Shown piece after piece: positions 1 through 64,000 of a stretch of 64,000 nt of DNA. The notes under the pieces are model-generated. The model did not search any database and was not told where the DNA came from. It worked only from the letters and a program-made list of their open reading frames with translations. How positions within the stretch are numbered: position 1 is the stretch's first letter; the number at the start of each line of letters is the position of its first letter. Source of the stretch: Utricularia gibba (taxonomy: Eukaryota > Plantae > Magnoliophyta); assembly GCA_002189035.1 (NCBI GenBank), contig NEEC01000019.1, positions 558,001 to 622,000 of the forward strand. Direction: 5' to 3'. The translations under genes and the position numbers were made by a program.

Positions 1-739
1 AAAGAGAGAGCAGACGTCTTGTTCAACCACTGGAGACATCATGACAACACATGTACCCGTTTGAGTACCAATAGTGCTTGAGACCCAGGGAGAACAACCT
101 CATGGAAACTTTCCAGTATTACTTCCCGCTAACCGTGGACTAGCATTACGAACCATCAAGGAGGAAATCACTGCAAATCACTCAGATCGTCTCTTATGCA
201 TCATCTTTGATGGAGAAGAAGACTATTTTGCAAATCAAGGGAGTGTCATTTCAAGAAGATCTATTTTTTCACCATATGATGTTTCCTTTCTTATATTTTC
301 TGATACGTGTTCGCCTCTAATAATACTTAAAAAAAATTACACTAAAATATCCAATAATACACATAAATTAAGATAATTGTCTTAATGTAGAAAAACCTAA
401 AACTTATATTATAAACTCACAATTTGACAATTCTAATTACATTTAGATATGGAAAATGACCTAAAAGGTAGTTATAAAATAGAACTGCCTAAAACTTATA
501 TTATAAACTTAACAACATATCATTGAACTACCTTAATTTTAGATTAGTCTTAATCTTTCATCGTAAGAAAAATAGAATGCATCAATTTTTGCACAACAAA
601 CACAAAGCTCCTCGTATTCAATTTCAATCTATTGTGCTCGTATTTGTTGTATAATTGGTTGTGAATTAAACTTATAAATTTTTTTGATAGGAAAATTTGT
701 ATTTATACAACGACTTGCAAATTTTCGCTTATCAAGTAC

Positions 740-1310
740 CAATTATTTTCAGGATATCAATTATGGCAATCATAGTAGTGTTGAGTGATGTTGAAATAGG
801 GAAGCTGATTTTCAAATTTGAAGAGAAGGAATTGGAGTTCAATGTAGAACATGTCATGAAGAGATTCAATTACGACAAGCTTGCACAAGATCAAGCAAAG
901 AATGAATTTGTTCAAGTGAATTTGTGGGTAATTTTTCTCCATGAAATTCAACAGATAAATCATGCACATAATGAAAAGGATGACATCTAGGGTGACATAC
1001 CAATGATGGCTCGACTAAGAAATGTCGAGCTAAACACTAAAGTGGAAATTGAACTAAATAAGTCTACATCATCGTTGAAATATGAGTTTTTACAGGATAA
1101 CTGCACTTACCCGTGCGAAACCTTTGAATGTTAATGCTTTGCTAGTAGATCTAATGCAAAGTAAAGTGGACAGAGAGAAAGCAATCGCACTGCGTTTTAG
1201 ACATCTCTGTTGCTATTCAACTGTCCAGAGATACTACGTTAGCAAGGATGAACTTGAAGTGTGGAAAGATTGTCTCCCAATAAATATTCCATTCTTTAAA
1301 AATATATGAA
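740..1310 (+). mobile_element. Degenerate Ty3/gypsy (Athila-like) pol fragment, protease-to-RT linker region
   Basis: Translations DVEIGKLIFKFEEKELEFNVEHVMK and SLKYEFLQDNCTYP resemble the conserved 'DVxxGKLxLRxxxEExxFNV' and 'LKYAFLxxxxTxP' stretches of Athila-type pol; stops and frame breaks present. Confidence 0.5.
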
Positions 1311-2729
1311 TTATTAAAAAAAAAGAGAGATAATTGACCTCTTAATAGAAGAAAGAAGGATACAAGGATTATGCATGTCAATTGAAGGAGAGGTTGTAGC
1401 TGGATATTTTATTGCCACGAGAAACGATTAAAGAACATAATAGGGATGTTATATATTACTTTTATTATGATTGACTTTTACTGTAATAAAATTTATAAGT
1501 CACTTCTAGATAAATAATATTTGATTAATATTTATTAAAAATTAAAAAAATGAAGTTGACATAGTTTAATTTTCTCTACTTTTATAATAAAGACAATATT
1601 ACCCTTCATTATTAAATAATATTGAATATGAATGTTTTTATTTAACAAATACGTACTAAAATAAGTGAATGAATTCAAACAAAACGACTTATTTTAGTGA
1701 TGTTGAAAGCCAGGAGAAGATAATACCCTCATATAAGCACAAGTAATTTTTTGAATTCGAAAATAGTGTATAATAAATATGCTGGTGATTATAAGAATTC
1801 ATTTGGTTCGAAAATGAAAATAAATACTTTTTTCTCCTTTTAAAATCAAATTATAAGTGACTTAAAAGTAGAAAATTAAATTAATTATAAGTATCACACA
1901 AAACACTTATATAAGTTTTATTTTACTTTGATTTAGTTTAATTAACGTTGGAGTAGTGTGTTTGTGTTGAATATGCATGTTTGCTATGAAATCCCGTGTT
2001 ATTTACATCTATGCTAAGTGTGTTTAGATTTAATCTGGTTTTATTGTGTTTAGGTAGTAAATTCGCTTTAATCAAAACCCTAAATTTGATCATTTTTATT
2101 ATTTTCATGTGTTGTCTATAAAATATATATTATTTTCATACAACGTTTTATTTCTTGAGTATTCAGAATCACTTCGTAAAAATCTTATTGTAATCCAGTG
2201 TATATATAAGACATATATTTATAAATTCATCGTTTTTTATGGATGAATTTGAATTTATTACTATATTTATTTTATTATTAAATATTTATGAATCTTGCTT
2301 TACAGATATTTTAATGGGATGAATTTTATTGACATGCTTATGAAAACAAAGAAAAAGAAATTGTTTTGATCACATACCAAAAAACAATCTCAAAAAATCA
2401 TTTCGATCAGATCAAAATCATCATTTTTGTACATTTTTTAATCATTATCAACTATTAAACCTTGATTATTAGATATTCGAAAATAAAATTTTTATGACAT
2501 AACACTTTACAAGATTCAGCAGAACGTGAGTACCTTTCAATGCAATTAAAATAATAAAAATATATGAAAATATCGTGTTCTAAATTATGATAATAGTGGT
2601 CTACATTAATATCATAATACGTAGATGTATTAAATGCAAATCGTTCCTTCAAGCCGTTGTGATAGTGAGCATTATTTATTTATTTATTTATTTGGATTAT
2701 TAAACCTAGGTTTAGGGCCAAGTACGGAG

Positions 2730-2990
2730 CACTCATCCATGAACCGTTGACCGGATAAACGAACCCTAACGTTAGGGACAAAAAGCGATTACCAATGACC
2801 GGTTTTCTTCCCCTGAGTTGGCATAATGTATTTGCACCATCACCATATTCAAATTTTCACTGAAACCGTACGATTATAATTTGAAATACTACGGGACAAC
2901 CGTGTTCTACGGTTCGGTAACCGAAACCGGTCCATCGTTTCGGTTCGAACCGGAGAGGGGACCCAACAATGACCAAAACTAGTGCGAACA
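2730..2990. repeat. AACCG/CGGTT-rich patch (hAT-like subterminal remnant) upstream of TBL copy 1; counterpart at ~31100-31330
   Basis: Dense GAACCG/CGGTTC motifs including GGTTCGAACCGGA, which also occurs next to the left TIR of the hAT element at 8779. No TIR/TSD pair found. Confidence 0.4.
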
Positions 2991-3594
2991 ACCCACCAGA
3001 GTGTCCTGCCGGGTAAATCAGAAATACAGACTGCGGAGTCTCTTAAACGGCTTCCTTCATTTTTAGGTAATATAATATAATATAATATTCTCTCAAGTTT
3101 TCAAGGGACAGGAATTGTAATAAATAAAAAATAGTAATAAAAATAATTGAGAAGGGTTTTGAATTTTCAACAAACACTTTGTCTTTCTTGAGTGTCCAAT
3201 TACGCCACTGCTTTAAAGCCGGTATTTTCGAATGCTTTTTTATTATTATTTGTCTATTTTGGAAATTGCCCTGTGTTGAAAAATTCAAACACGTTGGGAA
3301 GAAAAAAAATATAATATTTTTTAATTTTGGTGATTTTGTTTTTTGAGAATTTTTTTTTATTCTAATTTGGAAGTTGGAAACCGTTGAAAAATTCAAGCGC
3401 TGGGGATGAATATTTGCGTAAGATGAATAATTGTATATATTTATTTGTTACCAGAAAAATGGCTGAGAGGGCGCGAGCATCGAAACATTGGCGTGTGTTA
3501 CAGAAGAAAGTGAAGAATCGTGACGAGAAAGTGGAAAGCATTTGGATTTGCGTCTCCTTGTCTTCGTCTCCGTATGAGCTCCGAGAAGAAGAAA

Positions 3595-5124
3595 ATGGCG
3601 AATCTGAAAGTGAAATCGCAGTTTCTCGCTACCTTCTTCCTAATACTCATGACTATTTCCGCCCTCGTTCTCTCCGCTAAACGCGGAACAGTCTCGAAGA
3701 ATCTCGAACTGGAGAGTCGTCATGAACAGCAGCAAGATGCAATACGCCCAGATTCCTGCGATTTGTCTTCTGGGAAATGGGTTTTGGATGAGGCGTCCCC
3801 TGTTTACGGAGAAACGGAGTGCTCCTTCATGATTGATGACTACGCTTGTGAGAAGTACGGGAGACGAGATTTCAAGTTCCGGAGATGGAAATGGCAGCCC
3901 CATGAATGCAATCTTCCGAGGTTTTGTTTTTCTTCTTGAATTTCTTCTCCCCAATTTTCATTAACCTGCGTCAAAAACAGGTTTAACGCGACAGCGCTCC
4001 TGGAGAAACTTAGAGGGAAAACGCTGATATTCGTCGGGGACTCATTGAACAAGAATCAGTGGATTTCTTTGCTTTGTTTGATTGAGTCTTCTGTTTCCAC
4101 GAAATCGATCACCAGAAGAGATAATCTCTTCACCTTCTACGCCACCGTATGCCCTCGGATTCATTCTTGTTTTTCTGGGTGGTCTTTTTATGCGAACTCT
4201 GGACCTGTTTTCGTTCAGGAATTCAATGCCACGATTGGGTTCTACTGGTCACCATTGTTGGTCGAATCAAACTGCGACAATCCCGAAACACACAGGATCA
4301 AAGATCGTGTGATACGAATCAGTTCCATCGAGAAGCATGCTAGATATTGGAGCGATGCTGACATACTCGTGTTTGATTCCTTCGCCTGGTGGCTGGAACC
4401 AACCATGACTGTCATGTAAGGCCTTCTTCTTCACGGTATACCCTGCAATTATACTGTAAAAAATGGCGACATGGCAGAACATGAACTTTAATCCATTGCT
4501 ATGAATCCCAACTTTCTTTTTGGAGAGGAATCCACTTTATTTAAATGCAGGTGGGGGTCCTTCGAGAGCCCATACTCGATCAAGAAGCGCGTCCAGATGC
4601 CGCACCGGCGGTACGAGATGGTCCTGGAGACATGGTCGCAGTGGCTCGAGATCAACATCAACCGGACCAAAACCAGGCTGTTTTTCAGGAGCCTCTCCCC
4701 GTTACACCTCTTGTCAGTTGCTGAAACTACGTGTTTTCTTTTGATAAACTGAATTTCACCTATCTTAATGGTATGCGTACTGCAGCGGCAAGAGTTGGGG
4801 CGAGCCGATGAACTGCTACAACGTGACGGAGCCGATTGGGAAGCCCGACTACTGGGGGTCATGACGGATGTGGAGATGATGAGAGCATCGAAGATGGCTG
4901 TGGATAGATTGGCCGGACGGGGACTGCGAATTGAGTACATGAACATAACGCATTTGTCGGATCTTCGGATAGACGGGCACCCTTCCATTTACCGGAAGTT
5001 TCACCAGCCGCTGTCGGAGGAGCAGATGACGGAGCCCACGAGCTACGCCGATTGCGCACACTGGTGCCTACCGGGGGTGCCGGACGTTTGGAACCAGATT
5101 CTATATTCTTATGTCATCAACTAA
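3595..5124 (+). pseudogene. TBL34-like: TBL34-like O-acetyltransferase, copy 1; 1-bp deletion in exon 5 (or homopolymer assembly error)
   Basis: Exons 3595-3920, 3981-4146, 4219-4415, 4551-4712, 4786-5124, all GT-AG. N-terminal TM segment, CDLSSGKW, CEKYGRRD, WKWQPHECNLPRF, GDS and DCAHWCLPGVPDVWN motifs. The G5 run at 4854-4858 (G6 in copy 2) shifts the frame to TGA at 4862-4864, upstream of the DxxH motif. Confidence 0.9.
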
Positions 5125-5639
5125 ACTACAAACTCCAAGGATTTTGATCATCAGTCCGGCTCACGCAGTTCTCTGTTTTGCTGCTCGCCAGGGACTTTGT
5201 TCACACAAAAGAAAGAATACACTTTTTTCCAGTGAAGTTAAACCTTTTTACTGCTGCCATACAAAATGGTTCAACTTCTAAGAAGAAAGATGGGGCAAGT
5301 GAGACAAATGGCCGTTCTCTCTCTACTCGGTAAGATGCCCCTGTGTCTTGGGTAGGCTTGCTTTTCCTAGTTTCATGTTTTCGGCTATTAGTCTTATGTA
5401 CTCACGCATGCAGACATTTAATTCCTATTTTGTCCCTAAATTAATAAATAATGTGCAAAGTGATCAGAATATACGACCCTAGCCAAATGCGCTGTCCATT
5501 CCTAGGTCTAGATGAACTTTAAGTTCACCCCAAAACATGTGTTTACACACATTAAATTTACTAATACTAATTTTGACAATTTTAATTATTTTACTTCACC
5601 TAAATCTTTATCCTAACACTTAAAATACTATGAATATGA

Positions 5640-7552
5640 CTAGTTTTGATACAACATCACCTTCTCCTTGAACTTGACCTTAAAGGCCTCCTTCTTGGAA
5701 GTAGCATTGCCGATGGCTTTTCCCATCTCTTCCACCACCTTCTCCAACTCTACCTCGTGCCAAGTCGGTTTACCTAGGATCACCCTCAGAGAGCTCTCCT
5801 CAACCTGCACAAGTTCAATCTTGGCGTCTTGGGCACCAATAATGGCCTAGAGCTTAGAAACCTTCTCAATAAGGAATTCAACTTCCTTAAGCAAACTCCA
5901 TCCAAGAGTGAAACCCTGGAGGGTGAATGCTAACTAGCTTAGAAACTAAATGTGAACGAAATCGGAGGAATAAAGAGAAACAATACCTCCAAAATCCTGC
6001 TAAGTACCCATTTCGGTTGGAGGCTTGAAAGATTCGCGATGGCCTCTGCTAGGATTGATCGTAGTTCAGCTGGGATCGTGGTTGGTGTGCGTGTTGAACC
6101 CCTCGCCACACCGATTTGAGGCCTCGACGTGCAAGGTGTGGCTGAATTGTAGGGCAACTCTTGAATCGGAGTCTTAGTAGCCTTCGGTGAAGGCAGAATC
6201 TTCTCTTTTCCCTTCCCAATCGAGGAAGGCAGAGTCTGCTCTGAATCCTCGGAGATCCGAATCTCTCTATCCCCCTTAAAGAGATAGTTCACTTTATCGG
6301 ATTGAACCTCTAGAGAATCGGCCTGAAAAGGGGTGTTAGGGAAAAGATCAAAATTAAAAATTCAGTAGTAGTACACGGTAAAGACTAACCTACAGGTAGG
6401 GGATTTTATCTGGGTCTGGTTCCTGCACACTACGCATTTCTGCAGAGAAACATGCCAAATGGAAGTCTACAACCCCCTTCTCCTCGCCATCTTGTCAAAT
6501 GCAGGCCAAAATATGAAGATGGTGAAAAACAGGTAAAGTGTAACCCCCTTCACTTTTCTGTTTTTTGGAAGGTTTTTGGACACAAACCTTAACCCTCTTC
6601 TTTTTCTTTGGGGTTTACGGATGAGTTGAGGGCTTAGGGACAGGGTTAGAAGAGGAAGGGAATATTAGACTAGAGGGGGAGTGGGCTACTGGATTTGGAG
6701 GAATGTCAAAGGGGGATTGAAGAAGATGCTGATACTCTAACTCAGATCTAGGGGGATGATGAAATCGTGCCATTGTCTGCCCTGGCATCGATCGAGAATC
6801 ATGTAGTTTGTCAAGGAATCCCACGAAAGCATTGAGGCTCAGGATTCATATTTAATGATACACTCATCGAGCCTTCAACACACATCTCTACGAGACTTGT
6901 TTGAAGTGTGGAAACGACCGAATGGCTTTACCTTGAAAGGGTAGGAGCCTTAACCGGAAAATTCCACCTAGTTTCCAAAGGAGGAACAACCCAAATGAAG
7001 GAAGACCACTAGTTGTGGTGGGTATCTGGGGCCTTAATGATGAAATTGGGATTGTCCTCAAATCAGCGAAATTGGAAGTGGGCAAACCTATACATCGTTG
7101 GTTTAGCTTTACGAACCGCAATCTTGAAAAGTTGAAAGAAATCCACCAGGGTCATGACTAGATCCATACTTTCTGAGTAGAATAAAAATGTGGTAAAGCA
7201 AAAATCGAATTCAGGGTGAGGCAATAAAGTGGGATGGTGAACATGCGCAAAAATTGTTGCCAAGAGGATGGAGTGGAAATCGGAGGCCGCTTTCCAAATA
7301 GTCAATTGGGACAGGGAGGCTGAAGAGAGGAAGAGGTATTTCCCCTGCCCCATAGGGTATTTGGGAATCCCTAGCCCAAGTAATGATGTACTCATCCGGG
7401 ATCAAGTACTTAGATCCGATGGTAGAGATATTCAATTCACTGGACTTCCTACCCATCTTAATGTTTGGAATCGGAGTAAGGACTAGGTGTTCAAAGATGC
7501 GAAGAAGAAACCCTAATGAAAATGGGGGATTAAGCAGAGTGTTAAGTGTCAT
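5640..7552 (-). mobile_element. Tat/Retand-like gypsy accessory-ORF remnant (Transposase_28-like N-terminus plus coiled-coil C-terminus)
   Basis: ORF 7211-7552 contains YLIP...YLESGLRFPLHP; a Glu/Lys-rich coiled-coil-like reading lies at ~5650-5900; many stops. Gypsy-like non-coding sequence continues at ~8160-8778 and resumes at 15995-16600 on the far side of the hAT insertion. Confidence 0.55.
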
Positions 7553-7622
7553 TTTTTAGTTGTTTATTATGTATTATTATATACTAATATAGTATTAAAT
7601 CGCCTAAATTAGGAGTCATATT

Positions 7623-8160
7623 GATAAGTATTTGATTTTATTAGAAAATTCCTATTTTTATATTTTGTATATATTTTGTTATCTTTTTTCGTGCACTCAA
7701 AATATAAGGAAGCAGACTTGGAGTGTTGTAGGAGGCTTGCAATAGACCAAACATTGACCTATCGTGCTACATGCGATTTGGGACAATTAAGTCAGAACTC
7801 CTAACTTACGGCATGTCAGAGTCTATAGCAATAATTGAGTGCTTACTTGCATGTATGGGAAAATTGGTGGTGCACGCAAGACAAAAAGAATGATGAAAGG
7901 GGAATAGAAGAAGTTAATGCACGTGGGGATTGAATTAAAAACCAACTTGAAACACTTGCTTTCGAACTTTTGATACTTATTTTTTGCACTTAGAACTTTT
8001 GGTTCTTTCTCTCCTCTAAGGGAGGAAGAACACTTTAGCTTTCCATTTTCATTTTCTGCTTTCATTGCCATTCGTGACTAAATTCTTTTAATTTCTGGAA
8101 ATAGATGAAGTTTACTTTCAAGTCTTGAGCACTAATCTTGGTTTTTTGCTGAATTCATTC
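7623..8160. mobile_element. Possible LTR fragment
   Basis: Begins TGATAAGTATTTG, resembling an LTR terminus, and has LTR-like composition; no partner end or TSD found. Confidence 0.25.
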
Positions 8161-10196
8161 TAAATTTTGCATACTTCCACGTGTCTTGTTACAGTCTTTT
8201 TGTAACGTCTCCTAGTCATGGTCCATGAATAGCAGGCTACTTCTCGCGGATTTTGATGAAGAGCAAGGTAAAGAGCACTATTTTCAACCCTATCGGTTCG
8301 AGGAAGTAGCAAATAGTTTGTGACCGAGGTACCGCGACAATGGACAGATAGTGGCCTCTTACCTGCCATTGGTCATTGGCAATAACTCGGCACACAGGTA
8401 GAATACAATTTTAAAGACAATCGATGGCATTCCTCTTGTCTTCTCAATTATTCAAGGGGGAACCACATGAGGCTATTCCCGTGGCCCCTTGTCAATTAAA
8501 GTCTAAGGGAGAGTAGGCTATTCCTTATTCCTATAACCAGCTATTCGGAAGAAATTAGTAAAAACCGAGTAAAGGATAGACAAAAGGAAGAAACAGAGTC
8601 CATTTCCTGGGAATTGCGTCCCGTAGTCAAGGTCCATTACTTGCATTGTAACTTTTATTTCTACACTTCAAAAAACTCTTTTTACAAACATGTGACAATT
8701 TGTAAAAATTTAGTACAAAACACTTTTCGTAAAACTTAACTCTATGAGATCGACACTTGTACTATGCTTTATTGTGTTTAGAGGTGGGTTCGAACCGGAA
8801 CTGCGGTTCAAACCGAAACCGTCGGTTCCGGTTCCGGTTCGGTTCTAAGGGATGGATGTCCGTACGGTTTCGGTTCGGTTCGGCATAATTGGAACCGTGG
8901 AACTGACGGTTCCAAACCGTGAACCGTACGGTTCGGATTTAAAAATAAAAAAAATTAAAAAAATTTAGAAAAAATTAAAAAAATTTAAAAAAATTTAAAA
9001 AAATTTAAAAAAAATTTAAAAAATTTAAAAATATATATTATTTTTTATACTTTTCTCAGGCACACATACGAAGGAAGTGGGTGCTTGAAAAATCTTCTCA
9101 AACAGTGATGGGGTCTAAATTGATTTTCACCTTTAACAAACACCCTTTCCCAAACACACTCACAACAGATATGGGTGTCTGGAAAATGGTCTCAGGTACC
9201 CTCACGACACACTATCTTAAATTACATACACTTATTTTTCATCTTCTAGATTTCTTTTGTTCATAAATGACAATATACATCCATGGCTTTTGAGATGGAG
9301 TATTCATTGTCTTCTTTGAACCAAGCCCATGTGTATCCCACATTAACGCTACCTATGAAATAAATAATTTGATAAGAGTCCAATACATGGACGCGGATTA
9401 TATAGAAACGATGCCCATGTGTATCCTGTATTAACACTACGTATCAAATAAGTAATTTGGTAGAAATCCTACACATGAGGGAATGTGAGTGTCTGGAAAA
9501 TGGTCTAAGCGATAGACGAATATTCTTTATTTATTGAAATTAATGTATAGTAATTAGGATATATAAAATCATTTCATTTTCAAATTTTGATATTCTAATT
9601 AATGCAGCAACAAATTTTTATATTTATGAAAATTAAGAATACTTTCAAAGATTGCGCAATCCCCAAATTTCGGGTACGGGTGCCTAATTTTGCATTTCTT
9701 GTGCCAGTCGCCCACATTAGCGATTTTGGGTTCCTCAAAATTGGAGTATTAATTACACGATGGGTACGCATCGATTCAAACGAGCGGCACACACCTTGTC
9801 TGAAAACAACGGAAGCTATTATCGACAACTTACGAAAGTAGGGATATCATTGCGTGTAATCATTAGCTTATGATTTGGTGTATTAAACCAAATCCCCACG
9901 CACCCATACACAACGCTACACATCACCACCCCACTCCCCACGTTGTCAATTAAAACAACCATAATCCCCACCCATATGGTAAGAAAATTTTCTTACCTCT
10001 TTCCCCCCCCCCCCCCCCCCCAGCCAAAAGCAACCGAATGCCCCACAGTCCCATCACCTACTTGTAGTGTTTTTTAAATTAAACAAGGTAAGTGATTTAT
10101 TTTCCACCATGGGTTGCTGATCTATGTTCCAAATTGAAATACCTTGTCCAGTTATTGTAGTTTGATTTTTTATACAATTCCTATGGGTGTTTGTAG

Positions 10197-11908
10197 ATGC
10201 ACATTTCTGAAAAATTGAGAACTAGGTTCTTGATACCGGGTGAATATGAGATTTGGGACAAAGAACCGGATAAGTTGATTGAGGATGAAATTCCAAACCA
10301 TGTGAGTCCAATGGGATTTGCCTTAAGCACGGAACATTTTCGTTGTGGTTTGCGCTTACCATTATTGCCCTTTTTAGAAGAAATATTAGAATGTTTAGAG
10401 ATTCTTTTATCTCATTTGACTCCAAGATCTATCTCATATATGTTGGCCTTTATTAGTATTTGTGAGGAGTTATGTCTTGAGGTGGAACTTCGCTATTTTT
10501 TTGCTGTGAATGTATGCTTTAGAACTCTAAACAAGAACCACTACACCTTAAAGGGGAAAAAAGGGTTGGTGCTAGTAAAGAATGTGAGAAGAGGATTTGA
10601 AGAATGGTGGACAAGTTTTGTTTGGATATATCCTCCAATGGAAACCAAATTTCCTCAAATTTATACTAATTCGAGCGAAGTAGGCAATGCGAAAGGTAAA
10701 TCTTGCTTTGTATTGTTAGAAGAAATATGAATAAAAATATTCCATATTTTTATTGAAATATTCTATATTTGTATTGAATGTTTTTATTGAAGATATTATG
10801 ATTGAGCGTTTTTTTTAATCTACTATTATTAAAACTATTGTTATTGAATATTTTTATTCAATACCTTTTTCGAATATTTTTACACTTATCATGTTGAATA
10901 TTCTTATTCAATATTTTTGTTGAATATATTGTTAATAAATTTACTTTTATTGTAGGATTTGATACCTTGTCCAAGAGGGATATACAAAATCTCATTCTCC
11001 TCTTCTCAAGTATGCAAAGGAGTTTTGTTGACATTTTACCACCATTTGTGGATGCACTGAGGACAAAACGCTATTGGTGTGGTGTGTTGAAAAATCCTAG
11101 AGTCTCCCAAAAGAATGAAGACTTGTCTAAGAATGAGATGACACAAGATGGGAATGATGTTGAAGGGGACGAGCTCACACATGGTCTCGATGATGTCGAT
11201 GATAGACTTGAATTTATAACAAAGGAGAATGAAGAGCTTCACTACAAGTTGAATTGGTATGAGAGTCGTTGGGTATATACCGGACCTCCTTTTAGTGCTT
11301 CTAAGCCTCAACGAAAGCTGATTATCTTGGATGTAAATGGTGTGCTAGCAGACATCGTTTACAAGGCTGGAGCGTCAAGGTCACGAATCACTTCAGATAA
11401 AATCATATATGGCCGATCAGGTACGTTAACACAATACTTAATTTTGTGTGTTATGTGCATTCACGATTTGTGAGATATCATAGGTAACTTTTCGTGCAAA
11501 TTATGCAATCTTTCTACGTCCACATGCCCGCGATTTTATTAGGTGGTGTTTAGATAATTTTGATGTAGCTTTATGCTCATCCCGTGGGGGGTACGTGTGC
11601 TGCATCTTTTTTTTTTGTTGGTATTTAGAATTGGTGCAAACACTTGCAATTGATTTATTTTGTAGGGAGCAACTACAAGCAATCACTAAATGGGTCTTTC
11701 CACCTTCATTATTCGACAAACTCATTTTCGTATGGGACCAAACCATGACAACGGACACCGGCTACGTGTTCACAACAATCCTAGCAACACGGTTTACATA
11801 AAGGAGTTGAGTCGTGTATGGGCTGTCAACAATGGATTGAACACAAGATATGACCATCACAATACCTTATTAATTGATGATTCACCTCACAAGTCAATGA
11901 AAAATCCG
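10197..11908 (+). pseudogene. Cargo gene A: Transposase_28-like domain fused by splicing to a coiled coil and an FCP1/NIF-like HAD domain (decayed)
   Basis: Exons 10197-10695, 10956-11420, 11509-11590, 11666-11908. Exon 1 has CGLRLPLLPFLEEIL..LSHLTPRS; the exon 1-2 junction is in frame (AAA G|GA TTT). HAD motifs RKLIILDVNGVLADIVY, FLRPHARDFIRWCLDNFDV, FVWDQT, TLLIDDSPHKSMKNP. Exon 3 acceptor reads GCAA, exon 4 has a frameshift near 11770, and no final exon was found. Confidence 0.8.
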
Positions 11909-12069
11909 GTAAGTCATTTATTTTCAATTAGACAGACACTTACAAAATGTGACATTTTGATTATACTGTTGAATTTATTTTAAAATAAATGAATAAATTA
12001 ATGACAATACTTACGAAACAACTTATTTATACTGTATGACGCTTATTTTGATTTTTAAATTAATTTACA

Positions 12070-13350
12070 GGGACGGCACATACATAAAAATGTTTCTTGT
12101 AGGGGCCGCCAAAATATTGAAATACTATTAAATTTGATTACGGATGTGAATTGTTTATTAAACGATTTCCAATTACAATTGGTATCCATATTTTAAAAAA
12201 GATTTTTTCGTGCATAATTATTTTAAATAATTTTATGCTAAAACACAGAATTATAAGTGTGTTGTTGACATAAAATCACATTTTAATTTAAAACATTTTT
12301 AGCAAAAATATGATACGAATGTAAGTTATTGTCTAACTTAACCTCAGATGTTGTGAGGTTTAGTAGAGGAAAACATTTGAGATACAATATACATATACTT
12401 GTGTAAAAAACTTCATTTTTATAATCATACCTTAAATATTCAGCACATTACAATATTTATGATGATAAGCGTCATCATCAAGGACCATTTATATTAAAAA
12501 AAACATAAATTTCCACTTCATGGTTTAGGGTTTTCAGGGTTTTAGGGTTTAGGGTAAATCAAATATCTGAAATATTCCTGCCTTTTTAATATGTTGCAAA
12601 TATGAAATTTTGCACGGCACATACGTAACATTGCGTTTTGTAGGGGCGGCAAAAACAATTTATGGAAACACTCTCAAATGTACTTACGAATGTGAATTGT
12701 TTATTAAATAATTTACAATTCAAATTGACGTCCATTAGATACAAAGTATTTTTTGTATCGAATTTCTATTTATAATCTGAAATTACAAATATATTATTCA
12801 AAGGCAATATAATGACTTTAAAGTTTATAAATAATCATCCACATTTACATTAGACACAAATATATCTTGTTCTCTCATTTAAATGTCAAATATTTTGATG
12901 CTTTATAAAAAAAATATTGAACATATATTTGCAAAGAAACGTGGTTTTTATTATTTTTAACGTTACAATATTGGTGATGATAAACTTCATTACTATGAAC
13001 AAAAACTACTAAAATTTTTAATGTGTAGTTTAATTAAGGGTTTAGGACAATTAAATGTGTAATAAATTCTTGTCATTTTTAAAAAAAATGTAAGGATAGT
13101 TGGATTTTGAGAAGGTACATTCAAACACACGTAATGCGTATGTGTCGCTGAAATATATCTATAACATTTTTTGTTTATAATTTTTAAAATACTGAAAATT
13201 CAAAATTTGGGACGGCACATCAAACAATGAGTATTTTGAAAGTGCCGCAATTTTTTTAATTATTTTAAATAATTGATTTAGACTATATATGGATGTAAAT
13301 TATTCTATGCAATATGATTTTCTGAAAAAGTTGGCATCCATTATATAAGT
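12070..13350. repeat. Three degenerate tandem units (~540-600 bp) inside the hAT element
   Basis: Units start at ~12070, ~12612 and ~13209 with (G/C)ACGGCACAT...(GGGGCCGCC/GGGGCGGC/GTGCCGC), followed by (C/T)G(G/A)ATGT(G/A)AATT and ATCCAT/GTCCAT motifs; a telomere-like GGTTTAGGG patch lies at ~12523-12555. Confidence 0.7.
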
Positions 13351-13692
13351 GTACAACCCTACCGAGTTTACATCACCTTTTGCTGCATACAAAGGCTCTT
13401 CTTATTAGTGTCGTTGCGCTCCTGAAAACCTAGAATTCATCGGCTTAAAATCGGGTAATCTTGTTGTTGCAACTTACATTATTTTTGTGAAATGTATTCT
13501 ATGCATTTTTTGCTGTAGTATGCGTTGTATATTAAGTTGGGTTTAGTTATTACAAATTTTCTTTTCGTATAATTATGTATTTAGTTGGGTTTAATTGCAT
13601 TTTTCATCGTTAATATCATGTTTGTTTTGCTGTTTTCCATTTCCTTATTTTTAGAATTTCATTCTTATTATGTATCCTTTATTGATTAGGGA

Positions 13693-14900
13693 ATGGATAG
13701 ATTTCGTATTAAATACGTCATCCCAACCGATTGGTTGACAATTCCTGCTCCGCAAAACACACCTCTTGACGCCAATCCCCCTCATGAATGTCCCAATGCT
13801 TGGCTTGTGTCTCGTAAAACATTTGATGCTGGTCTTAGGCTACCTATTCATCCCTTTGCTCTTGATGTGCTCACCTATTTGAGATTACCTATTGGGTTTT
13901 TAGCACCATCTTCCTATAGTATTATCTTAACCTTCTTACACTTGTGCGAAGCAGAATATGTAGAACTTTCCTTGTCAAATTTTTTTGCATTATCTCTTCC
14001 AAAAAAAACTCCTACTGGAATATGGTATTTTCAAGGATTACCAAATACTAGATTTCATCAAAGTCTACTCAAATTCGAAGTAAGTCTTTTTAATTTACAT
14101 TATTTTTCCAATATGTTATTTTACTTATTTATTTAACATTATGATAGCACTTCGAAACATTCATGGTGTCATTGAGAGGCGGTCTGCACCAACATCAAGG
14201 CGAAATCGTCATCAGCTTGTTGTTTATGAACAACCCATTCCGCTAAACATCAATAGCAATGAACAACAGGTAAATAAAGTAGGAATATTATTTAAATTTT
14301 TAATTTTTTCTTCAAATAAATAAGGTTTGCAATATAAAAAATTTTTTGTGTAGGAGAATTCTGAACAACAAAATGGAGATGAGGAGAATGAAGTGTCTCT
14401 TCATGAGAAGGCTGAAGTGTATATTAATGAGGAGCTCTCGGTTGCACGCCAACATGACAAAGAACTCATTTTAAACCAATATAAACACATTCAACGGATG
14501 GAAAATGAGGTAATAAAAATGAAACTTATTTTGCTAATACATGTGATAGTTGTTTTTTTATGTTTTCTAATTTAGTTTTTTTTCTCCTTTAGATAGATTC
14601 AGAAGAACAAAAACAAAATGGACGATTCGGTAGCACAGCAATCTATATACAAGGTTGAATTGAAGATGAAAGGCGATGAATTGATTGCTGGACAACAAAA
14701 ATCTATCAACTTTCAATTGGAAATAATGAGGCTGAATGAAAAAATACAGGTGTTAGAGGAAGAATTTCAACTTCACAGATTGCAAGCTCAATTGAATGAA
14801 AACGATGTTGTGTTTTTTTTTTCAAAGAGACATACCTTCTACAAGTGCGGGCACAAGCAAAGATAAAGAAAGAGGTAGAGGCAGATCCAAAAGAAAGGGA
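13693..14900 (+). pseudogene. Cargo gene B: second Transposase_28-like domain followed by spliced coiled-coil exons
   Basis: Exon 13693-14079 (FDAGLRLPIHPFALDVL..FLAPSS), then 14148-14269, 14354-14509 and 14597-~14900. Exons 2-4 join in frame and encode an E/K/Q-rich coil; the exon 1-2 phase does not match, suggesting decay or a wrong site call. Confidence 0.6.
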
Positions 14901-17049
14901 AAAAAATGAAAAGGGTCCGTAACAATGTTGTGTTTTTTTTTTCAAAAGATTTGACTTATTTTGTAATATTATATTTCAATCGTGACAATCTAATTATTTC
15001 GCAAATGTCGCTTAATTTTCTAATAACTAATTGACATTTTTTACAAAAATTATAAAATTAAACATAAAAGCAAACATACAAATTACAAAAGAGATAATAA
15101 CAATTTTTTTTTCAGTAAAATTGAATTATTTCGTATTATTATGGCTAGCTCCTACCAAAGTACTTATTTAATAGGTGCCGTAACAAGAAAATTATTTCAT
15201 ATCACTTTTTTATACGTCCTACGAAATCCTCTAATGCATAGATATCGCTTCAAATTTTTAATAACTGAATCATGTTTTTCTAAAATATTATAAAATTGAA
15301 CATAAAAAACAATCATACGAATTAGAAAATGGACGATAACAATATTTATTAATTTTTAGTGAAATTAACTTATTTTGTATTATATTATATATTGAACTTA
15401 TACCAAATTATTTATTATATATTGAACTTATACCAAATTTATTTATTTCATATTATTATATTAAACTCTCACCAAATTACTTATTTTACAGATGATGTTA
15501 ATATAATATTGTTATGTTTCATTTTTCTGTGAAATTGTAAGACTAAATTCTTTAAATGTATTCTCGTTTTAATAATAAAAAAATATTTTCTCAGAAATAT
15601 TAAAGATTTAAACTAAAAATAATTTATTAGAAATATAGTTAAAAAAATTCTTTTTTGTACATATATATTAATTTTATTTAAAATAAAAATTAATTCTTTA
15701 AATATTTAATATTTATTAAAAATTTCACTTCCAGACACCCATAAGGATTCATATGAGTGCCTTGAAAGCACCTACAAACAGTAACCGCGGTTCTGGTTAC
15801 GGTTCAATTCGTAAATCTCGGTTTCGGTTTTGAATCGAAATCGTTCGTACGGTTCCGGTTTCAGTTTGTTTCAAGCCTTCCGGATACGGTTCCAAACCGA
15901 AACCAGAACCGTTACCCACGGCGAACCGCGGTTTTGGAATCGACGGTTCGCTGGAACCGTTCGGTTCCGAACCGAACCCAGCTCTAATTGTGTTTTACGT
16001 GTTTTCTAAATTAAAATTTATTGAGAAAACGATACGCAACATAGAGATAGACCGAAAACCCGAAAAAGCTTCAAAATCTCTAAAAGCCTCACTCAAAAAT
16101 GTGAAGAAAAGAGAAATACCTGGGAAGCTTGTGGACAGCACCGAGTTTCGTGACGGTGGAAGTGTGTCAGAGTAGGCGGGAGCGGAGAACACAAAGGATG
16201 TAAGAGAGCAGTGAAAGGAGGTGAAGTGTACAATGAAGGGAGGAGAGGCAATTTATAGAGGGGATTCTCAGAACATGAAGGGACATGACGATTGGGTTAC
16301 AAAAAATGGACAGGAAAACGTGGCATGTCTTGGATGCAACATGTGGCGAAGGAACTTACTAAATCGGAGGGAACTACAAACAGGAAATCGATATATGATT
16401 AGACATTGAGTTGGTGATTTTGATCTGCCAATCTATCGCGAGTACTCATCTCGGCAAATCAAAGAGACTGAATGGTGGGCCTTAAATTGGCATGTGCCAC
16501 ATGGAGGCGAGCCCGGGAGGTACTTATAAATCTATAGTTGGTGGATGACAAAATCAACTTCCCTTGAACGAAGTCAGTTGGAAAAGGTCTCAAAAGCATT
16601 CTAACAACCTACTATAGGTTACTATAGGTTGACAAACCAATAAGTGTTAGAACTAGGAAGCAAAGGCCATTTTGATAGTCTGAAAAGTAGCCAAATTATA
16701 GGAATGTCAAAGCAATCGACAGGTATTTGTTAGCAGGACCATAGTATGGCTACCAAGCATAGAAAGCAATTGACAACTGCAGAATTTGATTGGATCGGCT
16801 CTTCCTATAAATATAACAAAATCTGAAAAAGAAAAGGTTGAACTCCCTACATTTTGAGCTCGTATTCCTCTCCTTTTTTCCGTTAATGAAACCCCCTCTT
16901 CTGACGAGCTTTGACAGCTCCGTGGTTTTTTCATCTTATAGTGGTTTCCACTTTAAAACTCTTGTGTCTTTTTATTTTTTTTTTGTTCTCAAAACCAAGC
17001 CAAAATCGGAATATAATCTATCGGAGTGTGTCAATCCACATTCATGACT

Positions 17050-18380
17050 CGAAAATCGGTCAAGTCCAACAGGACCAATTTTTGACCTCAACAGATGGTG
17101 AGCATACTTATGTTCTATTAATATATGTGGATGACTTACAACTTGTTCGAAATTTAATTGAAGAAATTCAAGTGTTAAAGATTGCACCTCATAATTGGTA
17201 CACTATTAAAGACTTGGGAGATATCAAGTATTATCTCAAGTTTCATATTTATAGAAATAAAAAAGAAATATTTATCACTCAAACTGTATATGTAACTCTA
17301 CCATTAAGGATTTAAACTTATCAGAGTATGATGGACAATTTGATCCATTTCCAAGGGGATTCAAATTTTCAAAGAATCTAGGAAAAGAAATTCAATCGCC
17401 ACTAAAGTATTGAAGCCTAGTGCGGTGCCTCCTATACTTAGGTTTCTCTTGGCCTGACCTATCTTATTATGTACAAACACTTAGTCAATAAATGAAATGA
17501 CCTAATGAACAACATTAGCATGCAGCAATTTAGGTTGCAAAATACTAGAGTGAGATGCTCAACAATGGATTATTCTATCCATTAGAGAAAAAAAAAAGAC
17601 ACTTAGTGCATTATGTGACTTCGATTGGGCAGCATGCCCATTAACCGAAGATCCCTAATAGGATATGATATATTCTTTAGATTTACTCTAGTATCCTAGA
17701 AAACAGAGAAGCAAGCAATTGTATCTAGATCGGTGGGTGAAGCTGAATATGGAAGCATGGCAACCACAACATGTGAGCTGAAGTGGATAACTTACGTGTT
17801 GTAGGAAATCGAGTATCTCAATGATGGAGCAATTCCATTGTATTGCGATACCAAGGTTGAGATTCAAATAATGGAGAACCTTATTTTCCACGAGCAAACA
17901 AAGCATATAGAAGTCGATTGTCATGGTAAGAGAGTGCTTTGGGATACTTAAATCTGTACATGACCAATAAAATCGCAAGTCGTTGATCTCTTCACAAAGC
18001 AGTTGGGAATGATGGAGTATGAACAATTTCTGCAGAAGTTAGGATTCATGGATTACAAGGCTATTGGGCTTGAGGAGGGGGTGTTAATTCACTCAATAGG
18101 CTCAATGAGATGGACAAGTGAAAAAACTGGCAAATAGCAGAAAAACGAAAAAGGAGAAAAACTCATAACATAAACCATGGAATAAAGCAGCAACAACCTT
18201 GTAATAAATATTGGAAAAGTTCTCATCCACATGTATAAATAGACATCAATGCAATATAATGATAATGGAATAAAGCAGCAACAACATTGTAATAAATATT
18301 GGAAAAGTTCTCATCCACATGTATAAATAGACATCAATGCAATACAATGATAATGGTAGATAAATTCTAGTTCTCTAACA
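17050..18380 (+). mobile_element. Ty1/copia 3' remnant (RT-RNaseH, PPT, 3' LTR 18082-18380)
   Basis: LIYVDD and TIKDLGDIKYYL RT motifs; RNaseH-like DFDWAAC and FHEQTKHIEVDCH; PPT GAGGAGGGGG ending at 18081; LTR TGTT...AACA. Confidence 0.8.
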
Positions 18381-19230
18381 CTATAGGTATGAATCCAATA
18401 GAACATCGAAGGATACCAATTGATCCATCGAGTTGACGTCAAAAACCACTTTCATAAACCTTCGTTTCACTTTTACACTATCACTTCCAATTTGACCACC
18501 ACTTTTTGAAATCAAAAAGTAACAAAATCTCAAGTAAACACAAAAGATAGAGCTCACTAGAAGAAAGATAACTAAAATGCACACCTTCATGTCTTTTGAT
18601 AGACCAATCCACAGGAGACACGATAAGCAACCCACAGGGGCTGGTCAAATTCTAGAAACCCGTGAAAGCAGGAGGCTTCCCTAGTTTCAAAATCAACCCT
18701 CCGATTGTAAATCATTTAGGTTTCATTTAGTATGAGTGATAGATATTTAAATGCATCTTCTCATGTATTCCACCGTGAGAAGTGGGTAACTTAATAGATT
18801 GGAAGTGAAGTGGTGCCAAGTCCATTGAAGATGTGGCTTTGGGAGTTATTCACATCAGTTTTCAATGTGAGAGATACTGATAGTTCGTGCACCCTCAAAG
18901 ATGGGGATAAATTCTGTCTATGCAGGGAAAGGAGGCAAACAACTCTGGAGAGCAGGAGGTGATCAAAATCAGATCATAGCTTAAGAGTGCATGTGTGGCT
19001 TTATTGTAGAGTCGGCAAGTGTGTGTGTTTGTTTCTATCCTTATTGTGTTGTTCTATAGTGAACATCCAAAAGGTTTTACTAGGTGTAAACATGATATTT
19101 TATTTGGTTAGTTATGATGTTCGTTCATGCATACACACAATTAACTCAACACTACATATGTTATTTTCCTCAAGTTCATGGCTAGACACCACATGTTTAC
19201 TGATGAACGTTGGAATGGGTTGCTAAATGT

Positions 19231-20332
19231 TGCGATCTAGCACGTTCAACGCATCAAAAGAAATTTATAAACTTACCTATTTTACTAGACAAATCACATG
19301 AATTAATGTAGTGTGGCAAGCAAGGATCGAATCCACAGGAAATAGTTGCAATTTCCTAAAATTTATCACATTTACTAAAAACAAGAGGGTTTTTCTGGAG
19401 GTTTAGCTCTAATGTGCATAAGACATAAAATAGCAGGAGTTAAAATAAACGAGTTGTAGGGACGAAAATGGACTGAAATTAACGTGAATGTGTATAAAAA
19501 ATAAAATAAAAGTGATTTGGCTGGGTTTTATACTAGGGTTTGGCTCTTTTGCCACTCAAGAGAGCTCATAGGCTTAAACCAAGCTTTAAAACACTTAGAA
19601 AATAGAGCAAGGGTTTGCAAGAACAGTAAAAAGCATGCTAAACTTAGAACCAAACACGAAAAGATTAAACAAAAACATGTTCATAACCTAAAATAACGTT
19701 TACAAAGAGTTTCCCATTCACAACAAGGTACTGAAATGCAGTAGAAAGCATAAAAATGCAGAAAGTAACAGCAGCTACTTTGTCAACAGAAACGAAGTGC
19801 AAAAAATAGAAAATAAAGTGTTCAGTAGTTGCTCTCGATCATACATCTGCTGGAAATCAAATTTCTGGGCGAAAAGATGGTGTAGAAGTGTAGATTTGGA
19901 GGTCACCGGAGACGTTCGCTGGAGAAACATCGTTCTCCTCGCTCCCGCTTCGCTATTGTCCTCTCTCCCCTTTACTGTTCGCTTCTCTTGTCTCTCTCTT
20001 CCTTTTCTTTTTTCAATTCAAAAGTAAGGGTAGCTTCATCTTTTTCTCAAGCTTTTAGAAGAAAGATCTCTACTCCAAATCTTATCTTTTCAGACGAGCG
20101 GCTGCTTTCGGCGAAAAGTGACTTTTGCACAGCTTTTTTATCCCCTTTGACTTGTCAACGTGAAAAATATTAGAGTTTTTGGCTCAATTGGTGTCAATTG
20201 AGCCCGTTAACACATTTCACCAAACTAAATACGCAAAAGAAGACAATTTAGCATACTAAACAACATTTAGGCCTACAAAACATACTTAAAAACGTACATA
20301 AAAACATAATAAATACGGTATTATTATATACA
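19231..20332. mobile_element. Solo LTR (Athila-like), 1102 bp
   Basis: TG...CA termini; perfect 5-bp TSD AATGT at 19226-19230 and 20333-20337; GGATCGAATCCACAGG motif typical of Athila-like LTRs. Confidence 0.8.
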
Positions 20333-20469
20333 AATGTGTCTCTTGTTTCTAACAAGAAGCTGGCATCATGTTCTGATATTTAAATGCATCGTCCAATGTA
20401 TTTGATGTGTCATACCAATAAAAGATGATATCTTTATGGAATCAAGTGCATGAGCAACAGAGCTGTCAA

Positions 20470-21538
20470 AAATTGTACTTGCTTTGGGAAGTGAGAGGCG
20501 AAAGAAAGACTAAAGGAGAGAGGATCGCAAGAGTTAGCAGCACATACACGAGGGGGTTTCTCCCCCAACTCGAACACGACGAATACTGGAAGGAGAAGGA
20601 AAAGAAGGGTGATTTTTTAAAGAAGAACATTCAACGTGATGAACAAAGAACAAGACTTAGTCCAGCGCTACTGTTCCGGCCTGTGAACAGTAGCAGACAG
20701 AAATCAGTACTATAACTGCTTTATTTACGTCTCTTGACATTTTTAGTTTTTGCAACTAACTCTTTTACAATGTTTTGGACAATTTCACTGCTTTATGTTA
20801 ATGTTAACATATTTTACTTTCTAAGTATGAGTGGCTAGAATCATAAGGGTGCCTTAAGGTAAAACATGGTGGTGTGGACCTAGAATTCATAATATAATTC
20901 ATCATTGTTTCTTAACTCTTATTTCTATCATTCTATGGGTAGACCTAAGGAGGAAAACAAGTAGTTTCACAACCGAGATGTTTGAATTAGAAATAGACCA
21001 ACAAATCAAGGCAAGAGCAATAGGTGTTAGTGCAGAGTAGAACCAATAGAGCCGAGTAGATCTAGTTCTATACACTTTACATGTAGGTAGACCTAATTGC
21101 AATGTTGGTGATGATATTAAGGATTAGTTTAGCCGAAAATATGAGAAATGACCTAGGTAAACTTAGGTTATTTGAAGTTGTGAGTGCAAGAACATAATAG
21201 ATTAAATTAGACATTTTAGTACCACACCACCTACAAACCCTTAAGGCATCTTAATATTACTCTGAGTTAGAACCAGTATTTGTTATCTTCCGCGTTGAGA
21301 CCTGATCTTGTTTACTGAATTTGTTTACTACTGTTAGTTTGAGCCTAGATTAAGACCTACTGTTGTTTTGAATTCTACATCTACTGAAACACTTAGCAAG
21401 CACAAACTCTTTGTGATCGACCCCGAAATCCACTATACAAGTTTTACAAATTTGTATTTTGTATAGATTAGGGGTTATAAATTTATTTGATACGAAATTT
21501 TTATTTTTGCAGTAACATTAGGAAATTTCCGTTTATCA
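20470..21538 (-). mobile_element. Partial LTR, copy A of a local LTR family (5' end TGATAAA-GGAAATTT)
   Basis: Reverse complement aligns along its length to 47273-~48370 and to 58089-58600; 3' end missing. Confidence 0.8.
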
Positions 21539-21789
21539 ATCTACTATAAATAACTTTTTTATATTGCTTTATTTTTAAGATGAAAAGTAGAATTGTTTTT
21601 TTTCTTTCACATTAGTGGTGCTTCCGTTTCTTTGGATTTGTTTTGTAATTTGAAGCTATGCTTCAAATTATGTAGTATAGAATAAGTTTTAAGATTATGT
21701 AAATAAAATTAATTTGATAATATAAAACTCTTTTGTGAGATAACATAAAATTATATTTTAAAATTTAATAAATAAAATAAATATTGTAA

Positions 21790-22030
21790 AATTTAATATA
21801 TTAAATTATTATATAATTTAATGTTATGAGATAAATATATTTTTAGAACAGATAAAAATTGAATGGTGTAATTTTTTTAATTAATCTTTTATTTAATCCT
21901 TGAAGCAAAGATTCAAAAAATTCCATAATTTTTTAAGTTAATTACAGAATTTGAATGTTTAATTTTATTATAAAATGATTAAAGATTAAAATCTTCAAAA
22001 ACTAAATAGAATCACATCATAAAATTAATA
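21790..22030. repeat. AT-rich dispersed repeat, second copy at ~36040-36270
   Basis: Shared ATTTAATGTTATGA...ATTGAAT(G/T)GTGT...AAGTTAATT...AATTTGAAT...AATTTTATTATA motifs in the same order; no TIR resolved. Confidence 0.45.
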
Positions 22031-23059
22031 ACACACAACAAATCCTTCTTTTTTGCACTTTCACCTCCAATTAGTATCACCTCCAATTGTATTTTCTTTG
22101 GTTTCTTTGGTGTGGGAAGCTATTGAAGCAAACGATCCTCCAACATCGAGGATGCCTCATCAAACCAATTAAAACGACATGAAGACTCTCTTTCTAAACA
22201 CTATTATGCTTTAAATGCACTCTTTTCCTTTGTTGATAAGTCAGTATTCTATCATATTATGGCCCATAAATCTCCCCAGCTAAGTGGAAAAAATTGGGGG
22301 AAATTAGTATTTTACACGTGTCAGAGTTTTTTATTTGCAATTTACCGGAACTTTTTTTCTAATTTGTAAATTACCTTACTTTTTTATTTGTATTTGCGAA
22401 ATGCCTTAGATTTTAGGATTAAATTTGGTAAATACATGTACTGGAGGAAAGAGGTTGGCAAAATACCATAACTTTTTGTTTTATTGGTATTTTACATGGG
22501 TTATAATTTTTCATTTGTAATTTATTGGAACTTTTTGTTTTAATTTGTAAATTACTTATTTTTTTTATTTTTCTTTGTAAAATGACTTAGATCTAGAAAT
22601 TCATTTATTGAACCGCATGATATTGTCTTGACTATTTAAGAACTCCATAATATTCAAAAATAATTATTGTTATTGGTGAATAAAAATATATAACATATTT
22701 ATAAATATCCACAATCGTTATTATCATTTAAAATTTATAATTTTCATATAATAAATTAAATTTTAATGAACATAACCATGAGTGCTTATAAAGAAAAAAT
22801 GATTTATTATAAAACTAAAATATTTCGAATTAAAATATTATAAATAAAATATATTATCAATTTTGATTAAAAACGTGATTTCAATTGTTTTTCATAATCA
22901 ATATTAAATATGAGTAAACAATTTTTTTACATAAATTTTTAGTAAAATATAGATAATTTGATGTAATAATAATTTATAATCATAAATAAATTAATATAAT
23001 GAACAGAAAATTAATTCAAGTATGAAAAATGATTAAAACATAAACTATCAATGATGTAA

Positions 23060-24470
23060 TACGAATAATAGTATTCAAAAGATCAAAATGGATATATAGT
23101 TTTTAAAAATAACAGCAATCAATACATATAACACTCAATAATACGTTTATAAATTTGCCAATGTGGATCAGTCTCATCAATTAGCTTCTGACCGAACCGG
23201 AATTAGCTGACGTAACTTCCCACATCATTTGCATCTAGAACACCCTGAAGGAACAAATGAAAGACATTGTAGGGGGCAAGCAAATTGTCCATACCTTCAG
23301 TGCATTTCCATGAGATAGGAAATATTGCATTGTTAACCTAGAAAAATTGCATTAGATAGATTTATAGAAAAAATTTAAGAATAAAGAAATTTAATAAACA
23401 ATTAAAAGTCACTAACCGGGTTTAAAATCGATTTATAAGGAGAGTCATCCACTAACAATGTGTTGGTAGAGTTGTATTTGCCTTCAAATACTTCATTCTC
23501 CCAAATATATCGTAGAGGTTTCAACTTCATAGTATCAAATGCGTTATCGATCCGCCTCTCGGAAGTGATTATGCAATTGCTTTGATCCCATAAAAACACC
23601 AAATTCTTCTTGATATTATCTCCAAGAATGTACTCTACCAATGGCTTGAGTGTATCCCTATCACCAAAAATATTATTAGTAATTGAACACAAAATAAATC
23701 AATTTAATTTCATAATACAATATTTAAAAAATGACTTACATTCCCCTCGATGACCATATTACTACATCAAAATTTGCCATACACCACTCCAAAAAGGATC
23801 TAGAATATGGTCTTAAATACACTGAAAACAAAAATGGTGAATTTTATATGTAATTTAAAAAAATCAAACAAGTAAATATACTAACCTCCTCGTCCCTTAA
23901 TCATAATTGGAGGCGTAGGGTCTCATCTATTTCTACGATATACGACATCGGCTAGTACCCCATTAATATCTAAAACGAGTAACTTCCGGCACGTCATGGA
24001 AAAATAGTTAGGTTGCACAATTAAGCTTCCAGCTCTTTTTTCGTAATTACGAAGAGTGCTAGTCAATCTCTCTATCTCTGATTGTGCTTCTAATAACTCC
24101 AATTGTAGTTTTTGTACCTATAAATAAAATAGTAAATATGAGAAGAAAATATAAAATTTATATAAATCATTTAAAAATAAGTAACATACCATTTCGAGTA
24201 AGGTGTCAACATGTGTAGAAGATGAAAAATCATAAGGCTCGGGAATGTCTCGTGGCACATTTTCGACATTCGGAATTTCCGGAGATAGTTGTCGTCGAGA
24301 CGCACTCCTTTTAGTGCCATACCAAATACGTCTAGTATTTCGAGTATCCATAAATGGTGACTCAACTTCTTACCATTTCAATTGTTTACCATGAACCAAG
24401 ATAATCAAAGAAACTCTTGACGCTTCACCTAATTCATTGACACCTTCATAAAAATAAATGTTTATTATCT
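23060..24470 (-). pseudogene. MULE accessory gene: coiled coil plus full-length FCP1/NIF-like HAD domain (two nonsense codons)
   Basis: Exons ~24470-24190, 24117-23886, 23821-23740, 23657-23417, 23337-~23060, all GT-AG and in frame. Reads SPFMDTRNTRRIWYG...VQKLQLELLEAQSEIERL...RKLLVLDINGVLADVVY...VYLRPYSRSFLEWCMANFDVVIWSSRG...FLWDQSNC...TLLVDDSPYKSILNP|VNNAIFPISW...FGQKLIDETDPHWQIY. Stops AGA-TGA and AGC-TAA. The 5' end is uncertain. Confidence 0.85.
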
Positions 24471-24708
24471 CTGAAAAAAGAGAAGTTCATTCTATTAATT
24501 TTTATTCACTATCTTAATTTGTATATAAATATTCTTGGTTTATATTTAGATTTTTACGTTTACAATTGTTATAAAAAAGATTTTCAAAATGTATTAGTTG
24601 TATTAACTATATAATAAAACATAGAGATATAAATCCATAATACTTATATGAACAAGAATAGGAATACGACAACATAATTCATGACTCCACAATTTATTTC
24701 TGTTTTCC

Positions 24709-27700
24709 TCACTTAAATGTATGTTTTACCTTTTCAAAGAGCGAAGTACGGCGTGATCGCGTCCCTTGAACCGTAGTCTCATCAGAGAATGGCACTTGGG
24801 TTGGATAGGAAAGGGACAATGATAGTCGACCAGCCGAAGTAGTTGCCCTTGGCTCTGTAGGTTGTCCTCCCTCGAATGATGAATGTCTGTAGGTTGGATT
24901 CGCAGGCGAGAGTACATTGGTTGGAAGGATATCGTCTTGCCTGACATATGTGTCTTCTTCATTAATTTCTGTAACTCTTGACTTTCGCCTTCCTCTTTGT
25001 TGGAAATCTACCGGTCCTCTAAATCTGGTTGTTTGGTCACGACCCAACTTTGTTCTTCTTCTTGATGAGTCAACAACCAGCTCGAATGCTGATTCTGCCC
25101 ACTGACTCTCATCACGTATAGGGCGAACTTCACATTTGTATGTATTCACTAAGTTTGATGTCAGGTAATAATCACTTGTCTTCAATATAGGATTTAAACG
25201 GAATTGATGACAACCCTGTGGAATAAAATATTAATTAGATTGAGGATTCTTAAATACTAGTACTAACTGATTTTATAGAGCTTACCATTTGCGCATGAGA
25301 ACAAGGATATCTGTCTATCTGCCATATACCGCAGTCACAAGTTTGATCTCGAACATTGACTCTATATATTCGCATGGAATGATGCCCCCAAGATTGTACC
25401 TCACATATTTGACTGTTCACATCATATGATATGCATTTAAGCATTGTTAACTGATTCAATGCTTCTTGATACTTCATGTGGATTTTGTATCCCAAGGGAA
25501 TCCCATTTTTCTGCATTGATAGTGCCTCTGATCTATAACGTACGAAATATTCACGTGTCTTTTCGAAGGTCACCTACAAAGTTATGGTAACATCAAAATT
25601 TATTCAATAATGAAATTAAATTGCAACTCGTATAACCTCTGCAAGTGCAGTTGGAGGTAAATGTCTTGCTGATCATAAAACGCTATTCATACACTCAACA
25701 TGATTTGTAGTCATGAGTGTGTGCCTGTATTTTAAGAAAACATGTTAGCTAAAGTAAGTAAAACTAACAAAAAAAAACGTTTTACCGATGTCCACCATCA
25801 TAAAACAATGTCCACTCCTCTTTGGATATTTTTTCTAAATAGTGATAGGCATCAATCGAATGTCTTGCTATCTCACTCATGGCCATCCTGAAATCAGTTT
25901 CGGTTCTAGCATAAGAAGCTCTTTTGATCCATTGTCCCAAAGCTTTTGATTTCGAATGAACATGTGACATACAATTTTTTCTGATATGGAAGTTGCACCA
26001 TCGATGTATGCCATAGGGAGGGCTAAAGCGCTTGTAACTATCATAAGCACCAATAATCCCAGAAGCACGATCAGAGATAATACATACATCTTTCCTTTGA
26101 CGAATAACATGATTGGCAAGATTATAGAAGAAAAATTCCCAATCCTCAGTTGATTCTCCATATGCGAATGCATAGGTGACTGGGAAGACACAATTGCTAG
26201 CATCAACAGCAACACAAATCAGCAACTTGTAGTTGTATCGTCCATATAGGTGAGTTGCATCAACACAAAGCACGGGTCGACAGTATTGAAATCCTTCAAT
26301 AGCAAACCTGAAAGCCCAAAATACATTTCGCAACACCTTCTTCCCATCTAGATCACCACCATAACGCCATATCACAATTGTGCCTGGGTTTTGAGTGCGA
26401 AGCTCTCTTATATCGTGGTAGCTCAGTAGTGGAAGTTTCCCACATTCCATAATGAATCTCAGAGGCTCTGGTTATACAAGCCCATGCCTGCCAATATGAT
26501 ATCTCATAATACCATTGCTGCTTTACATAAGCTTGCACAAACTTAACATCTATCTTTCCATCCAGAAGTGAAACCAAACGTGGTGCGATGAACTTGATTG
26601 TAAGATTAACATTGGATGTTGCAAGATCAGCTGTGACATCGCACGTATGCGGTTCTACAAGCTTTGAGATCTTCCAAGTGTTAGATCGTGTCTGAAATCT
26701 TGCCCAGAGATAAAATGGACAATTAGAAGTTTTTTCTTTCGTCTGACGACAAATGCAAGCATATGTCTTTTTATCACTTGCCACCACACGGGTCTCTCGA
26801 TGTGCTATAGAAGTATTGTAGAGAGCAACTGCATCAATAAGGGTCTGTTTATCTGGAAAATGCATCCCTTGTCGTAATTGATTTGATCCCTCAGCATATG
26901 AATCATTGTGAACAGATATATCAATATCATCAGCATATAAGAAGTCCATTTGATCCGGTGATTCAATTTGAGTTTCAAAACAAGTTTCTGATGGATGATC
27001 AAAAATCCCTGGAATTTCATTATCCTCAAAGTCAGATTCATTGATATCTGAGGGATCATTATCAACATACATCGCCCCCTCTAAATCAGACTCTTCAATA
27101 GGGACTGTTGAGGTCTCATACGTTTGATTTACGTGGCCTCTATTATCATATATCTCATCTGAAACATATTCATGATCACCTGAAATAAAAGTTTAAATAC
27201 GAAATACTGAATAAAAAATAGTAATGTTAAAAAAATAGAAAGAGATTAGAGAATTTAATCAATACAAGAATGTGAAGATGGAATTCTAACCATAACGAAA
27301 CGAAGGCTCCCAAAAAGGATCAAATGGTGCATCCAAGTCTTGTGTTGGATAACTGCTATTGTTGCACCCCTCACTAGTTTGTTCGTTTAGGTTGAGCCGC
27401 CAATCTGCAATTATAAAAAAGTTCATGCTATTTTATATCACAACTTATGATAGAAAACATCAAAATTTTTCTAAATTTCACTTGGAGCATGACTACTAGA
27501 AATCTCATCCCATCGTGGGTTTGTTTTGACGAATAATTCAATTCCATACTCTGAATTGTTAGGTGATAAAATATAGCGTAATACGTCGGTACTTGAAATC
27601 TCCATAAAATTCGCATTTCCAGATTCCGCATCATAGAATTTTGCATTTAAAGTAAATTGAAAATGCAAGGGTGACATTTGGAGAGTCTCACCTATAATTT

Positions 27701-27833
27701 CAATAAGTTTATCAAGAGTAGATGTGCATTTAGCCTTGATGATTTTCACAGGATCTCTATCGTATGCAACGTATCCAGATGCATTTTGAATTAGATTTCC
27801 TCCGTAGAACACTTTGACAAGAACCTTACTCAT
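24709..27833 (-). pseudogene. MuDRA-like MULE transposase, disrupted
   Basis: N-terminal KVFYGG segment; MuDR DNA-binding GMHFPDKQTLIDAV; DDE residues CVDATHL, ISDRASGI, NHVECMNS; SWIM CDCGIWQIDRYPCSH. Frameshift near 26410 (overlapping ORFs 26353-27072 and 25782-26450) and an in-frame TGA near 25680. Confidence 0.9.
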
Positions 27834-28387
27834 TATCCTTTAATGAAAAAAGAAATTTCAGAAGAGAAACTAATGAAAAAAATTGCTTAATAGTGAAATA
27901 CAATACCTATTACATGAGATTGTCAAATTCTACTTTAAGATAGCATCTCATGTGGTCGAGAAATTGAGAAAAGAATTGATACGATTCATACTAAGGAAGC
28001 CTTTTAATATAGAAGATAAGAACAAATATTTTATATTGTGTGGCTAAGATTTATAAAGGATAATATGAAGATAAATAAGTGATGGAAAATAGTGGGAACG
28101 GATATCATGAAAACCAAATGGATAATATAAATTTCAATTTGTAATTTAAACCTTTTTAAACTTTTTTCTTATATAGTATTTAATTTTTTTCTTGTCTCAT
28201 ATTTTAAAAATATTACTTTAAAATTTATTATTATAAATTTTAAAATTAAAAACTTTATATAAAAAAATCACATTAGTAAAATGAAATAATTGGATGCTGG
28301 CACGTATGCAGCACCCATAGCTGGGCACTGCTTACCACGTTTGCAGCACCCAGAGCTAGCATATTGGAAGATCAATCGGCCAAACTA

Positions 28388-28525
<138 letters not shown>

Positions 28526-29988
28526 TCAAGTGAAATGTGAATAACACGTCTCTCTTTGAAAGAAGGGGCGCTTCCGGTTCTGTCGGTGCTTGAAACAATT
28601 TGGTCTTCTCCATATTACTATATCTCTAGAGCTGGCCGCTGCTTGTTAAAATAGCCAATGTAAATATAAGTTTTACATTATTATACAAAGCAATTTATAG
28701 ATCTAAGTTATTTTACAAAGAAAAATAAAAAAATATGTAATTTACAAATTAGAATAAAAAGTTTCGGTAAATTACAAATGAAAAATTAAAATAAATAAAT
28801 AATAATATAGCAATTAATTATTAATTTTTATTTCGTAAATAACTTATATCATTTATTATATTACATTTTTGTAAAAAATTTTAAATAGTTTAATAGTATA
28901 GGTTTCTTAATATCATTATTAATAATAAATTTTATTATTTAATATAATTTTAAAAACATTATACTTCATATTCTTTTGTTTTTTGTGTAAAAATCAATTT
29001 CTTCAACATTTGCCTATGCCAACATAAAATAATATGCCCATCATGAGTTTTTTTTATTTAAAAAATAAGAAGTTCAGTATTTTGCAAATGAAAACTCAGA
29101 TTATATGTAATTTTATAATAAAAAAAACTTTCAGTATTTTACAAATAAATGTAGTCTGACACAGACATTTACCAAATTTTGACTTGTAATACATGTAAAA
29201 TATTAATGAAATAAAAAGCTCCCGTATTTTACAAACATCTTTCTTCTGACACATGTATTTAACAAATTTAGCCGAAAAAATTGCAAGTTGATTATCAAAG
29301 AACCAATCGCACCCGAAAGATAAGTCTTCTAAATTTCAGAAAAGAGTTTGAGGGTTTACGTATGACTGAGTCTGAAAAGGTGAAGCAATATATTGATAGA
29401 TTAATGTTGATTATAAATCCAATAAGATTACTTGAGGTGTCTTCCTTTTCAAGCTGAGGGCCTTCTACAGGGCTCGTAGTTCTGGCAGGAGATAAAGAAG
29501 TTCAGGATTCTCTTATTGTTAAAAAAATTTCAGTAATTATACCTCAAAAATTTGATGCTACGATCACCTGAATTGAAGCTATATCTGATTTAACTGATAT
29601 GACCATTTCTGGCCTTGTTAGTGTTTTAGAATCTGCTAAGATAATTTTTATTGTTTCTTATTTGCCTCAAAAAATTCCGATATCTTGGTTTTCTGTTAAG
29701 CATTGTCATGTTGTGTTGTTTTGTGGTGTCAATTTGAGTCAGTCATTACTGAGTTCACTATCCTGCTTGCATGCATGATCCATTTAGTAGAGTAAACTTG
29801 TAATAATGAGATCTAAGCATTTTAGTATTGCATTTTCTTCATTTGCTCTTAAAGAATTAGAGTGACAAGTTTGTATGCAGCTGTTAGTGTGCATATTGGA
29901 TTTCTAAACATTAGGATCATTAATCTCATCTTAGGACAATACTACATCCAGTTTGCATTTAGTTTACATTTGGAAGTTCGAAAATAAG

Positions 29989-30065
29989 CCACCGTTTGTA
30001 GACATACCAAATATTAGTTGTATTTGATGTGGCACTAAAAGCAGTACGACTCGATGATAATAATC
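29989..30065 (+). pseudogene. Third fragment of the TE-borne HAD accessory gene (N-terminal motif only)
   Basis: Reads PPFVDIPNISCI*CGTKSSTTR, versus SPFMDTRNTRRIWYGTKRSASR (MULE copy) and PPFVDALRTKRYWCG (hAT copy), with identical spacing; clear nucleotide similarity to the reverse complement of 24285-24355. Confidence 0.6.
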
Positions 30066-30369
30066 ATGGTAAATTTCCAACGTCCAAGACGCACCAGAAT
30101 GAATATTCATCCTCATCAGAATGAATAGTCACGAGGCAAGAAAAGGTAGGCATATTTAAAAAAAAAGTATTTTGTAAAAATACAACGTTAAATGAAGCAA
30201 TGAAAACTCTAGGGATTCATCACTTTTTGTGTTTGAAATAAAGAGTAAGTTAGAGTTATAAGGTCTTGAAACGATAAGAAAGAATCAAACTTTAAGTTGA
30301 ATGCATATTGGCTAGAATTTAGTATAGTGCTAGAATTTTAAACCATATGATTAGAAGATAAATATTTCT

Positions 30370-33300
30370 TATTTTCATACAACATTTTATTTCTTGAGTA
30401 TTTAGAAGTACTTAAAAATCTTGATGTAATCCAATTTATGTATAAGACTTGCATTTATAAATTCATCATGTTTTATGGATCAATTTGAATTTTTTTGTTA
30501 CTATACTTATTCAATTATTAAATATTTATGGATCACATGCTTGATTTACAGATATTTTAATGAGATCATGACTCTATGAAAATAAAAAGCCTGCATCACC
30601 TTTTCCTTAGTAGTAATCAATATCGATAGTGATCAATCCCTAACCAACATCCACTTACACCCGCCAAACATATGATCCCTACGATTCCTTCATATTCTTT
30701 GATCCCACACGAAAACAATCTCATTTACTTATTGCTTAACATATGTGAAAACAACAACAAAATAAATTGTTTTGATCAAATACTAAAAAAAAAATCTCAA
30801 AAAATTATTTTCGATCAGATCAAAATCATCATTTTTGTACATTTTATGACATACCATTTTACAAGATTGAGCAGCCAGTCCCCTACAAACCGTGAGTACC
30901 TTTCATTACAATTAAAATAATAAAAAGATATGAAATATCATGTTCTTAATTATGATAATATTGGTCTCCATGAATATCATAATATGTAAATGTATTAAAT
31001 TAAAATAGCACCATCATGCCGCTGTGACAGTGAGCATTATTTATTTATTTTTTGGATTATTAAATCTGGGTTTAGGACCAAGCCTAACTCACAGAGATCA
31101 CACATCCATTAACCGTTGACCGGACAAAAAGCGGTTACCGATGACCGGTTTTCTTCCGCATGAGCTGGCTTCAAAGCACGTAACATCACCATCTTCAAAT
31201 CTACTCTGAAACAACACAATTTTAATTTGAAACCCGGTAGAACCGGTTGAAAGTCACTGTCCGGTTCGTTAACCGGAACCGGTCCACGGTTTCTGTTCGA
31301 ACCGGAGAGGGGACCCAACGATAACCAAAACTAGTGCGAACCCACCTGCGTGCCCTAGAGGGGAAATCAGAAATGCAGAGTGCGGTGTCTGTCTTAAACG
31401 GCTTCCTTCATTTTAGGTAATATAATATAATACAATATTTTCTTTCTTAAATTTCGAGGGACAGGAAATGTAATAAAATAATAATAATAATAATCGAGAA
31501 GGGTTTTGAATTTTCAACACACACTTTGTCTTTCTTGAGTGTCCAATTACGCCACTGCTTTAGAGCCGGTATTTTCGAATGGTTTTTTATTATTATTTGT
31601 CTATTTTGGAAATTGCCATGTGTTGAAAAATTCAACCTCGTTGGAGGACAAAAAATATATAATATTTTTAATTCTGGTGATTTTCTTTTTTTGAGAAAAT
31701 TTTTTTTTTTTTCTAATTTGGAAGTTGGAAACCGTTGAAAAATTCAAACGCTGCGGATGAATATATGTGTAAAATGAATATTGTATATATTAATTTTTTA
31801 CCAGAAAAATGGCTGAGAGGGCGCGAGCATCGAAACATTGGCGTGTGTTGCAGAAGAAAGTGAAGAATCGTGACGAGAAAGTGGAAAGCATTTGGATTTG
31901 CGTTTCCTTGTCTTCGTCTCCGTCTGAGCTCCGAGAAGAAGAAAATGGCGAATCTGAAAGTGAAATCGCAGTTTCTCGCTACCTTCTTCCTCATACTTAT
32001 GACTATTTCTGCCCTCGTTCTCTCCGCTAAACGCGGAACAGTCTCGAAGAATGTCGAACTGGAGAGTCGTCATGAACAGCAGCAAGATGCAATACGCCCA
32101 GATTCCTGCGATTTGTCTTCTGGGAAATGGGTTTTGGATGAGGCGTCCCCTGTTTACGCAGAAACGGAGTGCTCCTTCATGATAGATGACTACGCTTGTG
32201 AGAAGTACGGGAGACGAGATTTCAAGTTCCGGAGATGGAAATGGCAGCCCCATGAATGCAATCTTCCGAGGTTTTGTTTTTCTTCTTGAATTCTTCTCCC
32301 CCAATTTTCATTAACCTGCGTCAAAAACAGGTTTAACGCGACCGCGCTCCTGGAGAAACTTAGAGGGAAAACGTTGATCTTCGTCGGGGACTCATTGAAC
32401 AAGAATCAATGGATTTCGTTGCTTTGTTTGATTGAGTCTTCTGTTTCCACGAAATCGATCACCAGAAGAGATAATCTCTTCACCTTCTACGCCACCGTAT
32501 GCCCTCGGATTCATTCTCGTTTTTCTGGGTCGTCTTTTTATGCGAACTCTGGACCTGTTTTCGTTCAGGAATTCAATGCCACGATTGGGTTCTACTGGTC
32601 GCCATTGTTGGTCGAATCAAACTGCGACAATCCCGACACACACAGGATCAAAGATCGTGTGATACGAATCAGTTCCATCGAGAAGCATGCTAGATATTGG
32701 AGCGATGCTGACATACTCGTGTTTGATTCCTTCGCCTGGTGGCTGGAACCAACCATGACTGTCATGTAAGGCCTTCTTCTTCACGGTATACCCTGCAATT
32801 ATACTGTAAAAAATGGCGACATGGCAGAACATGAACTTTAATCCATTGCTATGAATCCCAACTTTCTTTTTGGAGAGGAATCCACTTTATTTAAATGCAG
32901 GTGGGGGTCCTTCGAGAGCCCATACTCGATCAAGAAGCGCGTCCAGATGCCGCACCGGCGGTACGAGATGGTCCTGGAGACATGGTCGCAGTGGCTCGAG
33001 ATCAGCATCAACCGGACCAAAACCAGGCTGTTTTTCAGGAGCCTCTCCCCTTTACACTTCTTGTCCGTCGCTGAAGCTACGTGTTTTCCTTTTGTAAACT
33101 GAAGTTCATCTATCGTAATGCTATGCGTACTGCAGTGGCGAGAGTTGGGGCGAGCCGATGAACTGCTACAACGTGACGGAGCCGATTGGGAAGCCCGAGT
33201 ACTGGGGGGTCATGACGGATGTGGAGATGATGAGAGCATCGAAGATGGCTGTGGATAAATTGGCCGGACGAGGACTGCGAATTGAGTACATGAACATAAC

Positions 33301-33660
33301 GCATTTGTCGGATCTTCGGATAGATGGGCACCCTTCCATTTACCGGAAGTTTAACGAGCCGCCGTCGGAGGAGCAGATGACGGAGCCCACGAGTTACGCC
33401 GATTGCTCACACTGGTGCCTACCAGGGGTGCCGGACGTCTGGAACCAGATTCTATATTCTTATATCATCAACTAAACTACAAACTCCCAGGATTTTGATC
33501 ATCAGTCCGGCTCACGCAGTTCTCTGTTTTGCTGCTCCGCCAAGGACTTTGTTCACACAAAAGAAAGCATCCACTTTTTCCCAGTGAAGTTAAACCTTTT
33601 TACTGCTGCCACACAAACTGGTTCAACTTCTAAGAAGAAAGATGGGGCAAGCGAGACAAA
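30370..33660 (+). repeat. Copy 2 of the ~3.2-kb segmental duplication
   Basis: Aligns to 2130-5308; carries an extra ~160 bp at ~30570-30730 that is absent from copy 1. Confidence 0.92.
31945..33475 (+). CDS. TBL34-like: TBL34-like O-acetyltransferase, copy 2 (intact)
   Basis: Exons 31945-32270, 32331-32496, 32569-32765, 32901-33062, 33136-33475; continuous frame with TM anchor, GDS (GDSLNKNQW) and DxxH (DCSHWCLPGVPDVWN). Confidence 0.93.
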
Positions 33661-34170
33661 AATGCAGACAGAAACTACCTGGTTTTCCGAGATCAGACAA
33701 AGAAGAAACACACGAATGAGAGGGTAGAGATGATAGGCACCGTGGAGTTCACTGGTTGCACGAATGGATATTGCCAATTCCAGGGAAGGATGGAAGCACT
33801 GCAACAAGAGCATCTACATAGCTCAGGGGATCTGAATACATCAAACGCGCTCTCAAGAACACTTCCCCCTCAAAAGGCTGATGCAGATCTACGTGCTTAT
33901 CACAGCAAAAGGAAATAATCTAACGTCCATCTTCTTTCACAATATCTCGGTGGGAAAAAAAACAACACAATATTGTATGAATACATCAATGCCCTTCTGT
34001 TAAGTGAAGAGATTCTAGTAACTCCCAACACCAAAATCTTTGTGAACATCAATCTTAATCAGATGATTCTTGAAATGTTCACCTCCTTGCAAGATGGAGC
34101 TCGTTTCCCCTTTATAAGAATTAAGATAGATTCTGGAAGAACATTGTAAAGACTGGAAGAACAAACTCAC

Positions 34171-35850
34171 TGTTATCACTTCAGCCATACTTCAATATGT
34201 ACAATTGTATAGAGTTGTTTGTTGAGCTTACTATATACAATTACAAAGAAATAAAATAAGTCCCACAAGGCCCATAAGTGTGAAGTCTCTATTCTGTACC
34301 TTTGGTTATTATGTTTCAAATGAGAATAGTCGTCTTTCATCATTCCTCCCTCAAACTTGTATCCCGTGAAGAAACAATTCCAAGTTTGAACCTCAAATTC
34401 ATAAACGAGCTGACTGCTAGAGATTTATTAAGAATGTCAGCCACTTGTTTGGAAGATGATGCTGTGGTAACAAGAAGCCCTTCTTATACTATTCATGAAC
34501 GGTGTGGCAATCGATGTCAAGGTGCTTCGTCCATTCGTGAAACACATCGTTCTTGGTTATGTGTATGGCCGGTTCACTATCGCACCAAAGGGGAATTGGC
34601 AATGGTATGTGATATCTAAGGTCTCTAAGAATTTAGTATATCCATAGAAGTTTCAGGGTCACTGATCCCATCGTACGATACTCAGCCTCAACTGATGAAT
34701 TAGATACAGTATCTTGTTTCTTTGTCTTCTAGGAAGCAAGATTATTTCCAATGAAAATGCAAAAACCAGTCATTAATTTTCTTGTTAGAGTACACGAACC
34801 CCAATCCGCATCGCAAAAGGTTCGTAACGAAATTTTTTCTGCTACAGTATAGTATAAGCCATAACAAACAATGCCCAGTAGATAGCGTAATAGTCGAAAA
34901 GCTCCTCCCAACGTCAGCAATAGGATGTTTCATGAATAGATTGAGATGTTGCACCACAAGCTTCAACATTCTGCACTGGTTGATTTTTTCCATTGCTGAA
35001 TTTATGATTTCATGGGAGTGGAAAAGGCATCTTCTTTTGATCAAACATGCCAAAATCCTCTACTATGCGATGAGAATAATGCTCTTGAGTAAGAAGGAGA
35101 CCTACACAAGTCTGAATGAACTGAATCTCCAAAAAGAACTTGGCTTCACCAAGGTCTTTAATGGTGAACGTATGATGTAGAGCCCCTTTTATGCTGTCAA
35201 TAGCTTTCATACGAGAATTGGGCAAAAGAATATCATTAATGTAAAGTATCACCCATAGAATGAGCTATGAACTAGATAGCATAAAGGGACATGGATCATG
35301 AGTAGACTGGTGTAAACCAAGCTGAAGCAGCACATGAGTGAATTCTAAATTTCATTGACGTGACGATGCTTGTTTGATTTCGTAAATAGAACATTGCAGA
35401 AAACATACCAAATTGAAGCCAACTTTGTATCCCTCAGGCAATGCCATGTAAATTTTCTCATCTAAGTGGCCATGTAGAAATGCATTATTGATATTGATGG
35501 TTCAATTGTGTAGCCATTGTCAATGTCAATCGGATTGTGACAAGCTTTGCCACTAGAGCAAATAGATCAGAAAAATCAACCCCCTCAATCCGTCTATATC
35601 ACTTAGCCATTAGACGGACCTTGCGGCACTCCAAAGAGCTATCAGCCTTCAACTAAATCTTAAACTCTCATTTTGAACCTATCACATGTGTTTCCAGGAG
35701 GGAGAGTAGTGAGGATCCAGGTACCATTTTTGTCTTGTGCATCCAATTCCTCTTTCATAGCAACCTCCCATCCTACTATACCTTTAGCATATGCATAAGT
35801 AACATGTTCAAAGAGATTAGATATTTGGGTGCTACCAAGGTGCAAAGAAG
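34171..35850 (-). mobile_element. Ty1/copia 3' remnant (RT-RNaseH, PPT, 3' LTR 34171-34342)
   Basis: Minus-strand ELDAQDKNGTW, FTIKDLGEAKFFL, FCDADWGSC and QVADILNKSL; PPT GAGGGAGGAA; short TG...CA LTR. Confidence 0.78.
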
Positions 35851-36289
35851 TAAAAAGTAAAGTTATTTGACAAATTAATACATAAAAGATGATTTTTTTA
35901 ATAAAAATTACAAAATGGAACTATTTTACTAATTTATTTTTCATAGAGGCCTACTTTACAAAAAAAAAAAAAAAAAAAACTCATATAATTTGAAATTATA
36001 TTAAAATTTTAAGATTATAAATATTTTGTAAGATATTTTAAGATTATATTATAAAATTTAATGTTATGATATATATGTATATATATGTATATTGAATTGT
36101 GTCAAAATTAATTAATATACTTTTTAATTAAATTTTTATTTCATTATTAAAATACAAATTTAATAAATTCAACATTTTTTAAAGTTAATTTTAAATTTGA
36201 ATTTATAATTTTATTATAGAATAAATAAAAAAATTATATTATTCAAAAATTAAATAAAATTACCTCAATAAATTTGTCTCTGCCAACAA

Positions 36290-38175
36290 CTAGCCAGAAT
36301 TCGGAAAATTGTATTCCTTGATCATGTCGTTGGTGATTGATATGGGGTCAGCTACTTCAGCTGCTTCTCCATGATTTCGTGTTTCACTGTCAGCGTACCT
36401 GTATTGTGTAGCTACTACAATGAAGGCGATCAGATTTATGGAGCTTAAAGCCGCCAGAACCCAGAAGTATCTGTCCAAACGGCTTCTGTGCAATGTCTGC
36501 TGAAACCAGCTTCTCCTGCTGCCGAGCCTCTCGCTAACTTCGCCTACCACATACACAGCAAGCACACTGCACATGTATCCTATGCCATACACGAACTTGG
36601 CGAAGTATTCCAGGTACTCAGTCATGGATTCTGGTGCCTCAGCACGATAGAAAGCTGCAACGCTCTGTTCTAGGAAGGAATCCAGCCCTGCAAGGAGAAT
36701 GAACTGGAAAGTTAACCAAAATATGCTCATGGGAATGGTTGTTCCTGGGTGATCCAAAAGCTGATGGCTTCTGATAACATTCAGTCTCCTGTTCTCGACT
36801 AGTGCCGCGGCTATGCAACACAGGATGCTGGAGATCATGGCAAATGCGATTCCGAGGGAGGGTGCAAAGCCTCTCTTGTTGTACTCATGCATCATCTTAC
36901 TGAACACAGCCTTGGCAGATTTGAGTATCAGAAGAAGGACTTGCGGAGGAAGTGACAATTTTCCTACTCTCTTGTTCATGGTCTTTGCTTGCTCTACGAA
37001 GTAGGTATTCCCAGTTGAAGATACAATCCCACAAACGATGAACGTGAGCCCCATGGGAATCATTCGAACGGTAATCTTGGCTTCTTCCACCTCCTGTATT
37101 GTGCACTTCTTCCATTCCTTGCAGTCATAATCCTCTGGTGACATAATGGCTGCCTTGTGTAGGCATCTGAGATGAAGCAGCAGGCATCTTCTGATGACTG
37201 GAAGATGGACTGAATCATAAAGAATTTACACACATAGGTACCTGAGGCAACGGGTATGTGTAAAGCTCTGATGCGAACCATCTTCCCCCACCCTGTACTG
37301 GCGATGGTCCAGCGGAAAGGGCTTGCAGATATTGCAGGCAGAAGCGATGAACACTTTGATTACACACATGATCGGGCTGCCACGGAGACAGGGCTTGTAG
37401 TATGTACACCATCCCGTCAAAAAGAGAACTGTGGCAAGAAGAGTGACGATTGCCGTTATTCCGAACCGGATAGACCATGCTTTTATGTATGGAATCCCGA
37501 TGCCTCCAGCTAAAGCCACAACAACCACTGCCAATAGACACCACAGTTTCAAATGGCGCAACCTGCTGCGTCTTTCTTCCCCACTGGCTTGTTGTTCTTT
37601 AAGATACGGCTTCAGAGCAACATCGTGTCCGGCAATTCCGATGGCAACAAATGCCAATCCAGAGTAAAGGAGAGCTTTCTGGGTGTAGCCTATGCATTCT
37701 GGCTTAAAACTTCTGCAAGTTTTGGTCACTCTCGCCAGGATGGGTGGCGTGGACATAGCAACAAATCCAATTCCCTGAAGAAAACACAGCAGAATTCAAA
37801 GAATAGGATAAAAAAGACAGCGCCCCAGAATAAGGATCAGGTGATGAACTCACAACGCTGTAGGCAATGCTAGAAATTACAAGTGCCCCAAATTTTCCAA
37901 GAACAATATCCGCAAAGAAGAGGAAGAAAACAGGCAGGATTCTGGAGATTCCTCCCCAGAAGTTGATAATAGCAGCAGCGTGGGTGAAACTTAGATTCCA
38001 AACACTAGTTAAGTAATCTTGCAATACAAAGAGAGCGAGCTCAACAAATATGTCTGCCAAAAGGAGAGCTGCAAGAACAAGTCAGAGTAACAGAAAATGT
38101 AACAACAGAGAATTGGAATCTGATCTGAATGAAGTGCTTACTATTAATCCGAACGAAGCTGTGGGTTGTTTCCAT
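36290..38175 (-). CDS. NPF: NRT1/PTR family (NPF, NPF5-like) transporter, 552 aa
   Basis: Exons 38175-38142, 38068-37854, 37774-37242, 37166-36290 (1659 nt, in frame, GT-AG). Motifs YLTSVWNLSFTHAAAIIN, LRCLHKAAI, CTIQEVEEAK, SIFWLTFQFILLAG, SRLDRYFWVLAALSSINL. Confidence 0.92.
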
Positions 38176-38789
38176 TACTTCAGAAACCCCAACACCTCCT
38201 CCACTTTCGCCCAGAGGTGAAGCTGGAGCCTGAAGATATGTCTGATACACCGGTTTGTCTATGCCATGATACACCGGAAAGTTGACCTTGTCTATGCCAT
38301 GATACCCGTCAACGGAATAAAAAAATCATTTCATGCTGTTACAGCTCAGCAGCCAGTTTTGACATTTATGACTGAGATGCCCTTTCATCAACTTCGGGGG
38401 ATTATATTTTTAAATTATTGTGGATATATTTCTAAATAACGTGCACCGTTCAAAAAGATATATTCAGATTATGTCATGTCTTTTCAAGCTCCAGTATCAA
38501 ATATCATCCCGAATGGCAAAGAACGCTGACCTATGTAATATTCTCTTTTACCTTTTTCAAAGGACAAAGTTCATTCATGTCAGGGGTTCTCAAGAAAATA
38601 GTAAACAAAGAAGGCAATGAATCATTTGCCTCTTGCTGGTGGATTTTGCGGGTTGGCTTCTGTAGTATTCAGCAGTTTGGGAACCACTGCACCAGATTTC
38701 TCAAACAGAAACAAACATGTTTCGAAATATTCCAAGAAGAGCTCGGAAAATTGGAAAATTGATGCTGGAAATAGATACAATCACAGAGA

Positions 38790-39658
38790 TTATGAATCAG
38801 TCTGTAACCTGTCGATGTACTGGTCATAAAATTTGGCAGCACGCTCCAAATCTCCAAGTTCTGTGTAACAATCGGCTATGGCACCGTAAGCCTCTGTGTT
38901 TCCAGATTCTTCTCCTTCCTTCTTTGAGATTTTCAGAACCATTGAATGATATTTTATGGCCTCATGATACTTCCCCTGTCTTTGTAGTGATGCTCCTGAA
39001 AATCCAAAATCAATTTGATGGTGATGTGTTCTCGGTGTCAGTGTAGTGGTATGAATATGATAGGTTCGTTACCTAAGCCCCTTGCTGCCTTCTTCTGCTC
39101 GATAGGATCTTTTAGAGTTTGAGCAAGCTCGAGAGCAGTCTTGAACTCAGAAAATGCCATTTCTGGGTTTTGATTTCTCAGGAAGTTTTTGCCACTTTTC
39201 AAGTGAGAAATCAAGTCTTGTTTCCTTGAATCAACGATGACTTCATCCTCTGATATCTTCCCACTAACTGGAACATAACTCAAACTGGGAGCATAAGATT
39301 CGATCTTCGCTTGCCTTCTCAATGCTGTGTTTATCTGGCGTAGCTGTTCGTTTAGCCGTTGCAATTCAGCCTTTCTCTGACGTGCAAGCAGGCCTGCAAT
39401 CAAATGGAAGCATTTGCATGGTTTATTTTTAGGGAACATAATACTTTGACAAGAGTTATGCATGAAAAACAAAAAATCACCTCCCACAGTGGCACCTACA
39501 AGGGCTACAAAAAGCAACAATGGCATATTCATATTCAGAAGAGAATTATCGGCTTCACAGGCTTCAGCAAAAGCTTTAGGAGGTTCAGCAAACACCAATG
39601 AGTTCACGATTACAAGGGCTGCAGCTGGCACTCGAGAGAACAACCTTGCCTGCAACAT
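38790..39658 (-). CDS. FLU: FLUORESCENT IN BLUE LIGHT homologue (TM, coiled coil, TPR); 5' transit-peptide part unresolved
   Basis: Exons <39658-39481, 39393-39073, 38995-38790 give LFVALVGATVGGLLARQRKAELQRLNEQLRQIN...KKAARGLGASLQRQGKYHEAIKYHSMVL...TEAYGAIADCYTELGDLERAAKFYDQYIDRLQTDS*, which matches Arabidopsis FLU as I recall it. The start codon is not established. Confidence 0.88.
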
Positions 39659-40719
39659 AAGGCTCAATCTTCAGGCTTACCTAAGATCAATCACGGTCAA
39701 GATTCCCATCAGCCAAAGGAACAAGCCTATCACTACGCTCATGTATAGAATTCTAAACGTAAAATAAGCTGCCTTATAAGGTATTCTGCAACAAGCAAGC
39801 TCATCCCAAAAACCACCTGCAACTACACATATCACGATTATGTAGCAAACCAATTACATCTAAACGCACCGGATCTTGGTCCCTTTTTATTTGTTGTGTG
39901 TGATTAATGATTTACTGAAAGAACAGCGAAAAAGCTGGAAAATGGAACAGACCCGACCATGAAAACTTCACTCAACACTGATTCACAGGATAAGCCAGAT
40001 GCTTCGTAGCAACTGCTTATATGGACAGAGCAGAAAAAACGATTTCAGAACTCAACCACGCTTGAAATTGCACCAGATCATAAGCTCAAAACCAATTCCC
40101 AGTTAAGCAAAAACTTCAGCGCTAAAACAGCAAGAAAGAAAAAGGCATTATTAGAAATAGTCATCATTAGCTACTAGTACACTCTCTACTTAACTGTTAG
40201 TTTACAAGTAGGAATTAGCCGTTGCACATTATGTATATAAATACATATCATACTTGTAATAAATACAAGATTTTTTCTCCTACAATTTCTATTCGCCTTC
40301 TACATTTGGTCGCCTGTTTTCAATCATGGTATTGGAGCAGGAATGAATGGCATTTGAAGCATCTCGTGTAGATAATCCATCTGATGCTAATATTGCCTAG
40401 AATCTATACTACACCCCTCCTACTCCATCTTCTCTTCTCGTAGACTTCACTTCTCCCTACTATGTCGGTCCCAGAGATACTGCAGAACTCATTCTCACTC
40501 ATCCACCACTAGATACCTTCAATTAGGGCATCTTTATTGATGTTAGGAAACATGCAATTCCACATCAGATTACTAACCTTCCGGAAATGAAATAAATGGG
40601 TTTCTACTTTTTTCACATTCATTTCCAGAAACAAGTTTAATTATGAATATTTATAAAATTAAAAAAACATAACTTTTATTCATAATCAAACATACTAAAA
40701 ACTTGAAACATAGTACAAA

Positions 40720-41960
40720 ACATAAATTGAAATAGCTAGAAACAACCAACATCAAACATATCAATTGAACTTCGTCCAAATATACTCGATCAAATCCTTC
40801 TTTAAACGATGATAAACATTGACATCATGTGAATTGATCACTATTCAAATAGCTTTACATATTCAATCCAATATCTCTGTAAATTTGTGGGGGTTAAACT
40901 ATTGAAGATTTATTATATTCATCTTCAATGTTGTCTTTAGGAATAACATGGCCTTTATTTTCCACAATCATATTGTGTAAAATGATACATGCATACATAA
41001 TATTTCCAAGTGTTTTTCGATCCCAAACTCTTCCAGGTGTTGTGAGTATTGCAAATTGGTATTGCAAAATACCAAAAGTACGCTCTATATTCTTTCGAGC
41101 ACTCTCCTAAAATTTAGCAAAAAGCCAAGCTTTTCTGCCTTGTGGAAGAGTAATAGAGTTCATAAAGACAGCCCAATCAGGATAAATACCATCAGTCAAA
41201 TAATATCACATATCATAAGAATTTCCGTTAACAGTATATTGTACTTGTGGACCAACACGATTATGCAACTCGTTTAATAAAGGAGAATGCCATAAAACAT
41301 TTAAGTCGTTATTCGCACCTGGCATTCCAAAAAATGCATGCCAAATCTAGGTATCAGCAGAAGCCACCGCTTCTAGCATAAGCGAAGGTTTACGATGATT
41401 TCCACGTTTAAATTGGCCTTACAATGCAACTGGATAATTTTTTCACTTTCAATGCATACAATCAATATTTCCAATCATTCCAGGAAAGCCTCGAGTCTCT
41501 CCCCATGCAAACAAACGTTCTAAATCTTCAATTGTTGGAGATCTCAAATATTGTTTTGAAAAACATTAGCGAATAGCAGTAACAAAGTGACGAATACATT
41601 TGATGGAGATTGTCTCTCCAATTCGAATGTATTCATCAATACTATCAGCAGTACATCCATAAGCCAACATTCAAATAGCAGTAGTGCATTTTTGCAAAGT
41701 GCTCAAGCCTAAGTGACCAGTGGCATCCACTTTATCTTCAAAATATGGATCTACTGATTTGACAGCATCCACAACTCGCTCAAATAAAGAACGATGCATT
41801 CGAAATCTCCTACGAAATTGTTCATTTGTGTAAGTTGGATAATCGCAAAAATAATCAGCCGCCAACCTTTCATGACCTAATTCACGATTGTGCTCAATAT
41901 ATTGTCGTGGACGTCATTGTTTTGAAGACTTTTCTTCCTCTTCATCAATGTAATCAACTC
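40720..41960 (-). pseudogene. Harbinger DDE nuclease, disrupted
   Basis: DYFCDYPTYTNEQFRRRFRMHRSLF, GLSTLQKCTTAI*MLAYG, DEYIRIGE, IWHAFFGMPGANNDLNVL; stops and frameshifts. Confidence 0.88.
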
Positions 41961-43308
41961 CTTGAATAATTGCCGCATAATCTATGCAATCGTCATAAAA
42001 AATAATAGGCCAAGGATTTGAAAAACTTGGATCTATGATACAAGTTATACAAATGCATTGTGACTCACCTATAAATAAGAGAAGATGAGTTTGTATTTCA
42101 TTAGAATTTGACGAAATTTGAATGTACATTTATATTATTATATATATCTACAATATTTATTTGTAACTATCAAATTTATTGTTTTCTACCATATTTATTG
42201 TTTTTCACCAACTTTTTTATATCTATTACATTTTTAATTTATTACCACATTTATAAATTACTTATCAAATTCAGAGATCTATCTATTTCTTATTAACAAC
42301 TTTTTTTATATCTATCACATTTTTAATTTACTACCACATTTATTTCTATTAGAAAATAAATTCGAAAATTAATTTATCTAAATATAATCAAATTTCAATA
42401 GGTATGGAAATTCATTTATAGTATACATTACATATTTTTATAACAAAAAAAACTAATCCAAATATAATGCATTTTCACATGTTATATAAATTTAATTGTA
42501 TTAAATACTATATGTATTTATAATAAAAAAAGTCATCTAAAAGTACACAACCAAAAACGTAAAAAATAATAATAATACAATAATAACAATAATGATAATA
42601 TTATTATATATATAATAATCATTATTTATATATATACAATATATATATAATCATTGCATAAATATAGACAATATATATCAATAATAATGTGTCATTTCCC
42701 CATTATTTATATAATATATATATATATATATAATCATTAATAGTTATATTAAAGTACTACATTGATATATTAATTAAATGTCACATTTTCATTTATAATA
42801 TTGTCTTTGTTAATAAGCTTGATGTTGGAAAAAAAGTTGGGAAATGTGCAAGTGCTGAAGCATACGGTTGTTCCAGAGATGACAGCAATGGCAAATGATG
42901 ATCAATAGATAAAGGTTCTTCTTCCCTTGTCGTTCAGAGTTTCCTTGAATAGCATGAAGTATGCAAAAGCTGATGTTCCAAAGATGAGAGCTGCAGCTGG
43001 AACTTGATAACTTGTCTATTTATTTTGGATTGTTTTAGCAGCTGAGAAAGTGATCAATATGTGCCATAGCTGCCACTCTTCTCAAGTAGGAATATCAATG
43101 CTTCGATCTTCTGACTACAGGCAAGAAAGCACAACAGATTCTAGAGAGACTTGAAGTAGAGTAACATTAGAATAACAACTATGATAATATCATCTCCATC
43201 AGTTGGGTAACAACAATTCCATGATAGCAAAACATAGTGATAGCAGTACAAAAAAAAGACAGAACAACAAAACATAATGATAGTAAAAAAAACACAATAA
43301 AAAAATAC

Positions 43309-44231
43309 TTAATCATCTGACTCATCAAGATCAACACAATCATTTTCTTCTTCATCTCTAGAAATGCTCTGATCTCCACTCACTAATTTGGTATTTGCAA
43401 TGCCATGATAAGCCATATCATTGATTGCTTTTTGTCCTGAAGTAAATTTGTTGACATCTTTATTTGAAAGACTTTCAAGCATGTCAAACAAATACACTTG
43501 ATTGAATTGCCATATCAACTGATTTCTTTTTTCAATATTTTTATTCATCTTGTCAATACCTTCTAAATATTTGGTCTTGAAAGAAGAAGAACTTGACTCA
43601 ATCAATTGCTTTCCATTCCGTTTACGCTTTGCTACCTTTTGGCCTAAAGGCCGTTCTTCTTCTACTAAAACTGGTGAAAGTTGTGAAGTTGATACTTGTT
43701 CATTTGATACACATGCGACACTCTCTTGTGATTTTTTACTATTTATGTCAACTATCAATTTTTGTGCATTGCAAAAAAAAAAAAAAAAATATAGTAAATA
43801 TCAGTAAAAACACAAGAAAATATGATATAAATTTTTCATACCAACATCCACTTTGGCTCATGCCGTAATATCTCTTAAGATTTGATATCAATGAAATCCT
43901 TTTGCTCTTCAACTTTAAAAAGCTCCATGGCTTGTTGCTTGAAATCAAATTCGTTATAGCCACTGCTTCCTCTTGACATTATCCTATCCATACAGCCTAC
44001 AAATTTACTGACATCAGAACTCAAACTTTTTCACTTTCTTCTTATTGTATCCATGCTACGAGGAATTAGGGGTGCAGTTTCATGATAATAATAAAAAATC
44101 ACATTCCAGAGATTGTTTCCTTTTTGTGACGTTTCCTTCTCTGAATCTTTACTAACATTTAACCATGCTGAAACAAGAATAAGCTTATCTTTTTCGGCCC
44201 ATCTTTGAAATGTTAATCCTCTAGTAACCAT
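43309..44231 (-). pseudogene. Harbinger Myb/SANT-like (NAM-associated type) partner gene
   Basis: WAEKDKLILVSAWLNVSKDS..SQKGNNLW and RPLGQKVAKRKR motifs; co-oriented with the nuclease inside the TIRs. Confidence 0.75.
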
Positions 44232-47200
44232 TTTCTAAAAAAATGAAATAAAAAAATACAATAAAACAGAGATAAAACACTTAATAAAATAGGGAAAACT
44301 ATAGCAAGATAATATTATAGAGGATTAAATTGATAACAAACCATTGATCAATAATAAAACTTGAGTTACATGGGATTCATTTCAATCAAATGACGTAAGG
44401 TTGTGGAACACACAACAAGGTCGCATACTGAAAACATTATTCATGAATAAAAACCACATCCACACAACAATGCTGCCTACGTATAGAAACCATTATTTAT
44501 GGATAAAAACCACAGCCACATAACAAGATTGCCTGAAAAACATTATTCATAAATAAAAACCACAACAATTGATAGAGAATAAAAATTCATAAAACGAAAG
44601 AAAAATCCAATCAATCTAAGTTCATATTTATAAAAAATAACACTATAGAATCAGAAAAATAAACTAAAAAACATTGAACAAAATTGGGTAAAATAAAAAA
44701 CATTTACCTGTTGTCTGCACGACCTAATCCAGTGCGTGTGAATAGAGAATGAGGGAAGAGCAGCTTTTATTTTACTGAGTTTCGCAGCGGAAACTGGGTT
44801 TCCGCAAAGATAGTTTTCGGAAATCAGAAAGTTGCTTGTATTAATGTTCAAAAATTAAAATGTTAAAAATATACATCCACGTCATCATTTCCGAACATGA
44901 ATAATGATGCCCTTATCCTCAGTGGGCTCGTCGTGTTTGTATTAGTCTTTCCACCCGGAATAAATTGCCTTTCATCGATGACACCTTATCAAAACCCTCT
45001 TCGAATGACCCATCTCACTATCATTGGCATAGATGCAACTCTCTCCTTTTGGCTTGGTTTAATCGATGCATCGAACCCTCTATTCTCTCAACTATCTACT
45101 ACAAATGTACTACCTATGAAATTTGGGTTACCCTCGAGCGGTGATTTTCTCGCCCAAATCATCAGCGGGTCTGTCAAATTCATAATTCTTTGGGACTCTT
45201 AACTCAAGGGAATAGTTCCGTGGACTCATTTTTTACTCAACTTAGTGCCTTTTGGGAAGAGCTCCTTGCTGTGCGACCTCTGCCTCATTGTACCTGTGGG
45301 AGATGTAACCCAGATTGCTTTGGGATTTTCTGCATCCAAACCGAACGAGACCAATGCTACAAATTCCTCAATTTGTTAAACTCTGAGTTTGACTCTATCC
45401 GTTCCAACATTCTTCTTCTTGAAACTCTATAATCTCTGGATTTCATTTATGGCATGGTACTCCAAGAAGAAAACTGGATCAGAGATAAACAACCACTTCA
45501 TCCATTACCACCAATGTGTACGCTTGCTATACCACCAAACCACAAAAAGCGCAATCAACGTCGAAAACATTGCACTCACTGTGGAATGCCTAACCACAAC
45601 AAGGAAGAGTGTTATAAAATTGTTGGATACCCATCCAAAAATCCCAAAGATAAAGGAAAGCAATCTTCCTTCTCCAATGCTCATCATGTTACATCACAAG
45701 AAGTAGATAACCACCGCCAGCAACAAGAGAGGCATGATAGTTTATCCATGTTAACTTCAGACCAAATCAAAGCTTTCATGACTCTACTGCAGAAACAACT
45801 AGAGAGTGGTGATAATCCTCACTCCACCTCTATTGCATCGGACTCTACCTCCCAGCCAGGTAATTTTGTAGGTATTTATTTTTCAAAAGGTATTTTGAAT
45901 CGTAATCCAAAACATGATGCTTGGATAATTGATTCAGGTGCAAGTGACCACATTTGTTTTGATCTATGTTTATTTTATAATTTTAACAAGATAAACCAGC
46001 ATGCTCGTATACCCAATGGCATGACATTTTATGTTGCACATATAGGGACTGTTAGAATTTCACCTACTCTAACTTTACAGCATGTTTTGCATATTCTAGA
46101 GTTTACTGTTAATTTAATTTCAGTACATAAGCTCAACATATACAATCATGCTCATGTTATATTTGAACCTAACATCTGTCATATCCAGGAATTGTCTACA
46201 AGGACAACGATTGGTACAGGTTAACAAAAGGATTCACTCTACTACTTGGACAATATTTGATTTTCCTCTGGTTCAAATGTTGTTATGCCATCTGTTAAGA
46301 ATTTGATACACTATGTTTCCAGTATTAGTTTATGCAAACAATTTGATGTTTGGCACTTTCATTTAGGACATCCTTCGCATGATGCACTAACACATATCAC
46401 AAAGCATTCTCCACACATTAGAAATTCACGTGATAAAATATGTCTTGTGTGCCCTCTTGCGAAGTATAAAAGACTTTCATTTCCTATTAGTGAAACTGTC
46501 TCAAAAGAGAAATTTGAAATTGTTCACATTGATACATGGGGACCATACTCACATAAATCTCTAGATGGCTTTAATTTTTTTTAACCATTTTTTATGATTA
46601 TTCTAGAATTACTTGGACTTATCTCATGAAAAGCAAGGGAGAGGCTCGTGACCTAATTCCTACCTTTATATCTATGGTCCGCATGTAGTTTGATAAAGTG
46701 GTTAAGATTATCCAATCAGATAATGCTCCTGAATTCAATCTGAGCGAGTATTATTCATGCCATGGGATTCTTCGCCATAAGTTGTGTGTTAAAACGCCGC
46801 AACAAAATGCAGTGGTGGAAAGAAAACATCAACATATACTTGCAGTGGCAAGAGCTTTGATGTTTCAAAGCCATCTACCCCTTCATTTCTAGGAAAATGT
46901 AGTACTAACAACAACACACCTCATCAACCGAACTCCACAACGATCACTTGATGGCATCACCCCATATGAAAAACTCAATGGTAAAGTGCCAGCATTTAAT
47001 CACTTACAAGTTTTTGACTCACTTTGTTTTGCTTCAACTCTGAAATCTTCTCGCACAAAATTTGATCCGCATGCGCACACATGCATTTTCATTGGATATC
47101 TTCATGGAATCAAAGGATATCAATTATATGATCTTCATACTCACAAAATAATTGTTTCTTGAGATGTCATTTTTTATGAACATGTTTTTCCTTTCAATCC

Positions 47201-47272
47201 TAAATATCATCAGTTTTTAAACATTCCTCGGCTACGAAATAATTCCCCACTAAATATAGAGATGTCTACTAA

Positions 47273-48640
47273 TGATAAATGGAAATTTTAGCAATGTCGT
47301 TGCAATTAAAGCAAATCTCCGTATCAAATAAATTTATAATCCCTAATCTTCACAAAAAACAAATTTAGAAAACTTGTATAGTGGATATCGGGGTCGATCA
47401 CAAGAAGCTTGTGCTTCTCATATATTCCAATAGATGCAGAATTCAAAGTAACGGTAAGTCTTAGTATAAACTCGAACTATTAGTGGCAAGTATGTTCAGT
47501 AAACAAGATAAGTAAACGATATCAGGTCTTAACGCTAAGGTAATAGGTACTGGTTCTAACTCATAATAATACTAAGGTGACTTAAGGGTCTGAAGGTGGT
47601 ATGGTGCCAAAATCCCTAATTTAATCTGTCATGTTCCTACACTCCCAACTTCAAATAACCTAAGTCTACCCAGGTCATTCATCATATTTTTGGTTAAACT
47701 AGTCCCCCATATCATCACCAACATTGCAATTAGGTCTACCCGCATGCAAAGCATATAGAACTTGGTCTACCCCGAACTAACACCTACTGCTCCCATCTTG
47801 ATTTGTTGGTTTACCTCTAAATCAAGCATCTAAGTTGTGAAACTACTTATTTCCCTCCTTAGGTCTACCCATAGCTTGATAGAAACAAGAGCTAAGAAAT
47901 AATGGTGAATTTTATTAAGACTCCTAGACCCACACCACTATGCTTCACCTTAAGGCATCCCTAAGGCTTTAGCTACTTATATTTGAAAGGTAAAAAGTAA
48001 TGACATTAACATAAAACAACAAAAATGTTAAGAACATCGTGCAGAAGTTGGGTGCAGAAACTAAAGACATCAACAAACTAAAAGAAAGCAATAGAGTTCT
48101 GGTTTCCGTCTTCTATTGTTAACAGTCCGAAACAGTAGCGCTAAATTGGGTCTTGATCTTCTTCCTTCACGCTGGAGGTTCTTCTCCATAAAAATCGTCT
48201 TTCTTTCTCCTTCTCCTTCAGTATTCTTCGTGTTCGATTGGGGGAGAAACCTCCTCGGGTGTATTCTGAAAATTCTGCTTGTCCTCCCCCCTTTGCGACT
48301 CTCTCACCTCCTCATCTTTCTCTCGTCTCCCACTGCCCAAGGAAAGTACATTCTCTGACAAATCTACTGCTCCCGGCTCTGACTCCCAGACTGTCGCCGT
48401 GATAGTGTACTCATTACTCGTGCAGCATAGTGACTTGCACGAAATCCAAATTTCTTCCTTGACTTTCGGGTTGCTGCTAGACTCCAAAATCGGGTTAGAC
48501 ATGGAGCCCACTAATACACCAAAAAAATCGTATTTTACCCAATCAAATAAAAATACTTAAACCTATAAAATTAACAGCTAAACATAATTAAAAATTTGTG
48601 ATTTTCATATCATAAAAGTAAGAAAATTTGTGTGCTATCA
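47273..48640 (+). mobile_element. Solo LTR, 1368 bp, copy B of the TGATAAA family
   Basis: TGATAAAT...GCTATCA termini; perfect 5-bp TSD ACTAA at 47268-47272 and 48641-48645; homologous to 20470-21538 and 58089-58600. Confidence 0.88.
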
Positions 48641-48649
48641 ACTAATCGT

Positions 48650-50050
48650 GCCATAGAGACACTGTTTCCTTGTACTTCTTCTATAGGAACCTCTGGCAAA
48701 CTGATATAGTAATTGATTTTGGCCCCACTATATCAGTTTGATGTTTATCCTTTCCATACTTCTTGATAAACCACAGAGGTCTCTCTTTTTTGCTAGTCCA
48801 ATAAGGTTCAACTGTGTGCCCTACCGTATTGTATTTCTCATAGAATCATTCCTTGGAGTGCTTTCAATCAAGTGGAGGTAGTTGTGAATGATATGGTGTG
48901 GAAGAGTCACCTTAGAAGAGAAGTGCACTTTCAACAATCTCCTTCCTATCAGTGACATCACTCGTAACTACATTCGTAACCATGACAAAGAGGGGTTCAA
49001 TAGTCAGCGTTGAATTAGTAGCCAAAATTTGATTTTTCATATGTACAAAGTCGTTGTTCAAACCATGTAAGAACTTGGCTACTTGAGAGATCCCAATGAA
49101 CTTAACACACCTCCAACATGCATTAGGAAGTAACTCATCAAATCTCCCCAGATTCCTTTCAATCTAGTATAATATTCAGGCACACTCATGTCCCCTTGAA
49201 CTAAAAAAAAAAATTTCCTGATGCAATTGAAAAACTAATAACATGTTTACTTGCCCAAAATGCTGGTTCAGAGACTCCCACAAGGCCAAGCATCTTAAGT
49301 AGAAAGAAAAGTATAGACTAACTCTTTAGATTGAATTTAGTAGCCAAGAGAGAACCATGACACCTACTTTGACTCAAGCATCAAATTTTGATTTGTTCTC
49401 ATTGTGTGGAAGAATTCTTCTTGTTATGAACCTTAAGTTGTTTTTAGCAAGCAATGCCAATTTGATATCCTTGCCCTAAGTATGGAAATTATCTGAGAAC
49501 AACAAATACGACACCAAAGGAGTAATAGGGTTATTTGAACCTGAGATGAACATGTGGTTTGGTAAGTGAACACTGTCGTCATTGTATCCTACCTACATAT
49601 GCCATTCATTATAAGCAAATGAGAAGTTCACTCCCTGTGCAGTCATTCAATGCTCGCCCTTGGTGATCAAATTATAAATGAACCTTCATCTACTTCTTTG
49701 TCTAGTATTTGGACCACAATGGGGCTAGAAATGTGAAGAGGGTTAGTTGTTGCTAGCATTTGTCTCTAAATTTGACTTGGAAACCACAAGAGATGGGGAT
49801 GATGGTGGTATCTGTACACCTTGCTTAGTCAAGTTTCTTCTCATGTTCGGCTTGAATCCTCGTAACTAATAGTGAAATAATGGGATATATCAGATTTTAG
49901 AATAGTGAAAAAAGACTATAATTCTCACCTATTAAGAGCATCAAATGAATCATACTAACTTTGAGCTCAGGCTTGAAAATTGAGGTCGTGTGGCATAACG
50001 CACGCAGTGGAGATTCTACCTGCATATAAAGGAGTAGGAGCACTTGCAAT
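48650..50050 (-). mobile_element. Highly degenerate gypsy pol (RNaseH-integrase) remnant
   Basis: Minus-strand reading ..STPYHSQ.. resembles the 'TPYHPQTSGQ' integrase motif; many stops. Confidence 0.4.
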
Positions 50051-50495
50051 CTAAAGCATGGAACCATTTCTATCCTCTAACCATTTGGTTCCAACTACTA
50101 CATGGTACCAAACAAACAAAACCCAAACCATGAACATCCCTATCCTCTAACCATCCTCCAACTTGGTAGCACTATTATTGACAAAAAAGATATGATGCAG
50201 ATTAAAACAATGTTTCTTCCTACACATAATCATCAATATGTATTTAGCATGCTCAATATTAAAAAATATGGATATAAATACAAGGACCAACATCTCATAT
50301 TTCAATGCAAGAGACTTGAGGGCTCAAGGTTACTCAGTAACTTCAATTCACAATTTGCTTTGGAATTCAAACTCCCTGCACCTTGTGTTTGTCTCCCATC
50401 TTTGCTCTCATTGGGAACACATTGTGTAACAAAATTGTTTTCTAAGTTGTTAAGCCATTAGGAGAAAGCAGTGTAAGAAGTTTTGGATCAACAAG

Positions 50496-51400
50496 TGTTA
50501 GAAATACTGCATGTGAAGCTCTCAACTACCAGACCGAGTCTTGAGACTATATGGCCACCACCGCTTCTCACTTCAATTTCCCTCCTTTAGTTCCTAGCCA
50601 ACACTTGTATATTAACTCTATTGAATGATAAGAAATGTGTGTTCTTCTCAATAAAAAATATTATTGGTATCAGAGCCAACTCTGATGGTGACTCACCATT
50701 TCTCACCAGCAGTAGTCGTCTCCATCATGGCTTCCAACACCAGTTTTGGCATATCTCCCACAACAGGGTTCAATCATATGATTACCATCAAGCTCTCGCA
50801 ACAACTATAGTCAGCTCTTGTGACAAAGCCACAACAAGACTTATCTCAAATCTATGTACTTCATTTTTTGTAAAAGATTTGGGGTCCCTTGTATATTTCT
50901 TGAGGATTCAAGTTACATCAGCTCCCGGAAATTTTTTACATTAACCCCTATGTCCTCGAGTGAAAAGCTATCCAAATATTAAGGTAAACCTCTAGTCAAT
51001 AGTGCAGAATTTCAATACCGAAGCATAGTTGGAAGTTTGCAGTATTTCACAATAACAAGGCCAGATATATCCCTCTCATTCAACAAAGTATGTCAATATC
51101 TCCAACATCCAACAGATGTGTGTTGGACAGTAGTGAAATGTATATTTCATTGCAAAAAGGGCACTCTCAATAGTGGCCTCACATTTTCCATAACCATCAT
51201 AGAACTTAGTGCATTCTTTGATGCAGACTAGGTTGGTTGTCCGACAATCGGCGATCCACTAGTGGCTTTGCAATTTTTCTGGGAAAGAACTTACTCTCAT
51301 GGAACTCACAGTAGCAACCGACATTGTCACGATCCAGCACAGAATCTGAGTACCAAGCTATTGAAAATGTTATTGCTGAGTTGATTTGGATACAAGCTAT
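50496..51400 (+). mobile_element. Internally deleted Ty1/copia derivative
   Basis: LTR-like start TGTTAG at 50496; canonical Met PBS TGGTATCAGAGCC at 50665-50677; then almost directly RT (FFVKDLGSLVYFL, LQYFTITRPDIS) and RNaseH (FFDAD) remnants. Confidence 0.7.
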
Positions 51401-51938
51401 TGAAAATAAACACAAAACATGAATGAGATGAAAATTATCAAAAACATAAGAATAAAGGCAACACAAACCAAAATAATTGAGAGAGACATAGAACCATGCC
51501 ATTGCAAAAAGGCTCATTTCCATGAAACAAAAACTCATTACACTGTATAGAAGTTACGCTTAATGCAATTAAAAAAGCTATTCTAAAGTATGAAAATACA
51601 AAAAAGGGCATGCCCAAGATTCTTGATAAGTTCATCTGTTGAAAAAGCCCTTTCAAAAACAAAAGAGAAGGTGCGGTAGTCCTCCATTGCTCCCTTTTGG
51701 TATGCACAACTATTTCTCATATCAAAACTGAACCAACGCATAGGAATTCGCAGAAATGGATAGAGAATTACCAGCATTACTTCCAATTTAACCAAACATC
51801 ACTAATCTAGCAATTCTTGATTTCACCCCGCGAGTGAATAATTTAAATTTTGAGGACGAAGAACACTTTTTGTTTTCTAGAAAAAAAAAGTTTCAGTTTA
51901 TGTGTGTTGTCAAGGCGAAATCATTATCAGAGATCACA

Positions 51939-51946
51939 TATAAAAG
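51939..51946 (+). promoter_or_regulatory. Candidate displaced TATA box of the third TBL gene
   Basis: TATAAAAG lies ~30 bp 5' of the copia insertion site; in the reconstructed pre-insertion allele it would be ~145 bp upstream of the ATG at 62777. Confidence 0.35.
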
Positions 51947-54900
51947 TCTTACCATATGTTTTTCAGATATGGTTATAATGAAGAATGAATCGAATGAAGA
52001 GAATCGATCGACTTCTCATGAAGAAAACTCTTATTTATACACAAAGTTTAGCTAAAAATAAGAAATTAACTAAATTTCATCCCTATTCCTACAACACATA
52101 TATATTCCTAATATATCTACTAATTCGATATATATTTCATAATATATTATCAATCTATTATGGCAACACTCCCTCCTCAAGACGCAACTCCAAAGCATCT
52201 TGGACAAGCAATTGTAGAAGCTGAAGTTGAGGAAGTAGGGTGTGAAAAAGTAGAATAGGAAGTGCCTTGGTAAAAATATCAGCGACCTGATCCTTGGAAG
52301 GAACATGCAATGGCACAAGGAAACCTGATGGAAAGTACTCTCGAACCACATGGCAATCAATGTCTAGGTGCTTTGTCTGCTCATCGAATACTGCATTCTT
52401 TGTGATGTGAATCGCTGCCTTATTATCACACATTAAGGGAATAGAGGTCTCCACAGGAAAACGAAAGTCTCATGAAAAAGAAGCAAGCCATTTTAACTCA
52501 GTCATGGTGGCCACTATACTTCGATATTCTGCCTCATTAGAGGAACAAGAAATGGCAGTCTGCTTCTTGGCCTTCCATGAAAGGGTTTGTCCTCCATAAA
52601 AAATGCAAAAACCAGTCAAGGAGCATCGAGAGGTTGGGCAGGCCGCCCAATCGGCATCACAAAAGGCTTTTAGACGTGCATCAAGTGTAGCTTTATATTG
52701 AATCTCTAAGGAAGTAGTGCCCTTTAAGTAGTGAATAACATGAAGTCTTGCATTCCAATGAGTTTGCTAAGTGTTTGCACAAACTGACTCAAATGTTGCA
52801 TGGCAAACTCTCAAGTCTGGATGTGCATATGAAAAATATAACAAGCGTCCAACCAAGCATCGATAGGGGGCATTTTTCAGGATCAGCCAGAAGAGGTGAA
52901 GTATCATCAAACAAGCAAAGCCCAATCGGTAGTGGAGTTTGAGTTGGCTGACAGTTCGAGAGCCCTAAGTCTTGAATGATGTTGGATATGAACTTTCTCT
53001 AATTTATAAAAATCCCATCATTGGAGCGATAGAGTTCCAACCCTAAGAAGTATTTGGCCTCCCCAAGGTCCTTGATGATAAATTTGGCATCCAAAAACTT
53101 TTTCAATCGTCTAATTTCAGAGGAAGAGGAGCTCGTGATGATGATGTCATTAACATAAACCAAAAGGAAAACTTGATGAGCATCAAAAACTTCAATGAAC
53201 AGACAAGGGTCATCGAGCAAAGCTTGAAACCCATATTGAATGAGAGAGGTAGTGAGCTCTTGATTCCATTGCCATGATGCTTGTTTCGACCCATGAGAGA
53301 TTTCAGAAATCTGCAAACTTTTGAAGAGCCATATCCTGTGCTTCCAAGTGGCAGTTTCATGTACACTTCTTCATCAAGAGTGCCATAAAGAAAAGCATAG
53401 TTCACATACAACTGGAACAATGGCCAAGATCATTGTGCAGCCATAGCAATAAAAACACAAACTATGGTGATTTTGGCCATTAGAGAGAAAATTTCATGAT
53501 AATCTTCTCCCACTACCTAAGCAAAGTCTTGAGCCACAAGTCGTATTTTATATTTGTTAATCGAGCCATTAGAGTAGAGCTTAATCTTGTAAACCCAACG
53601 GCATCCAACCGTTTTTTACCTGGAGGCAAGTCAATGATCTCCCATGTGTCAATTCATTTCAAACCTACAAGTTCATCCTACATTGTGACTAACCATAGTG
53701 GAACTTATCATGATAATGAGTAGGTTCCTTGAACTTATCCAAACCATACATGAAACTGAAGTGAGTAGTCAAAGATATTGCATCAGAGAAGCCATGCTAA
53801 CAACGTAATCAGATAAGTGGCACGGGGGGCGACGTCGATAAACTGGTTGAGAGGTGTGGGTAGGTAGAAGTGTGCCATGTGTAGGAACAATATCAAGAAT
53901 AGGATTCTCCGAAGAAGTGGAAAGTTCCAAGATGGGAGGATCATCAGTAAGAAATACCTCGTCAGAGGGAATATGATCAGAAGCAAAATGATTTGTACTA
54001 ATGCCTTGAGGTGATCCAAGGAAAGATTCGGCAACTGATGGGGAGGTATCAAGAGCACAGTCTCCAAGTGAAGATGTTATAGAATCTTGGAAGAGTGGTG
54101 GAAGACCAGTGGAGCGATTAACACGAGCTAGGTGAGCAGAGTACAGAAAAATGGTCTCATAAAAAATAACATCTCGTGACATGAAAATGCACTTTCAATA
54201 ATAGTCATAAACCCGATAATTTCCAGACCCTACTGTATATCTTAAAAAGATTGTCAGGATAGCATGAGGGATAAATTTATCCTTGTGTGGAGTGGTGTCA
54301 ACAACATATACCAAACATCCTAAAACACACAAATTGGTATAGTTTGGAGTTTGCTTGTAGAGAAGCTCATATAGACTTTTTCCACCCAAGCACCTTTGTT
54401 GACATTATGTTGATAAGATATGTAGCTGCTAGAATTGCATTGCCCCAAAAAAGTTTAGAGAGCCTTGCATGGAAAAGCATAGCATGAGCTAGGTCCATAA
54501 GATGGAAATGCTTCTATTCAACCCATCCATTTTATTGAGCTGAGTGCACACGAGTTATTATGGAGAGTGCCCGAGAAGCAAATAAGGGCGCACACAATTG
54601 ATTGATGAACTCTAACCCATTATCGCTTTGGATCTTCTTCACCATAACCTGAAATTGAACCTCCACCATTTTAAGAAAGTGGTTACAGTTTCAAGAACCT
54701 GTGTTTTATCCCGAAGTAGAAAGGTCCAAATCGCTTGAGAGTAGTCATCAACAATGGTCAAGAAATATTGGGCATCAATATGAGATGAATGCCAGAATTT
54801 TTCCCATATATCAATGTGTGTAATAGATTAAAAGCAAATGAAGCTCTCCTAGGATTCCTTTTGAAAGGCAGGTAAGTCTGTTTACCCAATTCACAAACAT

Positions 54901-57900
54901 GACATGAACAATTGTTGAGATACTTATTCTTAAAAGAAATATGTCTCCAAACTGAAACAGAAGCATGTCCAAGATGACAATGCCAATTTCTAGAAATATT
55001 AATAGAACAAGTTCATACTGAACCAATTGAAAGATTATTAGAAGAACCATGCAAATAGTAAAGTTCGCTCCGAATGAATCCTTTAGCAATCACCACCTTA
55101 CTCACTGGGTCTTATAGAAAACAGCCATCAAGATAAAAAAAAAATACAATGTGCAAGTTTCCTTGTTTCACAATTTTTTGGATTGATGCCAAATTAAAGT
55201 GAAATCTAGACACTTGTAAAATATTGGATAAGGTAGGGTCAGGTTGTAGAGGGAAATCCCCAACATCATCAAGGGGTAAGCGTTGATTGGTTGGTAGGAA
55301 AACATTGAGGCCACTATCAGGTTTACAAATATTTCTCAAATGTGTGTGTGTTCCACACATATGCGAACTAGCACCTGAATCCAAAGTCCAATCAGATGGG
55401 TGATTCAAGAAGGATGAGGAGTGCATACCAGCAAAGTGTCTTTAACCCTTAGCACCATCATTTGAATCAGTCTCCCTAGTAGGATGCATGATGTTCTTGT
55501 GTTGTATTTGATAAAGAGACCATATCGAAGTAGCAAAGTTGAGAAAATCGGGAGAAAAAGAAATTCCCTAATCAATGGAAACCTCAAATGGTGTTCCAGT
55601 GTAATCTTCAATCATGTGAGTAGCTTGTCCTGTAGGTTTGCACCAATTTTCAAGATAACCATTCAACTTATAGCATTTCTCCCATGTTTTTTCTGATCCT
55701 TCGAGAAAAAGATTCACTCGGCCCATCATACGACAATATGAATAATGATCTTCAGACCACTTCCCATTTGATGTTGCACCCAAATCTTTTGTTTTGGTAG
55801 CAATGGTGGCGGCGGAGAGGATAGACATAGTTTCATCATTGCTAGGATGCACAAAACTTGAATCCTTGCATCACTTAGAAGACAAAACAAGTTTATACGC
55901 ATCATCTACCGTAAGAGGTGGGCACGTAGCAATGATTTGATGCTTCAAACAGTGAAAAGAGTTGTTTAATCCATGTAAAAATTGTTGAAGATGATCACGA
56001 TTTTCCCAAGCACAAAGTTGATCCCCAATGTCTCCAGGAACCATCGGCAATGGACATAGAGCATCAAGCACATTCCAAATCCACTTCAATTTGGTATAAT
56101 ATATGACAACACTATCATTTCCTTGAGTTAGAGACTACAATTTTCAATGCAAATGGAAAACTTAGGGCTCGATAGAAGCTCCAAAATGACACTCAATCTC
56201 TATCCATAGATCTCTAGTCGTAGGGGCAAAAACAAAAGAATATGCAATCTCCTGCTCCATGGAATTGGCGAATATCATCAATCAATTTTTTTCCATTCCC
56301 GCAACCTCAGATGTCTAGTGTCTTCTCCACCCATGGGACTGCGTTCTCTCACTTGCTGTGATGGCTGCTGCAAATGGACCATATCTATATGATGTAGGCA
56401 ATCTTGGACGCTCAAAGCAATCCTTACGGCCATCGACCACACACAGTAATTATGCCCGGTGAATCGATTGAAGAGAAGGGAAAAAGGGGGAAGAAGAGTC
56501 ATTGGCCATGCCAACCTTCTTTGATACCATGAACAATGAATCGAATGAAGAAAATTGATCAACTTCTTATTATGAAGAAAATTCATATTTATGCACAAAG
56601 TTTAACTAAAAATAAGAAATTATTTGGGAATTTTACACAAATAGTCATATTTTCAACATTCATTCCCCATCATCCTAACCATATTTTTCATTTTGTACAT
56701 ATCAACCAATTTAATCATTAAAATAATATATTTATAATTTATTATTTTATATATTAAAAAAATAATAATATATTTTTTTATCTCATCTATCCAACTTACC
56801 CCAAAAAATTCTCAAAAATATAAATTATAAATGAGACTTCTTTTTGTAAAATTCTCAAAGTTGAAATCTATGTCCCATATTTCTTATTTAATAAATTATT
56901 ATACATTGATAAAATAATATATTTTTAATTTATCATTTTATATATTAATAAAATAATAATTTTTGTATATTATAAAAGTAAACCATAGATTACCTATAAC
57001 TATTATCATATGTAAAAGTCCATCGTTATCTATAAATCGTAGCAAGATAGTCATAAGCATTCTTATTCTTCTCTTTTATCCTATTCATGAAAATCCAAAA
57101 CTTTGATTTTTTGGATGTCATTGTAGCATTCCAGAATAAATTATGAGACTCTTATTTAAACTTAGCTCTAAAGTTCCCACATAAATGTTTTATGCAATAC
57201 CAATGAGCTTCTTGTAGCTTTTGAAAGACTAAAAAGCTATTGATTGTCTTACGTATCCCTACTTTTCAATCAGAGATAATAAATGTAGTAGGAGAATAAG
57301 ACTTGATAACATTATCCACTAAATTGCTCAAAAACCAAAGCCAAGACTGGAACAATTCTTCCTCAACAATTTCAAAGGCTAGAGTAACAATAACTTTATC
57401 ACCATCAATAGTTACCATAATAAGTAACTTGTGTCGTTATCGTGAGTACAATTGTGTAGTATCAATAGAGATAATCAGTCGGCAATATTTATAAGCACGT
57501 ATACAAAGTCTAAACACCTTGAACACATGATGCAACATAATCTCACCAAAGTTAGTACGAAAATGATCATATTTAACAATAGTACCTCAAATAAATGAAA
57601 ATGAACATATTAAATATTTATTCAAACATGTAGAGTAACAACAATATGAAATATCTGTCATAGCATCTCAAATATCTTTTAGAGATGTTGGCATATTAAG
57701 CATTAGGGTTTCCCATGTGTCATATAAATCTCGAATACCACACTTGATTCCAAACCTTGCTCTCTTGTATATTGGTTTAGTCTTAAGTTGATTTTCCATC
57801 AATGTGATCACATCAAAAACAGAAATATTAGGATCCATTTTTAGAGTCTCCATAATTGCTGCTGCAATGACATTTATTCGCACATTCGTATGACGAGTAG

Positions 57901-58088
57901 AACAGGAACTACTAGTGAAACATATATAAGGTCCATCATACCATAAAACTATTCAAACCTATGTAACTTTACTGAAGATAACTCTAACACACCAAATGCA
58001 TTTCAAACTAGTTTTGCTATACAAATAATGAATTTCATATTGAGAATTAATTGACTTGTATACCTTTTCAACCTTTCAATTGCATATA

Positions 58089-58600
58089 TGATAAAATGGA
58101 AATTTTAGCATGTCGTTGCAATAAAACCAAATTTTCATATCAAATAAATTTATAATCCCTAATCCTTACAAAATACAAATTAATCACAAAATGTACTATG
58201 GAATTTGGGGTCGATCACAAGGAGCTTGTGTTTGTCATGTATTTCAGCAGATGCAGAATTCAAAGTAATGGTAAGTCTTAGTCTAAGCTCGGACTAACAG
58301 TGGTAAACAAGTTCAGTAAACAAGATCAATAAACAATATCAAGTCTTAACGCTAAGGTAATAGGTACTGGTTTTAACTCAAAATAGTACGAAGATGCCTT
58401 AAGGATCTACAGGTGGTGTGATACTAAAATATATAGCTCAATCTACCATGTTCCTACACTCACAACTTCAAATAAATTAAGTCTACCCAGGTCATTCATC
58501 ACATTTTTGGCTAAGCTGGTCCACAATATCATCATCAACATTGCAATTAGGTCTACCCGCATGCTAGGCATATAGAACTAGATTTACCTGGTTCTACTGG
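58089..58600 (+). mobile_element. Truncated LTR, copy C of the TGATAAA family
   Basis: Aligns to the first ~500 bp of 47273-48640. Confidence 0.8.
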
Positions 58601-58933
58601 TTCTACCCCGTATTCCTTTTTTGCCCTCCAACCCTTTTACTTCTCCATGGCTTTTCTTCCATTTGCTCAGTTTTCTGATTTTCACATTAGGTTGAAGGTA
58701 TGTGTTTTCACCTAAATCCCTAACCAAAGCTTGGATCTAAACAGGTCAAGAAGGGTCCAAAATTGAACCGGTGGAACATGAGGCTTGAAACGTGGGTGTA
58801 CCCGGCAGCATCACCCTCGCCTATCGCAAATTCAGCAGCCGCATTTGGTGCTTCAGTGGAGCTCAATTATTTTGTGCATTTGGGAAGGGAATGGTGGGGA
58901 ATTAAAGAATATTACTTTTTTGGGTGGGAAGAC

Positions 58934-59230
58934 GGTGCAGCAAGATGCATTTGGGGCTTGGGGAAGAAGGAGGGTGCAACAGGGTGTATTTGGGGTTTGG
59001 GGAAGGCAATGGATGCAACATGGTGTATTTGGGGCTTGGGGAATTTGGTGGGTGCAGCAAGGTGCATTTAGGGCTTGGGGAAGGTGATGGGTGTAACAAG
59101 GTGCATTTGGGGCTTGGGGAAGATAGTGGGTTCAGCAAGATGCATTTGAGGCTTTGGGGAAGTTGGTGGGTGAAGCACGATGCATTTGGGGTTTGAGGAA
59201 GATGGTGTTGCAGGGTGTATTTGGGAGAAG
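58934..59230. repeat. 39-bp minisatellite, ~7.5 copies
   Basis: Consensus GGTGCAGCAAGGTGCATTTGGGGCTTGGGGAAG followed by NNNNTG; units start at 58934, 58973, 59012, 59051, 59090, 59129, 59169. Confidence 0.9.
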
Positions 59231-59580
59231 GAGAATAAGGGTGGTTTAGATATTAAAAACCTAAATTAGAATATTCATCTTGTTATTAGGGTCATTTAAT
59301 TTGAAGATATTATTGTTTTCATTTTATTATATTTTGTTGTAGTATTCATATCTTGTTCTTATATGATAATGTTAATGATATTCCATTTAATTTGATGATA
59401 TTATTGTTCTGTTCACTTTACTCATATCTACTTATACAATGTGTTAGTATTCTTGAGGAATATTTAGTTCATTATTTTACATATCTTAATATGATAGCAA
59501 ATAAATATGTATCATTCTTCATTTTGTTATTTTTTCTCTTTTTAATTCCATTATATGCTTCTCATGTTTAGGTGCTACAA

Positions 59581-61875
59581 ATGGAAGATAATCGAAGTAA
59601 GATACCAACAAAAAGAATTGGAAAAACTGCTACTTGGGATACAAATAGGACACATATATTACTAGAAGCCATGATCACTGAAATTGCTAAGGGCAACCGA
59701 CCCACTACCACTTTTCGACCAAAAGGATAGGAGAATATTATGAATGATGTCAATAAAAAAGCTTATACAAACTACAACTTGAAGTGTATCAAGAATAAGC
59801 ATAATGAGCTTCGAAGTGAATGCAATCTTTGGAATCGGTTAATCGATAGATCAGGTATTGGATTTCATCCAAATGGAACAATAAATATGGATCCTCACTG
59901 GTGGACTGATCATTTAGCTGTAAGTTTTCACTTACAACCATTGTTTGTTATGTGAATTAAATATTTATTATTGCTTGTAGTTAGAATTTATTTTTTGGTA
60001 GAATATATCTATTTCTTCATTGTGGTAATGAAATTACTTTATTAGAATTTATGTTAAATTATTTTTAATTATTGTTTGTTATGTTTTATTTTATATAGGA
60101 GAATAGCTAATATATCAAGTTTGAGACTAGAACACCTATGTTCTCTGATTTATTAGCTCAAATTTTTGATCCAGTAATTGGTTATGGATAAAGAAAATAC
60201 ATCCCTACTCCTAATATTGAGATTTCTAATGATGATTATGATGATGATGTTGATCCTTTATTATCTAATGGAGATAGATTGCTAGACGTAGAAGATTTTG
60301 GATATTCATTGGGCACACACAATATACTCCACCTGAGATATCAGCTTTGTACTCTAAAGAGAACACACCTACTCAAAGTAGCAAGCAAGCTATTCATACA
60401 AAACGTAAGAGGATTGGTAAAGTGAGCAACAGTAATCAAATTGATGAATCATCTGAGATAATGGCTATAGCTTTAGCAAAAGTGGGGTTGGAGAGTTTAG
60501 AGTCTTTAAAATACTCTATTAAAAAATACATTGAGATGTTAGATGCCACAGATACTATTGTTAAAGGAGGTCAAACTTATTTGCATGCTTTGAAGTTGTT
60601 CAAGAATCGCCAAAATCGAGAGATCTTCATGTCTTTGAAGGATCCATATATTCGAAAAGATTACATTAAGGGCGAGATTTAGGATTCCCTAGGTATATGT
60701 AGTAGTGGGAATACCGGTTTATCTGCTTCAAGATCTGATGCTACATCCCCAACAAAACGCAAAGGTATTTAAATCGTTAATTAATTATAATATATTGTTT
60801 ATATCATTAATGGTTTGTTTTTTATGCAGATTAGGGAATCCTCCAACATCATCAACATCAATGTTGGATGTTATTTTTAATTTTGTTTTAATCTATGTTT
60901 CTGTTAATTTTGAACTCTAGTTGTACATTACGATTGATCTTATTTCTTCTAAATTGGAACTTATATCTCGGGATTGATGAAAACATTGGGATTTGAACTA
61001 GCACACAGAGATTTGAGAAAACACAAAGTCATTGTCAATGTGCTCCTTCAATGACATTTCAAAAATTTATATCTTGGGATTGATGAAAACATTGGGATTC
61101 GAACTAGCACACATAGAGATTTGAAAAAACACAATTTTTTTTCTTTATAATCACACATGGAGATTGAGAATACTTGCATCTCTTTGCTTCCAATGGCATC
61201 TCTCTTTAACAATGCATCATTTCATGATTCTTCCGACGATGATGAGAAGAGCAAGGAAGCTCGACAACGTGCAGAGTTCATCAACGTTCAAATGGCTCAA
61301 TTAAAGCTTCTTAGAGATTATCACGAGCACTTCCTTGTGAAGCAACCAATGTATGATCGAGAAACTAGTGGATGGACTTTATTGCTTTCAATGTTGAATG
61401 ACCAGGATGCTCGTGCATATAATGAGTTGCAAATGCATAGCCATGTATTCTTACGATTTTGTGAGATGCTTGTGGATAACTATGGGCTATCTAAAAGGAA
61501 ATTTGTTCCTGTAGAAGAAGAGGTCGCTATTTTCTTAAGAAGGGTGGGCAAAGTAGAAGGTTACTTTAATTTACAAGAATTCTTTGGTCGGAGAGAGATA
61601 CTATTCATAGTGCTTTCCACAATGTCTTGAAAGCAATTAATTAGATGGCAGTGGAGTGGATTACGCCAAAACACAGTAACACACAAATTCATCCTTTTTT
61701 CATAAGTAATGCCAGGTATTCTTACTTAAGTAACTGTATCGGTGCCATAGATGGAACTCATATCAAAGCATGTATTCCTGAGGCTGAAAGGTCTGATACA
61801 TTGGACGTAAGGGTTATCCTACCCAAAACATACTTGCTGTTTGTAATTTCGATATGTGTTTCACTTATGTTATAG
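59581..61875 (+). mobile_element. Second PIF/Harbinger remnant: Myb/SANT-like gene (59581-60682) plus truncated nuclease (61157-61875)
   Basis: TWDTNRTHILLEAM..KG*ENI..YNLKCIKNKHNELR..LWNRLIDRSGIGF; ELQMHSHVFLRFCEML..VEEEVAIFL and YLSNCIGAIDGTHI; breaks off at a gypsy gag fragment; TIRs not found. Confidence 0.8.
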
Positions 61876-62480
61876 CTAGCTATCCAACTTATCTCTTTGA
61901 GCAGCAGTCAAACCCTTCAAAAAACACTTCACTTGCTTCAATTTGTCAAATCCATGATGTGGGCAGCTCGAAAGAAGGGTTGTGAACTTGTCCCAATACT
62001 CATGTAAAGGTTCATCATAATCCTGAAAAATATTTTCAATTTTGCTTCGAATTTCGTTTGCTCTAGAGGTGGGAAAAAATTGATTTAAAAATGCTTTCTT
62101 CATTTCCATTCAACTTCTAATACTTCCAGGTTCAAGTATATTGAACCATGTCTTGGCATATCCTTCAAAAGTAAATTAGAACACTCTGAGTAGTAAATCA
62201 TCCTCAATCACGTCCTTGGGTCGCAGCACACCTCTAACAGCAATACAATCATCAATATGCATGTGAGGGTCCTCAATCTTATTCCCATAATACTTAGGAA
62301 ACAGGGTAAGGGTTCCTGTCTAAACTCCAGATTAATTGTTGTTGTAGGAAAGATGATACAATGCCCTCGATATGTATGATCTGGTGACTCATACTCCCCA
62401 ATGGTCTTCTCCAAAATATCCACAAGCTGCTGATTATTTGGGTGGTTGTCACCCATCTCTATGGCCCTCAAATTAGCCAA
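61876..62480 (-). mobile_element. Ty3/gypsy gag fragment
   Basis: EMKKAFLNQFFPTSRANEIRSKI..QDYDEPLHEYWDKFTTLLSSCPHHG, a Retrotrans_gag-like stretch. Confidence 0.8.
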
Positions 62481-62776
62481 ATATGATTAGTATGATAGAG
62501 AATAAATTTTGAAAATATGACTATTTGTGTAAAATTTCTGAAATTATCTAAACTTCATCTCTGTTCCTAAAACACATATATATTTATAATATATCTACTA
62601 ATTACATATAACTAAAAAAATCTTACAATATATTCTATAATATACTATCTAACTATCATGGCAACTTATAATTCCATGCCAAATCTGGTTTGTGAAACGC
62701 CATGAATGCTCCCTCTCCATTTATGCATACTGTGTCAGGTATGAGACTTGTGAATCACTGAACAAGAGCACAACAA

Positions 62777-64000
62777 ATGTTGTTCCCTCAGTTCATAAGC
62801 TTTGTTCTCTTTCTTATACTGTCTACTGCTCTCCTGATAACGCGCAAAACCGGGGAAAAAGCCTCGTTCTTTCAGCGGCTGGACGAGAAACAGTGCAATT
62901 TGTTTTCCGGAAGATGGATTTTTGATGATGTTGATTACCCTCTGTACAGGGAGGAGGAGTGTTCTTTCCTGGAATATGATTTTACATGTAAGAAGAATGG
63001 GAGAAAGAATTTCAAGTATCAGAACTGGAGATGGCAGCCCCATGATTGTCTTCTTCCAAGGTAGACGACCTCTGGCATTCCAGTTTCCCTTTACAAATAG
63101 TTGAAATTCCGATGTGGGAGTTTGAATGTAGGTTCAATGGGAAGAGGATGCTGGAGAAACTGAGGGGAAAGAAGATGGTGTTTGTGGGAGATTCAATGAA
63201 CAAAAATCAATGGAAATCATTGCTTTGCATGATAGAGCCCTATCTCATTCCATCCTCTAACAAAACACTCATTTTGGAGGGGAACCTCAAATTCTTTCAC
63301 TCCCATGTATGTATCTCTTCCTATGGCTTCTTCAAACACATATCTTTCTCACAAGGCAATGTTCACATTTACGACAGGAATACGATGCGACGATCGGATT
63401 CTATTGGGCGCCAATGCTCGTAGAATCAAACTGTGACAACATTGAGTTACATCGATTTTCGCCAAAGAAAGTCCGTCTCAACTCGATAGAAAAGCATGGG
63501 AGGCATTGGCTGGATGCAGACATCCTCATCTTCGATTCATTTGCATGGTGGATGAGCCAAACCATGATCATGTCGTATGTCTCATAACATTACGGTTTAT
63601 CGTATGGTAAGAGTATGGCTTACCTCGATGGATGGTTTTTCAGGTGGGGAGAGATCGATAGCCCCGATGCAATATACCAACCGATGGATAACAAAGCTCG
63701 CCGATTCGAGATGGCTTTGAACTCATGGTCAGATTGGCTGGAGATTCACATAAATCGAACCAAAACGAAGATGTTTTTCATGAGCTTTTCACCTTACAGA
63801 GAGTGGACTGGGAAGAACAAAACAGTTTGGGGTACAGACTTCTTCTGTCATGGTCGAGTGGAGCCGATTTTCGACGAGGGGTATTGGCCTAGTGCTGTGC
63901 ATCCTGACATGGTGCAAGTGCTGGAATCTGCCATAGAAAAGTTGGCAACGAGAGGAGTGCAAGTGCAATACCTGAACATCACACACCTTTCTGGTTTTCG
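62777..64000 (+). CDS. TBL34-like: TBL34-like O-acetyltransferase, copy 3 (diverged; 3' end beyond the window)
   Basis: Exons 62777-63060, 63132-63306, 63378-63574, 63644->64000, in frame. [60 protein letters not shown]. Confidence 0.9.

Follow-up and report, generated by a model that had tools for sequence, protein, structure and literature searches.

A defective gene joining a TRP28 domain to an NIF-like HAD domain lies within a non-autonomous hAT-type element of Utricularia gibba

Introduction

Beyond a transposase, the DNA transposons of plants are commonly held to contain no more than purposeless captured fragments of host genes. One host enzyme domain that is retained by transposons is the ULP1 protease of KI-MULE and CACTA elements. 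The TRP28 domain (Transposase_28, PF04195) is restricted to transposable elements, has so far been reported just in those of flowering plants, and is predicted to bind DNA, its function being unknown (PMC11963269). Its typical coding sequence is an antisense ORF of Retand elements, located in the interval that separates pol from the 3' LTR; the same study describes no phosphatase-like partner for it and no similarity to other known transposons (PMC11963269). In plants, gene expression and the silencing of transposons are affected by a module that includes a phosphatase-type domain, PMD-PP7 (PMC7156037). Our literature search on TRP28 with phosphatases, on PF03031 with transposons, and on CTD phosphatases in transposons found nothing.

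Here, we describe a gene from a 64,000-nucleotide stretch of Utricularia gibba DNA (the window) in which a TRP28 exon is joined to exons for an NIF/FCP1-like HAD domain. This gene, termed gene A, lies between the termini of a hAT-type element, and it is compared below with a second HAD gene of the window, gene B, which lies in a MULE, and with a host-type relative.

Results

Gene A is enclosed by a non-autonomous hAT-type element. Gene A spans positions 10197 to 11908 on the plus strand. The original prediction placed it inside a hAT-bounded element, and the termini bear this out: the terminal inverted repeats (TIRs), TAGAGGTGGGTTCG at 8779-8792 and TAGAGCTGGGTTCG at 15973-15986, comprise 14 nt with 13/14 identical, and they are flanked by a perfect 8-bp target-site duplication, ATTGTGTT (Table 1). 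Just two matches to these TIRs, inverted to each other, exist in the whole window, with a chance expectation of 0.25. The TIRs of hAT elements have the consensus start YARNG, which the termini of this element fit; the terminal sequence of the family carrying gene A is TIR TAGAGSTGGGTTCG. Furthermore, the two ends contain 16 and 14 copies of the subterminal motif AACCG/CGGTT, compared to 0.23 expected per 160 bp. The element around gene A is thus hAT-like.

Besides gene A, the element contains internal repeats and another gene with a TRP28 domain. The longest ORFs within positions 8779-15986 (177, 168, and 147 aa) all belong to the cargo genes, and no ORF there exceeds 177 aa, so that a hAT transposase ORF is lacking, short remnants aside; the element is therefore non-autonomous. 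It is internally rearranged and transposase-less, and its mobility must depend on a transposase from elsewhere. The Retand context in which TRP28 is typically encountered was not found for gene A, which sits between hAT termini. Separately, two 3-kb direct repeats (2341-5308 and 30746-33660) were considered as the LTRs of a giant enclosing retrotransposon; this was rejected, as they are duplicated TBL host genes. Note that positions 11972-12007 were masked in the local BLAST databases used for the 3-kb repeats, the search for exon 5, and the search for nucleotide similarity described below; the subterminal motif was counted in the unmasked window.

TABLE 1 Positions in the window of the hAT-type element, gene A, gene B, and related features
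Feature	Position	Strand	Remarks
Left target-site duplication ATTGTGTT	8771..8778	.	Read directly; same letters as 15987-15994
Non-autonomous hAT-type element, 7208 bp (7.2 kb)	8779..15986	.	TIRs, target-site duplication, subterminal motif
Gene A exon 1, TRP28 module	10197..10695	+	166 codons + 1 nt; donor G|GTAAAT; PF04195 match
Gene A intron 1, TRP28/linker junction	10696..10955	+	Phase 1, GT..AG, AT-rich; homologous acceptor kept in gene B at 24445-24444
Gene A exon 2	10956..11420	+	Linker (PPFVD..WCG, acidic stretch, short coiled-coil-like stretch), then HAD motif I LDVNGVL
Defective acceptor, AA in place of AG, before the 82-bp exon	11507..11508	+	ATGCAA|TCTTTC
Gene A exon 3, 82 bp, HAD motif II region FDVALCSSRG	11509..11590	+	NIF (PF03031) positions 37-61, 12 bits; length equals that of the gene B and L001 exons
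Gene A exon 4, HAD motifs III and IV (IKEL, LLIDDSP)	11666..11908	+	NIF positions 76-125, 17.5 bits, outgoing frame
Second cargo gene exon 1, second TRP28 domain	13693..14079	+	PF04195, 41.1 bits; 30% identity to gene A exon 1
Right target-site duplication ATTGTGTT	15987..15994	.	Perfect 8-bp copy of the left one
Gene B, five-exon linker + NIF-like HAD gene in MULE	23203..24351	-	All introns GT-AG; one in-frame TGA, 23925-23923
Linker-exon relic (5' part), preceding the gene B ATG	24352..24443	-	Linker alignment, score 70, z 9.5
MULE transposase ORF adjoining gene B	25782..26447	-	PF10551, 55.1 bits
Third, heavily decayed linker-exon relic (..KPPFVDIPNISCI*CGTKSSTTR..)	29980..30096	+	117-nt inverted match, 70%, to 24253-24369

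Exon 1 encodes a TRP28 domain joined in frame to the following exons. Residues 45 to 101 of the exon 1 product matched model positions 4 to 61 (of 69) of PF04195 with 38.5 bits, well above the gathering cut-off of 26.2 bits, which agrees with the earlier assignment of this exon to Transposase_28. Likewise, the Atlas clusters nearest exon 1 are PF04195 (0.96). An AlphaFold2 prediction for the TRP28 exon, based on a two-sequence alignment, gave a mean pLDDT of 35 and was unusable. The proposed in-frame splicing of the HAD part behind this domain holds as well, since the junction 10695|10956 is formed by a GT..AG intron and preserves the reading frame. The fusion of TRP28 and HAD was found once in the window, in gene A alone, with gene B having no TRP28 exon here. 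In the second cargo gene, exon 1 is followed by coiled-coil-like exons up to about position 14900, and its splice model is out of frame.

The HAD part resembles the NIF/FCP1 family and has an altered motif I. A homologue search with the exon 4 alignment returned one 46-aa fragment (P0003, E 0.015), which led to a host-type gene on L001-L004. On L001, a plant contig from a JGI metagenome, it is a stand-alone HAD gene. Exon-sized pieces were scanned against the NIF family (PF03031; gathering cut-off, 21.8 bits). Gene A gave two collinear matches, to NIF only and each below the cut-off, of 12.0 bits (model positions 37-61) and 17.5 bits (76-125); the 82-bp exon of gene B likewise remained below it with 19.0 bits, whereas the 82-bp exon of the host-type gene alone exceeded it with 22.6 bits. 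The Atlas look-up of exon 2 weakly suggested NIF, and look-ups with exons 1 and 2 yielded no cluster holding both the TRP28 and NIF families. A PDB sequence search with exon 4 pieces or a profile found nothing significant, the sole relevant match being UBLCP1 (3shq) with an E value of 1.1.

Gene A carries PPFVD-7aa-WCG at 11042, RKLIILDVNGVLADIVY at 11312, and TLLIDDSPHKSMKNP at 11864 (all plus strand), the counterparts of which are located at 24357, 23988, and 23461 (all minus strand), respectively. Motif I, which reads LDVNGVL in gene A and LDINGVL in both gene B and the host-type gene, retains the first Asp but has Asn in place of the second. All three have D-x-N-G-V instead of D-x-D-x-T/V, which provides the nucleophile and the general acid Asp. 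Since D-x-N-G-V is also present in the host-type relative, the change appears to define a plant NIF-like subfamily, and with the general acid Asp replaced by Asn, a binding-only or weakly catalytic role would be as likely as phosphatase activity. Three further blocks, CSS/WSS, IKEL/LKPL, and IDDSP/VDDSP, align in gene A, gene B, and the host-type gene. From general knowledge of the family rather than from a structure, we take these to be the catalytic motifs II (Ser/Thr), III (Lys), and IV (DD/DN).

Both HAD genes of the window are decayed. The 82-bp exon of gene A is preceded by a defective acceptor (Table 1), and the upstream AG at 11482-11483 was rejected as a substitute because its use shifts the frame into a stop. 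Exon 4 comprises 243 nt, compared to 241 in gene B, and contains a frameshift between about 11772 and 11785, outside any homopolymer run; the incoming frame ends at the TAA at 11799-11801. A counterpart of gene B exon 5 was not found downstream of gene A by BLAST. With its AA acceptor, its frameshift, and its last exon absent, gene A is a dead, decayed copy.

Gene B and the adjoining MULE transposase ORF are flanked by inverted-repeat arms at 22488-22606 and 28687-28804. Its five exons occupy positions 24351-24190, 24117-23886, 23821-23740 (82 bp), 23657-23417, and 23337-23203 of the minus strand, the linker being interrupted by an extra intron (24189-24118). The linker relic upstream of gene B is in frame with the ATG, is broken by a TAA, and begins at an acceptor homologous to gene A 10955|10956. 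Gene B, which has in-frame stops, is dead too. A full-length open frame for the HAD domain is thus absent, gene A having three defects and gene B an in-frame TGA.

Homology searches with exons 1 and 2 provided no additional relatives. When exon 2 (154 aa) served as the query, a HMMER search of the full library revealed no credible homologue; two matches, an F-box repeat protein and a bacterial cadherin/DUF285 protein, were dismissed as spurious, both being repeat proteins. A length- and word-filtered protein search, which carries little weight, gave no match for either the exon 1 ORF or the exon 2 ORF. By exact look-up, the 177-aa exon 1 ORF was absent from the record, and no RNA run holding the gene A stretch was listed. 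Nucleotide similarity of the cargo to L001, or to any other part of the window, was not detected by BLAST.

The shared introns are a family trait, whereas the linker is common to genes A and B and absent from the host-type gene. As originally proposed, genes A and B are homologous yet diverged (42% identity over 140 aligned HAD residues), and the protein alignment places their three introns at the same residues and in the same phases (1, 2, and 0), with an 82-bp exon in common. However, all three introns, in identical phases, and an 82-bp exon are also found in the host-type gene on L001, so that the intron evidence is not specific to the transposon copies. As judged from these alignments, the shared introns and the 82-bp exon mark a gene family, not a transfer from transposon to transposon.

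A different picture emerges for the region preceding the HAD domain. Genes A and B have in common a linker of approximately 120 residues, an extension that the host-type gene lacks. The alignment of the start of gene A exon 2 and the linker with the relic and exon 1 of gene B reached a score of 70 (z 9.5), whereas shuffled alignments scored 26.9 +/- 4.6 and none out of 5000 attained 70. The alignment starts at the homologous phase-1 acceptor, inside a Gly codon. In addition, a W|D intron of the host-type gene is missing from both A and B, and a third relic of the linker exon exists in the window (Table 1). On the strength of this comparison, the linker and its acceptor, rather than the introns, are regarded as the real shared derived character of genes A and B, and the linker favors one transposon-borne ancestor for the two.

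In this respect, the possibility had to be weighed that two different host paralogues of the NIF-like HAD gene were copied, one by the hAT element and the other by the MULE, the introns and the 82-bp exon being those of the host family. The L001 gene, with its identical introns, phases, and 82-bp exon, fits such independent captures, as does the fact that the identity of gene B with the foreign host-type gene (43%) is no lower than that with gene A (42%), but they leave unexplained a linker common to A and B and absent from the host-type gene, as well as the lack of the W|D intron in both copies; we consider them unlikely. Note that the identities, which rest on one foreign host-type gene as the outgroup (A-B, 42%; A-host-type, 36%; B-host-type, 43%), do not establish A and B as mutual closest relatives.

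For the HAD core of genes A and B, pN is 0.41, and synonymous sites are saturated (pS, 0.79 to 0.86), which precludes the computation of dN/dS. Long selection in a transposon context, as put forward in the original prediction, is therefore only suggested, by a pN of 0.41 that lies below a saturated pS of 0.79. Similarly, of the idea that an old mobile module was exchanged between superfamilies, the part that stands is that A and B are old homologues with a common linker; the introns and the 82-bp exon, being a trait of the host family, no longer speak for it.

Discussion

In our opinion, gene A probably represents a non-functional copy of a transposon-associated gene, located inside a hAT element and encoding a TRP28 domain, a linker of approximately 120 residues, and an NIF/FCP1-like HAD domain; this assessment includes the history proposed in the following. 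The HAD part may have originated as a copy, with its introns, of an ordinary plant gene belonging to the D-x-N-G-V NIF subfamily and would then have been attached C-terminally to a TRP28/coiled-coil protein. The resulting fusion is envisaged to have been maintained by purifying selection in more than one superfamily of DNA transposons, with individual copies such as A and B decaying afterwards. The gene family thus probably travelled with transposons.

One alternative is a Pack-type chimera, in which a hAT element captured an unrelated TRP28 exon together with HAD exons 2 to 4, the in-frame join being accidental and a working protein never having existed. Several properties of the locus are in line with it: the element has no transposase and contains two different TRP28 fragments as well as internal repeats, gene A is without its last exon, as is often the case for captured fragments, a junction in frame arises by chance in 1 of 3 cases, and protein searches did not find a homologue with the fused architecture. 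On the other hand, donor and acceptor of the junction are canonical, and gene B, although residing in another superfamily and sharing 42% identity, keeps the linker from the homologous phase-1 acceptor onwards, in the same Gly codon. Linker and homologous acceptor being kept in gene B, the junction would be older than the split between A and B, and an accidental join appears improbable. That gene A is working or did so until recently, its defects being assembly errors or tolerated by a non-canonical acceptor and programmed frameshifting so that a TRP28-HAD protein is still made, is highly improbable given three independent defects, a frameshift not within a homopolymer run, no listed RNA run holding the stretch, and no gene product of the locus on record, even if the perfect target-site duplication and the well-kept termini indicate that the insertion need not be very old.

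Under the favored reading of gene A as a decayed member of a transposon-associated family, intact members could use the predicted DNA-binding TRP28 domain to bring a CTD-phosphatase-like module to chromatin. There, the module might act on RNA polymerase II-type C-terminal repeats, or on another phosphoprotein, by removing or merely binding their phosphate marks, which in turn might influence the transcription or silencing of the transposon. A more far-reaching proposal is that TRP28-linker-NIF-like proteins constitute a true and hitherto undescribed class of accessory proteins of plant transposons, present in hAT, MULE, and PIF/Harbinger elements, in which a chromatin- or DNA-binding TRP28 module brings to the element a CTD-phosphatase-like or phospho-CTD-binding module that alters the local activity of RNA polymerase II/IV/V and aids escape from silencing, with intact, expressed members existing in this or related genomes; we regard it as possible but doubtful. 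Since the copy is dead, the idea of a regulator cannot be tested on gene A itself. Its value lies in providing one more dated, well-delimited family member and in redirecting the evidence from the introns to the linker and its acceptor.

Compared to the FCP1, SCP, and UBLCP1 CTD phosphatases (PF03031), the HAD part shows collinear NIF matches and aligns at the motif I nucleophile Asp as well as at Ser (motif II), Lys (motif III), and DD (motif IV); it differs by having D-x-N-G-V in place of D-x-D-x-T/V, the general acid/base Asp being missing. The antisense accessory ORFs of Retand/Tat Ty3-gypsy elements (PMC11963269) have the same N-terminal TRP28 domain, often followed by coiled-coil (Smc-like) regions, whereas the TRP28 domain of gene A is part of a spliced gene of a hAT DNA transposon and is joined to an NIF-like HAD domain. 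If our interpretation is true, TRP28 is not confined to Retand retrotransposons. Pack-MULE and Pack-TYPE elements (PMC8903248, PMC13317346) are similar in being non-autonomous TIR elements with target-site duplications, intron-containing gene fragments, and chimeric frames. In contrast to them, the cargo of the present element is itself transposon-associated (TRP28), and the linker-HAD gene occurs again, in much diverged form, in a second superfamily, which suggests that it is an accessory gene passed on by inheritance and not a one-off capture. The m6A demethylase domain of orchid Ty3/gypsy elements (PMC9289625) also is a host enzyme domain that was taken up by a transposon lineage and kept in many copies; both this case and that of ULP1 concern another enzyme class, and the gene A family is known here from decayed copies.

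A further parallel exists to the PMD-PP7 fusions MAIL3 and VvMAIL2.2 and to the MAIN/MAIL1-PP7L complex (PMC7156037), in which a transposon-derived plant domain and a phosphatase-type domain are coupled in cis. The domains themselves differ, with PMD and a PPP-type metallophosphatase there and TRP28 and a HAD/NIF fold here, and MAIL3 has become a domesticated host gene that evolves under purifying selection (PMC7156037), in contrast to gene A, a broken copy that resides within a mobile element. Should the fusion be recurrent in several superfamilies, a gene combining TRP28 with a host-derived phosphatase-like domain would qualify as a candidate for a regulator of transcription or silencing encoded by transposons and, if this is true, would parallel the PMD-PP7 module of Arabidopsis.

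Architecture of gene A

Gene A, a cargo gene of an hAT element, joins a Transposase_28 (TRP28; PF04195) exon to a part resembling the NIF (PF03031) family of FCP1-like HAD phosphatases. Exon 1 matched PF04195 with 38.5 bits, above the gathering score of 26.2, and its nearest Atlas clusters were PF04195 clusters; a structure prediction of this exon (pLDDT of 35) was unusable. The intron 10695/10956 has GT..AG borders and phase 1 and leads in frame from exon 1 into exon 2, and the predicted in-frame fusion of the HAD part behind a Transposase_28-like domain was thus confirmed. Exon 2 encodes a linker, which contains PPFVD..WCG, an acidic stretch, and a short coiled-coil-like stretch, and then the first HAD motif (LDVNGVL). 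In a per-exon scan, exons 3 and 4 each matched the NIF/FCP1 model below threshold (exon 3, 12.0 bits over model positions 37 to 61; exon 4, 17.5 bits over positions 76 to 125); the two matches are collinear, and no other model was hit. The sequence ..ttgtag immediately precedes the ATG, so that gene A may have an untranslated exon farther upstream. A stretch of approximately 19 C residues lies at 10004-10022, some 175 bp before the ATG.

Coordinates of genes and relics
Feature	Position	Strand	Description
Gene A exons	10197-10695, 10956-11420, 11509-11590, 11666-11908	+	
Second cargo gene, same hAT element	13693-14920	+	TRP28 exon, then coiled-coil-like exons
Gene B exons	24351-24190, 24117-23886, 23821-23740, 23657-23417, 23337-23203	-	Reconstruction
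Linker relic upstream of gene B ATG	24352-24443	-	In homologous frame to gene A exon 2 start, broken by TAA
Third linker-exon relic	29980-30096	+	Heavily decayed; ..KPPFVDIPNISCI-stop-CGTKSSTTR..
TBL gene duplicates	2341-5308 and 30746-33660		Direct repeat of ~3 kb, 90-91% identity; PMR5N and PC-Esterase domains
Host-type NIF-like HAD gene	L001 9323-11100 (also L002-L004)		Exons of 211, 82, 67, 186, and 61 nt, then last exon

Carrier element and surroundings

hAT elements are characterized by an 8-bp duplication, YARNG termini, and subterminal repeats. The TAGAGSTGGGTTCG pattern has exactly two matches in the 64 kb, which are inverted (8779-8792 and 15973-15986; chance expectation, about 0.25 matches), and the identical 8 bases ATTGTGTT flank both ends of the element. 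AACCG/CGGTT is present in 16 and 14 copies in the terminal 160 to 190 bp of the two ends, compared with 0.23 expected per 160 bp. On re-examination, these features uphold the location of gene A in an hAT-bounded element. The 7208-bp element is non-autonomous, as its longest ORF comprises 177 aa and the three longest ORFs are parts of the cargo genes. Its interior showed no nucleotide similarity elsewhere in the window in a local BLAST search with 11972-12007 masked. Between the two cargo genes, a unit with a period of approximately 540 to 600 bp is repeated at 12073-12208, 12614-12754, and 13212-13253 (74 to 81% identity), and plant telomere-like TTTAGGG repeats are found inside the element at 12524-12555.

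The window consists of AT-rich plant DNA in which transposons fill the space between two duplicated TBL genes; among them are the hAT element, copia fragments (RVT_2, 16911-17312), and a MULE. An interpretation of the direct repeat as LTRs was ruled out, as it represents these duplicated TBL-type host genes. AACCG/CGGTT clusters (7 each per 200 bp) also occur at 2801-3000 and 31201-31400, within the duplicated blocks and 5' of the TBL ORFs. Their sequences are near-identical (..GGTTCGAACCGGAGAGGGGACCCAAC..), and a possible origin is an ancient MITE or hAT-like end that was copied when the genes were duplicated. A further repeat of about 0.5 to 1.1 kb is present in three copies, one inverted (47272-48372, 58088-58606, and 20452-21538; 76 to 84% identity); these copies probably represent a single retroelement family, as LTRs or as fragments, and are unrelated to gene A.

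Relationship of gene A to gene B and to a host-type gene

Gene B, the related gene in the MULE, has five exons totaling 852 nt, with all introns GT-AG and one in-frame TGA (23925-23923). It adjoins a MULE transposase ORF (PF10551, 55 bits), and inverted-repeat arms at 22488-22606 and 28687-28804 surround both. The HAD cores of genes A and B are 42% identical over 140 residues. As originally noticed, the genes have common intron positions; in the protein alignment, the three introns flanking or following the 82-bp exon coincide residue for residue and have phases 1, 2, and 0.

The only external relative reached was a 46-residue fragment (P0003), located on four plant contigs from JGI metagenomes (L001 to L004). 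The gene there is a stand-alone gene that contains neither a TRP28 domain nor a linker (the stretch ahead of the HAD domain in genes A and B) and has an ordinary gene as its neighbor. It is 36% identical to gene A and 43% to gene B, so that gene B is no closer to gene A (42%) than to this foreign gene; its 82-bp exon alone scored 22.6 bits against NIF. This host-type gene possesses the three introns in equal phases, with an exon of exactly 82 bp, and two further introns, one at W|D and one behind RAL; the W|D intron is absent from both gene A and gene B. Intron positions and the 82-bp exon therefore characterize the gene family as a whole. On their own they are insufficient to derive the hAT and MULE copies from a single mobile gene, and their reading as marks of transposon-to-transposon exchange is not supported.

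The linker, to which the short N terminus of the host-type gene shows no similarity, gave a different result. Upstream of the gene B ATG, a relic reading GVNELGEASRVSLIILVHGKQLKW-stop-EVESPF aligns, together with exon 1, with GFDTLSKRDIQNLILLFSSMQRSFVDILPPF and the linker of gene A. The local alignment score was 70 (shuffles, 26.9 ± 4.6; 0 of 5,000 reached 70); minus the relic it was 37, reached by 58 of 2,000 shuffles. The alignment begins at the Gly codon split by intron 1 of gene A, and the relic starts at a Gly codon after ..tttatgaag|GT, which may represent an acceptor of equal phase that is homologous to 10955|10956 of gene A. An exon upstream of the linker has thus probably been lost from gene B. 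The distance from the relic to the last transposase exon is only about 260 bp. Gene B also appears to have acquired stops, and it contains a linker intron absent from gene A. The third relic, a 117-nt inverted match (70%) to the gene B exon 1 region, is situated beyond the arms of the MULE, with no HAD exons found in its neighborhood. We read the linker, and the acceptor joining it to an upstream exon, as older than the split of genes A and B. The proposal of an old mobile accessory module thus stands in part, on linker and acceptor homology and the lack of the W|D intron in both genes, but not on the shared introns offered for it.

Decay and selection

The present copy of gene A is a pseudogene. 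At the acceptor position of its 82-bp exon (11507-11508) it has AA instead of AG; use of the nearest upstream AG was ruled out because it runs into a stop. With 243 nt, exon 4 does not have the required length of 241 or 244 nt, and its homology changes from one frame (up to ..TGYVFTTI) to another (from ..PSNTVYIKEL), indicating an indel at about 11772-11785; the incoming frame stops at TAA 11799. No sequence resembling the last exon was found downstream by the masked local BLAST search.

The second cargo gene has the usual TRP28 plus coiled-coil layout without a HAD part; its TRP28 exon matched PF04195 with 41 bits and is 30% identical to exon 1 of gene A. In the splice model 13693-14079, 14148-14269, 14354-14509, and 14593-14749, exons 1 and 2 are out of frame, so this gene is also broken or is spliced otherwise.

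Substitutions between genes A and B were counted by the Nei-Gojobori method. Non-synonymous differences amounted to 0.41 in the HAD core and 0.56 in the linker, whereas synonymous differences were saturated (pS of 0.79 to 0.86) and therefore yield no dN/dS ratio. The pattern is consistent with purifying selection over a long time and a recent onset of decay, as originally predicted for the selection, which is nevertheless not assignable to the period within transposons.

Possible function

HAD motifs II to IV could be aligned among genes A and B and the gene of the host type. In all three, motif I reads D-x-N-G-V (LDINGVL in the host-type gene), with the nucleophile Asp retained and Asn in place of the general acid Asp; consequently, weak activity, or mere binding of phosphorylated partners, is possible for this plant subfamily. 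TRP28 has been described as a domain of accessory ORFs in Retand retrotransposons, with predicted DNA binding and no known relatives outside transposons (PMC11963269). Protein homologue searches with exons 1 and 2 of gene A found no homologue of the fused TRP28-HAD architecture, and neither a transcript nor a further copy was retrieved. The literature search yielded no paper on a CTD phosphatase carried by a transposon or on the fusion of TRP28 to a phosphatase; the family apparently is an undescribed variant of transposon accessory gene. Intact members would provide a CTD-phosphatase-like module targeted to chromatin, for which the PMD-PP7 module of Arabidopsis (PMC7156037) is the nearest counterpart.

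What the first reader, a model, noticed from the sequence alone, without database searches (positions are those of the whole stretch)
23060..24470. A MULE carries a spliced FCP1/NIF-like HAD-domain accessory gene directly behind its transposase
Seen: a five-exon gene, co-oriented with the transposase and ~240 bp after its last stop, inside TIRs with a perfect 9-bp TSD. It encodes a PFxD..WxG motif, a coiled coil and a complete FCP1/NIF-like HAD fold (KLLVLDINGVL, VYLRP, WSS, FLWDQ, DDSP, IFP, FGQ). All splice sites are intact and only two stops occur, both consistent with C>T (CGA>TGA, CAA>TAA), so it was probably coding recently. Known: MULEs carry accessory genes such as ULP1 proteases, PMD domains and VANC anti-silencing factors; FCP1/SCP-type HAD enzymes dephosphorylate the RNA Pol II CTD. 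I do not recall a HAD domain described as a standing MULE accessory gene. Inference: a transposon-maintained regulator (phosphatase, phospho-CTD decoy or anti-silencing factor) rather than random Pack-MULE cargo. The second Asp of DxDxT is Asn (DINGV), so it may be a pseudophosphatase; as I recall, the related host family also has DxNG.
Basis: partly seen in the sequence, partly recalled or inferred. Interest (0 to 1): 0.88.

Follow-up and report, generated by a model that had tools for sequence, protein, structure and literature searches.

The report
Dead transposon copy carrying phosphatase-like gene
A decayed copy of a many-copy plant "Mutator-like" jumping gene carries, behind its broken transposase, a now-dead spliced gene whose phosphatase-like domain was once copied from an ordinary plant gene and then apparently kept in working order inside transposons for a long time; I found no description of such a passenger gene, and its function is untested.

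Summary
On the minus strand at 24351-23119 lies a five-exon gene with four GT-AG introns. It has two in-frame stops, against 19 and 28 in the other frames. It sits inside a 7-kb TIR-MULE (22296-29273, 9-bp TSD GAAAAAATT), 357 bp downstream of the transposase's last ORF.

Spliced residues 98-308 match a profile of plant FCP1-homology (NIF, UBLCP1-like) proteins end to end (224 bits). Identity to them is 40-43%.

It is not a fresh one-off capture. Contigs from four DNA runs of the same species cover the whole element, HAD gene included, with many 80-99% alike variants. Three introns sit exactly at conserved host intron positions. The gene keeps 41 of 50 host-invariant residues but only 32% of the others.

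A diverged sister copy (10197-11908) lies in an hAT-like element. It shares the non-host N-terminal module, one intron loss and two rare substitutions, and it also carries a Transposase_28 domain that the focal copy lacks.

DxNG is family-wide in host proteins, so it is not a mark of a TE-specific pseudophosphatase.

This copy is dead: two stops in the gene, a frameshifted transposase, and no RNA run listed as holding it. Function is inferred only. The scan had already flagged the same gene family elsewhere in this genome, in MULEs and Harbingers.

The parts
22287..22295 (.). Left target-site duplication GAAAAAATT
   Evidence: Exact 9-bp (10-bp) match with 29274-29282
22296..22606 (.). Left long terminal inverted repeat with subterminal direct repeats
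   Evidence: Inverted-repeat pairs I2-I5, alignment, direct repeats. Contigs of other copies lose similarity at 22299-22302 (table 7)
23119..24351 (-). Five-exon pseudogene: N-terminal PFxD..WxG module, short helical/coiled segment, complete NIF/UBLCP1-like HAD domain. Exons 24351-24190, 24117-23886, 23821-23740, 23657-23417, 23337-23119
23923..23925 (-). In-frame stop TGA (codon 119, variable loop after motif I)
23203..23205 (-). In-frame stop TAA (codon 284). Host proteins have Gln here, which fits CAA>TAA
24709..27833 (-). MULE transposase remnant in five ORF pieces: 27833-27471, 27072-26353, 26450-25782 (MULE domain), 25573-25250 (SWIM), 25185-24709. A frameshift lies near 26409-26450
   Evidence: Pfam PF10551 E 1e-14 and PF04434 E 1e-7. 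ORFs overlap in different frames. Other copies carry two extra bases after 26409 (table 4)
28687..29273 (.). Right long terminal inverted repeat
29274..29282 (.). Right target-site duplication GAAAAAATT
10197..11908 (+). Diverged sister copy of the gene, inside an hAT-like element. It has a Transposase_28 domain, PFxD..WxG module, coiled coil and NIF domain up to DDSP..NP. One frameshift; last exon missing

Best explanation
This is a decayed member of a multi-copy TIR-MULE family. Downstream of its transposase and in the same orientation, it carries a transposon-borne accessory gene.

Origin. The gene's HAD domain came from a DNA-level capture of a plant 'FCP1-homology / UBLCP1-like' NIF gene of the DxNG subfamily; introns were retained. 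It was joined to a non-host N-terminal module (PFxD..WxG plus a coiled coil). In the sister copy that module is preceded by a Transposase_28 domain.

History. The chimeric gene then persisted and diverged inside DNA transposons of more than one superfamily. The HAD core and motif residues stayed under purifying selection. That implies the protein did something useful for the elements or their carriers.

Present state. In this copy it is a pseudogene: two premature stops and no Transposase_28 part. The transposase is frameshifted.

Mechanism (inferred, not shown). The protein is a phosphoprotein-binding or phosphatase module, brought by its N-terminal part to a chromatin or transcription target. 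It would modulate host control of the element, in the way VANC or the ULP1 domain of KI-MULEs are thought to.

Shown: anatomy, homology, multi-copy status, shared ancestry with the sister copy, differential conservation. Inferred: past function and any biochemical activity.
For: Gene and domain:
- Gene model and reading frame.
- End-to-end match to the host HAD profile: 224 bits, profile positions 1-214 of 218, no hit in 200 shuffles. Identity is 40-43% to proteins that score 58-146 bits on Pfam NIF.
- MULE and SWIM domains, TIRs and TSD.

Multi-copy status:
- Hundreds of contigs 80-99% alike lie over the whole element in four DNA runs.
- In run X11, 8-27 distinct contigs cover single sites.
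- Summed depth is about 9 at the element edge, against 280-560 over the HAD gene and 200-450 over the transposase.
- Differences are dominated by C>T and G>A.

Capture at the DNA level:
- Host introns at focal residues 131, 159, 183, 240 and 260 are conserved in Salix, Glycine and Deinandra. All but 131 are also found in the monocot Typha.
- The focal gene has introns exactly at 131, 159 and 239/240 and lacks the ones at 183 and 260.

Past selection:
- The focal copy keeps 41 of 50 host-invariant residues, against 50 of 156 at other columns.
- The sister copy keeps 30 of 38, against 27 of 100.
- Motif I Asp, motif II Ser, motif III Lys and motif IV DD are all kept.

Common origin with the hAT-borne sister:
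- Joined in the tree with SH-aLRT 97.
- Each falls in the same 34-row clade when the other is left out.
- Shared F>W where 251 of 256 hosts have F, and shared loss of a Lys kept in 257 of 261 hosts.
- Shared absence of the intron at 183.
- N-terminal modules align at z 5.9, with 0 of 1000 shuffles reaching the score.
Against: - This copy is dead.
- No listed RNA run holds it.
- No intact copy was seen, and no dN/dS among copies could be computed, because the genome could not be searched.
- The two window copies sit on long branches, so their joining in the tree alone could be an artefact.
- Summed contig depth is not a copy number, and no displayed contig bridges the HAD gene and the transposase in another copy.
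- Differential conservation would also arise if a fast-evolving host gene family were captured repeatedly.
- Motif I is DxNG, so catalysis is doubtful, though this holds for the host family too.
Confidence: 0.7

Rival explanations
1. Functionless cargo. A host NIF gene was transduplicated once and simply amplified with the element, as in Pack-MULEs and most captured fragments. The protein never served the transposon.
For: The copy has stops, the transposase is broken, and no RNA run was listed as holding it. Reviews state that pseudogenisation is the usual fate of captured sequences (PMC13317346). The strong C>T/G>A decay is typical of silenced repeats.
Against: - The whole domain with working splice sites is present, not a fragment.
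- At 40-43% identity to every host relative found, only two stops have accumulated, and 82% of host-invariant residues are kept against 32% of the others.
- A sister copy only about 30% identical, in another kind of element, shows the same pattern.
- Neutral drift to that distance would have destroyed the frame.
Confidence: 0.17
2. A lineage-specific, fast-evolving host gene family (Transposase_28 - coiled coil - NIF) lives in repeat-rich DNA and is captured again and again by different DNA transposons. The selection seen acted on host copies, not on transposon-borne ones.
For: The gene occurs in two different element types in one window. Unchecked notes of the scan report it in Harbingers too. 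Contigs of other copies break at 22608-22609, the inner edge of the TIR (table 7). A 17-nt inverted repeat brackets the gene.
Against: - No free-standing copy was seen.
- Both copies in the window lie inside TSD-bounded elements.
- The public protein collections searched returned no protein closer than about 43% over the domain, and none of the listed NIF hits carries PF04195.
- Depth over the HAD gene matches that of the transposase.
Confidence: 0.1
3. The gene is not part of the MULE. It belongs to a separate small element or host segment that came to lie between the MULE's ends by nesting or rearrangement in this copy only.
For: A 17-nt, 94% complementary inverted repeat (22988-23004 / 24485-24501) brackets the gene. 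Depth is lower in its immediate flanks than over the gene.
Against: - There is no TSD beside that repeat. About 0.2 such pairs are expected by chance in this AT-rich stretch (my estimate from base composition).
- Paralogous contigs cover the flanks and the junction regions 24124-24458 and 24523-24959 (table 8).
- Lower depth in non-coding flanks is expected at an 80% likeness cut-off.
Confidence: 0.03

Closest known systems
KAONASHI (KI-)MULEs / VANDAL elements with a transduplicated ULP1 domain and the VANC anti-silencing gene
   Same: A MULE that carries, beside the transposase, a spliced accessory gene containing a domain captured from a host enzyme. The gene is conserved over long periods and spread in many copies (PMC13317346; PMC2528002).
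   Different: The captured domain is a HAD/NIF phosphatase fold, not a ULP1 protease or DUF1985-type VANC. The element is a TIR-MULE with long TIRs, not a non-TIR MULE. No anti-silencing activity or target motifs are shown here. The same gene also sits in an hAT-like element.
Plant 'FCP1 homology domain-containing protein C1271.03c-like' / 'ubiquitin-like domain-containing CTD phosphatase 1'-annotated NIF proteins (Pfam PF03031). Nearest solved structure by profile: UBLCP1, 3shq
   Same: The whole HAD domain aligns end to end. DxNG(L/V), WSS, the Lys of motif III, DDSP and FGQ are shared, as are three intron positions.
   Different: Only 40-43% identical, on a very long branch. Two conserved host introns are missing. 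A non-host N-terminal module is attached. The gene lies in a transposon, is multi-copy, and is a pseudogene here.
Pack-MULEs (non-autonomous MULEs carrying host gene fragments)
   Same: Host-derived sequence between MULE TIRs, amplified with the element.
   Different: The element carries a transposase gene. The cargo is a whole domain with intact splicing and conserved key residues, not a fragment chimera close in sequence to its parent gene.
Transposase_28 (PF04195) 'putative gypsy type transposon' proteins
   Same: The sister copy and a neighbouring paralog in the window carry this domain followed by a coiled coil. The focal gene shares the module that follows it.
   Different: The focal copy has no detectable PF04195 part. 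A fusion to NIF was not seen in any listed public protein.

Membership tests
NIF / FCP1-like HAD phosphatase domain (PF03031) | Significant match to the family profile over the whole domain | tested here: met
   Single exons: only exon 3 hits, at 19 bits (cut-off 21.8). Spliced model: 40-43% identity over residues 98-307 to proteins that score 58-146 bits on PF03031. It scores 224 bits on a profile of 20 such domains, covering positions 1-214 of 218. The spliced protein itself could not be given to Pfam.
NIF / FCP1-like HAD phosphatase domain (PF03031) | Motif I DxDx(T/V), with nucleophile Asp and acid/base Asp | tested here: not met
   The focal gene has D-I-N-G-V. The first Asp is kept and the second is Asn. 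The same DxNG is found in nearly all of about 98 plant relatives.
NIF / FCP1-like HAD phosphatase domain (PF03031) | Motif II Ser/Thr, motif III Lys, motif IV acidic pair | tested here: met
   WSS, the K of 'LKPLRYIW' and DDSP align with host-invariant columns. Assignment of these columns to the HAD motifs is from knowledge of SCP1-type enzymes, not tested.
Mutator-like element (MULE) | MULE transposase domain and SWIM zinc finger | tested here: met
   PF10551 E 1.1e-14 and PF04434 E 1.2e-7. The reading frame is broken.
Mutator-like element (MULE) | 9-bp target-site duplication and long terminal inverted repeats | tested here: met
   GAAAAAATT on both sides. TIR arms of about 300-590 nt at 73-91% complementarity in blocks.
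Pack-MULE | Non-autonomous element without a transposase gene, carrying host gene fragments | tested here: not met
   Transposase remnants occupy 24709-27833. The cargo is a whole domain.
VANDAL / KI-MULE accessory genes (VANC, ULP1) | Accessory protein with VANC-type or ULP1 protease domain | tested here: not met
   No such Pfam family among the hits for any piece of the gene or the other ORFs of the element.
Transposase_28 - coiled coil - NIF gene family of this genome | N-terminal PF04195 domain | tested here: not met
   Absent from the focal element. The upstream remnant is not significant (z 1.1). Present in the sister copy (E 1.6e-9).
Transposase_28 - coiled coil - NIF gene family of this genome | Shared PFxD..WxG module, intron pattern and derived substitutions in the NIF domain | tested here: met

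The most novel reading that the evidence does not exclude
DNA transposons of several superfamilies in this plant (MULE and hAT-like here; PIF/Harbinger by unchecked notes) share one long-lived, exchangeable accessory gene. It is a chimera of a retrotransposon-associated domain, a coiled coil and a host-derived UBLCP1/FCP1-like HAD module. It acts as a transposon-encoded regulator of host transcription, proteasome or silencing machinery. That would be a new class of TE counter-defence or host-manipulation factor.
Probability: 0.2. Interest if true: 0.8.

Novelty: new variant of a known kind. Interest (0 to 1): 0.55.

Why it matters
Accessory genes of plant DNA transposons are few, and the ones understood (VANC; mudrB from my own knowledge; the ULP1 domain of KI-MULEs) bear on how elements escape silencing. 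A HAD/NIF phosphatase-like domain kept under constraint inside transposons, and shared between superfamilies, would add a new type of captured host function. It would also give a handle on an uncharacterised, angiosperm-wide DxNG branch of the FCP1/UBLCP1 family. This particular copy is only a fossil, so its value is as one more dated, well-delimited member for a family-wide study.

Tried and rejected
- Pfam on single exons gave only one sub-threshold NIF hit. The spliced protein could not be submitted because of its stops.
- A word-indexed search with the 96-aa exon-4 ORF found nothing.
- The profile search (A2) returned only host-type NIF proteins.
- The transposase ORF search gave two weak hits, from Capsicum and Impatiens, so neither the species nor related MULEs could be identified.
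- No MULE or Transposase_28 sequence lies within 10 kb of the two closest host genes, in Deinandra and Lactuca.
- A single host protein hit no PDB chain. Only a 20-sequence profile reached UBLCP1.
- The ESM Atlas search on the N-terminal module gave scores of 0.80 or less, which is uninformative.
- The RNA run search listed seven small runs, none holding the stretch.
- The upstream 40 codons (24352-24480) do not align significantly with the Transposase_28 exon of the sister copies.
- No nested-element signature (TIR plus TSD) was found around the HAD gene.
- Literature searches for HAD/NIF/CTD phosphatase together with MULE, Mutator, transduplication or transposon found nothing relevant. Two papers on TE gene capture do not mention phosphatases.

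Full report
**Observation**

The finding lies on the minus strand. Six-frame translation and splice-site mapping give five exons: 24351-24190, 24117-23886, 23821-23740, 23657-23417 and 23337-23119. The four introns are GT...AG, 64-82 nt long and 12-19% GC, against 39% GC in the exons.

The spliced frame has 311 codons and two internal stops: TGA at 23925-23923 and TAA at 23205-23203. The other two frames of the same exons have 19 and 28 stops. 2000 shuffles gave a mean of 21.5 and never fewer than 10. The reading frame is therefore real and only recently broken.

From the first ATG, the distance to the stop of the last transposase ORF (24709-24711) is 357 bp.

**The element**

Minus-strand ORFs between 27833 and 24709 carry a MULE transposase domain (PF10551, E 1e-14) and a SWIM finger (PF04434, E 1e-7).

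Long, imperfect inverted repeats with subterminal direct repeats lie at 22296-22606 and 28687-29273. They are flanked by the exact duplication GAAAAAATT at 22287-22295 and 29274-29282.

Contigs from other copies in public DNA runs stop matching at 22299-22302, which independently marks the left end (table 7). The HAD gene is thus inside a TIR-MULE of about 6,978 bp.

The transposase is broken. Two ORFs overlap in different frames around 26353-26450. Several contigs of other copies carry two extra bases after 26409 (table 4).

**Domain identity**

Pfam on single exons gave only a sub-threshold NIF hit for exon 3 (19 bits). The tools do not accept a protein read through stops, so I took another route.

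- An exhaustive HMMER search with exon 4 found 419 proteins at E 0.001 or better.
- The best of these are plant proteins that score 58-146 bits on PF03031.
- The sources name them 'FCP1 homology domain-containing protein', 'ubiquitin-like domain-containing CTD phosphatase 1' or similar.
- The spliced model, with X at the stops, aligns to them over residues 98-307 at 40-43% identity, with E down to 4e-58.
- It scores 224 bits on a profile of 20 of these domains, covering positions 1-214 of 218. None of 200 shuffles scored.
- By profile, the nearest solved structure is UBLCP1 (3shq, E 2e-7).
- The Asn in place of the second Asp of motif I is not a peculiarity of the transposon copy. Nearly all of about 98 aligned plant relatives read DxNG.

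**Origin**

In host genes of Deinandra, Salix and Glycine the domain is interrupted at positions equivalent to focal residues 131, 159, 183, 240 and 260. The monocot Typha shares all of these except 131.

The focal gene has introns exactly at 131, 159 and 239/240 and lacks those at 183 and 260. It was therefore copied from genomic DNA, not from mRNA, and later lost two introns or came from a paralog without them. No MULE or Transposase_28 sequence lies near the two closest host genes examined.

**Not a one-off**

Logan contigs of four DNA runs labelled with the same organism were laid on 22250-28100 at 80% likeness or more. Between 27 and 1528 contigs per run matched, spread over the 99+, 95-99, 90-95 and under-90% classes.

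In run X11, 8-27 distinct contigs cover single sites. Summed depth rises from about 9 at the element's edge to 280-560 over the HAD gene and 200-450 over the transposase. Differences are dominated by C>T and G>A, as expected for methylated repeats.

Summed depth is not a copy number, and the displayed contigs are too short to bridge gene and transposase. Still, the HAD gene is clearly as repeated as the rest of the element.

**A sister copy in another kind of element**

tBLASTn of the spliced protein against the window finds a second, about 30% identical copy at 11048-11947 on the plus strand.

- It is preceded by an exon with a Transposase_28 domain (PF04195, E 1.6e-9).
- It has one frameshift and no last exon.
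- It lies in an element with hAT-like ends (TAGAG[G/C]TGGGTTCG) and an 8-bp duplication ATTGTGTT at 8771-8778 and 15987-15994.

The two copies share several features:

- The non-host N-terminal module 'PFxD...WxG' followed by an acidic stretch and a helical segment (local alignment z 5.9; 0 of 1000 shuffles reached it).
- The introns at 131, 159 and 239, and the absence of the intron at 183.
- Two rare substitutions. Both have Trp where 251 of 256 host proteins have Phe, and both have lost a Lys kept in 257 of 261 hosts.

A maximum-likelihood tree joins them (SH-aLRT 97) on long branches. When either is left out, the other falls in the same 34-row clade. The tree alone could be long-branch attraction, but the independent characters make common descent from one chimeric ancestor the better reading.

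The focal copy has no detectable Transposase_28 part. It is a 5'-shortened version.

**Past selection**

Against the 20-sequence host alignment, the focal protein keeps 41 of 50 invariant residues but only 50 of 156 at other columns. The sister keeps 30 of 38 against 27 of 100.

The motif I Asp, the Ser of WSS, the Lys of 'LKPLRYIW' and DDSP are all kept. Divergence to 30-43% identity with nearly intact frames and this contrast is what purifying selection produces. Neutral decay would not give it.

The stops are recent. The TAA replaces a Gln conserved in hosts, which fits CAA>TAA.

**Function**

Nothing here shows activity or expression. No RNA run was listed as holding the stretch, and both genes of this copy are broken.

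The host family itself is uncharacterised as far as I could find, and it has a non-canonical motif I. 'Phosphatase' and 'pseudophosphatase' therefore remain open for host and transposon proteins alike.

My best guess is inference only. The protein would be a phosphoprotein-binding or phosphatase module targeted by its N-terminal part, which helped the elements in some way, analogous to VANC or the ULP1 domain of KI-MULEs.

**Literature and earlier notes**

Searches combining HAD, NIF or CTD phosphatase with MULE, Mutator, transduplication or transposon found nothing relevant. A 2026 review of gene capture by plant transposons and the grapevine cut-and-paste survey do not mention phosphatases.

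The scan has already flagged this gene family several times on other DNA of the same genome, in MULEs and PIF/Harbingers. Two follow-ups reached similar conclusions. I used these notes as leads only. The in-window sister copy was checked here.

**Verdict**

This is a fossil copy of a transposon-borne, long-maintained HAD/NIF accessory gene. The gene is not restricted to MULEs, its function is unknown, and it has probably not been described.

Noticed in passing
window 8771-15994: hAT-like non-autonomous element: 8-bp TSD ATTGTGTT and ends TAGAG[G/C]TGGGTTCG. It carries the Transposase_28-coiled coil-NIF sister copy (10197-11908) and a second Transposase_28 + coiled-coil gene without NIF (13693 to about 14866).
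   Followed up: partly
window 29980-30096 (+): A third, heavily decayed fragment of the PFxD..WxG exon ('PPFVDIPNISCI*CGTKSSTTR'), 70% complementary to focal exon 1. It lies about 700 bp outside the MULE's right end, next to what reads (by eye, not scanned against Pfam) like a Copia gag fragment (29281-29700).
   Followed up: partly
window 22988-23004 and 24485-24501: A 17-nt inverted repeat, 94% complementary, brackets the HAD gene almost exactly. There is no TSD beside it. About 0.2 such pairs are expected by chance in this AT-rich stretch. Unexplained.
   Followed up: partly
window 26409: Several contigs of other copies of the MULE carry two extra bases (AG) here. The focal copy therefore seems to have a 2-bp deletion that frameshifts its transposase.
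   Followed up: no
window 56993-57586 (-): A second, 30% identical MULE transposase fragment elsewhere in the window.
   Followed up: no
window 36290-37756 (-): Two large ORFs of a PTR2/NPF-type transporter gene (PF00854): an ordinary host gene near the transposon cluster.
   Followed up: no
P0001-P0008 (public proteins, e.g. Erigeron canadensis): Long plant proteins (588-2055 aa), of which those scanned (P0003 was not) carry two NIF stretches; two of them (P0006, P0008) are also fused to DUF724. They were the top exon-4 hits by E-value.
   Followed up: no
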